IMG/VR virus record: IMGVR_UViG_3300035501_000922
Strand: one strand, 5' to 3'
Source: a virus
Taxonomy: Duplodnaviria > Caudoviricetes
Length of the DNA: 64,000 nt
Shown here: piece by piece, positions 1-64,000 of the stretch
Numbering within the stretch: the first letter of the stretch is position 1
Layout: each line of letters begins with the position of its first letter
Program-made: the position numbers and the translations under genes
The notes under the pieces: model-generated
What the model saw: the letters and a program-made list of their open reading frames with translations, nothing else
The model's database searches: none
Told to the model about the DNA's origin: nothing

Positions 1-3000
1 GTCCTGTAAGAATATTACCGGTAATTGGCATATAGTCACTATGTGTATGATTTGTCGTATAGTCTTTTAAATTTGTTCCGTCATAATAATAGCATGGGTG
101 GTCAGCACTTAAAGATAACTGATATACTGTACTATACGTTTGTCCTAGATATATATAATAGTAACCAGCGGTTAATGTCTGCGTTATACAATTGGTAGTT
201 GGGCTAAAGTAATTATTTGAATCCAACGTTCCTTCTAAGTAAATAGGAGAATTTCCTGTAAAAGCAGTCGTTGTGCAGTTAGTTGAATATCTTAAATCGA
301 GAGACGCAACTTTACTGTATATGGCATATGTACTGCTAACAAGATTACCTACAGTCGCACTATTATTACCTCCGTAATAATATATAACTGCGGGTATTTT
401 AAATTTTGCAGTTGTGTTTATTCCCTTACTAGTTCCAGTTCCGCTTGATGTGACAAACGATTGGAACTGTCCATTGCTGTCTAATGCAATTAGTGTATAA
501 TTCCAAATTCCATTAGTACCTGCATACACTCGTCCATTTTCGTTTCTTAACATATGTACTGTATCAGCATAATAGGCTTTGTTTAACCACCAACCAGTGT
601 ATGACGTACCACTGATTGTTACAGTTTGGTATGTAAGCACCATTGTATTATTTGCACCGACATGTGTAGTAAGTCTCGATGTACTACTATAGTAGCAATT
701 AATTGCTCCTGTAGTACTTCCATCTTTAAGGGTAAGATTTAATGTGGCATTACCGCTTCCAGCATAAGGTAACCAATATATGATAGTCAACCCATTATAC
801 AATTTACTTATTTCACTACTGGTTCCTGTCCATGCACCTGTTGATGATGTTTGTGTACCTGCAACAAAAGGTAACAAGTAATTATGTGTGTGGTCAACTG
901 TAGCTGCATAAGTTTTATAGTTACCTGAATGTAATGCCCAGTAGTTTGTATTGCTCCACGTAGATGTGTCAGAATTATATGATGGTACTGAAATGAGTAT
1001 ACTGCTATTTCCAGCTTTCGTGGTTGAATTGTATCCAGTAGATATATATGTTTCACCAGTATGATGTGTACTAGCTCCTGAAGCTGCGCCTATCCACAAA
1101 TTAGTAGTATTGTCATGAATACCAGCATACACAGCCCCAGTTTTATCTTTTAACCAATAACCTAAACCAGACGAATTCATAGCTAGATTACCGGTAATAG
1201 CAGTTGAACCAGATAAAGGTATATAGCTATGGGTATGAGATGCTGCAGCAGCACCTATATCATCCAATGTCCATGATACATTAGCACTGCCATCAAATGA
1301 TTTAGCATATTTACCAATCGTTAACGTACGTGCTGTTTCTAACTTTGTTGAGGTATCTGCATTACCTACCAATGCACCATAGAATTTATTAGAAACCATC
1401 CCATTATACTTACTATCTAATGTATGCCAAACCGTGGGAGAAGAAACCGTAGCAGTATAATCAGTATATTTTGTAACAGTAAGATTAGCAGTGCCAATAC
1501 TTATTAAATGACAATTTATTTTTACAGTAGTTGCAGAATTATAGCTAAATTTACTGTATACTTCGACATAACAACTTGTATCGTTATTTTTAACTAATCT
1601 AATTGAAAAATCGGAGTTACTTACATATCCGCATGCACCCACTTGTGTTATTAATCCACTATTATAACCTACACCTATTAAAAATGTATTTTCAACAACC
1701 TGATATGCCTGGGAAAATTGACATGTGAGTAAGTAGTTAGCGTATCCTCCTGAAAGAAAGCATATTCTTGACCATTCACCAATAGTTGTTGTTACCGTCC
1801 ATGATGTTCCTGCTTTAGTTGCAGTAGCAGCATTTCCGGTAATACTTATTCCCCATGTACCACTTGCACCTGTTCCAGTTAAAGGTGTATAATCAGAAAA
1901 TTTCTTACCTGTCGTAGTAATGGTTCCATCATTTAAATAAACTGGTGTATCTGTGCTGCCAACGGTTGTATCAGATGCCTTAGCAACACCGCTTGAAATA
2001 TAAGTGAGCTTTGTTGCTGACCCAGCTGAACCTATTTTATCAGCCATATATGACCATAATGAGCTCACAGGTCTTCTAACATATGATGTAGTAGTTGTTC
2101 CACCATTCACAGACTGTGAAATGAAATAATCAGCATCAACAGGTGCAGCAGTACCCGTTGTTAATGAATTTATAAATGAATTAGCTGCTGCATTTAATGT
2201 CGTTTGTCCAGTTCCGCCGTACGAAACACCTAGTGTTCCAGCGTCTATGGCAGAAGAGCCGTCATACGTTTTACCATTGATTGACAATGAATTTGAAACT
2301 TTTGTTGCTGTACCTGATAAATCGCCACTAAAAGTACTACTTATTGTGCCTGATACAGTTAATATACTTCCATCACTTCTTAATGTTTGACCAGTCGTAT
2401 TGCTGCTTGAACCTTTAGGTATTAATAATAAACCTGTTACACCAGTTATACCTTTAATACCAAGAAGACCTGCAGAATTTACATCACCGATCGCAACATC
2501 ATCACCCACAGTATTAAGTGTACCATTTGCAAATGTCAATGCTCCAGTTAACTTACCACCTGCGAGCGGTAAGTATGTACTGTGAGTGTGGTCAGTGGTA
2601 GCCGCTCCAATATTGCTGGGGGTACAATATGTTGTGTAGTTTTCATTATGAAGAACAGTTTTCCAGTCTTGCCATGTACCTGAACTCTGACCTCTATAAT
2701 ATAATCCTCCTCTACCAACAGCTAATTGCACATCCCATCCCCCATTATTATCCCAGTCAAAATGTAATATATTAGAATCTACTGGGGGTTTACCTTCTGT
2801 CATTGAAGATGTAGCTAAGAAATGGAACATTGTACCAAGTCCATTAGCACTTGTAGTGAGGTTAGCGGATGTAGGTCTACTACTGCTATATGCTAAAGCT
2901 AAATAAGTATGTGTATGATTTCCTAATGATACAGTAGTTGATGTTGTACCTGTTGGTAGTCTTCCTATAGCTACTGTTCCTGATGATAGATTACTAGCGT

Positions 3001-3121
3001 TTAATGAAGTTAAACTGGCTCCTGACCCACTAAATTCTGTTGCGGTTACAGCGCCATTTATATTTATGCCGTTTAAAAAACATGATGAACCTTTTACAAA
3101 TAAATCATTTAATTGTGCCAT
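1..3121 (-). CDS. Long tail fibre protein (partial; runs off window start; absent from ORF track)
   Basis: ATG at 3121 after GAAGGTGA RBS; reads MAQLNDLFVKGSSCFLNG...; T/S/G-rich with HTHxYLPLxGG repeats; shares modules with 5670..11549. Confidence 0.8.
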   Translation of the reverse strand, partial: MAQLNDLFVKGSSCFLNGININGAVTATEFSGSGASLTSLNASNLSSGTVAIGRLPTGTTSTTVSLGNHTHTYLALAYSSSRPTSANLTTSANGLGTMFHFLATSSMTEGKPPVDSNILHFDWDNNGGWDVQLAVGRGGLYYRGQSSGTWQDWKTVLHNENYTTYCTPSNIGAATTDHTHSTYLPLAGGKLTGALTFANGTLNTVGDDVAIGDVNSAGLLGIKGITGVTGLLLIPKGSSSNTTGQTLRSDGSILTVSGTISSTFSGDLSGTATKVSNSLSINGKTYDGSSAIDAGTLGVSYGGTGQTTLNAAANSFINSLTTGTAAPVDADYFISQSVNGGTTTTSYVRRPVSSLWSYMADKIGSAGSATKLTYISSGVAKASDTTVGSTDTPVYLNDGTITTTGKKFSDYTPLTGTGASGTWGISITGNAATATKAGTSWTVTTTIGEWSRICFLSGGYANYLLTCQFSQAYQVVENTFLIGVGYNSGLITQVGACGYVSNSDFSIRLVKNNDTSCYVEVYSKFSYNSATTVKINCHLISIGTANLTVTKYTDYTATVSSPTVWHTLDSKYNGMVSNKFYGALVGNADTSTKLETARTLTIGKYAKSFDGSANVSWTLDDIGAAAASHTHSYIPLSGSTAITGNLAMNSSGLGYWLKDKTGAVYAGIHDNTTNLWIGAASGASTHHTGETYISTGYNSTTKAGNSSILISVPSYNSDTSTWSNTNYWALHSGNYKTYAATVDHTHNYLLPFVAGTQTSSTGAWTGTSSEISKLYNGLTIIYWLPYAGSGNATLNLTLKDGSTTGAINCYYSSTSRLTTHVGANNTMVLTYQTVTISGTSYTGWWLNKAYYADTVHMLRNENGRVYAGTNGIWNYTLIALDSNGQFQSFVTSSGTGTSKGINTTAKFKIPAVIYYYGGNNSATVGNLVSSTYAIYSKVASLDLRYSTNCTTTAFTGNSPIYLEGTLDSNNYFSPTTNCITQTLTAGYYYIYLGQTYSTVYQLSLSADHPCYYYDGTNLKDYTTNHTHSDYMPITGNILTG

Positions 3122-3140
3122 TATATCACCTTCTTATTTC

Positions 3141-3740
3141 TTAAGTTTCATATATGTCAGTAGACACAATAATGTTTTTAAATATTTTACATATTCTTTT
3201 TTCAGATAAATTATCTATTCTTACGTAGAAGTCTAGTATAGTAGTTACTGTTTTACTACCGAATCCCGGTATACCATTACTAAATTTACTATATGAACCA
3301 ACAGCACACCACCAGTTTCCGGTAGATGTTGATACAGCACATAGTGTATTACCACTACATTTAACAAGACCACCTTGACCGTTAGTGATGTTAGTGTAGT
3401 CGGTAACTGATGTAGTATTTGTTGGATTATTACTTTGTGACCACCTGTATACAGTATCCTCACTTATATCAGGTTGTATTGCCATAAATTCAAATAAGTT
3501 ATCACTATTTCTGAAGTTTTCAAGTAGATTCAATCTTGAATATAAATCATCAGTTTGTATATTCATTACATTAGAAGATGTAAAAAGGACAGTACCGGAA
3601 TGATTATTGTGATGTAAAATTCTTGCCCATATAGAGTTATCAGTCTCTAGTGTATAAATTGGTATGTCTATAGCATTAGTAATATTATTAAACATATCTG
3701 ATACTTTTACAACACCATTTTTATAGTAATTAACGCTCAT
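3141..3740 (-). CDS. Tail-associated protein, fibrinogen C-terminal-like domain
   Basis: WARILHH...LYSRL...FEF...YRWSQ..NP...NWWCAVG pattern; lies between fibre genes. Confidence 0.55.
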   Translation of the reverse strand: MSVNYYKNGVVKVSDMFNNITNAIDIPIYTLETDNSIWARILHHNNHSGTVLFTSSNVMNIQTDDLYSRLNLLENFRNSDNLFEFMAIQPDISEDTVYRWSQSNNPTNTTSVTDYTNITNGQGGLVKCSGNTLCAVSTSTGNWWCAVGSYSKFSNGIPGFGSKTVTTILDFYVRIDNLSEKRICKIFKNIIVSTDIYET

Positions 3741-3741
3741 A

Positions 3742-5526
3742 CTAATCCTCCACTATTTCTTTTGCATAAAGATTACCACTGCTATCAATAGAAATAGATG
3801 ATTGATATAATTTCATTACATCATCATCAGAGAGTGCAGTAGCATATAAACGAAAATCAGACAGATTATAATCAGACGCTGTGTAATTTTTATTACCTAT
3901 AAAATAAGTATTATGCTTTGATAAATACGTCGTATTTATTTTACTATCAACAGCAGTGTATTTAAGAGTACCATTTACATAATATTTGGCCGTGGTTGTA
4001 TCAATATCCCATACTATTGTATATAAATACCATTCACCTAGATTAGGAGTAAAAGCAAATGTGTTACTGCAACAGTCCATTATTACAGCGGTACTGCCAG
4101 TTGAACCTATTATTATAGCATCACTTTCTTTTCCCGTCCAGTTATAAGCACTTGCGAAAAATATATAATTTCTCCATGTACTATCTGATGAATTTCTTTT
4201 AATCCATATAGATACTGTACCTTGTGGTATGTTTTCGAATGCAATATTCTTAGTTGTAATATACCTTTTTGCTGTAGTATCAAAGTAATAACTACCACTG
4301 TATACTGGACTATCACTTGTCCATGCTGGCCTATCACTACTTATCGTACCATTATTTTTTAATCCAGATGTATCATATTCCGTAGTATCATTTAAACCGA
4401 GTGTTGTATATAAGTCATCAGTAGGTGCAGGACACCATCGGGTTGCTTTGTCTCCTTTTTCAAGTTTAAAATTCCATATTTCAACTCCAATAGGGGTTTC
4501 TGATGTGGTACTTACACTGTGACGTAAAGGTCTAAAAGCAAAATACCTAGTATCTGAGAAGGTTTTAGCTGCTAAATAATAAACGAAATGACCTTCTGTA
4601 GAACTTCCACCATAGGTTTCGTATGGTGCTTGAGTACTCCACATATCTGCAGTATAATTAGTACCTGCCCCAGTGCCAATTCCACAACCAGCTTTAGCAG
4701 GAGCATCAGTTAATTTGTAATCAAAACTTAATGTATAATCTTGCCCTGATTCTACAGGAATACTTTTTAACCATGTATATTGTGTACCACTAGCCCATGT
4801 ATCAGTGCCATATGCACTGGTAGATGATTTTGTATATTTTTGTATTGTATTTAACGCTAAGTTTTCATTACCAAATCCGTAGTGATTTAATGGGTAATGC
4901 ATAATTAGCGCTTTACTAATATCGGATAATTCTTTTTGTGATAAACAGTGGTCATATATTCTTACGTCATTAATAAGACCATTAAAATAACCATAATGCC
5001 CTCCTTGGGTATTATGTCCGATTAAAAACTTTGTCGTTCCGGGTAACCAATCAAATGATAATGTATATGTTGTATTTAGTACTCCATCTAAGTATCCTTT
5101 ATATTCCTTCGTTTCATTATCATATGTTAATGTCACATGATGCCATTCATTAAGAGGAAGAGCTTCGGTCAACATCTGTTTTTCTGAACTATAACCATTA
5201 GCCATTAGATTTGCATATATGAGTCCCGTAGTTCTATACCCTATACCTATTCCAAATAATTGATATCCATTAGAACATAATAGTCCCGTATGTGATGATG
5301 GAAGTTCTCTACTATATACCCATAAGCACAAAGAAAATGATGAGTCTTCTTCAAAAATATCAGCTGAAGTTGCATTCAGCGTCATATACTTACTACCAGT
5401 AAAATCATAACATTTTCCTATTTTTCCACTTTCAGATACTGCAGTAGAACCTTGATTTACAGTATATGTAGTTAATCCATAATTATCTAAAGTTCCATCT
5501 AAAGGAAGCCATACTTGTAATGACAT
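3742..5526 (-). CDS. LamG/concanavalin-like double-domain tail (receptor-binding) protein
   Basis: Two LamG domains (WHHVTLTYD...YLDG...FNGLINDVRIYDHCLS; WYLYTIVWD...YVNG...DFRLYATALS) around a KLEKGDKATRWCPAP module; start at MSLQV after GGAGG. Confidence 0.8.
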   Translation of the reverse strand: MSLQVWLPLDGTLDNYGLTTYTVNQGSTAVSESGKIGKCYDFTGSKYMTLNATSADIFEEDSSFSLCLWVYSRELPSSHTGLLCSNGYQLFGIGIGYRTTGLIYANLMANGYSSEKQMLTEALPLNEWHHVTLTYDNETKEYKGYLDGVLNTTYTLSFDWLPGTTKFLIGHNTQGGHYGYFNGLINDVRIYDHCLSQKELSDISKALIMHYPLNHYGFGNENLALNTIQKYTKSSTSAYGTDTWASGTQYTWLKSIPVESGQDYTLSFDYKLTDAPAKAGCGIGTGAGTNYTADMWSTQAPYETYGGSSTEGHFVYYLAAKTFSDTRYFAFRPLRHSVSTTSETPIGVEIWNFKLEKGDKATRWCPAPTDDLYTTLGLNDTTEYDTSGLKNNGTISSDRPAWTSDSPVYSGSYYFDTTAKRYITTKNIAFENIPQGTVSIWIKRNSSDSTWRNYIFFASAYNWTGKESDAIIIGSTGSTAVIMDCCSNTFAFTPNLGEWYLYTIVWDIDTTTAKYYVNGTLKYTAVDSKINTTYLSKHNTYFIGNKNYTASDYNLSDFRLYATALSDDDVMKLYQSSISIDSSGNLYAKEIVED

Positions 5527-5588
5527 ATTTTCAACCTCCTTATAATAAAAACTAAGTAGATGATACACATCTACTTATTTTGTGATTT

Positions 5589-5600
5589 TAATACATTGTT
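5589..5600 (-). promoter_or_regulatory. Late-type phage promoter AACA-N6-TA
   Basis: AACA ATGTAT TA upstream of LamG gene; motif recurs before about 12 late-type genes. Confidence 0.65.
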
Positions 5601-5633
5601 TTTTTGGGGTTATTTTAGACGCCTCAATAAATA

Positions 5634-5666
5634 AAAGAGAGAACGGTAAATAAACCGTTCTCTCTA
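5634..5666. terminator. Intrinsic terminator hairpin
   Basis: AGAGAGAACGGT/ACCGTTCTCTCT inverted repeat after fibre stop, T-run on minus strand. Confidence 0.75.
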
Positions 5667-5669
5667 TTC

Positions 5670-8600
5670 TTATGCAAAAATAAAGTTTAAACATCCTTCA
5701 TCAGAGTCATATTCTAATGATACTGAATCTGCAATATTTACTTTTCCTCCAGTACTAATACTACCGGTAGCACCAATACCACCAGATGTTGTTATAGCAC
5801 CTGTAGTAGATGATGTTGAATCAGTACCGTTAGTACTTTTAATTTCTTTGCTAGTTGTATTTCCTCTTGTTGTTACTGTTTCTAGTGTATCACTCTCTGT
5901 AATAGTTGCAGTAGATGTTGTACCGTCACCTTTAGTAACTGTAATAGTTTTTCCAGAGGCTGAAATAGATTTTATATATGTAGTATTAATTTGTTGTCCT
6001 GCGGAATCCTTAGTAGCATTAGTAGCAGTACCAGATAGATTGCCATAAAAATATGAAGTTGCCTTTATATTAGGAGCAATAAAGTATACTGCTTCTTCTC
6101 CTGCTTGTCCAACTAATGTTAACGAGGCAGGTGCTTGTATTGCATCATAATCTGTAAATACCAACTGGCAACCTTGGTCACCGTTAGCATTCATAAATTG
6201 AATTTTTGGGTTTGTGCTATCAAAAGCATTTGACGAAGACGTTCCACCTTTAATTGATATGCCACCGTTAGCATTTAATAAACCTGTTAGAGTACCACCC
6301 GATAGAGGCAAATAGCTGTGTGTATGTCCTTCAACAGATACTTTCGTATTTCCACTATAAAGTATACCGTTAGTATCAAGAACTTTATAATTAGTACCGG
6401 TACTTCCTAGTGTTCTGTTAGGAGTCCAATAGAACGTTCCGTTGTTATCCCACATACTATCTACAGTATCAGAACCTCTATACCATTGCAAACCTTCCCC
6501 TGCGCTATCACAATTATCTGAGAATAGGATACTGTTAACACCAAAGATATCACTATTGTTTAAATTCAGTGCACCATCACGAGCGTCAGTATACATACTT
6601 CCTTTAAGATTAAGAACACCAGTCATTGTTCCACCTGAGAGAGGCAGGTAACTATGAGTATGAGATGATGCTGCAGCACCCAATGAACTAACAGTTATTA
6701 CATTACTCCAGTTAGTACCAGTTAAAATTCTTGTCCAAGGAGCTACCCATGCGGTATCATTATCTACTGAACCACCTTTTCTAGAACGTATCCACAAATC
6801 TGTAGTTCCAGCCTTATTAGCAATTTGGGTTTGCCACATATTAGATGATGACACAGTGAATGACATATTAATGAAATGGTGCCAGTCAGTTTGACCATTA
6901 GGGTTAACGTACGCAGGTGTTGTAATGTCTGTATTATTCAACTGAGCCATTCCGATAGAATTACCGAATGTTGCTACAGTATTCATATTAGTACTACCGA
7001 CACTACTTTTATCATAAACATACCTTCCATCAGTACCCATCTCAGCAAAAGTCCATGACACGTTTGAACTACCGTCAAACGTTTTACCAGTATTACCGAT
7101 AGTTAATGTACGTGCTGTTTGCAGTTTCGTTGCTGTGTCAGCATTACCTACTAATGCACCAGTGAACGTCGTAGAGTAAACATTTTTCCATTTAATTGAA
7201 CTAGAGCCTAAGCTCTTAGAATTATTACCCCTAGGAACTATATCTCCCCACATAGCCCCTGAGCTAATACCATAATCAAGAACTTCTGTATATGCATATG
7301 CAGATACTGTTGCGTAATCATCACTATCACTTGTAACTTCTTCAATGCTTGTTATTCCAATTGTACTATATACTGTTACGGTACCTTGTGTGCTTAATAA
7401 TGTACCACCACTGTTAGTTGATGCTCGGTATCCATGTAGTTTTAAATAAAAAATCTGTGTCGATGCGTTTGGTTGATAAACACCAAGAAGATTGTTATAA
7501 TTATAAGAAGTAGACCTTATATATAATTTCTGAGCTCTATCATAAATATCAATAAACGTTGTACCTGCAATATTATCATAATTCGCTTTTACAAAAAGTC
7601 TTATCATACCAGTAAAGTATGTTGCACTGCCGCTCAATGTTAACTTAACATATACATTATCGGTTGTTGTAAAATTGCATGTTTTATAATCTGCATATAA
7701 AAATGTATTATTAAGTGAATGGAACCCATCAACAGTATCACTATCGGATGGTAGTGTTACTGTTTTAAGATTAACAGCAGTTACTCTACCGTACGAATCA
7801 GTTGTTACAGTGTCTATAGCATTAAACGTTCCTGAAGCTTTGGGGCTTACAGTAGAAGTATTGTTAGTTCTTGTAACAGTTGCTAAACTAAAAGTTGTAC
7901 TAGATAAACTCAAACCAGTACCTGCAGAATAGGTAGTATCAGAATAGAGTCTCTTCATCCAGCTTCCCCATGTACTTGTACTTGTGGCGTATGTGCGTTT
8001 ATAGCTGATATTGGCATTATCAGGTTCCCATATTTGAAAAGGTGTACCAACGGTAAAATCTACATACAATGTACCATGATTTGTAGTTGCTTGATTAGTA
8101 CCACTCGTAAATTTTATATGATATACACCTGTAGTAGTAATTGTGTTGAAATCCGTAGCAGTACTAATAGTTTTTTCAAGTAAGTAGGGATGCTCTGATG
8201 TAGCATGGGTGTATGCAGTATTCCAGTTACTAAGTTGAGTAGATGATAAAGAAATGCCATCATCACTATATTCTCTTATTGCACCGTTTTTATACCAATA
8301 AGTTGGTTTATCTGTCGAAAGATATATACAATAAGTGTTATACGAATCACCGATGTAAATGTATACATACCCATCATCTTCTATAGGGAGTGTTTGAGTA
8401 TACCATGTATCATCAAGATAAAAAAGACCATCTGTTCCTATAGTTCCCTTTAGATAAACTGAGCTATAAGCTGTTAATGTTGTACCACAGTTTGACGAAT
8501 ACCTAAAATCTATGGGTAAATTTGAATAAATTGCACTAGAGGCTGTTCTATTACCAGATGTAATATTACTACCGCCACTATAAAATAAAACCTTGTCGTA

Positions 8601-11549
8601 TCTGAATCCTACTGTATTTTTAGTTTTGCTAGTACCGGTACCTGATGTAGTTGTTAATGATTGCCAAGTACCACTACTATCTTGCATAATTAATGATGAT
8701 TGCATTATACCATTAGTGCCTGCAGGAGCTTGGAAACTAGCCCATATGAGTCTATCAATTGTATTATCATCACCAGATTCTCTAAGACCATTGTTACAAC
8801 CATCGTATTCAGCATAACCGGAATAATTCGTAGAACCTGTACCACTTATTGCAGAGTAGAGCTGCAGTGTATCAGTCATAGATACAGTGCAGTTATTAGC
8901 CTCAATAATCTGTATTTTAAAAGTTCTTGGATAAGACGATGAAGTTGGATTTGTGGAGTTTCTTAAACCCACACCTAATGCGTGACCATATCCATTTGTA
9001 AAACCTGTGTTTGTTAATGTATACAATACATGATAGTACAAGGTTCTATATGACGTGCTATAATGTGCATTAGTACATTTATAAATGGTTCTTCCCGCTT
9101 GTGAGCCCCATAACTCAACTTCAAAATGACCATTGTAATTACCTTGGTCTGGTACATATGCGGTTATCTGATATTTAATATGCCATTCCTTATACCAATC
9201 ATCAGGAACTATAGATGCAAAATAAAATGTAGCACTAGCAAAGTTATTTGCAGATGCATAAATTCCTGTATAGGTTTTTTCTGCAATTATATGGTTATGG
9301 TCGTTTTTAGATGCACCAATATCATCTAAAGTAAAACTGATTCCAGTACCTGCTCCGCCTAGCGATTTAGAGGTATTGCCTATTGTAATTGTAGAAGGAA
9401 TCATATTTTTACAAACTGCTATCGACCCATCATCGGAACCACCGAGATAAACTTTACGTGCGTATGAGCCACCATCATAGTTTAAATATAGGTCACCAAT
9501 AGAATTACTGGTGGTAAGACCGTCGATGTGTCTTGTAAGTAGTCTGCTCTCAGCAGTACTACCATTATAAGATATGGTTACATAGTTTTTGAATGTCTTA
9601 TGACCTGATATATTCTGGTTAGAATGAATATAAACTAAATCTTCAGGAGCAGGTGTCCATTGTGTAGCTCTGGTTCCTTTCTCAACCTTTATGTCCTTAA
9701 TATATATTAACGGATTGCTTGAACTAGGTAAAAAATCTACAAACTGGTAACTAGTATTGTCGTAGTACTTAGTGGGTGTCCATGTTAATACGAAATAAGC
9801 GTATGTCGTAGTTAAATTGCATTTTAAATTAGTACCATCACATATATCAACGGTTAGAGTTGCTGTATCCGATCCTGTTTTGGCATAGAAACTAACAGTA
9901 TATGGAACCGCCTCTGTAATAATGTTATATAGTCTTAACTGGTCAGTGGCATTTGCTGCTATTTGAAAGCCATTTATGGTTAAATCTCTAGTCGCAGCAG
10001 CATTAGCATAATACTTGGTAGTTGTGCTATACAGATTTCGTCCACCAATTGTTAGCCCTTCAATTTTATCATTTAAGATTTTACCTTGATTTGCAGAAAG
10101 TGAATCTGTTGTGCTTGTGCTTGTAAGAACATCTTGTATACCTCTCCATGTATCAGTGAATTTTGCATTGGACGGAACAGATGCTTCTAGCGTATAAGTA
10201 CATGCTTTAGCAACACCACTTGAAATATAAACAGGGTTAGTTTCTGAACCGGCTGAACCTATTTTACCAGCCATGTATGCCCATAGTGAGCTCACGGGTC
10301 TTCTGTGGTATGTTGTAGTAGTCGTTCCACCACCAGCATACTGCGAAATGTAATAGTCAGCATCATTGGGTGTGGCAGTACCCGTTGTTAATGAATTTAT
10401 AAATGAAATAGCGGCAGCATTCAGTGATGTTTGACCAGTACCACCATATGCAGCACCGAGTGTTCCAACATCTACAACAGAAGAGCCATTATACGTTTTA
10501 CCGTTAATTGACAACGAATTAGAAACTTTAGTTGCAGTAGCAGCATTTCCGGTAATACTTATTCCCCATGTGCCATTTGCTCCAGTTCCTGTTTTGGTTA
10601 CAGTATAATCAGTGTAGTTGCCTGTATGAAGTGCCAAGTATGATGTCTGACTCCATGTAGAAGAGTCAGAATCATACGACGGTATAGCAATGTAGATACT
10701 ACCATTTCCAGCCTTGCTGCCTGAATCATATCCTGTAGATATATACGTGCTTCCTGTATGATGCGTACCAGCAGAATAAGATGCACCTATCCATAAATTA
10801 GTGCCATTGTCAATAATACCCGCATATAAAGCTCCAGTTTTATCGGTTAAGCAGTAACCTCTATTAGTGGTATTTATACCTAAACCACCAGTAATACTAT
10901 TTGAACCCGTCATAGGAATATAATTATGAGTATGTGATGTTGCAGCAGCGCCTATTTCAGCTAACGTCCATGATACATCAGCACTACCATCAAATGTTTT
11001 CCCTGTACTACCAATTGTTAACTTACGAGCGGTTTTTAATTTAGTAGCAGTATTTATATTACCAATTATATCATTTACAAATCTTGATGAACCTGTTACA
11101 ACTAAATCACCAACATTTTCGCTGTCTGCATATAATTCACTATTTATAGTTGTAATACCGGTTACTGTTCCTCCACTTAATGGAAGATAGTTGTTTAATG
11201 ACGTTTGCAAATCTGTTATATTACTAGTAGTAAGTGACGTCCATGTACCGTCACCTTTTAAAAACTTCGTATTACTACCTGCAGATGGAGCAGGAACAAG
11301 ACCGCTTGTTCCTGCTCCGCTACTTGTAGCTCCAGTCATTGTATTTATACTATTTTTAAAGGCAAGCGAGCCTAATTTATTTAATACGTCTTTTACTGTT
11401 GTTAAAGAAGATATATTACTATTAGTATTTCCAGTAAGTGTAACATCGCTACTTGTCGTTACTGGGAATACCGTAATTATTTTTTGATCACTACCGTTCA
11501 CTTCAATCTTTTTCAATTGGGCATGAACTTCTTGTGATGTTGTTGCCAT
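5670..11549 (-). CDS. Long tail fibre protein, 1959 aa
   Basis: ATKLxTARxLTIG.TGKTFDGS and HTHSYLPLSGG repeats, KVEKGTRATQWTPAPED module. Confidence 0.85.
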   Translation of the reverse strand: MATTSQEVHAQLKKIEVNGSDQKIITVFPVTTSSDVTLTGNTNSNISSLTTVKDVLNKLGSLAFKNSINTMTGATSSGAGTSGLVPAPSAGSNTKFLKGDGTWTSLTTSNITDLQTSLNNYLPLSGGTVTGITTINSELYADSENVGDLVVTGSSRFVNDIIGNINTATKLKTARKLTIGSTGKTFDGSADVSWTLAEIGAAATSHTHNYIPMTGSNSITGGLGINTTNRGYCLTDKTGALYAGIIDNGTNLWIGASYSAGTHHTGSTYISTGYDSGSKAGNGSIYIAIPSYDSDSSTWSQTSYLALHTGNYTDYTVTKTGTGANGTWGISITGNAATATKVSNSLSINGKTYNGSSVVDVGTLGAAYGGTGQTSLNAAAISFINSLTTGTATPNDADYYISQYAGGGTTTTTYHRRPVSSLWAYMAGKIGSAGSETNPVYISSGVAKACTYTLEASVPSNAKFTDTWRGIQDVLTSTSTTDSLSANQGKILNDKIEGLTIGGRNLYSTTTKYYANAAATRDLTINGFQIAANATDQLRLYNIITEAVPYTVSFYAKTGSDTATLTVDICDGTNLKCNLTTTYAYFVLTWTPTKYYDNTSYQFVDFLPSSSNPLIYIKDIKVEKGTRATQWTPAPEDLVYIHSNQNISGHKTFKNYVTISYNGSTAESRLLTRHIDGLTTSNSIGDLYLNYDGGSYARKVYLGGSDDGSIAVCKNMIPSTITIGNTSKSLGGAGTGISFTLDDIGASKNDHNHIIAEKTYTGIYASANNFASATFYFASIVPDDWYKEWHIKYQITAYVPDQGNYNGHFEVELWGSQAGRTIYKCTNAHYSTSYRTLYYHVLYTLTNTGFTNGYGHALGVGLRNSTNPTSSSYPRTFKIQIIEANNCTVSMTDTLQLYSAISGTGSTNYSGYAEYDGCNNGLRESGDDNTIDRLIWASFQAPAGTNGIMQSSLIMQDSSGTWQSLTTTSGTGTSKTKNTVGFRYDKVLFYSGGSNITSGNRTASSAIYSNLPIDFRYSSNCGTTLTAYSSVYLKGTIGTDGLFYLDDTWYTQTLPIEDDGYVYIYIGDSYNTYCIYLSTDKPTYWYKNGAIREYSDDGISLSSTQLSNWNTAYTHATSEHPYLLEKTISTATDFNTITTTGVYHIKFTSGTNQATTNHGTLYVDFTVGTPFQIWEPDNANISYKRTYATSTSTWGSWMKRLYSDTTYSAGTGLSLSSTTFSLATVTRTNNTSTVSPKASGTFNAIDTVTTDSYGRVTAVNLKTVTLPSDSDTVDGFHSLNNTFLYADYKTCNFTTTDNVYVKLTLSGSATYFTGMIRLFVKANYDNIAGTTFIDIYDRAQKLYIRSTSYNYNNLLGVYQPNASTQIFYLKLHGYRASTNSGGTLLSTQGTVTVYSTIGITSIEEVTSDSDDYATVSAYAYTEVLDYGISSGAMWGDIVPRGNNSKSLGSSSIKWKNVYSTTFTGALVGNADTATKLQTARTLTIGNTGKTFDGSSNVSWTFAEMGTDGRYVYDKSSVGSTNMNTVATFGNSIGMAQLNNTDITTPAYVNPNGQTDWHHFINMSFTVSSSNMWQTQIANKAGTTDLWIRSRKGGSVDNDTAWVAPWTRILTGTNWSNVITVSSLGAAASSHTHSYLPLSGGTMTGVLNLKGSMYTDARDGALNLNNSDIFGVNSILFSDNCDSAGEGLQWYRGSDTVDSMWDNNGTFYWTPNRTLGSTGTNYKVLDTNGILYSGNTKVSVEGHTHSYLPLSGGTLTGLLNANGGISIKGGTSSSNAFDSTNPKIQFMNANGDQGCQLVFTDYDAIQAPASLTLVGQAGEEAVYFIAPNIKATSYFYGNLSGTATNATKDSAGQQINTTYIKSISASGKTITVTKGDGTTSTATITESDTLETVTTRGNTTSKEIKSTNGTDSTSSTTGAITTSGGIGATGSISTGGKVNIADSVSLEYDSDEGCLNFIFA

Positions 11550-11578
11550 TATACTTACCTTCTTTCATATAAGATATT

Positions 11579-11590
11579 TAAATCATTGTT
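11579..11590 (-). promoter_or_regulatory. Late-type promoter AACA-N6-TA
   Basis: AACA ATGATT TA 30 nt upstream of fibre start. Confidence 0.65.
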
Positions 11591-11616
11591 TTTTGTATAT
11601 ATTAATGCAAAACATA

Positions 11617-11651
11617 AAAGACAAGTCATGAAAAACATGACTTGTCTTTTT
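11617..11651. terminator. Intrinsic terminator hairpin
   Basis: AAAAGACAAGTCATG/CATGACTTGTCTTTT perfect inverted repeat. Confidence 0.8.
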
Positions 11652-11653
11652 AT

Positions 11654-12520
11654 TTAAATATTAAATGAACTAAAGAAATCATCAACTTTGTGTTTAGTCT
11701 CAGGGCTGATATTAGCATAAATCATATTATCTTTATCTTTAATGATAGCATGTCTATGTGAATTATCAACACCAATTAATGACTCCATAGGTAAATCAAA
11801 TGATTCCATAATCATCTGTGTATTAACATCAGTCTTACCGATTGATTCAAGAATTTCTTTTAACGGAATCATAACTCCATTAATAGTTTCTTTTATATCA
11901 TTAACAGATTCAGTTACTGTCTTAATAGCTTTACTTACAGGTTTAATACTACTAATTGCATGAGCTTCTTTATGTGAAGGATACCATACAGCATCATATG
12001 TAATTAAGCGTCTTACAACAACAGTAGGTTTATTATTAATAAGCTTTAATGTTGCTATTGCTCTACAGCTAAATGACGGTTTCCATCCTGCTAAAATCTC
12101 TTTAGCAAAACCAATTCCAATATCTGTTTGAGCTGACTGAATCTTTCCTTGTAAAAGATTTCCAGTAAGTTTAGGGTTCATAATCTTAAATGTTCTTTTA
12201 ACAGGAGGAACATTCTGGATTCTTTCAGGACTAAGTTGTTCATCTTTTCTTTCAGGTGTGGGGTGGTCAAATTCACCAAACCAACAACCATCACGAAGTA
12301 AACATTGAATTTTTTCTTGCTGTATACATTCCCAGATGTTATCAGCTTTATACATTCTCTGGTTTCTGTTAATAACATCAAAAGACTGTAAGTTAGTATC
12401 AAACGTTACATAAAAAATCTTATTCTTATCGTAAACATCCATGTTACTAACAAGCTTGTCTCCTGTAACAGATTCTGATATATACATAAGACCAGCATCT
12501 TCATTAAGTTTTGTATTCAT
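11654..12520 (-). CDS. Prohead protease (T4 gp21-like)
   Basis: NRNQRMY, GEFDHP, FSCRA, ITYDAVWYPSH motifs; C-terminal xxE|S sites typical of self-cleavage. Confidence 0.85.
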   Translation of the reverse strand: MNTKLNEDAGLMYISESVTGDKLVSNMDVYDKNKIFYVTFDTNLQSFDVINRNQRMYKADNIWECIQQEKIQCLLRDGCWFGEFDHPTPERKDEQLSPERIQNVPPVKRTFKIMNPKLTGNLLQGKIQSAQTDIGIGFAKEILAGWKPSFSCRAIATLKLINNKPTVVVRRLITYDAVWYPSHKEAHAISSIKPVSKAIKTVTESVNDIKETINGVMIPLKEILESIGKTDVNTQMIMESFDLPMESLIGVDNSHRHAIIKDKDNMIYANISPETKHKVDDFFSSFNI

Positions 12521-12537
12521 AAAATCACTACCTTTCT

Positions 12538-13323
12538 TTATAGTTTCAAAGCAATAAAACCATTATAGTAATATTGCTCAAGATTATATTCAAAAACACA
12601 ATCTGAATATGCATTCATTGGGATATTTGTTAAAGGTGTATAAAAAGCATACGGGCAATAATCATTATCACCCATTACAGGTACAGGTACTAACTCCATT
12701 TTTGAACCAACGATTGCAGAAAAATACTGTATATTCATATTATATAAACCCGTCGTTTTATTAGTAGTACACCGCAAATAATTTGTTGTAGTGGGTCCAC
12801 TGGCATATAAATTACGAGATGAACTATTATATGTAAATTCACTAGGTCGTATAATAGCGATGTTATCATTAATAGTCTTGGTTAAAATAATAGTAGATAC
12901 CGTCTTGTATGTTAAACCACAATCTGTGTAGTTAAATGTGAAACCGATACCATGGGTCGTTCTTATAATATCAGTAATGATACATTCACGTGCTGATGTA
13001 CCCGTATAACATAGATCAAGTCTGTTCGTATACCCTATTATTGCGTTGTTGAGTTCATGTATGACATAACCATTACCATCATATGACGCTGTATAAAGAA
13101 GATTACCATTAGCAGGTCTATAAACAAACCTAATTATTTCATTATTACCATTAAAGCAACGTAGATATAGTTTATCATCTGAAAATATTTTGTTATCTGT
13201 GGGCTCTTCAATTTTTATTTCCGTAAAATAATCCTGAGCATTTTCTTCCAACCACGCTTTTATTTCAGCAAACATGTTGTCATAACTGCTTAAGTTTTTA
13301 AGTTTATATCTCACAAGTCCCAT
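12538..13323 (-). CDS. Putative virion protein, paralog of 13330..14163
   Basis: Shared RYK.KN N-terminus, TKT.N.NIA.I.PS, GD.DYCP..FYT, YY.NGFIAL. Confidence 0.6.
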   Translation of the reverse strand: MGLVRYKLKNLSSYDNMFAEIKAWLEENAQDYFTEIKIEEPTDNKIFSDDKLYLRCFNGNNEIIRFVYRPANGNLLYTASYDGNGYVIHELNNAIIGYTNRLDLCYTGTSARECIITDIIRTTHGIGFTFNYTDCGLTYKTVSTIILTKTINDNIAIIRPSEFTYNSSSRNLYASGPTTTNYLRCTTNKTTGLYNMNIQYFSAIVGSKMELVPVPVMGDNDYCPYAFYTPLTNIPMNAYSDCVFEYNLEQYYYNGFIALKL

Positions 13324-13329
13324 AAGTAT

Positions 13330-14163
13330 TTATTCACTTCCTATCTCTAATGCAATAAACCCATTAAAATAATAAAGTTTACCCTCAAAATTCATTATAC
13401 TATCAGCTCTACTATCAATTAAAGAAAATGGTGATGTTAATGTATAAAATACATGAGGACAATAATCATCATCACCACACACTAATACGGGTGCTAGAGA
13501 TGTCAACTCATGATATGTTGTACTCCACGTAATGCTAGTATCATAATAGGTTCCTCTACTTTTATTTGTTACAGCTTGAAGATAGTTTGTTTTGTTTTCG
13601 CCACCGGTTGTAGTACCGGTACCATTATATAAATAGTAGCTAGGCATGATAACCGCTATGTTATTATTATAAGTTTTTGTAATTGTTACACACCCATAAC
13701 TAAATACCGAAGGATATAAAGATTCACCTATGCAGAAAGATATACCATAGTCTGTTTTTATTATCTCAAAAATACGATTCATTATATAATGATTTGCATA
13801 CCAGCCACTATTTGGAAAACCGTTATTTTTATTATATGTATCGCTTGGAAGTTCTAAATATTTATCGTCATAAATATATCTATAAATATTTAAACCATGA
13901 CTTTTATTTTCTCCACCGTCATTTGTATAATTCGTGAATTTAAAAATATTTTTATTATCTTTTTTAAACACAACACTTACCGTATCTTTTATTGCAGTAC
14001 CATTTGATACAGCAGTATTATAATCGTCGTTATTATCATAATCGCAAACAAAATTGATTTCATCAAAATAATCTGTAGCTATCTCATCCATGACCTGTTT
14101 AACTTCAGCCAAATTTTCATACTGATAAGTTACATTCTTTATTTTATATCTTGTAAAATTCAT
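13330..14163 (-). CDS. Putative virion protein, paralog of 12538..13323
   Basis: Same shared motifs; tandem duplication. Confidence 0.6.
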   Translation of the reverse strand: MNFTRYKIKNVTYQYENLAEVKQVMDEIATDYFDEINFVCDYDNNDDYNTAVSNGTAIKDTVSVVFKKDNKNIFKFTNYTNDGGENKSHGLNIYRYIYDDKYLELPSDTYNKNNGFPNSGWYANHYIMNRIFEIIKTDYGISFCIGESLYPSVFSYGCVTITKTYNNNIAVIMPSYYLYNGTGTTTGGENKTNYLQAVTNKSRGTYYDTSITWSTTYHELTSLAPVLVCGDDDYCPHVFYTLTSPFSLIDSRADSIMNFEGKLYYFNGFIALEIGSE

Positions 14164-14175
14164 GTAATCACCTTC

Positions 14176-14898
14176 TTAAATATAATACATGGGTTGCATA
14201 TCAATATGATATGAATCATCCCATTTATTGATTAATTCATCTCTTGCTGATTCAGCATTTGCCCAATCATCAAGTTTAAGATTTATATTTCCTATTGCAG
14301 TATTTAATTCTGTATACATTTTTAATGTAGGATAAAGATTTGCTTTTACATCAAGTGATGCTAACTGCATAAATGATTCTCTTGCAGTTTCAGGTATTGA
14401 TGCTAATGATTTGTCATGCTCAAATCCTAATTCTAAAACTATTTTAGAACTGGAATAAAGATTATATAGATATAATTTCCTTGGTGGTTCATATTTAAAT
14501 GTCATCTTAGGCATCATCTGGTTAATCATATTAGCACCGGCATTAGCAAGTAATGTTTGGCTTATTATGTTTCCTGTCATAAGAGGCATACCACCACCGT
14601 AATATCCAAGTCCTGAAAGACAAGAGTCATCATACCTAACGTCAAATACGTACAGTAAATTCCTACTCTTAAATTCAGGAAGCAAATATACTTTATACTG
14701 TTCAGTCTTATCAATTCTTGTTAAATCATTTGTATTTAATGTAAGAAATTCTTTACATGGTTGATACAATGAAAAAACAGGAAGAGTAATATCTTTAATA
14801 ATAGTTTCCATAGTTTCATCAAGATTTTCAAATGGCGTTGATATTGCCATTAATCCTAATGATAACTTAATTCTTGTTATTACATTAGACATATTCAC
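14176..14898 (-). CDS. Putative neck/head-completion protein (gp13-like)
   Basis: RIKLSLG N-terminus and WANAESARDELINKW C-terminus resemble myovirus neck proteins; structural context. Confidence 0.5.
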   Translation of the reverse strand: MNMSNVITRIKLSLGLMAISTPFENLDETMETIIKDITLPVFSLYQPCKEFLTLNTNDLTRIDKTEQYKVYLLPEFKSRNLLYVFDVRYDDSCLSGLGYYGGGMPLMTGNIISQTLLANAGANMINQMMPKMTFKYEPPRKLYLYNLYSSSKIVLELGFEHDKSLASIPETARESFMQLASLDVKANLYPTLKMYTELNTAIGNINLKLDDWANAESARDELINKWDDSYHIDMQPMYYI

Positions 14899-14931
14899 GG
14901 ATAATCACCTCGGTTTAAGTTAAGATATATC

Positions 14932-14948
14932 TTAAAACATTGTTTTAA
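14932..14948. promoter_or_regulatory. Bidirectional palindromic late-type promoter
   Basis: TTAAAACA-T-TGTTTTAA gives AACA-N6-TA on both strands between divergent genes. Confidence 0.65.
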
Positions 14949-14976
14949 CTACATAAAAAAGAGGGGTGACATATTA

Positions 14977-15402
14977 ATGTTATTTAAGAATAAGTATGTT
15001 GTTGCATACGAAAAGAAGATAAAAATTATAGTTGCTTCCAATATTACATATATTAAAAAGCGTTTAAATATATTTCCGAAGAATACATTAAGAAAACTAA
15101 ATAAAATGAAATTAGATAAAACCATAGAAGTTAGTGGTAAATCATATACAAGTGGTGAACTAACAAAACTGGTTTTATCTAAACAAAAAGAATTAACAAA
15201 AGAAACAAGTGTTTCTTCATACAGTGAAGTGTTAAAATCTTTTTCTAGAGAATGCAGTGGTAAGAATATGAATCAAGAGCAGTATAATGAAATATACGAA
15301 AAATATCAAGGTTTATTAAGAGATAGATTAAAGACAAATAAAGATGATTTATATTTTTGCTTAGATGCTTTAAAAGCAATAGAAAAAAGTTTTAAGGAAT
15401 AA
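14977..15402 (+). CDS. Hypothetical late protein
   Basis: ORF with GAGGGGTG RBS downstream of late motif. Confidence 0.7.
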   Translation: MLFKNKYVVAYEKKIKIIVASNITYIKKRLNIFPKNTLRKLNKMKLDKTIEVSGKSYTSGELTKLVLSKQKELTKETSVSSYSEVLKSFSRECSGKNMNQEQYNEIYEKYQGLLRDRLKTNKDDLYFCLDALKAIEKSFKE

Positions 15403-15421
15403 AATAAGAGAGGTAATAATA

Positions 15422-15748
15422 ATGGATAATTCTATTATATATGACACATTATTAGAAAAATATTCAAGTAATGAACTTAATGAAAATGAGTTCATTGAAC
15501 TGGTAGAAGCAGTATCACGAAAATCCGGTAATAAATCTTCTAATAATAGTCAAGACATTGCTAAAGCTAGAAAATTCGTAAAAGACGTTATAGATATGGC
15601 TAAAGAAAGGAATTTAAACTGCTTTGTGGTTACAGACGGGGCATCTGGAATTACAAACAATGGTAATGAAGCGGTTCGTAATGCTAGAAAAGCACAAGAA
15701 GAATGGGAAAGAAAACATGGATTTGATCCCGATGAGGATTGGGGTTAA
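15422..15748 (+). CDS. Putative internal head protein with acidic leader
   Basis: Leader YDTLLEKY...FIELVE|AV related to neighbouring leaders. Confidence 0.55.
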   Translation: MDNSIIYDTLLEKYSSNELNENEFIELVEAVSRKSGNKSSNNSQDIAKARKFVKDVIDMAKERNLNCFVVTDGASGITNNGNEAVRNARKAQEEWERKHGFDPDEDWG

Positions 15749-15750
15749 AT

Positions 15751-15784
15751 AAAAGGAATTAGTATACGAATACTAATTCCTTTT
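15751..15784. terminator. Intrinsic terminator hairpin
   Basis: AAAAGGAATTAGTAT/ATACTAATTCCTTTT. Confidence 0.8.
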
Positions 15785-15796
15785 ATGTCTACAATT

Positions 15797-15868
15797 AAAA
15801 AACAAAAATATAAATTAATTATTATGAAAGAAGGTACTTATAATGGATATTGAAAATGAATTATATGA
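15797..15868 (+). repeat. Promoter+RBS+MDIENELY leader cassette, copy 1
   Basis: About 72 bp identical to 19297..19368 and mostly to 18715..18786 (-). Confidence 0.9.
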
Positions 15869-16550
15869 TTTATTAATTGATGCTATATGTGAAAAGTATA
15901 ATGATGGTATTATTAATGAACAAGATAGTATACTGTTGTTAGAAGGCGTAACAAATGTACTAAGAGCAGGGGTACTTGAAAATATTGACACGTTAGCAGA
16001 AGATAATAACGATTATAAACGTGAATATAAGAAAGCTATGGCTGAGTATAAAGAGAATATGAGATGTATTAAAAAATTAGTGCGAGAAAAGGATTTTAAA
16101 AATGCACGGTTACATTTAAAAAAGGCTCAAGATTCTCTTAAAAAAGCTAAGGGTATTATTACTGATATGGATAGCAGCATGACAGCTACTGCACTTTCAT
16201 GGATTACTCCATCACTTGAAGAAGCAATGAAAATATGTTTGACAGAGTTTACGGCTGTTATTATGTACGAGGTATCAGCACGTATGGTCGGATCTGCTGC
16301 GACTAAAAAAGAACATGATGAAAATGTTAAAGTGGCACGAGCTGTCGGTAAAACTTTATCACACTCTATATTATTTATACGAAAACTTAGAGTTACTTTA
16401 AAGAATCCTTCTGATAATGCTACAACCAATCTTAATGCAACTAGAGCAAGAATCTTATTAGAATTCGAAAAACTTGAAGACAAATTAGAAGACTATGAAG
16501 ATGTCATTGATGACAAAGAAGATAAATATAATACAACTAAAGTTGAATAA
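15843..16550 (+). CDS. Putative internal head/ejection protein (MDIENELY family)
   Basis: Leader ending LLLE|G; paralog of 16596..17405. Confidence 0.6.
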   Translation: MDIENELYDLLIDAICEKYNDGIINEQDSILLLEGVTNVLRAGVLENIDTLAEDNNDYKREYKKAMAEYKENMRCIKKLVREKDFKNARLHLKKAQDSLKKAKGIITDMDSSMTATALSWITPSLEEAMKICLTEFTAVIMYEVSARMVGSAATKKEHDENVKVARAVGKTLSHSILFIRKLRVTLKNPSDNATTNLNATRARILLEFEKLEDKLEDYEDVIDDKEDKYNTTKVE

Positions 16551-16593
16551 ATAAAATAAGAGTTACTATAATTATAGTAACTCTTATTTTATT
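16551..16593. terminator. Bidirectional terminator
   Basis: ATAAAATAAGAGTTACTATA/TATAGTAACTCTTATTTTAT between convergent genes. Confidence 0.8.
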
Positions 16594-16595
16594 TA

Positions 16596-17405
16596 TTAAA
16601 GATACTTGTCAGCGGCTCTTTCCATCAGCATAATTGCATCATTTGCAGAAATCTCATCATTAGAGAACTTCTCACAAATTGCGTCAACTAAAGCATCATA
16701 CATATATTCAGCAGATTCATTAGTACTCTGTCCCTGCTTTTTATTAAGCTTAAGTTCTTTTTTATTAATCTTCTTTTCAAAGCTAAGAAGATGCTTCTTA
16801 CATTGTTGTAAGGAAAGGACGATTCTTGCACGAGCAGGGTTTAATGCTTTGGCAGGATCAAGACTAGGATCGTATGCTTTATAAATACTAACTGCATTAT
16901 TAAATGTGGTAGTAAATGCAACAGACGCCTGCGCCACCATCGTTTCCTGTTTACTTTTTTTTACAGTATCAGAACTTACTTTTCCTGCAATGTTTCCAAT
17001 CCCAAGTAATGTATTCAATGTGCCCATTGTTAATGTTATGGCAATATAACCCTGGGTATAATCGATCATCCAGCTCATGCAGGTATCTAATGCTGAAGAG
17101 TCAATGCTATTAATGAGCTTTATACCATCATTAATTTTATCAGTCGCTTTAGAAAGTTCCGTGCGTGCTTTGTCAAATTCACCTGACTTAATACTAGCCT
17201 TAAGCTGAGTTACTATCGTCTTATAATCAGAAACTATCTTCTTATATTCAGCCTTATACTTATCAGAAACCGCTTTTGATTTCTTTAAGGAATCATCAGG
17301 ATCTACAATACTGTCTGATTCCAGCATCAAATCCATACAAGATTCAATAAATTCAGCATCATCCGAATCATTAATTAATTCGAGAAAATCATTATAATCA
17401 TTCAT
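16596..17405 (-). CDS. Putative internal head/ejection protein, paralog of 15843..16550
   Basis: Shared YK.EYKK, DSS...T..SW, LN..RARI.L blocks; AACA-N6-TA at 17443..17454. Confidence 0.6.
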   Translation of the reverse strand: MNDYNDFLELINDSDDAEFIESCMDLMLESDSIVDPDDSLKKSKAVSDKYKAEYKKIVSDYKTIVTQLKASIKSGEFDKARTELSKATDKINDGIKLINSIDSSALDTCMSWMIDYTQGYIAITLTMGTLNTLLGIGNIAGKVSSDTVKKSKQETMVAQASVAFTTTFNNAVSIYKAYDPSLDPAKALNPARARIVLSLQQCKKHLLSFEKKINKKELKLNKKQGQSTNESAEYMYDALVDAICEKFSNDEISANDAIMLMERAADKYL

Positions 17406-17457
17406 TAATAAAACCTTCTTTCATAAAAATAAAAAATTTTTTTATTTTATTGTTGGT

Positions 17458-17938
17458 TTACGGATATCTTAATTTTTTTAGCAGTTCATTGGTTTCATCA
17501 TTGTACTTTCTTAGGTCATCCATAGTCAAACCATTATTATCATTTTTTCCATTTATGATTCTATTATTGGCAAGTATATCAGATCTACACTTGTATATGT
17601 CTCCTTTTATTTTTATTGCTTCAAGAAATTCATCAGTATTAATAATATCTTTATCTAAATACGGCTGTAAATCTTTAGCTAGCTTTTTCATTTCTTCTTT
17701 CTTCTTTTCATTGTCTTCAGAAGCTTTCTTTTTTCGAATATCACCAACACCTTTTAGAATAACTGTAGCAGCTATTGTTGCTGAAGCTATAATCAAAATC
17801 ATTTTTATCTTTTTCTTTCTTTTATCACTCTCTTTTTTTATTTTTTTTTTGTTCTTCTTCCTGCTTCTTCTTTTGTGCATCATCAGTGGCAATATCTGTT
17901 TCACACATTAATTCATATAATTCATTTTCAATATTCAT
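17458..17938 (-). pseudogene. MNIENELY-family gene frameshifted in an A10 tract
   Basis: ATG 17938 after AAGGAGG gives MNIENELYELMCETDIA...KKRE*; A9 instead of A10 at 17841..17850 would join it to the 17458 frame. Confidence 0.75.
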
Positions 17939-17967
17939 TAGTAAAACCTCCTTAAATATAAATCGAT

Positions 17968-18747
17968 TTATATGTTTGTCTTTTTCACATTTTTAATACC
18001 ATCTACAATAGCACCTATTCTGTCTCCGCCACTATCAATAAGTCTATCATATGCTTCTAATATTTTAGGACCATTTTTTTTATTGCTAGATGTATTGGTA
18101 CGATTTGTTTTTTTACTATCATTACCTATTGTTGTTGCTTTACTCACTGCTCCTGCGGCTTTATCAATGTTTTGTTTCGTTTTTTGAACAGCCTCGTTTA
18201 TTGTTTTTACTTTGTCTATTGTTTCTGTAGTACGTTTGCTAATAGATTCATACATATCGGTTCCAGCATTAACTATTTTTTCAAGTCCATCTTTACTTTG
18301 TTTTTTTATAGTATCCGACCGTTTATTCATTTTCGTATCTCTTTTTTTAAGTTCGGACAAATCACTGTTTAGTGATTTCATCGATTTTTTAAGTGTATTA
18401 GCGGCACCATTTAACTTACTAATATTTTGTTCTTGTTTATCCAATCGTTGTTTCAGTTCCTCCATTTCAAGTCTTTGTTTTATATATGTTATCGTTGCAA
18501 GTGCCGCAAAACATATTAATATTCCATTACGTATTTTTTTTTCTAATTTTGTCTTTTTATCGTTACCAGAATTACTACTATTATCTATATGTATTTCAAC
18601 CGCAGGTGAAGTTTTTTCTTCATTAATTGTTTTATGGTTATTTATACTAGCAGTTTTTTGTACAGCTTCCGTTAACAATATACTCATATCTTCACTGGTA
18701 TTATCATACTCACACATTAATTCATATAATTCATTTTCAATATCCAT
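17968..18747 (-). CDS. MDIENELY-family protein with one hydrophobic helix and coiled coil
   Basis: Leader MDIENELYELMCE...LLTE|AV; GILICFAALATITYI segment. Confidence 0.7.
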   Translation of the reverse strand: MDIENELYELMCEYDNTSEDMSILLTEAVQKTASINNHKTINEEKTSPAVEIHIDNSSNSGNDKKTKLEKKIRNGILICFAALATITYIKQRLEMEELKQRLDKQEQNISKLNGAANTLKKSMKSLNSDLSELKKRDTKMNKRSDTIKKQSKDGLEKIVNAGTDMYESISKRTTETIDKVKTINEAVQKTKQNIDKAAGAVSKATTIGNDSKKTNRTNTSSNKKNGPKILEAYDRLIDSGGDRIGAIVDGIKNVKKTNI

Positions 18748-18786
18748 TATAAGTACCTTCTTTCATAATAATTAATTTATATTTTT
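18715..18786 (-). repeat. Leader cassette, copy 2 (AACA of promoter lost)
   Basis: Identical to copy 3 from AAAAATATAAATT through ATGAATTAATG. Confidence 0.9.
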
Positions 18787-18795
18787 TGCATACAG

Positions 18796-19239
18796 TTATG
18801 ATTCGTCATCATGTACTTCATCATCAATATCTTCATCACTTGCATCTGATTGACATTCGTAGTTAAATTTATCAACTTCTAACGAGTGTTCTCTTTCAGT
18901 TTTGGTTTCAAAATAAGACTTAAGACAATACGCCATAAATGACACGGTTTCTGCAACTACTGCAGAGACTAAAGCATCTAGTGTTGTTAAATCCTGAAAT
19001 TTATACATTACAACCATTGCATATAATTCAACTACTGTACAGTTAATAACTATAAAAGCCATAATTTGTTTTGTTGTAGTTGATAAATCAATGGCACGTT
19101 TTTCAGGTTTAGCTGGCCCATAATCAGTCATAATATCTTTTATCTCTTGTTTTTCTTTTTTCTTCTTAGCTTTTTTAATAGCTTTTTCACGCTTTTTATC
19201 ATATTTTTTTGTATGTTCATTATTACTATCTATACCCAT
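18796..19239 (-). CDS. Two-TM membrane protein, putative holin
   Basis: Basic N-terminus, two hydrophobic helices, YCLKSYFETK, acidic tail; late motif 19276..19287. Confidence 0.5.
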   Translation of the reverse strand: MGIDSNNEHTKKYDKKREKAIKKAKKKKEKQEIKDIMTDYGPAKPEKRAIDLSTTTKQIMAFIVINCTVVELYAMVVMYKFQDLTTLDALVSAVVAETVSFMAYCLKSYFETKTEREHSLEVDKFNYECQSDASDEDIDDEVHDDES

Positions 19240-19296
19240 ATGTAACACCTTCTTTATTTTTTTGTTTTATTCAAATAAAATGGTGTTTATATGTAA

Positions 19297-19375
19297 AAAA
19301 AACAAAAATATAAATTAATTATTATGAAAGAAGGTACTTATAATGGATATTGAAAATGAATTATATGAATTAATG
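19297..19375 (+). repeat. Leader cassette, copy 3
   Basis: Identical to copies 1 and 2; contains AACA AAAATA TA at 19301..19312. Confidence 0.9.
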
Positions 19376-19939
19376 ATTGAAGCTGGAGTTCCCAGTAAAG
19401 AATTTACTATAAGTGGTAATAAATTAAAAACTTTAAGCAAAAAACTCGAGGATACAGACGGATTAATTCGTGAAAAAATAAAAGATTTAAAACGAATTGA
19501 AAAACAGATACAATCTAATTTTAAAGCAGATACTATCATGCATGTCGGTAAAAAAGAGTTAGTAAATGGAAAAGGAGCTGCTAAAAATGCAGAATATATT
19601 TATCGTTATTTAACAGAAACTTTCGTTAAAGCCTCAGGGGATGTAAAACTTTATAAAATTAAAGCTAAGAAAAAATATATCAGTAAAACTGAATATGATG
19701 AGATTGTAAGTTTTATTCATGATATTTATCATGTAGAAAAATACGTAACACGATTGGATAAAGCGACAAATGATAGCTCAGCTAATAAACAATTTAAATT
19801 TAAAAGTGATATTAATGATATTAGAACAAGTAAAGAAATAGATGATATAATGGACATACCAAATTTAGTAAAATCAAAACAAACAGGTATTAATCATGCT
19901 GATCTTAATGTGCGTAGTAGATTCAAAAAGGTGTTATAA
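19343..19939 (+). CDS. Basic putative internal head protein (MDIENELY family)
   Basis: MDIENELYELMIE|AG followed by unrelated Lys-rich body. Confidence 0.65.
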   Translation: MDIENELYELMIEAGVPSKEFTISGNKLKTLSKKLEDTDGLIREKIKDLKRIEKQIQSNFKADTIMHVGKKELVNGKGAAKNAEYIYRYLTETFVKASGDVKLYKIKAKKKYISKTEYDEIVSFIHDIYHVEKYVTRLDKATNDSSANKQFKFKSDINDIRTSKEIDDIMDIPNLVKSKQTGINHADLNVRSRFKKVL

Positions 19940-19942
19940 ATA

Positions 19943-19982
19943 TAAAGATATGAGAGAGGTTTTTCCTCTCTCATATCTTTTA
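19943..19982. terminator. Bidirectional terminator
   Basis: TAAAGATATGAGAGAGG/CCTCTCTCATATCTTT. Confidence 0.8.
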
Positions 19983-20714
19983 TAATTCTTTCTTAAGTTC
20001 AGAAGGTAGCATAAGACCTTTAGTAACTAAGTCGGTATTTAGTCCCATTCCTAAGAAGTATACTGAAGTAGTATTCAGTGTCGTTTTATTTAATACGTCA
20101 TCCTCAAGGTCTTCCATAGTAGCATAACCATTAAGGGATATATTTCTAAGCATCTGTTCTTTCATGTGCATATCATCAGCTCTAGGACCGTTTAACTCTC
20201 TTAAAGTGTTATTTAATCCCAATGATATAAGCATAGTATTTTCAAGGTCTGATTCACGACCGTTCTTATCTCCACCAGTTACCTGACCTGTTATAGACGA
20301 ACGAGAATCGATATTAGTTGAAATACCATTCTTTTTGCTAACAGTCTGTTGTGTTCTCTTTATGTTAATATATCCAACAGGAACAGGTTCTGTTGTTCCT
20401 ATAACTTTGGATTTATCCATTGTTAAATGAGGCATAAACACATCTTCGAATAAAGGAACATTGATAACTTTAGCAGCTCTTTCAATATCCTCCATATCAA
20501 TTGTATGTTCATAATCAACTATATCAAGGATTAAGTATGCATCTTCGTTTGCAAAGAGAGCTTTAAAATAAGATTCAAATTGTTGATTAGACATAGGTTG
20601 GAATAGCTCTTTATACTTTTTTGTATTCGTTCCTGATTTATCAAATGCATCAAAAAAATCATATATTAGTTTTTCCATTTTACCACGTTTGTTGTCCGTA
20701 ATCAAACTCATCAC
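19980..20714 (-). CDS. RNA polymerase beta C-terminal fragment subunit (likely virion RNAP)
   Basis: VPVGYINIKR..Q...RSSITGQVTG...GRESDLE...LREL...RADD aligns with the RpoB C-terminus; in late operon. Confidence 0.75.
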   Translation of the reverse strand: MMSLITDNKRGKMEKLIYDFFDAFDKSGTNTKKYKELFQPMSNQQFESYFKALFANEDAYLILDIVDYEHTIDMEDIERAAKVINVPLFEDVFMPHLTMDKSKVIGTTEPVPVGYINIKRTQQTVSKKNGISTNIDSRSSITGQVTGGDKNGRESDLENTMLISLGLNNTLRELNGPRADDMHMKEQMLRNISLNGYATMEDLEDDVLNKTTLNTTSVYFLGMGLNTDLVTKGLMLPSELKKEL

Positions 20715-21828
20715 CCACTTTCAATTTATAATCAGCATCATCTATATTTATTTCCATAAGGTTTCTATATTCACCTTGGTCGTCTTTATTAGTCCATAAT
20801 GATATACCTCGTATTTTATTAGGCTCACCATTAATAGCAAATAACAAATACACATTTTCATCATCATATTTAACCAAATGACTCATACTTACAGTATCAA
20901 AACATACTACTGCATGTTCATTTATCATTGCTGTCTTAACAAATGCTAGTTGCTTTTCCGTAAGTTTAGTTGTAAACTGTGTATTACCAATATATGATAC
21001 AATATCACCATCTAAAAGATCTCTAAGACGATACATCATTGTCTCTACGCTTTCATTAACTGGTATTATGTTATCTCCAAAAACAGCATAGTTTGATTTA
21101 GATTCAGTCAATTCTCTTTTAAGGTTTGTATCTAGTACTTTAGAACAATGACTACAGAAATCCCTATCAGATATAACATTTGATAATATTCCTATTACAT
21201 CATTATCGTACCTAAATAACCGATTAATTATATTTGACATCATATTCTCCGTACCATTGTACTTTGAATATATCTCTGCATAAATAGTAGGAGATAAACC
21301 AAGTTGCGTAAAGAATAAGAATATTAACGACGCTAATTCTTCTATATCTCCATGATTAGCAATGTTATTATTTATATACTTCAGTATTGTAGTATAAAAT
21401 TTCTGGTCTAATACCCAATCTATTTCTTTACTTCCTTCTTCAAATGAATAATTTATATATAACTCATATCCTTCAAGTTTCCAAGGTATAAGATTAAATA
21501 ATATAAATGAATAGGTTCTTTTATCAGATATACTGTCAATAATAAATCTTATAGACCTGAAAACATTTTTTATTTCATCTAATGTTGATACCTGAGAATT
21601 CAGTATTTCCAATAAACCATTACATACAGCTTGTTTTTCATAAGCACTAAATTTATTAATTGTGTGTACCATATGACTATACTGTGTACATTCTTTTTCA
21701 AGTGGGTCATTAGCATTAACACGAATAAATGTTTTCATTGGTAAATTAAAGTCATTACGATGACTAAATATTTTTACTTTATTTTCCCACGTACCATTTA
21801 AAAATGTATCTCTAAAATAATCCGTCAT
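20680..21828 (-). CDS. Hypothetical (possibly virion) protein
   Basis: 382-aa ORF in late operon, GGTGA RBS, LTE|S and VNE|S motifs. Confidence 0.7.
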   Translation of the reverse strand: MTDYFRDTFLNGTWENKVKIFSHRNDFNLPMKTFIRVNANDPLEKECTQYSHMVHTINKFSAYEKQAVCNGLLEILNSQVSTLDEIKNVFRSIRFIIDSISDKRTYSFILFNLIPWKLEGYELYINYSFEEGSKEIDWVLDQKFYTTILKYINNNIANHGDIEELASLIFLFFTQLGLSPTIYAEIYSKYNGTENMMSNIINRLFRYDNDVIGILSNVISDRDFCSHCSKVLDTNLKRELTESKSNYAVFGDNIIPVNESVETMMYRLRDLLDGDIVSYIGNTQFTTKLTEKQLAFVKTAMINEHAVVCFDTVSMSHLVKYDDENVYLLFAINGEPNKIRGISLWTNKDDQGEYRNLMEINIDDADYKLKVGDEFDYGQQTW

Positions 21829-21839
21829 TATATATCACC

Positions 21840-22622
21840 TCACAACATAACAATATTTTCATTTATTCCTTCATAGTAATTTTCTTTTGCTTTGTCAAGA
21901 AACTCTAGTAATCTCATATTCTGTTTATCAACGATTTTGATATAGTTAAAAGTACTTCTGTTTGATGACATTATCTCATCTTTAAGTTTTTCTTTTACTT
22001 TATCAACTTCAACAATTTTTTGCATTTTGTTTGGATTACTTCCACCATCTTTAATCTCAACTTCAAGATTTAAAGATGCTATGAAAAAATCAGGAATATA
22101 GAAGTGTTTTTCATTATTATAGATATAAAAATATGTATGAGGAGAAGGAGATATAACATCCTCGGGATTAAAATTTAGAGTCTTATCTAAGAACTCTAAA
22201 AAACTTTTTTCATATGAGCCAACATAAGTTGATTCATGAGCATGATCTCTCCAAAGATATCTACCACTTATTTTTCTTTTAGCAAGCATTAATCTTTGTT
22301 GTTCGGGGTCATTAAGTAAATTAGTCTTTCCATATTTACCAATCATTCTTTTTTGAAAAGTTTGAATATATTTTTCTTTACACTTAGGATTATTACAAAA
22401 ACGATTATATTTATGAGTCTTATCATTCCATGTGGTAGGCTTTTTACACATCACGCAACTACCTTCTTTTTTACCAGTACGTAAGAAATATGTAAAATGC
22501 CACGCATCCATATCTTCAGGAATTAATTCTCCATGTTCTTTTTCCATATGAGCAACTAAGTCAGCAACATCATAAAAATAATTATTACAGAATTTACAAT
22601 AAACTCTTCTTTTTGTAGCCAT
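21840..22622 (-). CDS. Zn-finger + PD-(D/E)xK nuclease (head-completion/TnsA-like)
   Basis: CKFC..H..H and CVMC/C..C fingers; SYE..F, YIPDF...EVEIKD; late motif 22656..22667. Confidence 0.65.
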   Translation of the reverse strand: MATKRRVYCKFCNNYFYDVADLVAHMEKEHGELIPEDMDAWHFTYFLRTGKKEGSCVMCKKPTTWNDKTHKYNRFCNNPKCKEKYIQTFQKRMIGKYGKTNLLNDPEQQRLMLAKRKISGRYLWRDHAHESTYVGSYEKSFLEFLDKTLNFNPEDVISPSPHTYFYIYNNEKHFYIPDFFIASLNLEVEIKDGGSNPNKMQKIVEVDKVKEKLKDEIMSSNRSTFNYIKIVDKQNMRLLEFLDKAKENYYEGINENIVML

Positions 22623-22816
22623 TTTTATTCACCAACTTTCATATAGTTTTAGGCTTATTCTAATGTTTTTTATGCTTCTTTTTATTGCAAAAAAAAATAT
22701 GAAAAAATTCATATCTTCTTCTTTTCTTTATTTTGACATTACTATAATCGTAAATATGAAATTTAATACGAATTACAATGTGTTAAATCACAGTAATTCA
22801 AGAAAGGATTGATTTT

Positions 22817-23236
22817 ATGGCAGTGGATCCAACCTATGGTGTTAATAACTTTAACAAGGCGAAAGTTCTTACAGAAGCTGAGACCTATGTAAATAACATC
22901 TTAGCAATTTTGTTTGGTAAACCTGGTTTCTATCCGTCAATTCCAAATCTTGGAATGGATATACAACAGGAACTTTATAAATTTGAAGATGAGATCAATA
23001 CTGATCAAATAAAAGCTCAACTAGCTTCACAATGTCAGGACTTTTTACCTATTATTAAAGATGGTACCATGGACGTACTTACAACTACATACAATAATAA
23101 CACAATGTTACTTTTTGTATTACCTGTGATTATAGATAAGAATAATACTGCTTTAGCATTAGGTGTAACAGTTAATGAAAAAGGCGAAATGGTTTATAAC
23201 TTTACAGCTAACCCAGAAAATACGCAGATAATTTAA
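22817..23236 (+). CDS. Baseplate wedge protein (gp25-like)
   Basis: ILFGKPGFYPSIPNLGMDI..LY resembles gp25 G.R...P.FG motif. Confidence 0.6.
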   Translation: MAVDPTYGVNNFNKAKVLTEAETYVNNILAILFGKPGFYPSIPNLGMDIQQELYKFEDEINTDQIKAQLASQCQDFLPIIKDGTMDVLTTTYNNNTMLLFVLPVIIDKNNTALALGVTVNEKGEMVYNFTANPENTQII

Positions 23237-23263
23237 AATCTTAGAAGGAGGTACGAATTAAAA

Positions 23264-24967
23264 ATGAGTACTAATATTAACGAAATTAACAATAACGATT
23301 TTTTTACCGAAGGTAATAATCGAGATGAGAGTATTGATATAAACTCTCTAATTAAGACAAAAACAAGTGATACTGTCACGACTACAGCTCCTAAGCAACT
23401 TTCTCCTTTGGAGCAGATGCAACAAGACAAACAAGAGCGTAATCTTGGAACGGTAGTTGCTAATGACTCATTGAAGGAAAAAGAACTTCGTGACCCTATA
23501 ATGGATGATCAGAGACTTAATGAATTCGATCAGAGACTCAAAGACTTGGATGACACTATGGAAAAAAGAAAAGCCATCGTAGTTACCCGTGAACCTGTAA
23601 ACCAAGTACAGTATATGCAGTTAATGATGGAACTTGATTCCGTAAAAATTGATGACAATGGTGAAGCATCAATTAATTACACTGATAAGAATGGAAATCC
23701 CCTTATTCCTCAGTTTATTCGTTTACGTGAAGATGGTGACCCTGCTTTTGATATAGAAGCTGATAACCAGAAGATGGAAGAATATAAGAATCTTAAGGAT
23801 TCACCGGCAAATGCAGGTGAAACAACTGACGCAGATTCTGAACAGAGCGATGATGTATCGGGTATTGTAAAGGTTATTATTGATAAGACTGGTCTTGGTA
23901 CTGATTTTATCTTTAATGAAGAGGAAAAGAAAAAGCTGTATGAAGCATCCGAAATTCATTTAACAGAGGTTTCTTTCCTTGACCTTAAGACTATCAATTC
24001 AAAGAGAAGTGATAAGTCATTCCAAGAATCAATTAATGAATACCAGTTAGCTAATTCAAAGACCACTATTTGTTTCCCTGCGTCTGGATTTAGAGCACAA
24101 ATGAAGGGCATGACATATGGTGAAATGGGTGATGTAGCCCTGTCAATGGATTCTGTAACCGTTGACCAGTATTATAAGAGACTTAGCATTATTTATAACA
24201 AGATGTGCAATATCTCAACTGGTCCTTTTGATTCATTTGAAGATTTCTTAAAGGGATTTGCATATGTTGATATCCCCATGGCACTTTATGGTTTATATAT
24301 TTCAACCCAGCCTGAAATTCAGCAGATTCAGCTTCGTTGTGGTAAGTCTAGCTGTGAAAAGACATTTAACTGGGAATTTAGCACACGCAGTGTACTTCGT
24401 CTTGAAAAGTGCAGTCCTACATTCTTAGAGAAGATGAAGGAAATTGCAACTTCTCCTGCAATTGAATATGACAATATTCGTAACAAGTCCGCTGTACTTA
24501 ATTCTAAATATATTGAATTACCGTATAGTAAGTTTGTTATTGAGATGGGTGTCATTTCTGCTTATGAATTCTTGTATAATTTTATTCCTGTACTTGATGA
24601 GAATACATTCAAACAGGCATTTGGTGATGACCTTAATCAGATTTATGTAAATAACGTACTTCTTCTCACCACAGTACGTTCCGTTAGAATTCCTAACTCG
24701 GATGGTACATATACCGTTTGTGAAGGATATAAGGATATTCTTGATGCTATCTATAACATCAGACCTGAGGAAATTAAGCTTGTTGCTGCTATTGCAAATA
24801 AGCTTACTTCTGAATATCAGACACATTTCTCGTTTGGTGATGTTGTTTGCCCACATTGCGGAAATGTAACACATGATCTCGACTTAACAATGGATGATCT
24901 GGTTTTTCAGACATATCAACGGTTGCTGAGTACCGAGATCAATGTAGAGAACATTCGAGGTTTCTAG
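23264..24967 (+). CDS. Baseplate hub/tail assembly chaperone (gp26-like C-terminal region)
   Basis: FPASG...KGMTYGE, LRC...C, CPHCG motifs. Confidence 0.55.
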   Translation: MSTNINEINNNDFFTEGNNRDESIDINSLIKTKTSDTVTTTAPKQLSPLEQMQQDKQERNLGTVVANDSLKEKELRDPIMDDQRLNEFDQRLKDLDDTMEKRKAIVVTREPVNQVQYMQLMMELDSVKIDDNGEASINYTDKNGNPLIPQFIRLREDGDPAFDIEADNQKMEEYKNLKDSPANAGETTDADSEQSDDVSGIVKVIIDKTGLGTDFIFNEEEKKKLYEASEIHLTEVSFLDLKTINSKRSDKSFQESINEYQLANSKTTICFPASGFRAQMKGMTYGEMGDVALSMDSVTVDQYYKRLSIIYNKMCNISTGPFDSFEDFLKGFAYVDIPMALYGLYISTQPEIQQIQLRCGKSSCEKTFNWEFSTRSVLRLEKCSPTFLEKMKEIATSPAIEYDNIRNKSAVLNSKYIELPYSKFVIEMGVISAYEFLYNFIPVLDENTFKQAFGDDLNQIYVNNVLLLTTVRSVRIPNSDGTYTVCEGYKDILDAIYNIRPEEIKLVAAIANKLTSEYQTHFSFGDVVCPHCGNVTHDLDLTMDDLVFQTYQRLLSTEINVENIRGF

Positions 24968-25155
24968 ACGCAACTTTAGCCTTATTTAAAGGTGAACTAA
25001 GTCTTACAGATATTTTGGATGTACTCACATTTCGAAGGTTACTGGAGCTTCGGTCTGCTCGTGTTGATCGATTGATGGAAGACGCTAAGGATATAGAAAA
25101 GGAACAAAAAGACCGTCAGAGTGAGGAAATTAGGAATCGGATTATAAGCAAATAA
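24898..25155 (+). CDS. Start-less -1 frame extension of upstream chaperone (not in ORF track)
   Basis: Open frame ...FLDATLALFKGELSLTDILDVLTFRRLLELRSARVDRLMEDAK...IISK* overlapping the upstream stop. Confidence 0.6.
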   Translation, partial: SGFSDISTVAEYRDQCREHSRFLDATLALFKGELSLTDILDVLTFRRLLELRSARVDRLMEDAKDIEKEQKDRQSEEIRNRIISK

Positions 25156-25203
25156 GTGATAAGTTTCTTTCTTTGACACTTTTGAAGAAAGGAATTCGCA
25201 ATT

Positions 25204-25521
25204 ATGAAGAAGACGATGACTGAATATATATCAGCATTATCTGAAAATAATTTTGAAATACTGGAGAAGATTATTCAAAAAAAGTATCGAAAATTTACAG
25301 CAATGTATTGGATGCTTAAAGAATACAGTAATCATGTTGCTGCGTTAAAATATAAAGATACTGATAACGATGTGCTTGAAATAGAAGTAACTTTATCAGG
25401 TGTTAATATTGACACTGTAATGGAGAATCTACAATCTAGTATGCCAGATGATTTTTCAATACTGATATGGAATGAAAAGAAAAAAATTCATATTGAAATC
25501 ACAAAAGAAGAAAATGATTAA
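25204..25521 (+). CDS. Hypothetical protein
   Basis: ORF with GAAAGGA RBS. Confidence 0.75.
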   Translation: MKKTMTEYISALSENNFEILEKIIQKKYRKFTAMYWMLKEYSNHVAALKYKDTDNDVLEIEVTLSGVNIDTVMENLQSSMPDDFSILIWNEKKKIHIEITKEEND

Positions 25522-25540
25522 AAAAAAATAGCTGTGCGAA

Positions 25541-25681
25541 TTAACGCACAGCTATTTTTGTACCATCTTCATCATAAACGAAGAGAGTTGGCTCGTTGTT
25601 ATCGAGTTTGTCAATAAGTTTGACAAACTTATTGAATCCTCTACGCATTTTAACAATGACCTTAACAATATTTTTTTCCAT
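25541..25681 (-). CDS. Small early protein
   Basis: MEKNIVK start after GGAGG, own early-type promoter. Confidence 0.6.
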   Translation of the reverse strand: MEKNIVKVIVKMRRGFNKFVKLIDKLDNNEPTLFVYDEDGTKIAVR

Positions 25682-25728
25682 AATTTTAACCTCCATAATA
25701 TTGTAATATTTATGTATTTTACACGGAG

Positions 25729-25760
25729 ATAATATATAAATCAAAAAGCTGACTTTACGG
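25729..25760 (-). promoter_or_regulatory. Early-type phage promoter (CCGTAAA...TTATATATTAT)
   Basis: TTATAYATTAT core recurs about 13 times upstream of non-structural genes. Confidence 0.65.
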
Positions 25761-25847
25761 ATAGAGATATGTATTCATTTGTATTGCATCTTATTATACA
25801 AAAAAATAAAGGTGATATGTATATTTGTTACATATCACCTTTATTTA

Positions 25848-27293
25848 TTAAACATCATCCATAGTCATAATAATAATCTCTTTACATTTCTTTTTCATTA
25901 CAGGCATAATCCTTTTTAGAAATTCATAACTTTCTTTAATTGCAGTGTCTACAGGATAAAACATAAATGTATCATCATCATCTGAATATTCTCTCAGTCT
26001 GCCTCTCAATTGATCTGCCAATGCTTTTGAACCTATAGGTTCAAGATTAATTACAACACGTAAACCTTTTATATCATCACCTTCACCTATTGATTTAATA
26101 GTTGATGATATTATATCAGAATCATATCCTCGTTCATTCTGTGCTACAGTATTTCTACTATGAACAGTTCCAACTGATTTAGTGGTATACTTTTTTATCT
26201 GTTCAGCAATACAATTAACAGAATCAACCTTAGGAGATATTACAAGTGTCTTACCCTCTAATCTGTCAGTTTGGTCAATAAGACGATGAAGTACTTTCAT
26301 CATAGTATTTCCATCTTCATTTAAGGCATAATCAATATATCTATAAGATGAAAATCCATATGATGTAGAAATCTTATTTCGTTCTTCAATAGTCGGATTA
26401 CTATGATAATAAACAACGACAAAAACAATATGCTTACGTTTTTCTTCATAATTCATTGTTTCTTCTCCGAATCTATATACCGAAGAATATGCTGTTTTAA
26501 ATATTCTTACTTCTTTTGGGTCACTTCGTGTAAATGTAGCTGTTAAATAGTATGAACGTTTAACATTAGAGAAGTAATCAATCATTAAAGAATTTTCAAA
26601 GAATTTATGGGCTTCATCTACAACTTTAACACCAACTTTTATTTTCTTAAAGAAATCTCTTATTGATGTCCATCCATGAATACGTGCATAAGCATTAATA
26701 GTTTGATGATTTACGTAATAAATATCAGCATTAATTTTTCCTTTCATAATCTCATCAATTACTTCTGAACCCGAAATATCGCAAATCTGTGTTTCATCAA
26801 CTGACGTCATTTCGAGGATAGTTTTAATCCACTGCTCTTTTATTCTTTGTTTATGTGTAATAACAATTGCTTTCATTTTCATTTTCAATATAGCATTTGT
26901 CATACAGAAAGTTTTTCCATCACCAGTATCTAAGTTTAGTCCAAACTGTGATTGATAATTTCCTTTTATGAATCGTCCCTCTGAAATTAAGAAATCTATT
27001 GATTCTTCCTGTATCCTATTTTTAGGTTTAAATTTCATAGTTCCTTTTTTGATTTTTGTGAAATCATCATATTGAGAAACAACCACAGGTGTTGCATTGA
27101 ATATATTCTGTAAAAGAGAAAGATTTACTCCTCTTGGTAAATACAGAATACCATTTTGAATATAGTACCCAATTGGAATGTACTTATGCGTAACATTATC
27201 ATACTTTGATAGTACCTTTTCAATATGAGGTGCATCACCTAGTTCATACGGATATACTTCAATATGACTATGAAAAACTCTTATTTCAGCCAT
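25848..27293 (-). CDS. Superfamily 2 helicase (UvsW-like)
   Basis: TGDGKT, VVDEAH, LTAT, GEGDDI, QLRGRLR motifs. Confidence 0.9.
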   Translation of the reverse strand: MAEIRVFHSHIEVYPYELGDAPHIEKVLSKYDNVTHKYIPIGYYIQNGILYLPRGVNLSLLQNIFNATPVVVSQYDDFTKIKKGTMKFKPKNRIQEESIDFLISEGRFIKGNYQSQFGLNLDTGDGKTFCMTNAILKMKMKAIVITHKQRIKEQWIKTILEMTSVDETQICDISGSEVIDEIMKGKINADIYYVNHQTINAYARIHGWTSIRDFFKKIKVGVKVVDEAHKFFENSLMIDYFSNVKRSYYLTATFTRSDPKEVRIFKTAYSSVYRFGEETMNYEEKRKHIVFVVVYYHSNPTIEERNKISTSYGFSSYRYIDYALNEDGNTMMKVLHRLIDQTDRLEGKTLVISPKVDSVNCIAEQIKKYTTKSVGTVHSRNTVAQNERGYDSDIISSTIKSIGEGDDIKGLRVVINLEPIGSKALADQLRGRLREYSDDDDTFMFYPVDTAIKESYEFLKRIMPVMKKKCKEIIIMTMDDV

Positions 27294-27351
27294 TTAATTC
27301 ACCTTCTAATAAAAAATAAAGGCTATGAAATGAATCATAGCCTTTATACAA

Positions 27352-27684
27352 TTAAAACTTGTTACCGAACATATTGGAACGACGATTAGAGAATAAATCA
27401 TCATAATCATCATCGTTGCTGTTATTCTGAGTCTTTCCAAACTTTCCGTTAGCAGCGATTATGATAACCGTCTTTGTCAATATTTCTTCACGTTCTTCTG
27501 ATGAGAACGGACGAATAAGATTAGCTATGTCAGTAACAGTGTTATTCTTATTACTGCCATTCAGTCCTTTCGTCTTAGCACGGTCAATCAATGCTTCAGC
27601 TATAATATTAGCTGTCTTCTCAATGATAGCGTTCCGCTTGCTTACCAAATCCTCGATTTGGGTTTTTGCTGTCATCATGTTCAT
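27352..27684 (-). CDS. Hypothetical protein
   Basis: ORF with AAAGGAG RBS and downstream hairpin. Confidence 0.7.
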   Translation of the reverse strand: MNMMTAKTQIEDLVSKRNAIIEKTANIIAEALIDRAKTKGLNGSNKNNTVTDIANLIRPFSSEEREEILTKTVIIIAANGKFGKTQNNSNDDDYDDLFSNRRSNMFGNKF

Positions 27685-27764
27685 AATACCATTCTCCTTT
27701 TAAAGTATTTTATTTAATTACAGGTATAAAACCTATTAATTACATTGTAACTGTAATAATTGAA

Positions 27765-27935
27765 TTACAAGATTTTTATTAGTGATATACTAATTATCAT
27801 ACTTATCATAATTATAAATACTGCTGCATACTGAGTACCCAGTTCTGTCTTTATTACATATAACAAATATGATATAAGTAAAGCGGCTAAAGCCGCAAGT
27901 ATAATAATAAATATTACAGTAACTGCAACAAGCAT
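27765..27935 (-). CDS. Small two-TM membrane protein (56 aa, not in ORF track)
   Basis: MLVAVTVIFIIILAALAALLISYLLYVIKTELGTQYAAVFIIMISMIISISLIKIL; GGGTGA RBS at ppk stop. Confidence 0.65.
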   Translation of the reverse strand: MLVAVTVIFIIILAALAALLISYLLYVIKTELGTQYAAVFIIMISMIISISLIKIL

Positions 27936-27942
27936 TTGTCAT

Positions 27943-29958
27943 TCACCCTTTCTTTATTTTCGTCCTATCATCACTGTGTTTTATAAACCAATCATGACAA
28001 GAGAAATCACCTTTTTGCTTATGCCATATGCCCTTTTTATCCATGACAAATGAGTTTCTTTTATCCTCTTTATATACATCAATCATCCATTGCAGTTGCT
28101 CAACTACAGAAGAATCTTTTAATGATATTAAAGTCTCAACTCGTTTATCAAGATTACGGGTTAATAAATCTGCGGAAGATATATAGTATTCATGGTTATT
28201 ACCATTCTTAAAATAATAGATTCTACTATGCTCAAGAAATCTTCCTACAATAGATTTTATAAATAGATTTTTTCTCGGTACTATACTGCAAACTCCTCTG
28301 CATACAATATATACCTTTACTCCTTTATCGGCAGCTTCATAAATTTTATTAGCCATAATCTTATCTGACAATGAATTTATCTTCATAAAGATTTCAGCCT
28401 TTTTACCATTCTTTGCAAAAGTTATTTCTCTATCTATGCAATTAATGAGTCTTTTACGAAGCGTTACAGGTGAATAATAAATTTTCTGCAGTTTCTCATC
28501 AGGATTTGAATGTCCTGACAAGATATTGAAAATATGCAATAAATCAATACCAATCTTTTGCTTACTGGTAAAGTAAGATAAATCGGTATAAAGTCTTGCA
28601 GTCTTTTCATTATAGTTTCCTGTTGCTACATGTGAGTAAACGCAAAGCTTATTATTTTCATTTCGAATGATAACACATAATTTACAATGTGTTTTTAAAT
28701 ACTCCATACCTAAAATAACAGTAACGCCAGCATTCTGTAATTTAGATATCAATCGAATATTATTTTCTTCATCAAAACGAGCTTTAATTTCAACCAACAC
28801 TGAAACTTTCTTACCATTTTTAGATGCTTTACAAAGTGCATCAACTATTGGTGAATCAATAGATGATACTCTATAAAGTGTTTGTTTAATAGCAACGACA
28901 TCTTTATCATTTGCTGCATGTTGAATAAACTTAACGACTGTATCATAACTATCGTATGGATGTTGTAGAAGTATATCTTCGTTGCGTATAGCTTCAAACA
29001 TATTATAATAGTTTTCGTTATTTTCGTAAATGAATGGTTCAAAAGATTTATATGATTCACTAGAATCAAGTATTGGTTGACTAAACCGTTTGTAATATAG
29101 AATTTTTGAATCCGTATACACATGTCCATTTGGTATCTTAAAAATACTCATAAGAATATTCTTCAATCTTTCAGGGCTGCTACTGGATATTTCTATAAAT
29201 AATGGATTACTGTGTTCACGTTTGCGGATAGTTTCAGACATTCTGTCCACAATAAAACGACTTGTATCATGAGACAGAATGATAGAGGCATCTCTAATTA
29301 TACGAAATACACCTTTAGAGACAATGTCTTTATTGATAAAAAGCGTATCGTTCATATAGTACGTTATAATGTCCTCTATCATAATTACTTTATCACCAAT
29401 TTGATAAAGCTTATCTATCTCATTTTCAATTGGTATGATTACAACTTCTTCAATCCCATTATTCATAATCGTAACAACGATACAAAGTTCCCCAGAAGAT
29501 ATAGGAGGTATGCTGTTACAGTTACTTATATGGAGCGGAGTTAATAATGGAAATATATTTGTCATATATTCATTATAAAGATTTTCTTTTTCTTTTTTAT
29601 TAAGGTCGGATATTTTAACAAATTTTATTCCATTTTTACCAAGTTCATCTTTAAGAATTTTATATGCTTCATTTTGCATTTTCTTAAAAGATTTTATCCT
29701 CTTTAGAATATCTGAATATGGCTCATCATCTTGGTTATGATATGCATTAGCAAATCTTACAGATATAACCTCATCAAAGTTACTATCTGTTATGGCTAAG
29801 AAATTCAAACGTTCATTGAGAGGGGTATTTTTTGAGAGAGCACATGATAGAACTCTCTCATTGAAATCAATTAGTGAAAGTTCACGGTTAATAAATTTAC
29901 CGTGTACTTTTGTTTTCTTTTTGATTTCCATTTCATATGTGTTTAAGTTTAATTTCAT
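27943..29958 (-). CDS. ppk1: Polyphosphate kinase 1
   Basis: FINRELS..FNERVL, HPYDSY, IKQTLYR, EIKARFDEENNI, LKTHCK, TGNYN, SIVGRFLEHSRI, SSADLLTRNLDKRVE. Confidence 0.95.
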   Translation of the reverse strand: MKLNLNTYEMEIKKKTKVHGKFINRELSLIDFNERVLSCALSKNTPLNERLNFLAITDSNFDEVISVRFANAYHNQDDEPYSDILKRIKSFKKMQNEAYKILKDELGKNGIKFVKISDLNKKEKENLYNEYMTNIFPLLTPLHISNCNSIPPISSGELCIVVTIMNNGIEEVVIIPIENEIDKLYQIGDKVIMIEDIITYYMNDTLFINKDIVSKGVFRIIRDASIILSHDTSRFIVDRMSETIRKREHSNPLFIEISSSSPERLKNILMSIFKIPNGHVYTDSKILYYKRFSQPILDSSESYKSFEPFIYENNENYYNMFEAIRNEDILLQHPYDSYDTVVKFIQHAANDKDVVAIKQTLYRVSSIDSPIVDALCKASKNGKKVSVLVEIKARFDEENNIRLISKLQNAGVTVILGMEYLKTHCKLCVIIRNENNKLCVYSHVATGNYNEKTARLYTDLSYFTSKQKIGIDLLHIFNILSGHSNPDEKLQKIYYSPVTLRKRLINCIDREITFAKNGKKAEIFMKINSLSDKIMANKIYEAADKGVKVYIVCRGVCSIVPRKNLFIKSIVGRFLEHSRIYYFKNGNNHEYYISSADLLTRNLDKRVETLISLKDSSVVEQLQWMIDVYKEDKRNSFVMDKKGIWHKQKGDFSCHDWFIKHSDDRTKIKKG

Positions 29959-30649
29959 TTATTAATACCTCTATTAAATCTTCTACATCTATAAATTGGT
30001 CTTTACGACTTGAATAAACTACAGGTTTCTTAAGCGGTGTAAGTTGATCACTACCATTGTCTTTAGCAATAACATAAAAATCAACACCGAGTAATTCTGA
30101 CCAACTTAGAAAATATGGAAGACCTGTTTTGGTTGTACCATGTAAAGCTGACCGCATATTAGAAAGAGCATATTTTTCACCCAGTTTATATTTTAATCTG
30201 TTAGTGTTAATATTCTTATTATTGATAACAGTCTTAAGCGTCTTCTTAAGAAAATCGTCATAATCGTGTATTGTTTCTACACATATGTCTGCACCATTAT
30301 TCATGGCATCTATAGCCTGTTCGTCATAAAGCACATCATCTTCGTTTGTATTTTTAACCATCACTTTCAGAGATAGATTTTTAAGATTATCTCCGTGATA
30401 TGTCTCCAATACTTTTTCATCTGGATGGGAGAACTCTTTTTCTCCTTTTTCATTCAACCAAAAATAGGGATATTCATTACTATTAATTGGTTTTCCTGAA
30501 CCTGAATAAATCCAGACTTGTTCGTTCTCGTCAATGTACCCTTTTTTATCAATGAGTACACCACTTTCTTTACTTGTTTTGCTTCGGTCTATCATACCTA
30601 CGACCGCAACAGTTTTCTCCTTGTCAACTATATATAATGGAAATTCCAT
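29933..30649 (-). CDS. Hypothetical protein
   Basis: First gene of ppk operon; early motif 30694..30704. Confidence 0.75.
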   Translation of the reverse strand: MEFPLYIVDKEKTVAVVGMIDRSKTSKESGVLIDKKGYIDENEQVWIYSGSGKPINSNEYPYFWLNEKGEKEFSHPDEKVLETYHGDNLKNLSLKVMVKNTNEDDVLYDEQAIDAMNNGADICVETIHDYDDFLKKTLKTVINNKNINTNRLKYKLGEKYALSNMRSALHGTTKTGLPYFLSWSELLGVDFYVIAKDNGSDQLTPLKKPVVYSSRKDQFIDVEDLIEVLINEIKLKHI

Positions 30650-30782
30650 ATAGCATGACTCCTTTCAATATAAATTATAATAAATACACAAAAATAATAT
30701 ATAACTATTTATTGTAAAGTGGAATGAAAAATAATAAGATACTATTCAAACAAAAAAGAAGAAGAAAGAATGACTCTTGTTG

Positions 30783-31004
30783 TCATTCTTTCTTATTACC
30801 GATAACGTAACCTAACTTTCTAAGTTTGTATCTAGCTATTTCATCTGAAATATATTTTCCAATTGTAATAATCATCGATATAATTGTGAGAACAAAATAA
30901 AGTCCTACAAGTAATACAACTGACGCTAATAGAAATGGAATAATACATATTAAAATCATAGCAAATAACACACCGACTAAAAAGTTTTTAATACGTTTAA
31001 GCAT
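30783..31004 (-). CDS. Small membrane protein
   Basis: Long hydrophobic stretch; GAGGTG RBS. Confidence 0.65.
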   Translation of the reverse strand: MLKRIKNFLVGVLFAMILICIIPFLLASVVLLVGLYFVLTIISMIITIGKYISDEIARYKLRKLGYVIGNKKE

Positions 31005-31013
31005 CTTATCACC

Positions 31014-31715
31014 TCAAATATCAGGAATAGTATTAGCTTCTTCAATTTTTACATATGGACTATTTTCTATTATATCTTCATAGTCTTCTTCTTTCTTGAC
31101 GGGTTTTGGTTTTATTATTTCTTCTTCAGCATTTCGAAAAAGATTTACTGTATTAATTACTGATAATGATAACTCCATCATATCTATATGTGAAAGTTCA
31201 TAATATAAGTACTCCATTTCTTCATATGTTATATAACAAAAGTTATCATACGAATTAATACAAAACACGCAGCCTTCATAAAATTTGTTATTTATTTCAT
31301 CATCAGAAACAACACATGGTTGTAACCGTATATGTTTATTACAGGATACGAAGTCCATTGTTATTTCTTTAGATATACGATTATTTACTGTCAGTTTATC
31401 ATTCTGATAGTAGAATAATTCCTTAATTGATTTAAACTGTTTTATCATTCTTTCAAGAATTCGTATAAATAAAAATAAACTTTGTTTATTTAAGTTAACA
31501 GATTGGTTGCTACTCCAACCATCTTCAGTTGATTTAGAAATATCAATTGTAACAAATGGTCTTGGATTTATTTTTATATAATCATTTCCTAAATAATTAA
31601 ACTTGTTTACAAGTTTATTATAATTTTTTGTATCATCATTTGAATTAATTATGAGACTAAACTTTAGTTTCATAATCTTATTAATACGACCTAATTCAAT
31701 TGTCGCTTTATACAT
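31014..31715 (-). CDS. Hypothetical protein
   Basis: Likely start MYKAT after GGTGA. Confidence 0.7.
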   Translation of the reverse strand: MYKATIELGRINKIMKLKFSLIINSNDDTKNYNKLVNKFNYLGNDYIKINPRPFVTIDISKSTEDGWSSNQSVNLNKQSLFLFIRILERMIKQFKSIKELFYYQNDKLTVNNRISKEITMDFVSCNKHIRLQPCVVSDDEINNKFYEGCVFCINSYDNFCYITYEEMEYLYYELSHIDMMELSLSVINTVNLFRNAEEEIIKPKPVKKEEDYEDIIENSPYVKIEEANTIPDI

Positions 31716-31831
31716 TTTTATCACCATGCTTTCTAATTTAAATATTTGTCCTAAAAACAATTCATATCAATTTTAATATCTATTTTTAACAAAGTAATAA
31801 CGTAAATTACTAAAGGAGATGATTAAATCAA

Positions 31832-32188
31832 ATGAAAGTAATTGTAAAATCTAAAGATTCAAAATTTAATACAGATATAGGTGAAGCATTCATAGAAGTA
31901 TCTCCCGACGGTTCCAAAGCCTGTCTCCAAGCAGTAATGAATAAAACCGGCAAAGTAATTAAATACTGTTCATTTGACACAGAAAATCCATTTGATTTAA
32001 CCAAAATGAACGATGACATTGATTATTTAAAAGAACAGGTAAAAATGATAAATGATAGAATTGATAACTTAGAAATTACCGGCGGTGGTAGTGGAATTTA
32101 CGTAGGTAGTGACAACCCAAATGCAACGTGTATATGGTATGATACCGATATAGATGATGATCTTGAAAACTTAAAAAATAAAGACTGA
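31832..32188 (+). CDS. Hypothetical late/virion protein
   Basis: AACA AAGTAA TA at 31788..31799; IYVGSDNP...IWYDTD fibre-type motif. Confidence 0.6.
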   Translation: MKVIVKSKDSKFNTDIGEAFIEVSPDGSKACLQAVMNKTGKVIKYCSFDTENPFDLTKMNDDIDYLKEQVKMINDRIDNLEITGGGSGIYVGSDNPNATCIWYDTDIDDDLENLKNKD

Positions 32189-32224
32189 GAATATAGATAA
32201 TCCTATATTCTCAGTCTTTTAATG

Positions 32225-32500
32225 TCAATCTAGTTGCATTATGGTTTCTTCAAATTCATCATATTCAATTTCTTTAAGTGTATTCCAGTCAATCTCTATA
32301 TCTGAAAATGCAAGCATATCAGATAAAACATCTCTGACAGTCATTTCGGGGTTATCTACCTGACCTTCATCTATTATTGAATAATCAGCATCATATAAAT
32401 CATAATCCCATCCACTATCAACAGTCATGATTTTAGCATACATTGTATCTCCATCTGTAGTAATGAAGGTATATGCTTTTTGAATATCAAATTGGTTCAT
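32225..32500 (-). CDS. Small acidic hypothetical protein
   Basis: ORF coupled to upstream gene, GGAGGTG RBS. Confidence 0.7.
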   Translation of the reverse strand: MNQFDIQKAYTFITTDGDTMYAKIMTVDSGWDYDLYDADYSIIDEGQVDNPEMTVRDVLSDMLAFSDIEIDWNTLKEIEYDEFEETIMQLD

Positions 32501-33034
32501 CTAATCCTCACCTCCAATTATCATATCTTTTATGAACGGCTCTATTGCTTTTATGAATCTAATATCCAAATATGGATATTGTTCATTTACTGTAGATGTG
32601 TAACAAAGTTCATCATCTTCATCATACATTTCATCAATAAATTTAACCCAATTCGACTCAATGAAATTTATAAAGTTTTCACTATCACCACGTTCTTTAT
32701 AACGTCTTATGAATTCTTCTTTCATGTCTTTATCTGGGTATACAAGAATGAATTTTAATCCAGCATCTTTGAGAGCCTTTCTTACAACGTCATGCGACGA
32801 TACCAAAATAATGTTAGTCTTTCCGATATGTTCTTTAATGTGGTTAATATAGTTATTCGGAAAATCAGGATTACGTTTTTTGGTATTATTACCCTTCTCA
32901 TCCTTAATCCAACTAAAATTACTTGAGTCACTATCTATAATACTATTAGGATATGACTCCTTAATTTTATTGTACAGATAGCTTTTACCACAACCCGGAA
33001 ATGCACTAATTATTAAACTACATTCTTTACTCAT
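32501..33034 (-). CDS. P-loop NTPase / nucleotide kinase-like protein
   Basis: IISAFPGCGKS, IDSDSS.F, FPNNY, RYKERG. Confidence 0.7.
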   Translation of the reverse strand: MSKECSLIISAFPGCGKSYLYNKIKESYPNSIIDSDSSNFSWIKDEKGNNTKKRNPDFPNNYINHIKEHIGKTNIILVSSHDVVRKALKDAGLKFILVYPDKDMKEEFIRRYKERGDSENFINFIESNWVKFIDEMYDEDDELCYTSTVNEQYPYLDIRFIKAIEPFIKDMIIGGED

Positions 33035-33040
33035 TTTATA

Positions 33041-33544
33041 TCAATCCTTTCTTTTTATTTTACATCCTCTGTATTTCTTTTCAATTGAAGCTACAATGAC
33101 TGTATTCCCTTTAGCGCAACCAGAATTATTCCAATCTGGTCCTAAGAAATAATGACACAATTCATTTACCGCAGCAGCTTCAGTTATTAGTGGTGGGAAT
33201 ACTCCGTATTTATCGGATACATCAGATATATCAGCAAGATGATGTATATCAAGTTTATTTCTGATTGATATATTAAATCCGAATATACAGCGTTTCTTAA
33301 CCCAGCATCCTTTATACTGTGCCTCAATGCTCATAACAATATCGATAGGTAACTGCTCAGGACAAGGCAGTTTATGATTAGGTTTCCAGTCTTCTCCTAA
33401 GAAATAATTGCATAATTCGTTTAATGCCATACTATCAGACATTTGCGGAGAAAACGAAAAACGATACCAAGGGGAAAATACATTATTTCGTGGTTCTGGG
33501 TCAACCAATGAAATAATATGGTCGATATCAAGTTTTTTTCTCAT
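33041..33544 (-). CDS. Hypothetical protein with internal domain duplication
   Basis: Two copies of KLDI.H...F.P...A.NELC.YFLG.DW...SIE..Y.GC. Confidence 0.75.
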   Translation of the reverse strand: MRKKLDIDHIISLVDPEPRNNVFSPWYRFSFSPQMSDSMALNELCNYFLGEDWKPNHKLPCPEQLPIDIVMSIEAQYKGCWVKKRCIFGFNISIRNKLDIHHLADISDVSDKYGVFPPLITEAAAVNELCHYFLGPDWNNSGCAKGNTVIVASIEKKYRGCKIKRKD

Positions 33545-33620
33545 TTTAATTACATCCTTTCAATTTATTATAATAATAGGTGTATGTATTTTATTTAAAA
33601 TACATACACCATTACTATTT

Positions 33621-35402
33621 TTAATCAGATGATACATCATCATTTGATTCTGCCTTTGCTTCTTCAAGTACTTCGGTGTCATCACTATCTACGACTATTT
33701 CATAGTGACCTTCTCGTGATGTTCCTGACACATTGATATTATCATTCGTAAACTTTTGCATTGATACTAAAGCGTTATAATAATCGTCTTTATTATCAAA
33801 ATCAAGTTTAATAAACTGAACACCCTTTTCCTTGAAGATATCCTCCAAGTCTTTATTGAGTCTGTACCCAAAATCATCAGGCTCGTTATCATCATCAAAG
33901 TAAAGACCGTTCATATCACTGAAAGGTGACAGGAGTCCAGAAGTACCCGGGTCTGAATTTCCACATACAAGTATATCAATATAACCGAGAAAACTTGGAT
34001 GTATTCCTCTATATCTCAGTCCAATATTATTAGAATTCTTTCCACCCAAACTATGCGGACCCTTGTTTGTATATTTGAACTTACTGAAGAAATTCATATC
34101 ATTTACCGATTCATCATATCTTAATACTCCACTAGAGTGCATCTTTAAGATAAGAATATCTCCAGGGAATCTAAATAAATCACGATAGTTATCAATCGTC
34201 GCTTTATCTCTAAGAGATATTATTCTGTTAAGACGTTTACTGAATTCTTTAGTAAGTAATGATGCAATGTACTCATTACATCTAAGTCGCTTATTCTTAA
34301 GGTCAAGATTATCTTTTAATCTCAGGTCATTGTATTCTTGCATAACCCAGCGTAACAACGTGTATATATCTGACTTATGATAAGGATGTACTTTAAGTAT
34401 CTTTTTAGTAGACTCATCAAGTAGTCTATTAAAGAATCTGAGAATATCCTTACCTTTCTCATAGTTATTTGGATTAGCAATCTTCTTAATCCATACCTTA
34501 GGGTCATCAAGCTGTTCTATCGTAACTCTATTAGTACATACAGTCAAGAATGCTCCTGCAATGGATTGAACATACGGATATTTATTAAATATCTTTCTGA
34601 TAATTTGCATATAACACTTACTGGAAAGCTGAAAATAAATCATATCAGGGTCTTTCTCTTCAGGAAGTGATGGAATGAAAGATATTACATTAGATACTTC
34701 GAGAAAATCCAATGTATAATCAATACCCTTTGAAAGATAGAAAAGAATGATTGGTATTTCCTTTCGGAACACAAAAACTGAGTATACTGGGAGTACATAG
34801 TGTTCACCCTCACAATCAGATGCACTGATACCTGAGCGTTTGAGTTTCTCATCAGTAATATTGTTATGAGCTACTTCATCAGCTTCAACAATATTTCTTT
34901 TTACTGCTACAGGCATAAGACTCTTAAGTGTTACACTTGATGCACTCGTATAAGTTGATTTCTCTACCATCTGGTAAATAAGATAGTACTTCTTACCTTT
35001 AATGTAGAAATAACCATCTTCGTCTTGAAGTGGAATCAACATCGCTTTTGTTATCGGATACGTATGGATAAACTTCTCACCAGTTTCAGGATTATCTTCC
35101 AATAAAGAAACTTCCAGTTTTACAGTAAGCTTACCGTATCTATCATCGTTGATGAATTTATAGTCGTATCTATCTTTCTTTTTCTTCTTCTTTTCTCTCT
35201 TAAAAATATACTTATTAATGTCAATTTCGCTTTCTTTTTCAGTATAATCGAAACTGACACATCTGATGTTATCAACAACTTCAAGAGACTTCCAACTGTC
35301 AATAACATATTCCACAAGGGGAGCATCTGCAGTTTTGTTCATTAAAGGAACATTGAGTTCTTTCTCATACTGTGACACATACCCTTTCAGACATTTTTTC
35401 AT
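33621..35402 (-). CDS. RNA polymerase beta N-terminal subunit (non-virion RNAP type)
   Basis: IPL..DGYFYIKG...LIYQM and RGIHPSFLGYID...DPGTSGLL match RpoB N-half motifs; early motif 35438..35448. Confidence 0.85.
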   Translation of the reverse strand: MKKCLKGYVSQYEKELNVPLMNKTADAPLVEYVIDSWKSLEVVDNIRCVSFDYTEKESEIDINKYIFKREKKKKKKDRYDYKFINDDRYGKLTVKLEVSLLEDNPETGEKFIHTYPITKAMLIPLQDEDGYFYIKGKKYYLIYQMVEKSTYTSASSVTLKSLMPVAVKRNIVEADEVAHNNITDEKLKRSGISASDCEGEHYVLPVYSVFVFRKEIPIILFYLSKGIDYTLDFLEVSNVISFIPSLPEEKDPDMIYFQLSSKCYMQIIRKIFNKYPYVQSIAGAFLTVCTNRVTIEQLDDPKVWIKKIANPNNYEKGKDILRFFNRLLDESTKKILKVHPYHKSDIYTLLRWVMQEYNDLRLKDNLDLKNKRLRCNEYIASLLTKEFSKRLNRIISLRDKATIDNYRDLFRFPGDILILKMHSSGVLRYDESVNDMNFFSKFKYTNKGPHSLGGKNSNNIGLRYRGIHPSFLGYIDILVCGNSDPGTSGLLSPFSDMNGLYFDDDNEPDDFGYRLNKDLEDIFKEKGVQFIKLDFDNKDDYYNALVSMQKFTNDNINVSGTSREGHYEIVVDSDDTEVLEEAKAESNDDVSSD

Positions 35403-35517
35403 AAAAATATCATCCTTTCAATATTTATTTCCGAGAAATAATATATACAAAAAATAAAAGTGGAAGTCAATTTCTGTCATTCCACTTTTATTTTATATTT
35501 ACTTGTTGTCTTTGGTA

Positions 35518-36234
35518 TTATTCATACTTAGACGATGCAAGTGTATCGTTCTTAAGTCTGAGCTTAGACTCAATATTCGGACGAATATATATTACACCGT
35601 TAATATCTTCTGATTCCCTCACACCGATGTAAAAACAACCCATCATGTTAATCTCGTATTCAAAACGGTCTCCACGATTCTCTATGAGATGATTTACAAT
35701 CATTTCATATGTTGTTACAAATATCGGCATAATACATTCCGAAGATGCAATCTCTACATCAATCTCCTTAAGAAGCTGTATTGCTTCAGTCGATATTTTC
35801 TTTATTACTTCGGGCTGCGATGTTATATTCTCAGCACCCCACTGAACGCATCTTTCAACTGCTGATGCTGACAGGTCATCAAACTCAACACGCTTCTTTA
35901 TGACACCGAGGTCACGAAGATAAACCATAAAATTACCCTGCTTTTCATCCTCGTCATCCTGACTTGTAGAATAACCAATCAAAAGTCTGTCACATATATT
36001 GATTTCAAAATCGCTATATGCTTTTTCAAACTTTTCAAGGCTTACTAATATAGCCTCATAAATCTTTGCAAAGCAAGCTGCCAATAATCTGGGATCAGGT
36101 TTATTTGTCTTACTATCAGTAAAACTCATTTTGAAATTATCATGCAACTGTCTGTTTGCTTCATCACATATTGACAGAATTGCATTTGTGTCCTCACTTG
36201 CGTTCTCCTTGAAAAATTCAATGTACTTTGCCAT
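35518..36234 (-). CDS. Hypothetical acidic protein
   Basis: AAGGAGG RBS; early motif 36310..36320. Confidence 0.75.
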   Translation of the reverse strand: MAKYIEFFKENASEDTNAILSICDEANRQLHDNFKMSFTDSKTNKPDPRLLAACFAKIYEAILVSLEKFEKAYSDFEINICDRLLIGYSTSQDDEDEKQGNFMVYLRDLGVIKKRVEFDDLSASAVERCVQWGAENITSQPEVIKKISTEAIQLLKEIDVEIASSECIMPIFVTTYEMIVNHLIENRGDRFEYEINMMGCFYIGVRESEDINGVIYIRPNIESKLRLKNDTLASSKYE

Positions 36235-36374
36235 TTAAATTTCCTCCTTTAAATAATTTTATATTATCGTTATTCTAATAATGTAAATCAATAACATTAT
36301 TACTTGCTAATAATGTATAATTAAATAATAAAGATGTGAGGATATTCGGTTATATCCTCACACTTAATTATTTA

Positions 36375-38498
36375 TTAAAGAAAATGCTTTGATACATAAT
36401 CCTTATAATTTTTAATACCTACAATAGGTATACCGTACTTCTTAGCTTTTGATACTTTAGATGACTCTACACCAACGACAGGAACAACCAATATGCTTGT
36501 ATCTTTACTGAGAGAATCCTTAACAACACCATCATTTTCAGTCGTCCAGTCTTCAAGGTCTTTGTCTCTTACTTTTGTGAATACTACAGAGAATTTTGAA
36601 TTGTTCGTTTTCTTTTCTTCAAGAATTATTAATTCATTTTCCAAAAAGCTAATCAGTTTTTCATTCTCTCTAATACCATCAATAATTTTTCTTGCAGTTT
36701 TACTTTTAATACCCGGAATAATTGTCAGCACATCCACTGCCTTTTCAGTTTTATCATCTAAAGATAATTCAAGAAGTTCATCAAATGAAATCATTTCGAA
36801 AACTTTTAAGAATGTCTTTGTTGATACTCCTTCAATTCCAAGAGAACCGAGCATTTGTGATGCAGGTACTTCACGATGATTATTAATTTCATCAATAATT
36901 GCATCGACACTTCTTTCTCCAAAACCAGAAATACTGCAGAGTTTCTTCTTATTCTTTTCGAGTTTGTATACATCCTTTATAGATTCAAGGTAGCCCTTCT
37001 CATAAAGAACATCTACTGTTGCATATGAAATTCCATCAATGTGCATTTTGTTAAAATAGTTTAATATCTTACCTTTCTCTTTGCATGGGCATTTCTTATT
37101 TACACAGTACATTATATCCCCGCTATCAGAGAACTCCAATGGTTCACCACAATCAGGACAGCACCAAGGTATCTCAAAAGGTTCTTTACCACTTTTCTTA
37201 CACTTAGGGTCATTCTCATCGAAAACAATATAAGGAATGATATCATATAAAACTTTAACTTTATCACCCTTTGACAATTTTAATGATTTAAATCTTCCCA
37301 TAGAACCCAGTGAAACATTCTCAATAGTATTTCCCTTAAGCTTAATTGGGTCAATAACTGCAACTGGACTTATACGTCCAAATAATCCTGCTGTGAATTT
37401 TACATCTTTAATCTTAGAGTATCCAACTTCTTCTGTGAACTTATATGCAACCTCGAATTTTTGTTTATTATCTTCTCTGCCGAGTATTTTCTGAATACGT
37501 TCGTTGATGATGTATATAACCATACCATCACATCTCATACCATTAGTGTATGCATGCTCGAACGCAAACTTTCTCATGGCTTCTCTGTCAGATAATCTGC
37601 ATCTTAAATACGGTGTATTAAATGCACCCGGAACTAATTCTTGTAAACTTTCGTTTCCTTTATCATCAAGATAAGACATTCTCAGCTGCATGACCTGAAG
37701 ATACTTAATACGGTCATCCACTTCATCACTGTTAATAATAGAAGACACTATAGCTCTCGACTGTTTATAGTTGGTATTATAAACTTCATTATATTTATTA
37801 AAGTCCTCGTCACTCATCATAATTTCAGTTTTTATACCGTACTCATGTTTAGCATTATCGAAAGGACCTTTACCAATCCAATCTCTAAAAACATGAGTTA
37901 TGTCTTGTGCTTCATTAGTCTCTGTAAATCCACGTGTTAATACTCTCTGTAGTTCACCGTTTTTTGAATACTCAAAGATTCCTGATACACCATCAAACTT
38001 AGGAAAACAATAAATTTCTTCATCTTTAAGACTTACTCTTTCACCAGTCTTTTCATAAATCTTATTTTCTAAAGTTTTAATCCAATCGTCTAATGATTTT
38101 CTGCTTTTATTTTCGAGAGCATCTTCTTCCGTTAAAGCATAAACTTTATCAAGAGTACCTCTTAATGATTTATATTTATGATGAACAACTTTACCGGATG
38201 ATACTACTGGAACTGTAATACCAACATCACCGGCATTTGATAGTTTCTCATAAATAATGTCATACTCGGAGTCACTCATACCAGTTTCTTCACCAGTATA
38301 ATTATAAATAGACTGAGCACAGTCTATAAGAGTCTTGCCATTTTGAATTTCATCATATGGAATTTCATCCATGCCAAGGAACCTTTCAATTTCTTTTCGA
38401 ACGTCATCACTTTTCATTAGTAAAATCAGTTCATTCATTTTCTTGGGATTATCAGATACCTGATTTTCTCGTAACCTCAATTCGTCAAAAATATACAT
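36375..38498 (-). CDS. ligA: NAD-dependent DNA ligase
   Basis: SDSEYD, TLDKV, PKFDG, LTRG, DGMVI, VAYKF, Cys4 Zn finger, HhH and C-terminal BRCT (SSKVSKAKKYGI). Confidence 0.95.
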   Translation of the reverse strand: MYIFDELRLRENQVSDNPKKMNELILLMKSDDVRKEIERFLGMDEIPYDEIQNGKTLIDCAQSIYNYTGEETGMSDSEYDIIYEKLSNAGDVGITVPVVSSGKVVHHKYKSLRGTLDKVYALTEEDALENKSRKSLDDWIKTLENKIYEKTGERVSLKDEEIYCFPKFDGVSGIFEYSKNGELQRVLTRGFTETNEAQDITHVFRDWIGKGPFDNAKHEYGIKTEIMMSDEDFNKYNEVYNTNYKQSRAIVSSIINSDEVDDRIKYLQVMQLRMSYLDDKGNESLQELVPGAFNTPYLRCRLSDREAMRKFAFEHAYTNGMRCDGMVIYIINERIQKILGREDNKQKFEVAYKFTEEVGYSKIKDVKFTAGLFGRISPVAVIDPIKLKGNTIENVSLGSMGRFKSLKLSKGDKVKVLYDIIPYIVFDENDPKCKKSGKEPFEIPWCCPDCGEPLEFSDSGDIMYCVNKKCPCKEKGKILNYFNKMHIDGISYATVDVLYEKGYLESIKDVYKLEKNKKKLCSISGFGERSVDAIIDEINNHREVPASQMLGSLGIEGVSTKTFLKVFEMISFDELLELSLDDKTEKAVDVLTIIPGIKSKTARKIIDGIRENEKLISFLENELIILEEKKTNNSKFSVVFTKVRDKDLEDWTTENDGVVKDSLSKDTSILVVPVVGVESSKVSKAKKYGIPIVGIKNYKDYVSKHFL

Positions 38499-38639
38499 TT
38501 TTAAAACCACCTTTCATATTTATAAGGATTGCTCTCATATAAATAATATATAAATCAATAAAAAATATAGATAATGAACAGTTTAGGTTTTATTTTCTTA
38601 TTCACAGTAAAATAATTATGTTAAGCTAGGTGATTAAAA

Positions 38640-39689
38640 ATGACAAATAAAGAAACTAAACTTGATTTAATTCAAGCTCTATCAAATAGAGGAGTTTATT
38701 TTAAGCAAATAAATGATGTTGAATTTAGAACACGCTGCCCTTATTGTGGTGATTCGTCAAGAGAAAACACAGGGCATCTTTATATGAGAATAAATCCTGA
38801 CGACGATTTTAATGTCGTTTTTCACTGTTTTAAATGTGAAGAAGCAGGAGTATTAACATCCGACAATTTATCAATGTTTGATATTGAAGATATTGATTTA
38901 AAATCCAATATCTATTCTTTAAACAAAACTGCAAAAAAAGTTGACAATAAGAATATTGCAACTGGTATACGTAATAAATATTTTGATTATAAGATACCAG
39001 ATATTCATATTGGTAAAAAAACAGAATATATAGAAAAACGTTTAGGATTAAAGTTTAATAACGATGATTATAAAAAGATGAAAATGATTACATCATTAAG
39101 AGAATTTTTAATACTAAACGGTATTAAAAAAATAACTTGTCATAATGAAATAGCATTTAGATTAGAAGACCATTATGTAGGTTTTTTATCTTATGGTAAT
39201 TCACATATTCTATTTCGTGATATAACAAATAGAGAAAAAATAAAATGGGTTAAATATCCAATAACAGAAGAAAGTAAAGAAAATAGATTATTTTATTCAA
39301 TGTGTGCTGATATAGATGTGTTAACTACAGATTCTCTAGTTATTAATTTAGGAGAAGGAGTACTCGATACTTTATCAGCTTTTTATAATTTAGGATTTGA
39401 TGGTCCTAACACTATGAATATCTCAGTATCTGGAAAGTACTATGATAAATTACTACTATATTTAATTGAACTAGGATTGGTTGGAAGTAATATAACAATA
39501 AATATATTTTCAGATAATGATGAAATTTTTAATAAAAAGAATAATAATCCAACTAATATAGATTACTATAGACGAGTACTTAAGAACTATAAATATCTAT
39601 ATGGGCAAATAAATGTGTACTATAATACTATAGGAAAAGATATTGGAGTACCAAGACAAGAAATTAGTTTAAAAAGATACATTTTATAA
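38640..39689 (+). CDS. DNA primase (Zn ribbon + TOPRIM)
   Basis: RCPYCGDS...HLY...HCFKC; EGVLD; FSDND; KDIG. Confidence 0.8.
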   Translation: MTNKETKLDLIQALSNRGVYFKQINDVEFRTRCPYCGDSSRENTGHLYMRINPDDDFNVVFHCFKCEEAGVLTSDNLSMFDIEDIDLKSNIYSLNKTAKKVDNKNIATGIRNKYFDYKIPDIHIGKKTEYIEKRLGLKFNNDDYKKMKMITSLREFLILNGIKKITCHNEIAFRLEDHYVGFLSYGNSHILFRDITNREKIKWVKYPITEESKENRLFYSMCADIDVLTTDSLVINLGEGVLDTLSAFYNLGFDGPNTMNISVSGKYYDKLLLYLIELGLVGSNITINIFSDNDEIFNKKNNNPTNIDYYRRVLKNYKYLYGQINVYYNTIGKDIGVPRQEISLKRYIL

Positions 39690-39736
39690 AAAAAAATAAG
39701 GGTAACGATTTTTTTTTCGTTACCCTTATTTATTAT

Positions 39737-40129
39737 TCACTTATCAAATTTAACAAGTTCCCAATCGTAAAACCACGGTAAATGGTAATTAAGTGGAAAT
39801 TTACCATACCACTTCCACCATGGGTCGTAAGATAAAGTGAAACGAAAACAGAGTGAAACTTTGTCTACATCTATAGATACAGTCTGACCGGGCTTAATTA
39901 TTAATTTGCCACACTCAGAAATGTGTGATGTACTTTTATTTTGTACCTCTACAGATTTTTCGTAATGTGAAGACAGATCTTTCACAAAGTTCGCAACATT
40001 AAGTTCAAACTTAAAGTTTTTCGGATCAAAACGGTCATCCGACTCTGTTACCATAGTAACGTCAGTACTACACCAGATAGCAGTGTGAAAGTGTGAACTC
40101 TGAGGTTCATTATAAAAATAAATACTCAT
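39737..40129 (-). CDS. Hypothetical early protein
   Basis: Start MSIYF after GAAAGGA; early promoter 40199..40230. Confidence 0.7.
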   Translation of the reverse strand: MSIYFYNEPQSSHFHTAIWCSTDVTMVTESDDRFDPKNFKFELNVANFVKDLSSHYEKSVEVQNKSTSHISECGKLIIKPGQTVSIDVDKVSLCFRFTLSYDPWWKWYGKFPLNYHLPWFYDWELVKFDK

Positions 40130-40296
40130 AATTTTTATGTCCTTTCTGGTTTTAGTATCTTTTCCTTGATAATTTGCAACCTGACCCATTGCACATAAAT
40201 AATGTATAATTTAATAATATAGATTTACGGTTTTACTTTACATTTTCACCACATTATTATAAAACATTTTATTATTAATTCAAAGGAGGAATTCAT

Positions 40297-40833
40297 ATGT
40301 CTAAGAAGTCTAATAAAGGTAATAAACAATATAATCCTCAAGTTAAAGCTACTGAAGATATTACTACAGAAGTAGAAGTTAGTGAAGTAGATACTACTGA
40401 GGAATCTGTAGTTGAAACCCCCGAAGAGGATACTGTAACTACTGAAGTTATAGAGGAAGAAGAAACTACTGATGTAGTAACTGAAGAACCTATTCCTGTA
40501 GTGGAAGAGCCCGTTGTAGAAACTATCGAGGAGCCCACTCCTGAAGTAGTTCCTGAAGTTACTGTAAAAAAAGTAGAAACTCCCTCTCCCGTCAAGGAAC
40601 CTACAAAAAACGCAAGTTCAAGCACTGTTTATCAAATAGTATTTGCTACTAATGCAACCCCTCTTCAGGTTTATAAGATTACGAAAAGATTATCAGACCT
40701 TTCCATAAACTATAATTATGATACTGCTACAGGAATGATAGTTGGACAGAAGTACTCGTCATTTACTGAAGCAAAAGCTGCAAAGAAGTATTTTGCTGGT
40801 AAAGGTCTTAAACCTATAATTAAAGAAATTTAA
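40297..40833 (+). CDS. Acidic low-complexity protein with C-terminal SPOR-like domain
   Basis: E/T/V/P-rich linker then YQIV...VGQKYSSFTEAKAAKKYF.GKG; late motif 40263..40274. Confidence 0.55.
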   Translation: MSKKSNKGNKQYNPQVKATEDITTEVEVSEVDTTEESVVETPEEDTVTTEVIEEEETTDVVTEEPIPVVEEPVVETIEEPTPEVVPEVTVKKVETPSPVKEPTKNASSSTVYQIVFATNATPLQVYKITKRLSDLSINYNYDTATGMIVGQKYSSFTEAKAAKKYFAGKGLKPIIKEI

Positions 40834-40895
40834 AAAAAAATAGCTGTAAATTTTAATAACATTGTATTAAAAACCTACAGCCTTTAAATATTCAT

Positions 40896-41063
40896 TTATT
40901 TCATTCCCATTATAGCTTGGAATTTCGCAGCCTCACGGGCAGCTACTTTTTCAGCTTTGGGATTTCTGACGTACTGTTTGTACACAGCCATACCAGATTT
41001 TGACTGAGGCTGAGGGTCAGACGACTGACTATTAAGTACGAGAGATAAGAGGTCGTTATTCAT
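40896..41063 (-). CDS. Small early protein (55 aa, not in ORF track)
   Basis: MNNDLLSLVLNSQ...AIMGMK; AGGTGA RBS; TTATACATCAT at 41102..41112. Confidence 0.65.
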   Translation of the reverse strand: MNNDLLSLVLNSQSSDPQPQSKSGMAVYKQYVRNPKAEKVAAREAAKFQAIMGMK

Positions 41064-41237
41064 TTCATCACCTACTTTCTTTTTATTGTTTATTCACGTA
41101 GATGATGTATAATTATTTTACTAAAGTAAAATAAAAAAACAGGAGCGATGAGTCCATCATCGCTCCTGTTGTATTTTTTTATCACCTCTTATTAAAATAA
41201 TATGTGTGGTTATCTATAATGATAACCACACATATTT

Positions 41238-44200
41238 TTATTCCTGTTCTGTTTCCTCATCATATGAAGGACCCATAAGATAGTTACGAGTTTTCATCTC
41301 GTGTTTTATTCTCTTTTCAAGTTCTTCTTTAGTAATTACAGGATTTTCTTCCAGAATTTCTTCTCTTATTTCTTTCTCTCTTTGAATGATAAAGAACTGA
41401 TAATCCGTACAAAAGTAATTCCTACCGTCAAGTTCATGTGACTTTAATTCGGTATTATTTAATGGATAAATAGCATCATCTTCATCAACAAAGTCTAATC
41501 CGATAGATAACGATTTAAGAATAACATCAAATATTTCTGCTACTCTTGAAGTATAAGAACTATCAATTTTCTGTATCGCATTACTATCAGAATCTTGGAA
41601 AAGTAAGTTTGCTAAATCACGTCTTCCTTTAATAGAAGTTCTATACATAGCATGAAATAATGCTATATCTTCCGGAATTAACGCTATAGAAAAGTTAAGT
41701 GTTTCGAACTCGCCACATTCGATTTATTACTTTATATCACTATAAAGATTAGACTATATCTTCATCCATATATTCTATTACCAAATATATGGAGCTCTCC
41801 GTTTCCACATTTCATGTGTACTCTACTCACTTCTTCATTATAATATTTCTATTATAACTATGCTTTCGATAGTCGTTGAACGTTCTTCTTATAAAGAAGC
41901 TTCGCTGCTGATTGTCTCATTGAGAGTTCCCAGCAATTAAAAGAGTTTTGCTAAATACTATTACTAGTATTTCCGCCCTGGCATTGTTAAAGCGGATGGC
42001 TGTACCGCTGTACTGCTCAAGATGTGACCTTGATTTATAACTTCTAGTGGGTAGTCCCTTGGTGTCAATAGCACCAGTACTTCTAGCACTAAATCCACGA
42101 CGGTCGGACTGTTTTAATTTCAATTATTATTCATATAGATTCGTTACATCTATATCTGTTTATACAGCTCTATGTCACCATAGAGTTTAGACTATATCAC
42201 ATCCATATATTCTGTTACTAAATATACAGACCCTTGCACTTCCACTCTACTTAGAGTGTACTCTACTCAGTTACTCACTTAGATATTTCTTCTAAGCTAC
42301 CTTTTCGATAGTCGTTGAGCTTAAACTAAATATTATATTTATTTTATATGTCTATTAATATAACTACGTATTTTTTCTTCATTGATATTATATTTTTTCG
42401 ATAATAAACGTTTGATATACTTACTCTTCATACCATGTTGGTATAAATTCTGTGCTTCTTTCTTTAAGTCTTCAGGCAATTCTCGATATGGAATAATTCC
42501 TCCAGTATAGTTACTTATATCTATTTCACTATAAAGACTGTTATAAATAGGATTACTTTTCTTTGCTAAAATATTTGATAGTGACGAATATTTTACACCA
42601 GTGATATCACTTATCTCATATAACGAATACTTATTTTGATTCATCAATTGAAATACCTGACGATATTGTTCTATCGTGTAACTTTCACGGTCATGATAAT
42701 AAGCATCTATATTATAATTTTGACTAATGTCCGTCCATGATTTATGTTTCACTATTAAATAAATCATAGCAAACGATACACCAGTGATATTTGATATTTC
42801 CCGCAATGTTAATAATCCTTCTTCTAAGTATACACAAACATCTTTAATTTGTTCACTGTCGTATATTGCTAAATGAGAATGATGACCACATTTAGCATGT
42901 TTTAATCCTGTTTTAAATGCATGAAGTATATTTTCAGATTTTGTTACCCATTCTAAATTTTCAATAGAATTGTCATGCTTATTGCCATTTTTATGGTTTA
43001 CTTCAGGTTTATTTTCAGGATTTGGTAAAAACGCTGAAGCAACGAGTCGATGTACCGCAAATTGGTATTGCTCATTATTATAAAATAAAACAACTCGTTG
43101 ATAATCATCGTCATAACCTCTAGGCTTTAAAAATTTATTAGTTTTTTCACTAAAAATTTCACCAGTTGAATATACAATATACTCAGTTTTTTCATCATTA
43201 ATATAGATATACTTTTTCATGTTTTTCACCGCCTTTTTAATTATTATCAATAAAGAAATTATTTAGTTTAAGTTGCGTGATTGTCTCTATTCTTAACCTT
43301 ATTACTATACCTTGGACGTTACTCCTCGCCATCATATTATTACTAATATGATTTAGTAGTTAAGACTTAACGAGAGTTCCCCGCAATTCACAAGGTTTTC
43401 TATGATTATTACTAACCATAGCCTCAAATTATTTTTTAAGGATATACATGTCTCCTACCCAAACTTTAGAAAGTATCTTTATCTTTCGTCCCCATTTGTT
43501 TATATAAACATTATCCGGTTGCAACCATGAATACTTTTCGAGAATATCTCTAATTCTATAAAATATTGGTTTAGTTTCCCACATTGGAGATTGATGAATA
43601 TAGATACCATTGTCAATCACATCATCAATAAAATCTTTCTTTTCGGACTCATTCATATCTAAATACATTTTTTGTATTTGTTTATGCTCGTCCTCATTAA
43701 ACTCATAAAGAATATCAAAGAAAAGTTTTTCTCTTTCCTTGTAATCTTCGTATTCTTGCATTTTCTTTCGCACCTGATGACAAATAGATGTCATCGTAAT
43801 TTCATAAAGCGGCATACTCGTTGTGCGATTAATAATAGCAAGAAGATTTAATAATAAATCAACCCTTCTACCATCTTCAGTAAAAGGCATATCTTCATCT
43901 TCTCTGATTTCTGAAATAACCGATTTGTTACCAAAACGCAATTACATTCATATAGACTCGTTACATCTATATCTGTTTATACAGCTCTATGTCACCATAG
44001 AGTTTAGACTATATCTTCATCCACATATTCTATTACCAAATATATGGAGCTCTGCACTTCCACTCTACTTAGAGTGTACTCTACTCACTTCTTCACTTAA
44101 GTATTTCTCTTAAGTTATGCTTTCGATAGTCGTTGAACGTTCTTCTATTAAGAAGCTTCGCTGCTGATTGTCTTCATGAGACCTTCCAGCAATTCACAGA

Positions 44201-45706
44201 GTTTGAAATATACATTACTGCATATTCAGGCAGTTTTTGTTTACCTGTTAATTTCTGTCCCTTAGCCAAAGGAACCACTTTACGTACAGTTATTTCAATA
44301 ACCATATTCGAAAAGGCACTGTCCAATTTTTTGTTAATCTCTACCTTTCAGTAGAAGTTCAGACTATATCTTCATCTTATACTCTATTACCAAGTATAAA
44401 GAGCTCTCCGTTTCCACTATATAAATAATGTACTCTACTCACTTCTTCACCTAGATATTTCTCCTAAGTTATGCTTTCGATAGTCGTTGAACGTTCTTCC
44501 ATTAGGAAGCTTCGCTGCTGATTGTCTCTATTCATTAGATTGTCACACTTTGGTACTAATGACCTAACAAGAGTTCCCAGCAATTAGAAGAGTTTATAGA
44601 GGGTTCGAATACCTTTAGCCCTCTTTCCATTTCTTTTCTTTGTCAAGCATTTCCAGTGCACGCTTATAAAGATAATCAACCTCTCTGGTATATTTATATC
44701 CAGAATCCATGATTTCTATACATGCATCAAGAATCTCTTTGTAATACTTATTTTGACCTCTGAGGTACTTATTAATCTGCTCTGTAAAAGCAGTATCAAC
44801 AATTTCTTCATTGTTATTATAAATAGTATAGTCAATAACTTCATTACCATTACCAATATAATAAACAATGTCGCCCTCATGAATCTGATTTAGTGATTCA
44901 CCTTTGAAATCAAATAAAAGCTGATTGTTAAATTGACGTCTGATAGCTGCAAGATGACCACTTACTGTTTCACCTATTTCAGGTAATGGTTTATACTTAC
45001 CTTTCTTATTAGGAATAAGAGAATAGGTATTATCAGGTTCACCCTGAAGATTAATGAAATAATCATTATCATTTAAACCAATAGTAATTACTTCAGTCTC
45101 AATAGATGTAAACTTGCCTGCTAAGCTTCTAGATACTACGGCAGCATCTTCTGAAGTATAAGGGTCAAGAGTATACATTACCGTTACATTACGACCATAT
45201 GCATAATTCATGTCTTCATCATAAGATGTTGACTTATACAATACAGTATTTTTGGGTATGTCATCTCCCTCTTCAAAACTATCAATAACGTCATTATTAT
45301 AGTCAAAACCAAAGTTTTCAGTAAGGTCTTCAACTTTCTTTCTGGTAATAACATCAAACTCTTCTTTTTCTGTATCAAATACAAAAAGTTTATAGATATT
45401 CGGTTCATCCAGAATCTCATCGAATTTTTCTACCTTTCTGAAAACTACAAGATTGTTTTTGGTCTGCTTATATCCTGAACTATGTTTACCAACAACGTTT
45501 TCTGCATTTGTAAAAACGTATGGAAATTCAGGATGCTGTAGATTCAAAAATTGCTTGAGGTGACTTGTAAACATAGTCGACCTCATACTGTTAATGTAGC
45601 CAGGATATGACAAAACAGTCATACCAAGCAGTGAAGACGAATTTTGATACTGTTCGTCTGCCTTGTACAGTTCTTCTTTCAAACTGTATTTCTGTACCTC
45701 TGGCAT
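41238..45706 (-). CDS. RNA polymerase beta C-terminal subunit (non-virion type), 5 exons, about 759 aa
   Basis: Exons 45706-44618, 44323-44243, 43938-43438, 42120-41990, 41715-41238 splice in frame to restore RpoB motifs GQKLTG|RFGNKSV, VGDMYIL|KLKQ, AIRF|GEFE. Confidence 0.9.
41716..41989 (-). mobile_element. Group I intron (ORF-less), 274 nt
   Basis: AAUUGCUGGGAA, AAUCAGCAG, GUUCAACGACUA, AAGAUAUAGUCU cores; P1 CCGCUU/GGGCGG; terminal G. Confidence 0.9.
42121..43437 (-). mobile_element. Group I intron with HNH homing endonuclease, 1317 nt
   Basis: Core motifs flank ORF; P1 CCUU/GAGG; ends AAUUG. Confidence 0.9.
42339..43220 (-). CDS. Intron-encoded HNH homing endonuclease
   Basis: VHRLVASAF.PNP...VNHKNGNKHDNSIENLEWVT..EN..HA plus HTH-like repeats. 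Confidence 0.9.
   Translation of the reverse strand: MKKYIYINDEKTEYIVYSTGEIFSEKTNKFLKPRGYDDDYQRVVLFYNNEQYQFAVHRLVASAFLPNPENKPEVNHKNGNKHDNSIENLEWVTKSENILHAFKTGLKHAKCGHHSHLAIYDSEQIKDVCVYLEEGLLTLREISNITGVSFAMIYLIVKHKSWTDISQNYNIDAYYHDRESYTIEQYRQVFQLMNQNKYSLYEISDITGVKYSSLSNILAKKSNPIYNSLYSEIDISNYTGGIIPYRELPEDLKKEAQNLYQHGMKSKYIKRLLSKKYNINEEKIRSYINRHIK
43939..44242 (-). mobile_element. Group I intron (ORF-less), 304 nt
   Basis: Core motifs; P1 CAGGU/GCCUG; P10 AAAAC/GUUUU. Confidence 0.9.
44324..44617 (-). mobile_element. Group I intron (ORF-less), 294 nt
   Basis: Core motifs; P1 AGAGGG/CCCUCU; boundaries uncertain by 1 nt. Confidence 0.85.
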
Positions 45707-45837
45707 TTTTTTATCCTCCTTGTGTTTATTTAGCATGAAATGCAAATAAATAATATATAACCAAAACAATATTAGTTAAAAAAATGTGATTATTAATATA
45801 AAAAAATAAGGGTTACTATAAAAGTAACCCTTAGTAT

Positions 45838-46788
45838 TTATTTATCAAGCTTTATTCCACGGCGATCAAGCTCTTTCTTTACTGTGGAATACTTGCTCCT
45901 GATGCTTGAGATTGTCTCTCCCAACTCCTTTCTTAAGTTGTTTCTATCATCTATTGTATACAATAGATAAAAACGAATGAGATCTCCGTCTAACCAGAAA
46001 CCTACCCCGTATCCATTCGATACGTGGTTGCTGAACTTAGATGGCATCGGGGTTTCGCTACGCTTTTTTTCTTCACGTTTTTCTATCTCCTTACGAATGG
46101 CATCACGCTTGTGATAGCATGACGCCAATGCATTTATACAGCATATTTTCTTTACCTTCTCCCATTCTTTTGCATTGATGAGAGAGAGTACCAGATTAAG
46201 CTGTTCATCAGTCCAACCGGATACTCTTTTAGGCAACTCAATTTCATTGTTTATTTCTATCTCCTTTTCTGTCTCAGATTCAACGTCATTTTCATCAGCT
46301 TTAGCTGCTTCTAGTTTAGGTGCTTCATTGGTTTCAGATTCTTCAACATCCTCTGTACGCTTAATGACATATGGAGTTGCGTTGTTGATGTTCACCCCAT
46401 ATCTGCTCCACTCCTCACTGGTCTTTCTGACAACCTCTTTATCTGTCAGTAGACCATGAGTTAGTAGATATATGCGGACGAGAAGATCCAACCAATCCCC
46501 ATTTATCGCCCCATGATATGTAGCTTCGGCGAACTCATCCGGTGTAAATTCATACACCTTATGAGTGTCGACAAATGCTTCATACCCATTTGTCGACACT
46601 ATAGGGATAACCCCTTCCCATATCCCCCTGCGGCACGATGTTATGGAGAAGCATAATACTTTCTCAGTATCAGGGGTTATCTCCGACAACACAACATAGT
46701 TATGACGTGATATGTCACGTGTTGGATGTTTGTCCGTCATGAGGTACACGCCGCCCCTCTGCACGAAATCTATCTTTAGTCTTTTCAT
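45838..46788 (-). CDS. Protein with N-terminal PemK/MazF-like domain and C-terminal helical repeats
   Basis: QRGGVY...RHNYVVLS...VLCFSITS...FVD..KV pattern. Confidence 0.5.
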   Translation of the reverse strand: MKRLKIDFVQRGGVYLMTDKHPTRDISRHNYVVLSEITPDTEKVLCFSITSCRRGIWEGVIPIVSTNGYEAFVDTHKVYEFTPDEFAEATYHGAINGDWLDLLVRIYLLTHGLLTDKEVVRKTSEEWSRYGVNINNATPYVIKRTEDVEESETNEAPKLEAAKADENDVESETEKEIEINNEIELPKRVSGWTDEQLNLVLSLINAKEWEKVKKICCINALASCYHKRDAIRKEIEKREEKKRSETPMPSKFSNHVSNGYGVGFWLDGDLIRFYLLYTIDDRNNLRKELGETISSIRSKYSTVKKELDRRGIKLDK

Positions 46789-46800
46789 AATTTACCCACT

Positions 46801-46831
46801 TTCTCTGTTTTAACGTCTTTACAGCTGACTT
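46801..46831 (-). promoter_or_regulatory. Conserved 5' leader motif AAGUCAGCUG..AAAGAC.UUAAAACAGAGAA
   Basis: Near-identical copies at 57640..57676 (-) and 58905..58941 (+), always next to the RBS. Confidence 0.65.
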
Positions 46832-46909
46832 GATTAAAAAATAAAGACTGACGTAATGTTTCTCGCCAGCCTCTATTTTTGTTTTTCTTTATATGTATTA
46901 AATTAGAAA

Positions 46910-47452
46910 TTACTCCTCTCTAAAATCATCTTCATCGTCTTCGTCTTCGTCGTCGTAGTAGTCTTCATCGTCTTCGTCTTCGTCGTCGTAGTAGTCTTCA
47001 TCGTCTTCGTCTTCGTCGTCGTAGTAGTCTTCATCGTCTTCGTCTTCGTCGTCGTAGTAGTCTTCATCGTCGTAGTGCTCATCGTCGTATAGCGACTTCA
47101 AATCAGTGATGGCCATACTTCTAATGCATGAGTATTTATTCGTTAATAAATAAATACTCTTTTCTACATCCTTACTGTGTAGTGAGTGATGTATTTTATT
47201 AAATCTAATAAGCTCGCCACAGAACTTATGAAACCTCTGCAGTAGAAGATCAACCATCTCTTCGATGAAATCATCCTCTGTGCATCTGAGGACATACGAC
47301 GACGGCGTAGTTCTACGTAACTCCTCGTAGAAAACGTCATAAACGTTCTCTTCGATTGCTCTTTCGACAGTCGTGCACTTGTTACGCGAATTGATGAAAG
47401 ATTCTACCATTGCGGTTATTCTGTTTTCGGTTGTGTTAACATTAATATTCAT
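46910..47452 (-). CDS. Early protein with extremely acidic repetitive C-terminus
   Basis: Start MNINV after GGAGG; (DYYDDEDEDDE)n tail; early promoter 47564..47595. Confidence 0.75.
   Translation of the reverse strand: MNINVNTTENRITAMVESFINSRNKCTTVERAIEENVYDVFYEELRRTTPSSYVLRCTEDDFIEEMVDLLLQRFHKFCGELIRFNKIHHSLHSKDVEKSIYLLTNKYSCIRSMAITDLKSLYDDEHYDDEDYYDDEDEDDEDYYDDEDEDDEDYYDDEDEDDEDYYDDEDEDDEDDFREE
46929..47071. repeat. 33-bp tandem repeat x4 plus partial
   Basis: TCTTCATCGTCTTCGTCTTCGTCGTCGTAGTAG perfect copies starting at 46929, 46962, 46995, 47028. Confidence 0.95.
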
Positions 47453-47646
47453 ATAAATACCTCCAGTATTTTTAATGCCTTTCTTTTGACTAGGTTCAGG
47501 CGACCTAATATATTCATTATTGTACATAATCGTTTTATGTATTTCATATCCGATTACACAAAAATAATATATAATTATAAAACCTGACTTTACGGATAAA
47601 AGATAAAAAAAGAGGGAGTGAAACTTAATTCACTTCCTCAAAATAA

Positions 47647-49956
47647 TTACATAAACTCACTCATGAAACGGTCAATTTCCCAAGGAGTAATTACATTATC
47701 AGCTGTCTTTTCCAGACTAAACACAATGTCAGCTTTATCAGGGCTGTAAACCCTAATACCTCTAGCATCTATATTCAACTGAACTAACTCAGACAACTGA
47801 GTATAATAATTGTTAATAACGGCCCGAATGTTATTAACAATGCTAGAATTACTTGTTTTGATGTTATTTATAGATTGATTTGAGTCAGTACTCATATCCA
47901 TCCAGATAACTTCTCTCTCAACAAGGTCTATTGCATACGGAACGCAAACGTTCGATGGAGCAGTTAAGTCCATATTCATCGCTACTTTACTCGGGTCAAA
48001 TATCTTAGCGGCGTTCTCAAACCTCTCATATTTGCTTTCATGATAGTACTCATCGTATACATTAGCATCTATAGACGCTAATGCATTATCGATTTCCATG
48101 AATCCTGCACGTGAATTGAACTCATTAAATTTTATACTAGATGTATAACTGTGCACTGTAAAAACAGCATACCTTATACCATTTTGTACAAGAGCGTCAA
48201 TATCACAATCGGCAAATTCAGCAACACCGATACCGTCTGCATCACCTCCATTAACGATATCACCGGAATGTATTGCCAGATATCTTCCGTTTTTGCCACA
48301 TATTCTTAACTGCATATACGAAACACTACCACGTTCGATGAAGTTCTCATCGAGGAATGTGATAGATGAGTCAAGGTCAACTCTATCGCCTCTTTCAGTA
48401 TTCGTCCACCATATAAATGAACGAATAGTTTTTGTACCTGGTTTAAGTTTCCATCTTGAACCTCTTGTTGCTATCTTCGAGGTTTCAGAAGCAGACCTCT
48501 GTGAAGAAGGAACTACAAATCCATTGAACGAAGGGTCAATGTATACGTAACCCATGAAGTCTTTTTCTGCTAACTTAGCTCTGATAGCATTCGTAGCGAA
48601 CTTTATGATTGAAAGTGTATAACGCTCATCAATCGGTCGGAGTTTGTTCTCCATCACAAAAGCTGTTGTAGTCTGTCCCTTAGGGAAGAATACTCTAGGT
48701 TCGCTATCGTTATTGTTATAACGATATTCAAAGTGGTTCTTAATCTGAAGCAGTACAGGTACTGTCAGTTTGTTCGCACAGTGAATGAAGAGAGAAATAA
48801 CTTTCTCACAGGTTTCCTTATCTGCATTTCTTAACAGATAATCGAGCTTTCTTGCAAACTCACCGGGTCTCTCGATGAGCTTATCAACAGCCTCAGACCA
48901 TTTGCCTTCATTGAAAAGTTTCTCAACTTCTCCTTTCCAGCTTACAACTTTTAAGTCGCTACGAATAGCATTAAAAGCTGCTTGTACATGGTTGTACTTG
49001 GCTGAAGAATAAGAGCCCGGATGTATCTTCTCACCAACTCTTTTCCAGTATTCAGGATATCTTCCCATATCCTGAATCAGATTCTTGATATTGTTGAGTA
49101 AGTCCATCATGAACTTGTACTGCTTTCTAGGGCAGTTCTTAAACTTGGTTGGTTTAGCGAGTGAAATGTCTCCTCCAGATACTGCAACGTAATATCTGAG
49201 GACATCAGTTGCAGTCTTAAAGACATTCTTGTAGTCGTTGACATCTATATTCTCAATGCCTATCTTTTCAATAGACATATTGGTTACAAATGCCAAATTC
49301 TCTTTATAGTTAATCTCAGGAAGGACATCTCCGATTTTATGCAAATACTCGAAGTATATTGCAATCGTGTGCATATCCAGCACAGACAATGAAGTCTTGG
49401 ATGAAATAAGGTTGAAACATATTTCTCTTATGACAGAGTCATCATCTATAATGTCGATAGCCTTACACTCTTCTAAGTGCTTGATGGTTTCGAAAACCGA
49501 CTCATCATCATTATTCATGTTAGCCATGTAATGCTCTCTCTCTTCCTGAGCAGGTTGCCAATTACCATTCGACCAGTAGTGAAGAATGGCATTAATAAAC
49601 AACTCAGCGTCAGACAGGCTCATGACTTCTCTGGGGAATCCCGGATACATTGGAACATACTTAACGTCGTTACCGATAGATACATCAAGCTGTCTAAGGT
49701 ATGTTACAAGAAGCTCCTGAAGAGCATCAATGTCTGTAACCTTTTTAAGCTTGTCGATAGCTTCAGCAGTAAGAGCGTAACCTCTCTGTGCGAGCTTTAT
49801 GTTGAAAGTGCCGATGAGCTGGGTTCGAGTAGACTCGTTTACTGTGGTTTCAATACCACCTGTGCACAGACTTTTATCAAGATAAAAAGCCTCACGTCTT
49901 ACGATTGCAATGCTGGAAAGTTCCTTTACCTTCGCCATAGTTTTGTTTGTTTTCAT
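47647..49956 (-). CDS. ROT/TROVE-like repeat + C-terminal TerD domain protein
   Basis: MYPGFP.EV, KENLA, TATDVLR, WKRVGEKIHP, RPGEFARKLDYLLR, RVFFPKG; TerD-type DLDSS...SY..LR...HSGDI..G...AEF.D. Confidence 0.75.
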   Translation of the reverse strand: MKTNKTMAKVKELSSIAIVRREAFYLDKSLCTGGIETTVNESTRTQLIGTFNIKLAQRGYALTAEAIDKLKKVTDIDALQELLVTYLRQLDVSIGNDVKYVPMYPGFPREVMSLSDAELFINAILHYWSNGNWQPAQEEREHYMANMNNDDESVFETIKHLEECKAIDIIDDDSVIREICFNLISSKTSLSVLDMHTIAIYFEYLHKIGDVLPEINYKENLAFVTNMSIEKIGIENIDVNDYKNVFKTATDVLRYYVAVSGGDISLAKPTKFKNCPRKQYKFMMDLLNNIKNLIQDMGRYPEYWKRVGEKIHPGSYSSAKYNHVQAAFNAIRSDLKVVSWKGEVEKLFNEGKWSEAVDKLIERPGEFARKLDYLLRNADKETCEKVISLFIHCANKLTVPVLLQIKNHFEYRYNNNDSEPRVFFPKGQTTTAFVMENKLRPIDERYTLSIIKFATNAIRAKLAEKDFMGYVYIDPSFNGFVVPSSQRSASETSKIATRGSRWKLKPGTKTIRSFIWWTNTERGDRVDLDSSITFLDENFIERGSVSYMQLRICGKNGRYLAIHSGDIVNGGDADGIGVAEFADCDIDALVQNGIRYAVFTVHSYTSSIKFNEFNSRAGFMEIDNALASIDANVYDEYYHESKYERFENAAKIFDPSKVAMNMDLTAPSNVCVPYAIDLVEREVIWMDMSTDSNQSINNIKTSNSSIVNNIRAVINNYYTQLSELVQLNIDARGIRVYSPDKADIVFSLEKTADNVITPWEIDRFMSEFM

Positions 49957-50021
49957 AATAACAACACTCCTTTTTAAATTATAGCTGATTCAGTGGCTTC
50001 TTTTAACTGAATCAATAGAAT

Positions 50022-50063
50022 AAAAAATAAACCGGTGATACTAAGCGCTTAGTATCACCGATT
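50022..50063 (-). terminator. Intrinsic terminator ending the ncRNA transcript
   Basis: CGGTGATACTAAG/CTTAGTATCACCG followed by TTTATTTTTT. Confidence 0.8.
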
Positions 50064-50090
50064 CTTTTTGTTGACCGTTTTTCTATATAA

Positions 50091-50174
50091 CGAACTCAAT
50101 TAGCTCCATCTCTAAAGCATTAAAATTATTATCCATTAATTATTAGAAGGAAGAGAAAGAATAGGCTGAGTCCG
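50091..50174 (-). ncRNA. Structured RNA element 2 (UCCUUCUA hairpin)
   Basis: Outer stem CGGACUCA/UGAGUUCG, GC/GC with UAAU bulge, inner UCUCU/AGAGA, then UCCUUCUAAU. Confidence 0.7.
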
Positions 50175-50239
50175 AGTCTATATGCACATACGGTCATCTG
50201 TGCTTTTAACTACCATCGTATTACAATGGTAGCGTGCAG

Positions 50240-50321
50240 TCGGAGAATAAGCAATATGTCTAATAAAAATTCATACTATTACTATTTTAATTAGAAGGAA
50301 GACAACACTATAGCTCTCCGA
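50240..50321 (-). ncRNA. Structured RNA element 1 (UCCUUCUA hairpin)
   Basis: Outer stem UCGGAGA/UCUCCGA, GC/GC with UUAU bulge, inner UGUCU/AGACA, then UCCUUCUAAU. Confidence 0.7.
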
Positions 50322-50368
50322 ATAAATTAGTAAGAATACAGACTAATTCTGTATCTTTAACCATTAAA

Positions 50369-50379
50369 ATAATGTATAA
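50369..50379 (-). promoter_or_regulatory. Early-type promoter driving the ncRNA locus
   Basis: TTATACATTAT with no plausible ORF before the terminator at about 50025. Confidence 0.65.
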
Positions 50380-50392
50380 TTGAAATTAAAAA

Positions 50393-51930
50393 TCAATAAT
50401 CCATTTCTTCCTCAGGAATCTCCATTTCCTCAGGACTAATAGCTGATAATCTCGATTCAAGTGAAGGAATAATATTACTATAGAGAATTTTATACAATTC
50501 ACGGTCATTCTTAAAATCTTGGTGCATATTCTTTAATGTAAACTTATGGTCCTTATTATCTGTGAGATAATATCCATTTCTATTACCACCAAGAACACCA
50601 ATCTCTTTTGCATAGTTAACTGATGACCTTAAAGAATCAATACCACGAACTTTATCGTATATTAATGGAACAACCTGACCGGCTTGGTTAGTTCTTGATT
50701 TGATTATCTCAAGTCTAACACCAAAACCATCAACTCCATCATCTTCCATATTATACTTTTCTCCACCAACAGCAACAAATTTAATCAATATATGTGCTAG
50801 GAATTGGGGCGTTTTTCCCAAAAATATTCATATAGATTCGTTACATCTATATCTGTTTATGCAGCTCTATGTCACCATAGAAGTTTAGACTATATCTTCA
50901 TCTTTATATTCTATCACCAAATATAAAGAGCTCTCCATTTCCACTCTACTTAGAGTGTACTCTACTCAGTTACTCACTTAGATATTTCTTCTAAGCTACC
51001 TTTTCGATAGTCGTTGAACCTTACTCTTATAAAGAGTCTTGGCTGCTGATTGCCTCCCTGAGACCTCCCAGCAATTAAGAGAGTTTGTCCAGTAGCTCAT
51101 GCTACATTGGGGCAGAAAATTTTACCCGGTAACGCCTCATCTTGTTTTAAGTATAATATCTCTGAAGGTGATTTAACGATACCCATATTCGGGTTAGTCT
51201 TAATCTGATTGATAGCTATGAGTGTAATGTTAGCCGTTCTAATATATGGCATAATTTCATTAAAGAATCTACCAATTTCTCCGGTTAATCTCATTCTATC
51301 AGTCTGGGTGCCTATCTCTTCAAGCTTAGCAAGATCCTTTTTATCATTTTCATTTAAACTCATTGTAATAGTAGCAATTGAGTCAAGAATAATAACAGAC
51401 GGGACATACAGTTCAATTTCTTCACCGAACTCATTCATCTTTCCCGTGTTATATTTATAAAGGTCTGGATTACTTGTTTTTTCTTTATAAAGTTCCATTA
51501 TGGTTTTTTTCATATCTTCAAGAGTTGATTTCTCTTGTCTTAAGATATACTTACCATTACTCATATCAGTCATACTAAATTTAGTAAGAGCCTGAATACG
51601 AGAATAGTTCATGGCTTGTTCAAGGTCAAAATGAATAACAACACCATTATCAAAATCACGTACAATATTAGAAGCAATCTGTACTGCTGTTGTAGTTTTT
51701 GATGTAGAGGGTTTACCAATAAATTCAACGTATGACCCTGCTGTAATTCCTATAGATGAATATGTATCCTTGAGATTATTATTTTCGTCAAATACATTTA
51801 CTTTGTATCCCAGATAATAGTCTAACACTGGGAATCCAGTTTTATAGGAAATAACCGAAGCATTACAATCAAAGTAATTATTTTTACCACTATTACTTCT
51901 TAACGCTTCTACTAAAAAATTTTTGCCCAT
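50393..51930 (-). CDS. recA: RecA/UvsX-like recombinase, 2 exons, about 410 aa
   Basis: TGFPVLDY.LG, GKPSTSKTT, FDLEQA, ILDSIA, INQI; exons 51930-51124 and 50818-50393 join as ALPG|GKTP. Confidence 0.85.
50819..51123 (-). mobile_element. Group I intron (ORF-less), 305 nt, in recA
   Basis: Core motifs; P1 GGGU/GCCC; P10 UUUUCU/GGAAAA. Confidence 0.9.
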
Positions 51931-51993
51931 ATTTAAATCAAATCCTTTCGTTTAAATTAATAGAGAGTTAAACGAAATTTGGGTTTTAATTGG

Positions 51994-52326
51994 TTATTTA
52001 TCATTTATCTTATATATAATTTCTGAAATTACGGACATGTAATCGCTACGACCTTTCAGTTGCTTAACTACATAATCTACTAATGTTTTATCATTATTAC
52101 GTGTATAATCAGTAGTTCCTGTTGACTTTGAAGTTACAGGTTGAGATTCTATGGTCCTGTCATAAGATGAAAGACAATCTTCTATTTTTCTGTTTTCTAT
52201 TTTTACTGATTCAGGTACAATTGCCATACCTTTAGAAACTACCGTGGTTTCACCGTTTACTTTTCCACTGATAATATCAAACGGATTTGTAAGTTCACTA
52301 TCTTGTATTCTATCTAAAATACTCAT
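51994..52326 (-). CDS. Hypothetical protein
   Basis: Start MSILD after GAGGAG. Confidence 0.7.
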   Translation of the reverse strand: MSILDRIQDSELTNPFDIISGKVNGETTVVSKGMAIVPESVKIENRKIEDCLSSYDRTIESQPVTSKSTGTTDYTRNNDKTLVDYVVKQLKGRSDYMSVISEIIYKINDK

Positions 52327-52374
52327 TAATATTCTCCTCTCAAAATAAAAAAAAAGAGATGTTGTCATCTCTTT

Positions 52375-52908
52375 TTATTTTTGTATTGCCATCGTATTGC
52401 CATAGAAATATATGAACAATGACAAGTAGTCAACGCTCAGGTCTATGTCCGATGGTACCATACTGTGATATACTTGACTATCTGGGGAATAAAATTTAAA
52501 TATATCAAAGTACTTCAACATATCCAAATTTTCAATAATATCGTTATTTAGCAATGACGATTCAAAAGCCGTATACTTACCAAGCTCAATTAAAACTCGG
52601 TCTGCATGTATATACACAGTTTCTTCTTCGTATTGTGTAGTTACGATATTGACTGTTTTTCTCCCAGTCAACGTATTATCCGATTTAGTCACGAATCCCG
52701 ATTCAACGAGCATATGGCCTTTGTGATCAACGGAAAATCTACCATATGCCTCACGAGATACATCTGTAGTTTTTTCAATAAACATTTCCATGTTTCGAGT
52801 TTTACGGAATTCATTCGCTAACTCTTTTTTATTGGTGAAGGCGTATATAATTGGATTATCATATACGCCTTTGGCATCACCAATTTTTAGGAAAATATAC
52901 AGTTTCAT
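52375..52908 (-). CDS. Hypothetical protein
   Basis: ATGA-coupled to DHH gene; YAFTNKK.LA..F...RNM motif. Confidence 0.7.
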   Translation of the reverse strand: MKLYIFLKIGDAKGVYDNPIIYAFTNKKELANEFRKTRNMEMFIEKTTDVSREAYGRFSVDHKGHMLVESGFVTKSDNTLTGRKTVNIVTTQYEEETVYIHADRVLIELGKYTAFESSLLNNDIIENLDMLKYFDIFKFYSPDSQVYHSMVPSDIDLSVDYLSLFIYFYGNTMAIQK

Positions 52909-53927
52909 TCCTGTTCGTCCTTGTAATCGTAATATACCCTTAGCCACTTAATGAAATCATCAGTGGAAAGGGAAGCACCCGCTGCCTTTTCATGTCCGCC
53001 GCCGCCGAGTGACGCTGCGATTACAGACACATCGGTAGTACTTGACTCGGACGCTCTGAATGAGAGTGCCCTATTCTTTGGATATAAGGCAACCACAAAA
53101 TCCATATCGGGGTAATCCCGATAAAGTTTCTCTGATTCAGCATTACCGAATTCTTCATCCGGTATGAAAATGATAGCCTTATACATTTTATTATTAATGA
53201 GAATCGGTGCCTTTTTCGCCCTTGAGCCTACTTTTTCAAGCATAGTTTCTCTTCTACGCTTATATGAGTCGATTAGGTATCTCTGTGCCTGGCTGAATAC
53301 GAATTTGTCGTCTCCTTCACTAGAGCACATATCAATCTGGGCTTTTAATGTTGCTGAGGCTTCTTCAAGCCCCACCTGATGAACTAGGATATTGTAATCC
53401 TCTTCATCGTAACATTTTGGGTGTTTCTTCCATTCCCATGTATCGTATCGACTAATATTGTCAGCGACACGATTAAGTATTGGTGAAACCCTTTCATCTA
53501 TATAATCAATCATTTCATTATATAGAATCTTCGTTGCGGAGATGGCGATACCATCCCCATCCGTAACTTGCACATGAGCCCACTCATAATGCTCGTTAAG
53601 ATGGTTCGTCTTATGATGGTCGAACAACTCTAAAGCGATGTCTTTCTCATCGCATAGGTTACTTAATCTCTCAGCCATGACATCACTGCACATGACATCG
53701 GAGATGAGAAGACCGTCGTAATTGAGATAACTGTCATCCTTAAAGAAGTACTTCTCGATTGCTTTATCAACCGATATTGCACCTGCATTACAGAATACAC
53801 GCTCCATCTCAATGCCAGTATACGACATTACCAAAACACATCCAACTGCATCAGTATCGTTGTGAGTGATATGCAGCAGACGACCTTCCTTAGAATTAGA
53901 GTTTAACAGCGACTTGATTGTTTTCAT
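52905..53927 (-). CDS. DHH/DHHA1 phosphoesterase (NrnA/NrnB-like)
   Basis: THNDTDAVG, ISD, FDHH, YDTW, SFR, GGGGHEKAAG. Confidence 0.9.
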   Translation of the reverse strand: MKTIKSLLNSNSKEGRLLHITHNDTDAVGCVLVMSYTGIEMERVFCNAGAISVDKAIEKYFFKDDSYLNYDGLLISDVMCSDVMAERLSNLCDEKDIALELFDHHKTNHLNEHYEWAHVQVTDGDGIAISATKILYNEMIDYIDERVSPILNRVADNISRYDTWEWKKHPKCYDEEDYNILVHQVGLEEASATLKAQIDMCSSEGDDKFVFSQAQRYLIDSYKRRRETMLEKVGSRAKKAPILINNKMYKAIIFIPDEEFGNAESEKLYRDYPDMDFVVALYPKNRALSFRASESSTTDVSVIAASLGGGGHEKAAGASLSTDDFIKWLRVYYDYKDEQE

Positions 53928-54033
53928 TTAAATCATCCTTTCTAGATTTTGCAACCGATTCCTTTGTACAAAAGAATGGTTTGTACGCCTTGTTAATAAG
54001 TTTTTCAAGACTTGTCATAAAGTCATCATTCAT
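53896..54033 (-). CDS. Small hypothetical protein
   Basis: Fills gap in operon, start MNDDF directly after upstream stop. Confidence 0.45.
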   Translation of the reverse strand: MNDDFMTSLEKLINKAYKPFFCTKESVAKSRKDDLNENNQVAVKL

Positions 54034-54034
54034 A

Positions 54035-54373
54035 CTAGAATGTAAACCGGTATCCGTTTTTTCCACTATTCGAATCTCCTCTCTCCAATATTCCAACTTC
54101 TACAAGAGTATTGATAGATTTCTTCACATCTTTCACATCCATATTGAGAGTGTCGGCAATGCGTTTCTTTTCAATAATCTTGTAGTTTAAAGGGTCAGGT
54201 GTGTTATTCCTGTAGAACGACGGTTTCCATCCATTAAGTTCAGTAAGCAGGAATAACACAATCCTTAAATCTTTTTTCCCAAGTTTATCATTATAAACTA
54301 CCCATTCAAGAAGTTCATTCTTGGGAATCGACACTGTATCTTTTTGTTGATACACACATCTGCTGTTTGCCAT
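54035..54373 (-). CDS. Winged-HTH DNA-binding protein
   Basis: DLRIVLFLL...KRIADTLNM..KDV.KSINTLVEVGIL; early motif 54406..54416. Confidence 0.7.
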   Translation of the reverse strand: MANSRCVYQQKDTVSIPKNELLEWVVYNDKLGKKDLRIVLFLLTELNGWKPSFYRNNTPDPLNYKIIEKKRIADTLNMDVKDVKKSINTLVEVGILERGDSNSGKNGYRFTF

Positions 54374-54437
54374 TGGTTTTACCTCCTAATAATTTATTCA
54401 TTAAAATAATATATAACTATAATTAAGCGTTATTCGT

Positions 54438-55622
54438 TTATACCACGATTATAATTGATTCACTTGCTCTTGTAATTGCAGTATAATTAAGTCGTTTTTC
54501 ATCTTCTTTATTTCTCATGATATTTTCTGCTAAATAAAGAACTTTATTCCACTCACTACCTTGTGATGAATGTGTTGTTATTGCATACGCAAATTCAATC
54601 TTATCATTAAAGATATCAGTAAATGTCTTTTCTTCAGGTTCTTGACCCGGGATTTCATATAAATGCTGATAATCAAAAGTAACATTCTTAAAGCATTTAT
54701 TAGTGAAATCTGGTCTAAAGTCTATTGTCATGGTTTTACCATTAAAACTATCTCTATACACATTATCAACAAAACCGGTTGTTCCGTTTGTCATATAGAT
54801 ATTACCATCAATACATTTATCCCAGTTATTCTTTCTGCACATTACTTTTTCTCCAATATGAGGATAATCAAGTTTTTTGATTTGCTTCAAATCTTCTCTA
54901 ACGTACTTATTGATATTATAACGTAATCTATTAGTACAGGTTAAAATAATATCAGAATTTCTGAAGTAGAATTCTGTCAAATCTTGTTTATTAATAACTG
55001 CTGAATTACCATATACACCAGTTTTTAATTTATTACCTGCTAGTATTTCCTGTGATAACCAAATAATTGGATTACCTTCAGATTGTCTCATAATCTGTGT
55101 TAATATTACATCAGGGTTTCTTAAAAAGAAAGACTTACCAAATACTGGTGGTAACTGATTTAAATCACCTAATACAATGATTGGTATACCGAAACTCATC
55201 AAATCCATTGCAGTATGTTCATCAACCATTGAACCTTCGTCTACTACAATTAACTTAATCTTTTTATCTAAGTGGTCTTTCTTAATAAACTTAGAAACAA
55301 GTTTTGGCTTTCCATTTTCTCTAAAGATAATTTTACCATCATCATCTCTAGCTAAAACTTTTTCATAGTCATAAATAGTTGAGTGTATAGTCCTAGCAGG
55401 TAGACCATTTCTGGCCAATCTACTTGCAGCTTTTCCCATAAAAGCAAGAAATAATACTTCTTTATAATCTAATCCAATTCTTTCAATAAGATAATTTACC
55501 AGTGTACTCTTTCCTGTTCCTGATGCTCCAGAGATTTGAAATAGTTGCTCTGTACTGGAATTCCACCATTTTTCCATATCGTATACAGCATATATTTGCT
55601 CATTATTAAGTTCTATACTCAT
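54438..55622 (-). CDS. SF1B helicase (Dda/RecD2-like)
   Basis: GASGTGKST, TIHS, VDEGSMV, GDLNQLPPV, IMRQ, YAITTHSSQGSEW, YTAITRA. Confidence 0.95.
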   Translation of the reverse strand: MSIELNNEQIYAVYDMEKWWNSSTEQLFQISGASGTGKSTLVNYLIERIGLDYKEVLFLAFMGKAASRLARNGLPARTIHSTIYDYEKVLARDDDGKIIFRENGKPKLVSKFIKKDHLDKKIKLIVVDEGSMVDEHTAMDLMSFGIPIIVLGDLNQLPPVFGKSFFLRNPDVILTQIMRQSEGNPIIWLSQEILAGNKLKTGVYGNSAVINKQDLTEFYFRNSDIILTCTNRLRYNINKYVREDLKQIKKLDYPHIGEKVMCRKNNWDKCIDGNIYMTNGTTGFVDNVYRDSFNGKTMTIDFRPDFTNKCFKNVTFDYQHLYEIPGQEPEEKTFTDIFNDKIEFAYAITTHSSQGSEWNKVLYLAENIMRNKEDEKRLNYTAITRASESIIIVV

Positions 55623-55717
55623 TCATATCACCCTCTTATAAAAATTAAAGTAATGTAATTTATAGTATAAGAATAAAAAATAAAGGACTGACAAGTAAAT
55701 CGTCAGTCCTCATGAAA

Positions 55718-56272
55718 TTACAATCTAATTATTTTTGTATTCTCATCAAATGCATTCTTATCAACAATCGTATTTTTAGGTATTATAACACTTTCCAAAG
55801 ATATACAATTATGAAATGCACCGTTATAAATATGTGATATAGTATTTGGTATTGTGATGTTCTTTAAAGATTTACAAGCATAGAATGCCCAATAATCAAT
55901 AACTACTACTCCCTTAGGTATTACAACGTTATCGAGTGAAGTACAGCACCAAAATGTTTCTTTATTAATGTGTGTTATTCCCTCAGGAAGTGTAATTGAA
56001 GTGAGGGACCTACATTGTGCAAACACTCCCTCACCGATATGTGTAGTACCTTTATTCATTGTAACGGTAGTTAATTCTTCACAAAATTCAAATGTATAAT
56101 CTTCAATTTTTGATACACTTCCGGGAATTGTAACTGTAGTAATCGAATTACAATAACTGAATGCCTCTTTATCAATTAATGTTATACCTTCAGGTACAAT
56201 AACATCTCTAATGTCTTTATCAAGACACTCAGTAAGAATTTTAATTTCCTTAACTTTAAATATTTCTTCCAT
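55718..56272 (-). CDS. BspA-type leucine-rich repeat (LRR_5) protein
   Basis: Repeats IPxxVxxIxxxAFxxCxSL. Confidence 0.9.
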   Translation of the reverse strand: MEEIFKVKEIKILTECLDKDIRDVIVPEGITLIDKEAFSYCNSITTVTIPGSVSKIEDYTFEFCEELTTVTMNKGTTHIGEGVFAQCRSLTSITLPEGITHINKETFWCCTSLDNVVIPKGVVVIDYWAFYACKSLKNITIPNTISHIYNGAFHNCISLESVIIPKNTIVDKNAFDENTKIIRL

Positions 56273-56297
56273 GATATATTCCTTTCCCAGAGTTTGA

Positions 56298-56849
56298 TTA
56301 TACTCTGATTAATTTTGTATGCTTATCAAACGCCTCATTGTTAATATCTGTTATACCTGAAGGTATTACTGCAGATTCAAGCGATTCACATTTACCAAAT
56401 GCACGATATCCAATATGAACCACGCTATTTGGAATTACTACAGACTTAAGTGAACTGCAGCCACCAAATGCCCATGGTCCAATATAGTTCACGCTATCTG
56501 GTATTATAATAGACTCAAGCGAGGTACAGTTTTTAAATGTAGCGTGCCGTATAACTGTTACTTTATTCGAAATTGTAGCAGACCTGAGTCTGCTACAATC
56601 AGAAAACACCCATGAACTAATACTCATTACACTATCAGGAATCACAATGGATTCAAGTGATATGCAGTTTCTAAATGCACTCATCCCAATATCTCTTACA
56701 CTGTTTGGAATTGTAACAGATTTGAGGAATGCACAACTGCCGAATGCCCATTGCCCGATACTTGTTACTCCATCCGGAATAACTACATTCTCAATGTTAG
56801 TATCCCTACATTCCAAGAGAATAGTTTCAATTTTTAAAGCTTCACTCAT
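56298..56849 (-). CDS. BspA-type LRR protein
   Basis: Same 23-aa repeats with shared caps. Confidence 0.9.
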   Translation of the reverse strand: MSEALKIETILLECRDTNIENVVIPDGVTSIGQWAFGSCAFLKSVTIPNSVRDIGMSAFRNCISLESIVIPDSVMSISSWVFSDCSRLRSATISNKVTVIRHATFKNCTSLESIIIPDSVNYIGPWAFGGCSSLKSVVIPNSVVHIGYRAFGKCESLESAVIPSGITDINNEAFDKHTKLIRV

Positions 56850-56871
56850 AATATGCTCCTTTTTTTAAATT

Positions 56872-57633
56872 TCAAGTTCTGATTATTTTGATGGTGTCAT
56901 CAAATGCTGTATCATCAATCTCTTTCACCGAAGAGGGGATTGTAATAGACTCGAGCGATGGACAATTGCGGAAGGCATCTATATCAATCTTAGTCACACC
57001 ATTCTGAAGTGTAACTGAATTAAGTGATGAACACTGTTCAAATGCCCAACCGGGAATAGTTTCTACAGACCGTGGTATAGTAATACTGATAAGGGATGTA
57101 CATTTACTAAATGCAAAATCACCAATACATATTAAGCTATCAGGTAGCTCAATACTCTTAAGAGAACTACATTCGGTAAATGCACTCGCAGATATCTCCT
57201 TTACTTTATTAGACATTTTAACATCTAATAATGATTCACAACTATAAAATGCGCCCCTCTGAATCTGTACTACACTATCAGGCATTGTAACTGATAGTAA
57301 AGATGTACAATGGTCAAATGCAAAGTCATCAATACGGATTAGACCATCAGGTATTTCAACCTTTTTAAGTGATTTACATCCAGAAAATGCACTTGCACAA
57401 ATGTTTGTTATACCTATAGGTAATATAATAGACTCAAGAGACATACAATTACGAAATGCATTGACTCCTATGAATTTTACACTATTAGGTATTGTGATAG
57501 ACTTAACGTAATAACAATCTTCGAATGCCCCAGAACCAATAACTCCTATGCCTTCTGGAATAGTTACTTCTGTAACTTTACTATCAAGGCATTTAATAAG
57601 AACATTGTTTCCAATCATTAAAGTATTATTCAT
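56872..57633 (-). CDS. BspA-type LRR protein
   Basis: Same repeats; early motif 57697..57707. Confidence 0.9.
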   Translation of the reverse strand: MNNTLMIGNNVLIKCLDSKVTEVTIPEGIGVIGSGAFEDCYYVKSITIPNSVKFIGVNAFRNCMSLESIILPIGITNICASAFSGCKSLKKVEIPDGLIRIDDFAFDHCTSLLSVTMPDSVVQIQRGAFYSCESLLDVKMSNKVKEISASAFTECSSLKSIELPDSLICIGDFAFSKCTSLISITIPRSVETIPGWAFEQCSSLNSVTLQNGVTKIDIDAFRNCPSLESITIPSSVKEIDDTAFDDTIKIIRT

Positions 57634-57772
57634 AATATACTCCTTCTCTGTTTTAAAGTCTTTAATCAGCTGACTTAGTTAATGTTTTACGCATAAATAA
57701 TGTATAAATATTTATGTATTGTAAAACCGCTTAAAAACAATGTTTTAAGGTGAATTGGAAAGGAATGATAGT

Positions 57773-58180
57773 ATGATTACACATATGACTATAGATGTGG
57801 ATTTAAGTAAGAAAGTTTTAGGTATTGTAACACAGAATACTCCTCCCGTTTCAATCGGAGAATCAGTACCTGTTTTTATACCGATGATAATGTGTAACGT
57901 TGAAAATGGTTCTGAAGAACCTAAAACTTCATATATTAACACATATGGTAGTACTATTTTTAAAAATGATAGTAATTGTAAACCTAAGGCATCATCCACA
58001 TTAAAACAACAAAATTATATTTTAGCAAAAAAAGAAGATAATACTAATCTTTCTAGACTACTAGATAAAGATGATGATATAGATGGATATGTGTTACCAA
58101 AAGGAAGCAAAGTAGAAATTAGCTTTGTGCATGGTAAATTATCTGCTGTTACATTTAATACTAACTATTTATTTGATTAA
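57773..58180 (+). CDS. Putative baseplate/structural protein
   Basis: Late motif 57736..57747; VFIP.IM...V.ISFVHG pattern; adjacent to gp53-like gene. Confidence 0.45.
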   Translation: MITHMTIDVDLSKKVLGIVTQNTPPVSIGESVPVFIPMIMCNVENGSEEPKTSYINTYGSTIFKNDSNCKPKASSTLKQQNYILAKKEDNTNLSRLLDKDDDIDGYVLPKGSKVEISFVHGKLSAVTFNTNYLFD

Positions 58181-58193
58181 GGTGGTGATATTA

Positions 58194-58589
58194 ATGTCTA
58201 TTCCAGCTACAATGACAGCACAAATATCAGAAGCAAAGAAATTAGAAATATCATACAGAGTATTACACCCATCTGCTATACTAAAAGATGAATATAGCTC
58301 TCGTAATATAGAAATTCCATTTTCTTCTTTAACTAATAAATACAGAGATTTTTTAAATAAAATAGTAAAAACTATTGAATTGGATGATAAACTAATTGCA
58401 CGTTATAGATACAGACCAAAAATGGTTTCTTATGATTTATATGAAACAACTGAATTATGGAATGATATATTAATTCTTAATCATTGTTTTTCAACATATG
58501 AATTTCAGCCTAAAAAAATATCCGTTTATGACCCATCTAGTTTAAAAGAATATATAAATGAAATTTTGATTCTTGAGGGATTAATATAA
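58194..58589 (+). CDS. Baseplate wedge protein (gp53/LysM-like)
   Basis: YRYRPKMVSYDLYETTELW.DILILN. Confidence 0.7.
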   Translation: MSIPATMTAQISEAKKLEISYRVLHPSAILKDEYSSRNIEIPFSSLTNKYRDFLNKIVKTIELDDKLIARYRYRPKMVSYDLYETTELWNDILILNHCFSTYEFQPKKISVYDPSSLKEYINEILILEGLI

Positions 58590-58807
58590 ATAAAATTTTA
58601 TTATAAAAACATTTTAGTAATATATGTGGGTAAGGGGGAACCACAAGAGTTAAATTGGATAATGTTGGGGACATAGAAAAAATACAAAATAAATTAGATA
58701 AATAAAAGTAAATAAAAAGAATTATATGATGAAAATAATATATATAATAGAAGAACAATATAGTAATTCTAAATAATATATCATTCATGCTTTTTCTTGT
58801 CATTTAA

Positions 58808-58847
58808 ATGATAGAGATAACTTTATAAAGTTATCTCTATCATTTTT
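58808..58847. terminator. Perfect hairpin terminator
   Basis: ATGATAGAGATAACTT/AAGTTATCTCTATCAT followed by T-run. Confidence 0.8.
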
Positions 58848-58849
58848 AT

Positions 58850-58881
58850 CCGTAAATCCAGATTTTTGATTTATACATTAT
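58850..58881 (+). promoter_or_regulatory. Early-type promoter
   Basis: CCGTAAA-N14-TTATACATTAT. Confidence 0.65.
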
Positions 58882-58947
58882 TTATGTGTTAGCAATAACA
58901 AATAAAGTCAGCTGGTTAAAGACTTTAAAACAGAGAAGGAGTATATT

Positions 58948-59379
58948 ATGAAATACAACACACTGAAAATTGAAAACGGCATTCTCATTGAATGTCTCGA
59001 CAAGCACATCGAAGAGGTGCTTATTCCCGAGGGTGTAACTACCATTTGGATAGATGCATTCAAAGATTGTAAGTTCCTCAGAAGTGTAGTGCTGCCTGAG
59101 GGGACAGTCATCATTGATGACGGGGCATTCACGGATTGTGTTATGCTTGAGAATGTTGTCATTCCCGAGAGCGTATCTGTCATTGGGGAAGACGCATTCC
59201 GTGGATGCCAATCTCTCAAAGAAATCTCCGTGCCCAAAACAGTAACAAGAATTCGTAACGGGGCATTCTATGGATGTTCCGGACTTGAAAAAATTACGGT
59301 TGATTTCGAAAGAACACACATAGGGGGAGATGCATTCTTCGGGTGCAGATCCCTCAAATCTATCGTAAAACCCGAATAA
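58948..59379 (+). CDS. BspA-type LRR protein
   Basis: LKIENGILIECLD cap plus repeats. Confidence 0.9.
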   Translation: MKYNTLKIENGILIECLDKHIEEVLIPEGVTTIWIDAFKDCKFLRSVVLPEGTVIIDDGAFTDCVMLENVVIPESVSVIGEDAFRGCQSLKEISVPKTVTRIRNGAFYGCSGLEKITVDFERTHIGGDAFFGCRSLKSIVKPE

Positions 59380-59470
59380 CATTGGGTCAATCGATAAAGA
59401 ATCTAAATATAAGGGCTGGCGGTTATTATGTCAGCCCTTTATTTTTTATTTTAAGAAAGGATATCTAACT

Positions 59471-60163
59471 ATGAGTGAAATTCTAAAAATTAAAGATGGC
59501 GTTCTCATTGAGTGGCTTGACAGGACTAATGAAGAAGTAATCATTCCTGCAGGTGTGACAAAAATCGATGGATGTGCATTCGCCGGTTGCAGTTCGCTTA
59601 AATCTATTACGATACCCTCGACTGTAATAGATATTGGTAAGTATGCATTCTCTGTCTGTTCTCGTCTCGAATCGGTCACGATTCTTGGAGGTGTGACAAA
59701 AATCGATGGATGTGCATTCTCTAGTTGCCACTCACTCAAAGATATTGAATTACCCAAAAGCATAAGAACGATTGCTAAAATGGCATTCTATCAGTGTGAC
59801 TCGCTTTCAGAGATCACTATACCGGCAAGCGTGACAGATATAGGCTCTTATGCATTTGCTCATTGCTCTAAACTTAAATCTGTTACAATATGTGGCGGAG
59901 TATCAAAAATCTGTATAAACACATTTCATAAATGTTTCTCACTCAAAAAGGTCATAATACCGGAAACAGTGACAACTATTGAAATGGATGCATTTTCTGG
60001 ATGTGAATCGCTTGAGTCTATTGCATTACCTTCAAGTGTGACAGATATTCAGTATCATGCATTTTCTGGATGCCAGAATCTTAAAACTGTCATAATACCT
60101 AAAAACGTAACAGGCATTGATGACGAAGCATTCGATACTGGCGTGGAGATAATCAGAGTGTAG
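59471..60163 (+). CDS. BspA-type LRR protein
   Basis: LKIKDGVLIEWLD cap, repeats, IDDEAFD..V.IIRV end. Confidence 0.9.
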   Translation: MSEILKIKDGVLIEWLDRTNEEVIIPAGVTKIDGCAFAGCSSLKSITIPSTVIDIGKYAFSVCSRLESVTILGGVTKIDGCAFSSCHSLKDIELPKSIRTIAKMAFYQCDSLSEITIPASVTDIGSYAFAHCSKLKSVTICGGVSKICINTFHKCFSLKKVIIPETVTTIEMDAFSGCESLESIALPSSVTDIQYHAFSGCQNLKTVIIPKNVTGIDDEAFDTGVEIIRV

Positions 60164-60234
60164 CTGTATAAGGGCTGACGGTTCATTTTGTCAGCCATTA
60201 TTTTATTTTTATTTAAAGAAAGGAAGTTTTAATC

Positions 60235-61293
60235 ATGATAACAATTAAAGAAAAAATTTACGAGGCAGCATCTTACCATCACCAGTACTACTTGGCGGGA
60301 CTGCACATAACACATGATGACGCAGATGGCGTTGCATGTGGTGTAGTATCGAAGTTTATCAAAAACCTCGATACTGATGTCATTAACTGCAGTATCGCTG
60401 ATGTGAATCAGACTATAAGTCAGATGCTCGATAGCGAACTCAGTTTAGTGTCTTATGACGCTATATTGATTACGGACATCGTAATCAGCGACAACAACGC
60501 CGAAAGACTAAACGCCTTTTGTGAAGAGAGGGGCATTGCTCTGGAGGTTTATGACCATCACGAGACGAATCATCTTGGTGAGCTCTATGAGTGGGCTCAC
60601 ATAAAGAGTACAGACGATGAAGGTATTCCTATGTCAGCTGCAAAATATCTCTGTACAGAGATGAAAGACGTCATCAATGAGAAGGTCTACCCTCATCTCA
60701 GCGTAATGATGAACGACGTAAGTCGTTACGATACGGGGGAGTGGACCAGACACCCAAAAGCGCATCCCGACGAAGATCAGTACCATATACTGAATCTGAT
60801 AAGAGGACCACAAAATTTATATGATATGCTTGTGAGTGCATTGAATACTTACAAGCATATTGAGAACACCAATGAAGCCAGCAACCTTATACGTAAAGAG
60901 TATGCTCCTTTCGCCGGCATGGTTGCAGGGTTTAAAGAGAAGAAGGACCGAGTACTTGAGCACGTGCTCGGTCCTGATAATATAACTATATTTACGGGAG
61001 GCATCAATTCGTTTACCCATAAATATGCGCTCGTCATCGTTTCAGATGACTTTGCGCATTATGAAATGCGCAAAGTCATTCAAGAGATGCCTGATATAGA
61101 CGTTGTCGTTGGCATCTATCCAAAGAGTCGAAAGCTTTCATTCAGGACTAACCATGACGACGTCGATGTGTCGGAGCTGGCTAAAAGTTTCGGTGGCGGC
61201 GGACACCGTAACATAGCCGGAGCTACACTTGACAAGGAAAACTTTATGCGAATCCTTAAAGTGTACTACGGTACTGACGTGGAGGGAATATGA
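60235..61293 (+). CDS. DHH/DHHA1 phosphoesterase, paralog of 52905..53927
   Basis: THDDADG, ITD, YDHH, SFR, GGGGHRNIAG. Confidence 0.9.
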   Translation: MITIKEKIYEAASYHHQYYLAGLHITHDDADGVACGVVSKFIKNLDTDVINCSIADVNQTISQMLDSELSLVSYDAILITDIVISDNNAERLNAFCEERGIALEVYDHHETNHLGELYEWAHIKSTDDEGIPMSAAKYLCTEMKDVINEKVYPHLSVMMNDVSRYDTGEWTRHPKAHPDEDQYHILNLIRGPQNLYDMLVSALNTYKHIENTNEASNLIRKEYAPFAGMVAGFKEKKDRVLEHVLGPDNITIFTGGINSFTHKYALVIVSDDFAHYEMRKVIQEMPDIDVVVGIYPKSRKLSFRTNHDDVDVSELAKSFGGGGHRNIAGATLDKENFMRILKVYYGTDVEGI

Positions 61294-61475
61294 TAAATTG
61301 CAAATTAAACGTCAAGCGTGCCGAATTTCATTTATCCCAAAAAGCCTTGTCAGATATGACAGGAATAAGGCTTCAGACGATTTCGGACATGGAGACTGGC
61401 AAGACAAAAGCTTACTCGGCTGAGAATCTCAGCAAGCTTTGTCAAGTATTTATGTGCCAAATAATATGTTCCTGA
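61290..61475 (+). CDS. XRE-family HTH protein
   Basis: LSQKALSDMTGI..QTISDMETGK...LSKLCQVF. Confidence 0.8.
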   Translation: MINCKLNVKRAEFHLSQKALSDMTGIRLQTISDMETGKTKAYSAENLSKLCQVFMCQIICS

Positions 61476-61509
61476 TGAAAATAACAGTGACAAGTAGTGA
61501 CTAAAAAAA

Positions 61510-61540
61510 TAAGGCTAACGATTAATTTCGTTAGCCTTAT
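61510..61540. terminator. Bidirectional terminator
   Basis: TAAGGCTAACGA/TCGTTAGCCTTA between convergent genes. Confidence 0.8.
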
Positions 61541-61554
61541 TATTTTTTTTTTGT

Positions 61555-64000
61555 TTAAATGCTGTTTAAGAAGAACAACAGCTCATCGCTGATCTTATCT
61601 TCGGAATAAAGTATTTCTTGACCCAGTAATTCAGGATTCTCATAAGTCACATACGTAAATCTCGTATTTATAAGTGTACTTAATAACGACAGAATGTAGT
61701 CCGGTTTAATCTGCTGTAACAAATTGTATTTATTAGTAATAAGATTTTGATAAAGATATGACTCTTCAATCTTAGAAATAAACTTGTTGTTACGAATTAT
61801 TCTTGTATTTACTCTATCTTCCAAGTTTCCTGTTAAAATATACGGCAATGCTGCTTGATGAACCTCACCGTTTTCATCTTTCTCATATCCCAGTTCGATA
61901 AGTAATTTCTTCTTAAGAAGTAATGCCAGTATAATATAATCTCTTCTAGTAAGTAAGTTTAAATCTCTATAAGACCCAAAATACTTTGTATAGTATGAGT
62001 ATATCAACTGAATTTGTATTTTTGATGGTGTAAGATGCTCTCTGTAATAATCAACCTCTTCTTCAGACAACGGTACATCAATGATCTTTCGGATCCTTTC
62101 AATTGTCTTTTGAATATTGATATCTGCAAACGTGGTAGCACCTTCATCTAACTTAGTTAGATTCATTGCCATTTTATCAATACCTGATAATCCATCACTA
62201 TTTTTTGTATTTGTAACTTCTGTTATATTTTTCTGGTACTGTTCTTTCAGGAAGTAATTAAGTTGAAATTTTATACATTTACTACCTCATGTTTCCATGC
62301 AGGATTAGACTATATCTTCATCTCTATATTCTATTACCAAATATAAAGAGCCACCCATTTCGGAATTAAAATCCTACTCTACTCAGTTACTCACTTAGAT
62401 ATTTCTTCTAAGCTACCTTTTCGATAGTCGTTGAACGTTCTTCAATAAAGAAGCTTCGCTGCTGATTGTCTCTATTCATTAGATTATTACACTTTGGTAC
62501 TAATGACCTAACAAGAAGTTCCCAGCAATTAGAGTGGTTTGTCCAGTGGTTTGCACCACTTTGCGACTATTAAATTTAATCGTTTTGTTAACCTTATATA
62601 TCTTGTCTTTCGACAAAGAAGTAGACTATATCTTCATCATATATTCTTTTACCAAATATATAATGCCTCCCATTTCGGATTTACTTAAATCCTACTCTAC
62701 TCGGTTACTCACTTAAGTATTTCTCTTAAGATACCCTTTCGATAGTCGTTGAACGTTCTTATATATTAAATTTAAATTATTTTAGTAGATTTTATTAGGT
62801 GGGGATTAAAAATTTTTATCATATTATTACTTCCTTTCATGTTTTTTAAATTCATAGTTACATGCAATAGTTTTCCACGATTTACCCGCATAGATTAATC
62901 CTATAGATTCGCTTGAAACACCTGTCTTTTCAGATATCTCAGCATATGTCTTATTGCCGGCTTGAAGCATCTCACAAACTAAATGAATTTGTTCCTTGGT
63001 ATACTTTATTTTGCATTTTCGTGCACTGACACTATATCTATCAATATCGTAATTTTTACTGATGTTATTCCATATTATATGATTACGAATTTGTTTTACT
63101 ACAGTGTATGAAACGTTAGTTAAATTTGAAATTTCTCTCATTGTTTTCAAATTTTCTTCAAGATATTTACATACCTTTTGAATTTGTTCATTCGTATACT
63201 CAGAATTTGGATGGTCTTCTCCGTCTTTTGCAGAACTTAGTCCAGTTTTCCACGCATGATGAATATTTTCTTTAGCTGTATTCCATTCTAAATTTGAAAC
63301 GCAGTTGTTATCAATATTCCCATCCTTATGGTTAACTTGTTCTTTATTTTCAGGATTTGGAATAAATGCCGATGCAACTAATCTATGGACTGCACAATAA
63401 TGGGGTTTACCATCTATATAGATAATAACATGATGGTACCCATCTTTGTCTAACCAATGCATAAGAATCTTTTTTGTTTGCTTCCTTATGCTTATTACTT
63501 CGCCATTTATTGTAACCATATATTTTGTTTTTATCCCGTTTAAATAAATCCACCTAATAAAATTATCATCTGTATAATCAATACCTAAAGTATCGATTAA
63601 AAATTGATTAAGTTGTTTTTTCTTACTCATAATTTATAAATATATAAGCTTCGCTGCGGATTGTCTCTATTCTTAACATTGTTACTATACCTTTGGAATT
63701 ACCCATTGCCATTATTATATTACTATAATAATTTAGTAGTTAAGACCTAACGAGAAGTTCCCCGCAATTAAAGAGGTTTTAATTGAGCTATAACTAACCC
63801 AATGATGTTCTCCTTGTACTTATGAAGTTTCGGATCCCAATGCTCGTTGAATTTATATTTAACTATATTTTCACTAATAAGAACAGTTTTTGTGAAGTGA
63901 TTAATTACAGTGTATACATCTGTACCAAAAATCTCCCTTTGTTCAAAGATAGGGGCATTATTACTATTTGATTCTAAAACCTTGGCTTTGCATAATTTTC
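61555..64000 (-). CDS. Intron-split gene (5' partial), possibly non-virion RNAP promoter-specificity subunit
   Basis: Exons >63990-63797, 62591-62579, 62275-61555 join as ...ENIIGFNKTIIKFQLNYFLKEQY...; functional call is from recalled resemblance to AR9 gp226/phiKZ gp68 only. Confidence 0.5.
62276..62578 (-). mobile_element. Group I intron (ORF-less), 303 nt
   Basis: Core motifs; P1 CGAU/GUCG; ends AAAUG. Confidence 0.9.
62592..63796 (-). mobile_element. Group I intron with HNH endonuclease, 1205 nt
   Basis: Core motifs; P1 AUUGGGU/GCUCAAU; P10 GUUA/UAAC. Confidence 0.9.
62827..63630 (-). CDS. Intron-encoded HNH homing endonuclease
   Basis: VHRLVASAFIPNP...VNHKDGNIDNNCVSNLEW...EN.HHA plus HTH-like repeats. 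Confidence 0.9.
   Translation of the reverse strand: MSKKKQLNQFLIDTLGIDYTDDNFIRWIYLNGIKTKYMVTINGEVISIRKQTKKILMHWLDKDGYHHVIIYIDGKPHYCAVHRLVASAFIPNPENKEQVNHKDGNIDNNCVSNLEWNTAKENIHHAWKTGLSSAKDGEDHPNSEYTNEQIQKVCKYLEENLKTMREISNLTNVSYTVVKQIRNHIIWNNISKNYDIDRYSVSARKCKIKYTKEQIHLVCEMLQAGNKTYAEISEKTGVSSESIGLIYAGKSWKTIACNYEFKKHERK

Follow-up and report, generated by a model that had tools for sequence, protein, structure and literature searches.

Why do several genes in one stretch of an uncultured jumbo phage, with bodies that are unrelated to each other, start with the same DNA and the same short peptide? The locus concerned lies within a window of 64,000 nucleotides (the whole stretch of DNA that was analysed) and is a hyperplastic late-gene region in the head-gene block of an AR9/PBS1-like phage. 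A preliminary description had read it as a recently copied promoter, ribosome site and leader cassette that turns any captured ORF into a packaged and injected protein. The features on which this reading can be judged are collected in Table 1.

Table 1. Features of the variable locus and its surroundings, in window coordinates (a slash marks the presumed cut).
Feature	Coordinates	Strand	Basis
Prohead maturation protease, T4 gp21 / phiKZ gp175 type	11654..12520	-	Pfam, PHROG
Conserved "virion structural protein" (phrog_18911), one flank of the variable locus	14176..14898	-	
o14977, 141 aa, basic, conserved among relatives	14977..15402	+	
o15422, 108 aa: weak N-terminal module (ends LVE/A), small ORFan body	15422..15748	+	
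A/T-rich terminator-like hairpin, just 5' of copy 1, outside the repeat	15751..15784	+	read from sequence
Cassette copy 1, heads o15843: AACA at 15801-15804, TA at 15811-12, ~30-nt 5'UTR, GAAAGAAGG ribosome site, first 9 codons	15797..15868	+	exactly identical to copy 3 over 72 nt
o15843, 235 aa: complete N-terminal module (residues 1-41, ends LLLE/G), all-helical body	15843..16550	+	
29-nt perfect-arm palindrome between convergent o15843 and o16596, likely a bidirectional terminator	16543..16600	.	sequence
o16596, 269 aa: diverged N-terminal leader (ends LMLE/S), o15843-type helical body	16596..17405	-	
Frameshifted gene: leader MNIENELYELMCE, acidic/basic stretch, +1 shift, membrane segment, ~90-residue tail	17458..17938	-	
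Diverged cassette copy 4, heads the frameshifted gene (ATG 17938)	17909..17984	-	about 72-80% identical, 65-72 of 90 positions
o17968, 259 aa: shortened module (ends LLTE/A), short hydrophobic segment between basic residues, long coiled coil	17968..18747	-	
Cassette copy 2, heads o17968	18715..18786	-	exact-run comparison
o18796, ~146 aa, without leader; own AACA-N6-TA promoter	18796..19236	-	
Cassette copy 3, heads o19343, same promoter/5'UTR/leader	19297..19375	+	exact-run comparison
o19343, 198 aa: leader only (helix 1, LMIE/A at residues 10-14), ORFan body	19343..19939	+	
Bidirectional terminator between o19343 and the vRNAP beta gene	19944..19980	.	terminator scan
Virion RNA polymerase (vRNAP) beta-subunit piece, other, conserved flank of the variable locus	19980..20714	-	

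The content between the vRNAP beta gene and the phrog_18911 protein gene is different in every relative, and the locus is indeed hypervariable, as had been supposed. In one relative (L003), an insertion is bounded by short direct repeats. The sole locus gene kept beside the vRNAP beta gene in relatives is o18796, whose product is basic at the N-terminus and acidic at the C-terminus and has two hydrophobic segments, one strong and the other weaker; it looks holin-like, and no PHROG or Pfam family was matched.

At the DNA level, exact runs of 65-72 nt surround the ATG of the genes that start at 15843 (+), 18747 (-) and 19343 (+). Copies 1 and 3 are identical over 72 nt, from -46 to +26 (15797-15868 and 19297-19368), copies 1 and 2 over 65 nt, and copies 2 and 3 over 72 nt (18715-18786 on the minus strand in copy 2), with identity extending to +33 in the last pair. 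Each run comprises an AR9-type late promoter, a 5'UTR with its ribosome site and the first 9-11 codons (MDIENELY[D/E]L), and exact identity stops 26-33 nt inside the coding sequence. Two copies are on the plus strand and one on the minus strand, as is the diverged fourth. The 26-mer of the first codons, with up to three mismatches, occurs four times in the window versus zero times in 100 shuffles, and BLASTP among the three cassette-bearing bodies confines similarity to residues 1-14, 1-23 or 1-36. The central observation of the preliminary description, identical promoter, ribosome site and leader DNA in both orientations on three unrelated bodies, is thereby confirmed. A leader is also present on its fourth gene, although the DNA has diverged and the gene is frameshifted; that of the fifth gene, o15422, is related, although the match is weak (BLASTP E 0.013; module HMM E 0.0098). 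The leader and 5'UTR of o16596 are likewise a diverged version of the cassette. Since the exact leader was found nowhere beyond this locus, the copying is taken to be recent, in agreement with the earlier proposal.

Late promoters of AR9 have the form AACA-N6-TA/G (PMC5312081). AACA-N6-TA lies at -43 in copies 1 and 3, the position seen for other late genes, and AAACA-N6-T[AG] was found at -31 to -52 in 9 of the 18 genes in the 3.7-22.6 kb structural block versus 1 of 39 elsewhere in the window. The early motif TATA[TC]ATTAT is distributed the other way round, and sigma-70-like sites are not enriched (30 found versus 33 expected). The motif and the shared 5'UTR support the description of the cassette as a late-type promoter with ribosome site and leader, and from the promoter motif the cassette genes are predicted to be expressed late. 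In copy 2, homology to copies 1 and 3 begins only at -39, inside the promoter, and the expected AACA box is therefore replaced by GCAA; o17968 is probably transcribed by read-through from the o18796 promoter. The hairpin 5' of copy 1 was missed by a GC-biased terminator scan.

The proteins themselves set a limit on how far the cassette can be generalized. Products of o15843 and o16596 are true paralogs (BLASTP E 1e-16), and the C-terminus of the latter (residues 229-269) is a canonical module. In the frameshifted gene, the leader frame ends after 37 codons and a 148-aa ORF (17458-17904) occupies the +1 frame. The shift falls close to an A10 run at about 17840-17850. The 141-aa product of the gene is identical on three contigs, and no unshifted form was found in recorded sequences. 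That the cassette serves "any captured ORF" overstates the case. One copy is frameshifted, several members are membrane or coiled-coil proteins or fall into a single helical family (o15843/o16596), and the cargo encoded in the window itself consists of ORFans. Structure prediction gave two models, both of low confidence.

The leader proved to be helix 1 of a two-helix module of ~40 residues (alignment A1), and its membership of a portable module of this kind, as read from the alignment, is new here. This replaces the idea of a self-contained, T4-type signal of 10-13 residues, all the more as the module occurs at N-terminal, C-terminal, internal and tandem positions; copies at the last three cannot serve there as a cleaved N-terminal propeptide. 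A search of 1.84 billion representative proteins with a profile built from the alignment gave 71 matches at E<=1e-3, of which 18 reach E<=1e-10. Repeat-protein false positives account for at least three of the 71, and genuine members, among which o17968 is listed as P0062, carry 1-4 copies. The homolog of o14977 in another relative (L007), for instance, has one strong C-terminal module and a weak internal one. Comparison of cargo between related phages, as the preliminary description had suggested, revealed a like N-terminal module on unrelated proteins: a GNAT acetyltransferase (Pfam Acetyltransf_1/_3, E 1e-9), a YezG-like immunity protein (PF04634, 32.9 bits versus a cut-off of 21.7) and a P-loop protein, in addition to membrane/coiled-coil proteins. 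The linker that follows LLLEAS is indel-variable among close homologs. In the cultured relatives Goe21 and phiR1-37, the module is absent.

As had been noted, the leaders end in hydrophobic-x-E motifs; LMIE/A, LMCE/T, LLLE/G, LLTE/A, LVE/A and LMLE/S are all present. Such a motif within residues 6-40 is found in all six locus proteins, which are not independent of each other, versus 5 of 51 other ORFs of the window, one of which resembles, by eye, a gp25-type baseplate protein. Hydrophobic-x-E is common in Glu/Leu-rich helices generally. In this phage clade the module is attached mostly N-terminally, and many such copies finish with LLxE, or more broadly (I/L/M)-L-x-E, before an A, G or S: E-[AGS] is seen in 9 of 30 N-terminal modules versus 9 of 72 internal or C-terminal ones (Fisher p 0.047, the sequences being related), and the latter mostly end in E-K or E-R. 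The gp21-type protease said to lie nearby is encoded ~3 kb from the locus, and exceeds the Pfam cut-offs for both Peptidase_S77 (34.8 bits, cut-off 27) and Peptidase_S80 (29.6 bits, cut-off 23.4), in addition to matching phrog_3014/207. It is the presumed processing enzyme for the leaders.

A mechanism can be outlined in which homologous recombination would have copied the 65-72-nt promoter, 5'UTR and leader segment to the heads of three unrelated genes, on either strand. The module would attach the tagged protein to some part of the prohead core during assembly, the gp21/gp175-type protease may cut after Glu as happens to the T4 capsid targeting sequence (CTS), and the cargo would be packaged and then delivered with the phage DNA. 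The hypervariable locus and the unrelated cargo in relatives fit a variable set of tagged late proteins beside such a protease. That the module is a capsid-loading tag like that of T4 internal proteins (IPs), here in an AR9-like phage, is the best of the readings and about as likely as not. An extended version, which we regard as tentative and on the whole unlikely, treats the module as a position-independent capsid-loading address domain, usable at either terminus or in tandem, which would dock onto a dedicated helical, o15843/o16596-like core family and with which uncultured jumbo phages would load a changeable injected kit. The kit might then include GNAT, YezG-like, P-loop and membrane-inserting proteins, that is, enzymes together with immunity or anti-defence functions; N-terminal copies would be clipped at LLxE/A and C-terminal copies kept. 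The o15843/o16596-like family, the proposed docking partner, itself bears the module.

Given the C-terminal copies and the membrane segments, the module may instead serve simply for docking on late membrane proteins. According to this rather unlikely account, it would be a general domain for docking or oligomerisation, carried by late membrane or envelope-acting proteins (holin partner, spanin-like, lysis or superinfection functions) that work in the membrane of the infected cell towards the end of infection and are never packaged. Membrane-like hydrophobic segments are found in three locus proteins (the frameshifted product, o18796 and, in short form, o17968) and in many module proteins of relatives, and the C-terminal and tandem positions of the module favour docking. 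In addition, o17968 shows weak matches to Rz-like spanins (phrog_739, E 3.8e-5), and the putative AR9 holin g082 is numbered near vRNAP beta g078, with adjacency inferred from the numbering, which recalls the retention of o18796 beside vRNAP beta. Weak SHOCT-like signals, namely DUF1707 (E 0.004) on the P0025 module and PF09851 in 2 of 69 members, point in the same direction, but are missing from the window's own modules. The spanin matches sit on the coiled coil, however, no convincing holin, spanin or lysin family match was obtained, and no lysin lies inside the locus. Soluble cargo (GNAT, YezG-like, P-loop, o19343 and o15422) bears the same N-terminal module, and the ejection protein gp47 of SPN3US combines a propeptide with a membrane helix and is packaged nonetheless.

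The repeat could also be purely regulatory or recombinational, a late analogue of the T4-type PeSL, in which the shared codons would be mere passengers spread by recombination or gene conversion. This seems quite improbable, even though exact identity reaches just 26-33 nt into the coding sequence, and a common 5'UTR and ribosome site (TATGAAAGAAGGT..TATAATG) also precedes o16596 and the 1959-aa structural gene at 5670-11549. The hairpin 5' of copy 1, the direct repeats around the L003 insertion and the PeSL-like sequences at T-even IP loci (PMC2839356) speak for it as well. The leader peptide, however, is part of a protein module conserved in many other proteins without DNA identity, and the diverged copies (the frameshifted gene, o16596 and o15422) have retained the peptide pattern while their DNA drifted. 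As the source is uncultured and repeats are prone to mis-joining, an assembly artefact was also weighed; it is barely credible, given that the products of o19343, o15843 and the frameshifted gene are letter-identical on 3-4 contigs each, the longest of 256 kb, that the repeats are shorter than one read, and that every copy runs into a long open frame.

Precedent for the capsid-loading tag comes from the T4 CTS and the polymorphic T-even IP loci (Mullaney and Black 1996; Repoila et al. 1994; PMC3012670, PMC12373910). In both cases, unrelated late proteins have a common N-terminal leader ending in hydrophobic-x-Glu, a gp21-family protease is encoded nearby, and the hotspot varies between related phages; the YezG-like immunity protein of relatives is an inhibitor-type cargo, as are the nuclease inhibitors among T-even IPs. 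Judged by eye, MDIENELYELM.E has no evident similarity to MKTYQEFIAE of T4, although the analogy needs no homology, and in place of 10 residues there is a ~40-residue two-helix module that also stands C-terminally and in tandem, and so is more than a short N-terminal propeptide. The host system differs too, being an AR9-like phage with its own RNA polymerases and an AACA-N6-TA promoter, in which the tag role is predicted from sequence. The propeptides of head, ejection and inner-body proteins of SPN3US and phiKZ offer another comparison, from the same broad phiKZ/AR9-related group, with a virion RNAP and an S80-type protease (PMC5694885, PMC10052503). There, paralogs have identical N-termini (the first 15 residues of SPN3US gp53 and gp54; PMC5694885), and the number of family members varies between phages. 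By contrast, the presumed cut motif here is L-x-E rather than A-x-E or S/A/G-x-E, and the DNA itself is identical across unrelated genes. No locus protein matched PF12699, the family of phiKZ/SPN3US inner-body paralogs, at E<=0.1, nor any other SPN3US/phiKZ family.

With the T4-type PeSL (PMC2839356, PMC4122927), the locus shares a conserved promoter-to-start segment beside variable ORFans, a hyperplastic region and short homologies for shuffling. It differs in having a late AR9-type promoter instead of an early sigma-70-type one, conservation that enters the coding sequence, and no conserved stem-loop within the repeat; membership was ruled out by the promoter and by the position of the hairpin. 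The module also resembles SHOCT (PF09851; PMC3581485), a short two-helix domain with a G-x-I-T/S...E...LL core that occurs on many unrelated proteins, but identity was rejected for the window's modules, which gave no PF09851 match at E<=1. The matches elsewhere in the family are weak and DUF1707/SHOCT-like. The address-domain reading, as distinct from the T4 CTS, would be closer in its logic to encapsulin targeting peptides. Encapsulins fill an HK97-fold shell with unrelated cargo by means of a short tag, which may sit at either end of the cargo protein; these tags are short extended peptides, encapsulins are not phages, and no homology is claimed.

Were the module a capsid-loading tag, sequence would directly reveal which proteins a large group of uncultured jumbo phages of gut and rumen package and inject, and the YezG-like immunity protein and the GNAT enzyme would become candidate counter-defence cargo. 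It would provide a second, unrelated and longer address tag for putting foreign proteins into phage heads. The T-even "internal protein hotspot" idea would then also apply to the AR9/phiKZ-related lineage, for which the o15843/o16596 family is a candidate scaffold or core counterpart. The identical 65-72-nt cassettes in both orientations further indicate that gene shuffling and inversion in these genomes can be driven by short homologies of promoter plus leader. Yersinia phage phiR1-37 offers a parallel in favour of the tag: downstream of its vRNAP beta gene lie g197-g199, whose products are listed as virion structural proteins, and g199 is entered as a precursor that begins, once mature, at residue 56, after A-L-T-E55. 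Two points count against the parallel: the annotation calls residue 56 "Asp" and the translation has Glu, and o15843-family profiles showed no homology to g197-g202.

Three genes of the variable locus between the vRNAP beta gene and the gene of a phrog_18911 protein (o15843, o17968 and o19343; ORFs are named by their left coordinate) were found to begin with the same DNA, as the preliminary description had claimed. Exact identity around the start codon extends over 72 nt between copies 1 and 3, 72 nt between copies 2 and 3, and 65 nt between copies 1 and 2 of this cassette, which comprises promoter region, 5'UTR with ribosome site and leader codons. A search within the 64-kb window recovered the first-codon 26-mer four times, whereas 100 shuffles gave no occurrence. 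The bodies behind the leader are indeed unrelated, since BLASTP similarity among the three products is confined to their first 14–36 residues. A fourth gene had been credited with the same peptide; a diverged leader copy is present there (65–72 of 90 positions identical), but the gene is frameshifted, its leader frame ending after 37 codons and a long ORF lying in the +1 frame. In the fifth gene, o15422, the related leader proved to be a weak copy of the module described below.

Coordinates of cassette copies, module genes and other features (a slash marks the end of a leader or module copy)
Feature	Coordinates	Strand	Remarks
Cassette copy 1, heading o15843	15797-15868; ATG 15843	+	whole module
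Cassette copy 2, heading o17968	18715-18786; start 18747	-	shortened module, ending LLTE/A
Cassette copy 3, heading o19343	19297-19368; ATG 19343	+	helix 1 only, ending LMIE/A
Cassette copy 4, heading o17458	ATG 17938; ORF 17458-17904	-	helix 1 only, ending LMCE/T
A10 run of o17458	17833-17856	-	near the frameshift
o15422			weak module copy
o16596			diverged N-terminal copy, canonical C-terminal copy
Structural gene	5670-11549		1959 aa
Head maturation protease	11654-12520	-
Paralog	12538-13323	-	261 aa
Paralog	13330-14163	-	277 aa
RNA polymerase beta piece	19980-20714	-	244 aa; phrog_3233, E 1e-42
ORF	20680-21828	-	382 aa
Group I intron	41730-42000	-	Rfam RF00028
Group I intron	43985-44252	-	Rfam RF00028
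Group I intron	44339-44675	-	Rfam RF00028
Group I intron	50865-51133	-	Rfam RF00028
Group I intron	62285-62588	-	Rfam RF00028
HNH-type endonuclease ORF	42339-43250
ORF	43429-43941
ORF	50393-50821

The frameshift in copy 4 is reproducible, given that the 141-residue shifted product of o17458 is identical on three contigs; the unshifted form was not found among recorded contigs. This gene could be a fixed pseudogene, or it could be rescued by transcriptional or translational slippage. Homolog searches with o19343, o15843 and o17458 returned only the query proteins themselves. Leader patterns, both exact and degenerate, were absent from IMG/VR and yielded a single match among metagenome contigs, a chance internal one in a bacterial protein, while tblastn against cultured phages with o16596, o18796 and the module-profile matches P0014 and P0054 gave no match. 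In the related genome G001, the leader MDIDMIFEEL occurs in one copy. Since the window phage's own leader was found in no other sequence searched and that of G001 is single-copy, the multiplication of the cassette is recent and specific to the window phage. Copies 1/2 and copies 2/3 form inverted repeats, which could flip the genes lying between them; three locus genes lie on the opposite strand in the window phage, unlike in its relatives.

The source of the window is an uncultured AR9-like jumbo phage. The DNA is AT-rich (G+C 28–39%), and its piece of a multisubunit RNA polymerase beta subunit has its best cultured relatives in Bacillus phage Goe21 of the PBS1/AR9 group (42% identity), Listeria LPJP1, Yersinia phiR1-37 and Staphylococcus jumbo phages; no near-identical DNA was found in the cultured-phage collection. 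In addition, tail-fibre-like giants, replication genes and a head maturation protease are encoded, the latter scoring above the cut-off for both Pfam Peptidase_S77 (T4 gp21 family) and Peptidase_S80 (phiKZ gp175 family). The 382-aa ORF overlaps the start of the polymerase piece by 35 nt, and the Goe21 counterpart of this piece is the C-terminal part of one 517-aa protein; the beta piece may have been further split in the lineage of the window phage, or fused in Goe21. Neither Pfam nor PHROG has a match for the two paralogs (E 1e-27) encoded between the prohead protease gene and the phrog_18911 gene. Relatives carry 3–5 copies of this type, which may constitute a head paralog family.

Late promoters of AR9 follow the pattern AACA-N6-TA/G, with transcription starting at the last base (PMC5312081). 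AACA-N6-TA was found at -43 from the ATG in copies 1 and 3, and the stricter form used for promoter counts, AAACA-N6-T[AG] at -31 to -52, precedes 9 of 18 genes in the structural block (3.7–22.6 kb) versus 1 of 39 elsewhere. Judging from the AR9-type motif at these two copies and its distribution over the structural block, the cassette appears to include the phage's own late promoter. The 5'UTR and ribosome site are also common to the 1959-aa structural gene and o16596. In copy 2, the homology to the other copies stops inside the AACA box, so that o17968 is probably expressed from the promoter of the upstream gene o18796. An early-type motif, TATA[TC]ATTAT, mirrors the late motif in its distribution: it precedes 8 of 39 genes of the replication/early block versus none in the structural block, lying 19–85 nt upstream of genes in 29933-57633. 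Sigma-70-like sites showed no enrichment within the window.

The leader itself was found to be part of a larger unit. Residues 7–34 of o15843 match the C-terminus of its paralog o16596 (50% identity), and the o15843 N-terminus also matches N- or C-termini of several proteins of the same locus in related phages. Eleven such pieces were aligned into a 41-position profile with the consensus ..Y..IvDAICEKYsNGEIs.Eq.iLLlE(a/k)...KYL, which reads as two predicted helices joined by an N-G-E-I-S/T turn; by this alignment, the shared leader MDIENELY(D/E)L is the predicted helix 1 of a module of about 40 residues. A low-confidence model of o15843 has helices at residues 3–18 and 26–54, AlphaFold giving pLDDT 60.6 overall and about 43 in the module region. 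A search of 1.84 billion representative proteins with this profile returned 71 matches at E<=1e-3, of which 18 reached E<=1e-10. Three of the 71, P0036, P0057 and the Sel1-repeat protein P0071, were rejected as repeat-protein false positives; the genuine members carry 1–4 copies in N-terminal, internal or C-terminal position. The commonest partner is the helical family of o15843 and o16596, whose members carry the module N-terminally, C-terminally or in tandem. No Pfam family was convincingly matched by the module. Membership of the window's modules in SHOCT was considered but found no support, as none matched it; SHOCT was matched by 2 of 69 module members, and a few others are weakly SHOCT-like. 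Neither the module nor the YezG-like cargo described below matched any PDB sequence. The ESM Atlas held nothing usable for o19343 and a sub-threshold HicB-like structural hint for o15422, and the genomes of Goe21 and phiR1-37 contain no module.

Comparison with nine IMG/VR relatives (70–88% identity in the polymerase piece) bore out the expectation of a variable locus, the interval from polymerase to phrog_18911 having its own content and length in each lineage. Only o18796, with two hydrophobic segments, and the basic o14977 recur across relatives; the rest of the interval is taken up by leader-plus-membrane-segment proteins, module proteins, LRR genes or tail-fibre-like genes. Other lineages have different acidic amphipathic leaders, such as MDIDMIFEELVLE/S and MSTFDELMNQL. 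G001 (complete, 250 kb) has eight occurrences of the module at E<=1, and together with those in G002 the total is eleven. Cargo behind N-terminal modules in these two genomes includes two membrane/coiled-coil proteins and a GNAT acetyltransferase (Pfam E 1e-9) adjoining an RNA polymerase beta-like gene, as well as, in G002, a P-loop protein with weak Pfam evidence. Furthermore, the related locus L003 has two additional tagged genes immediately after the vRNAP beta gene, contained in a 2.2-kb insertion that consists of a module+YezG-like gene, a 147-aa ORF and a module+P-loop gene with its own AACA-N6-TA promoter. The YezG-like immunity protein matches PF04634 over residues 40–159 (32.9 bits versus a cut-off of 21.7), the AlphaFold model of the whole tagged protein reaching pLDDT 46, which, like the o15843 value, is too low for fold searches. 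This insertion is missing from the otherwise near-identical L004 and L005, and its flanks (6910-6939 and 9076-9105 of L003) are a 24–30-nt direct repeat from the vRNAP beta 3' end, a clear mark of genes inserted or deleted through short homologies. Another profile match, P0018, combines two N-terminal modules with an HExxH-containing body; IMG/VR loci were found for neither P0018 nor P0053.

In many N-terminal module copies of the clade, the last residues are (I/L/M)-L-x-E, with A, G or S next, for instance LLLE/G, LLTE/A, LVE/A, LLLE/AS, LLLLE/AS and MLLE/A. Exceptions are LLLE/K in the GNAT protein, LLD/A in the L004 homolog of o15843 and LLD/F in the P-loop protein. Internal and C-terminal copies have for the most part E-K or E-R, and E-[AGS] occurs in 9 of 30 N-terminal copies versus 9 of 72 others (p 0.047, among related sequences). 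Within the window, the motif lies in residues 6–40 of all six locus proteins versus 5 of 51 other ORFs, with a hypergeometric estimate of about 1e-5 that is inflated by the shared ancestry of the six. The residues that follow LLLEASI(K/R)K are indel-variable and linker-like when the YezG-like cargo is compared with its close homologs. T4 gp21 cleaves after Glu in L/I-x-E. For the proteases of SPN3US and phiKZ, the sites are A-x-E and S/A/G-x-E (PMC5694885). The annotation of phiR1-37 lists g197-g199, downstream of the vRNAP beta gene, among virion structural proteins and gives g199 as a precursor with its mature N-terminus at residue 56, after A-L-T-E55 in the translation; the annotation calls this residue Asp, at odds with the translation. 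Directly downstream of the same beta gene, g202 (9826-10398 of the phiR1-37 locus) begins MLFIESYIKDEVMKEPNISLLEAS, which resembles the module ending. Neither the o15843-family nor the module profile matched g197, g198, g199 or g202 significantly, the best comparison being with the g202 N-terminus ...SLLEAS (hhalign E 0.055–0.13, not significant).

Among known systems, the T4 capsid targeting sequence with the polymorphic internal-protein loci of T-even phages comes closest, and the shared-leader principle is already known from these phages. With nothing in common but an N-terminal leader, the internal proteins are loaded on the prohead core and injected after gp21 has clipped them; several act as inhibitors of host nucleases (PMC3012670; PMC12373910). 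In SPN3US, there are paralogs whose first 15 residues are identical, and in an ejection protein a propeptide is followed by a membrane helix (PMC5694885). By analogy, the leader/module is a putative capsid-loading tag of the T4 internal-protein kind, a reading held with as much doubt as confidence. It is favoured because it fits the late promoter and the protease, a location among head genes, the diverse cargo, and endings in which Glu precedes a small residue. Tagged proteins would be loaded on the prohead core, clipped by the protease and injected, as in T4. However, the window leader has by eye no evident similarity to the T4 targeting sequence, and the window unit differs in being a 40-residue domain found also at C-termini and in tandem. 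The system is not a strict member of the T4 system, and the nature and placement of this domain point to a docking domain whose removal may be optional.

Hydrophobic segments in locus proteins and a holin-like conserved neighbour gene would also suit a docking unit for late membrane or lysis proteins, which we consider unlikely but worth bearing in mind. It is less probable still that the repeat is a purely regulatory and recombinational, PeSL-like cassette (PMC2839356), for the peptide pattern has been kept in copies whose DNA has drifted. An assembly artefact is hardly credible, since the o19343 and o15843 products are recorded letter for letter on 3–4 contigs. Relative to the T-even precedent, the putative loading tag is new in that it occurs in an AR9-like lineage, which has RNA polymerases of its own; in a cassette present at the DNA level and in both orientations; in a widespread, uncatalogued module of two predicted helices at either terminus; and in relatives' cargo, with a polymorphic-toxin immunity protein and a GNAT enzyme among it.

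Outside the locus, five group I introns (83–96 bits) were identified, alongside which the HNH-type endonuclease ORF was noted. Segments of about 70 nt that resemble each other lie upstream of ORFs 43429-43941 and 50393-50821.
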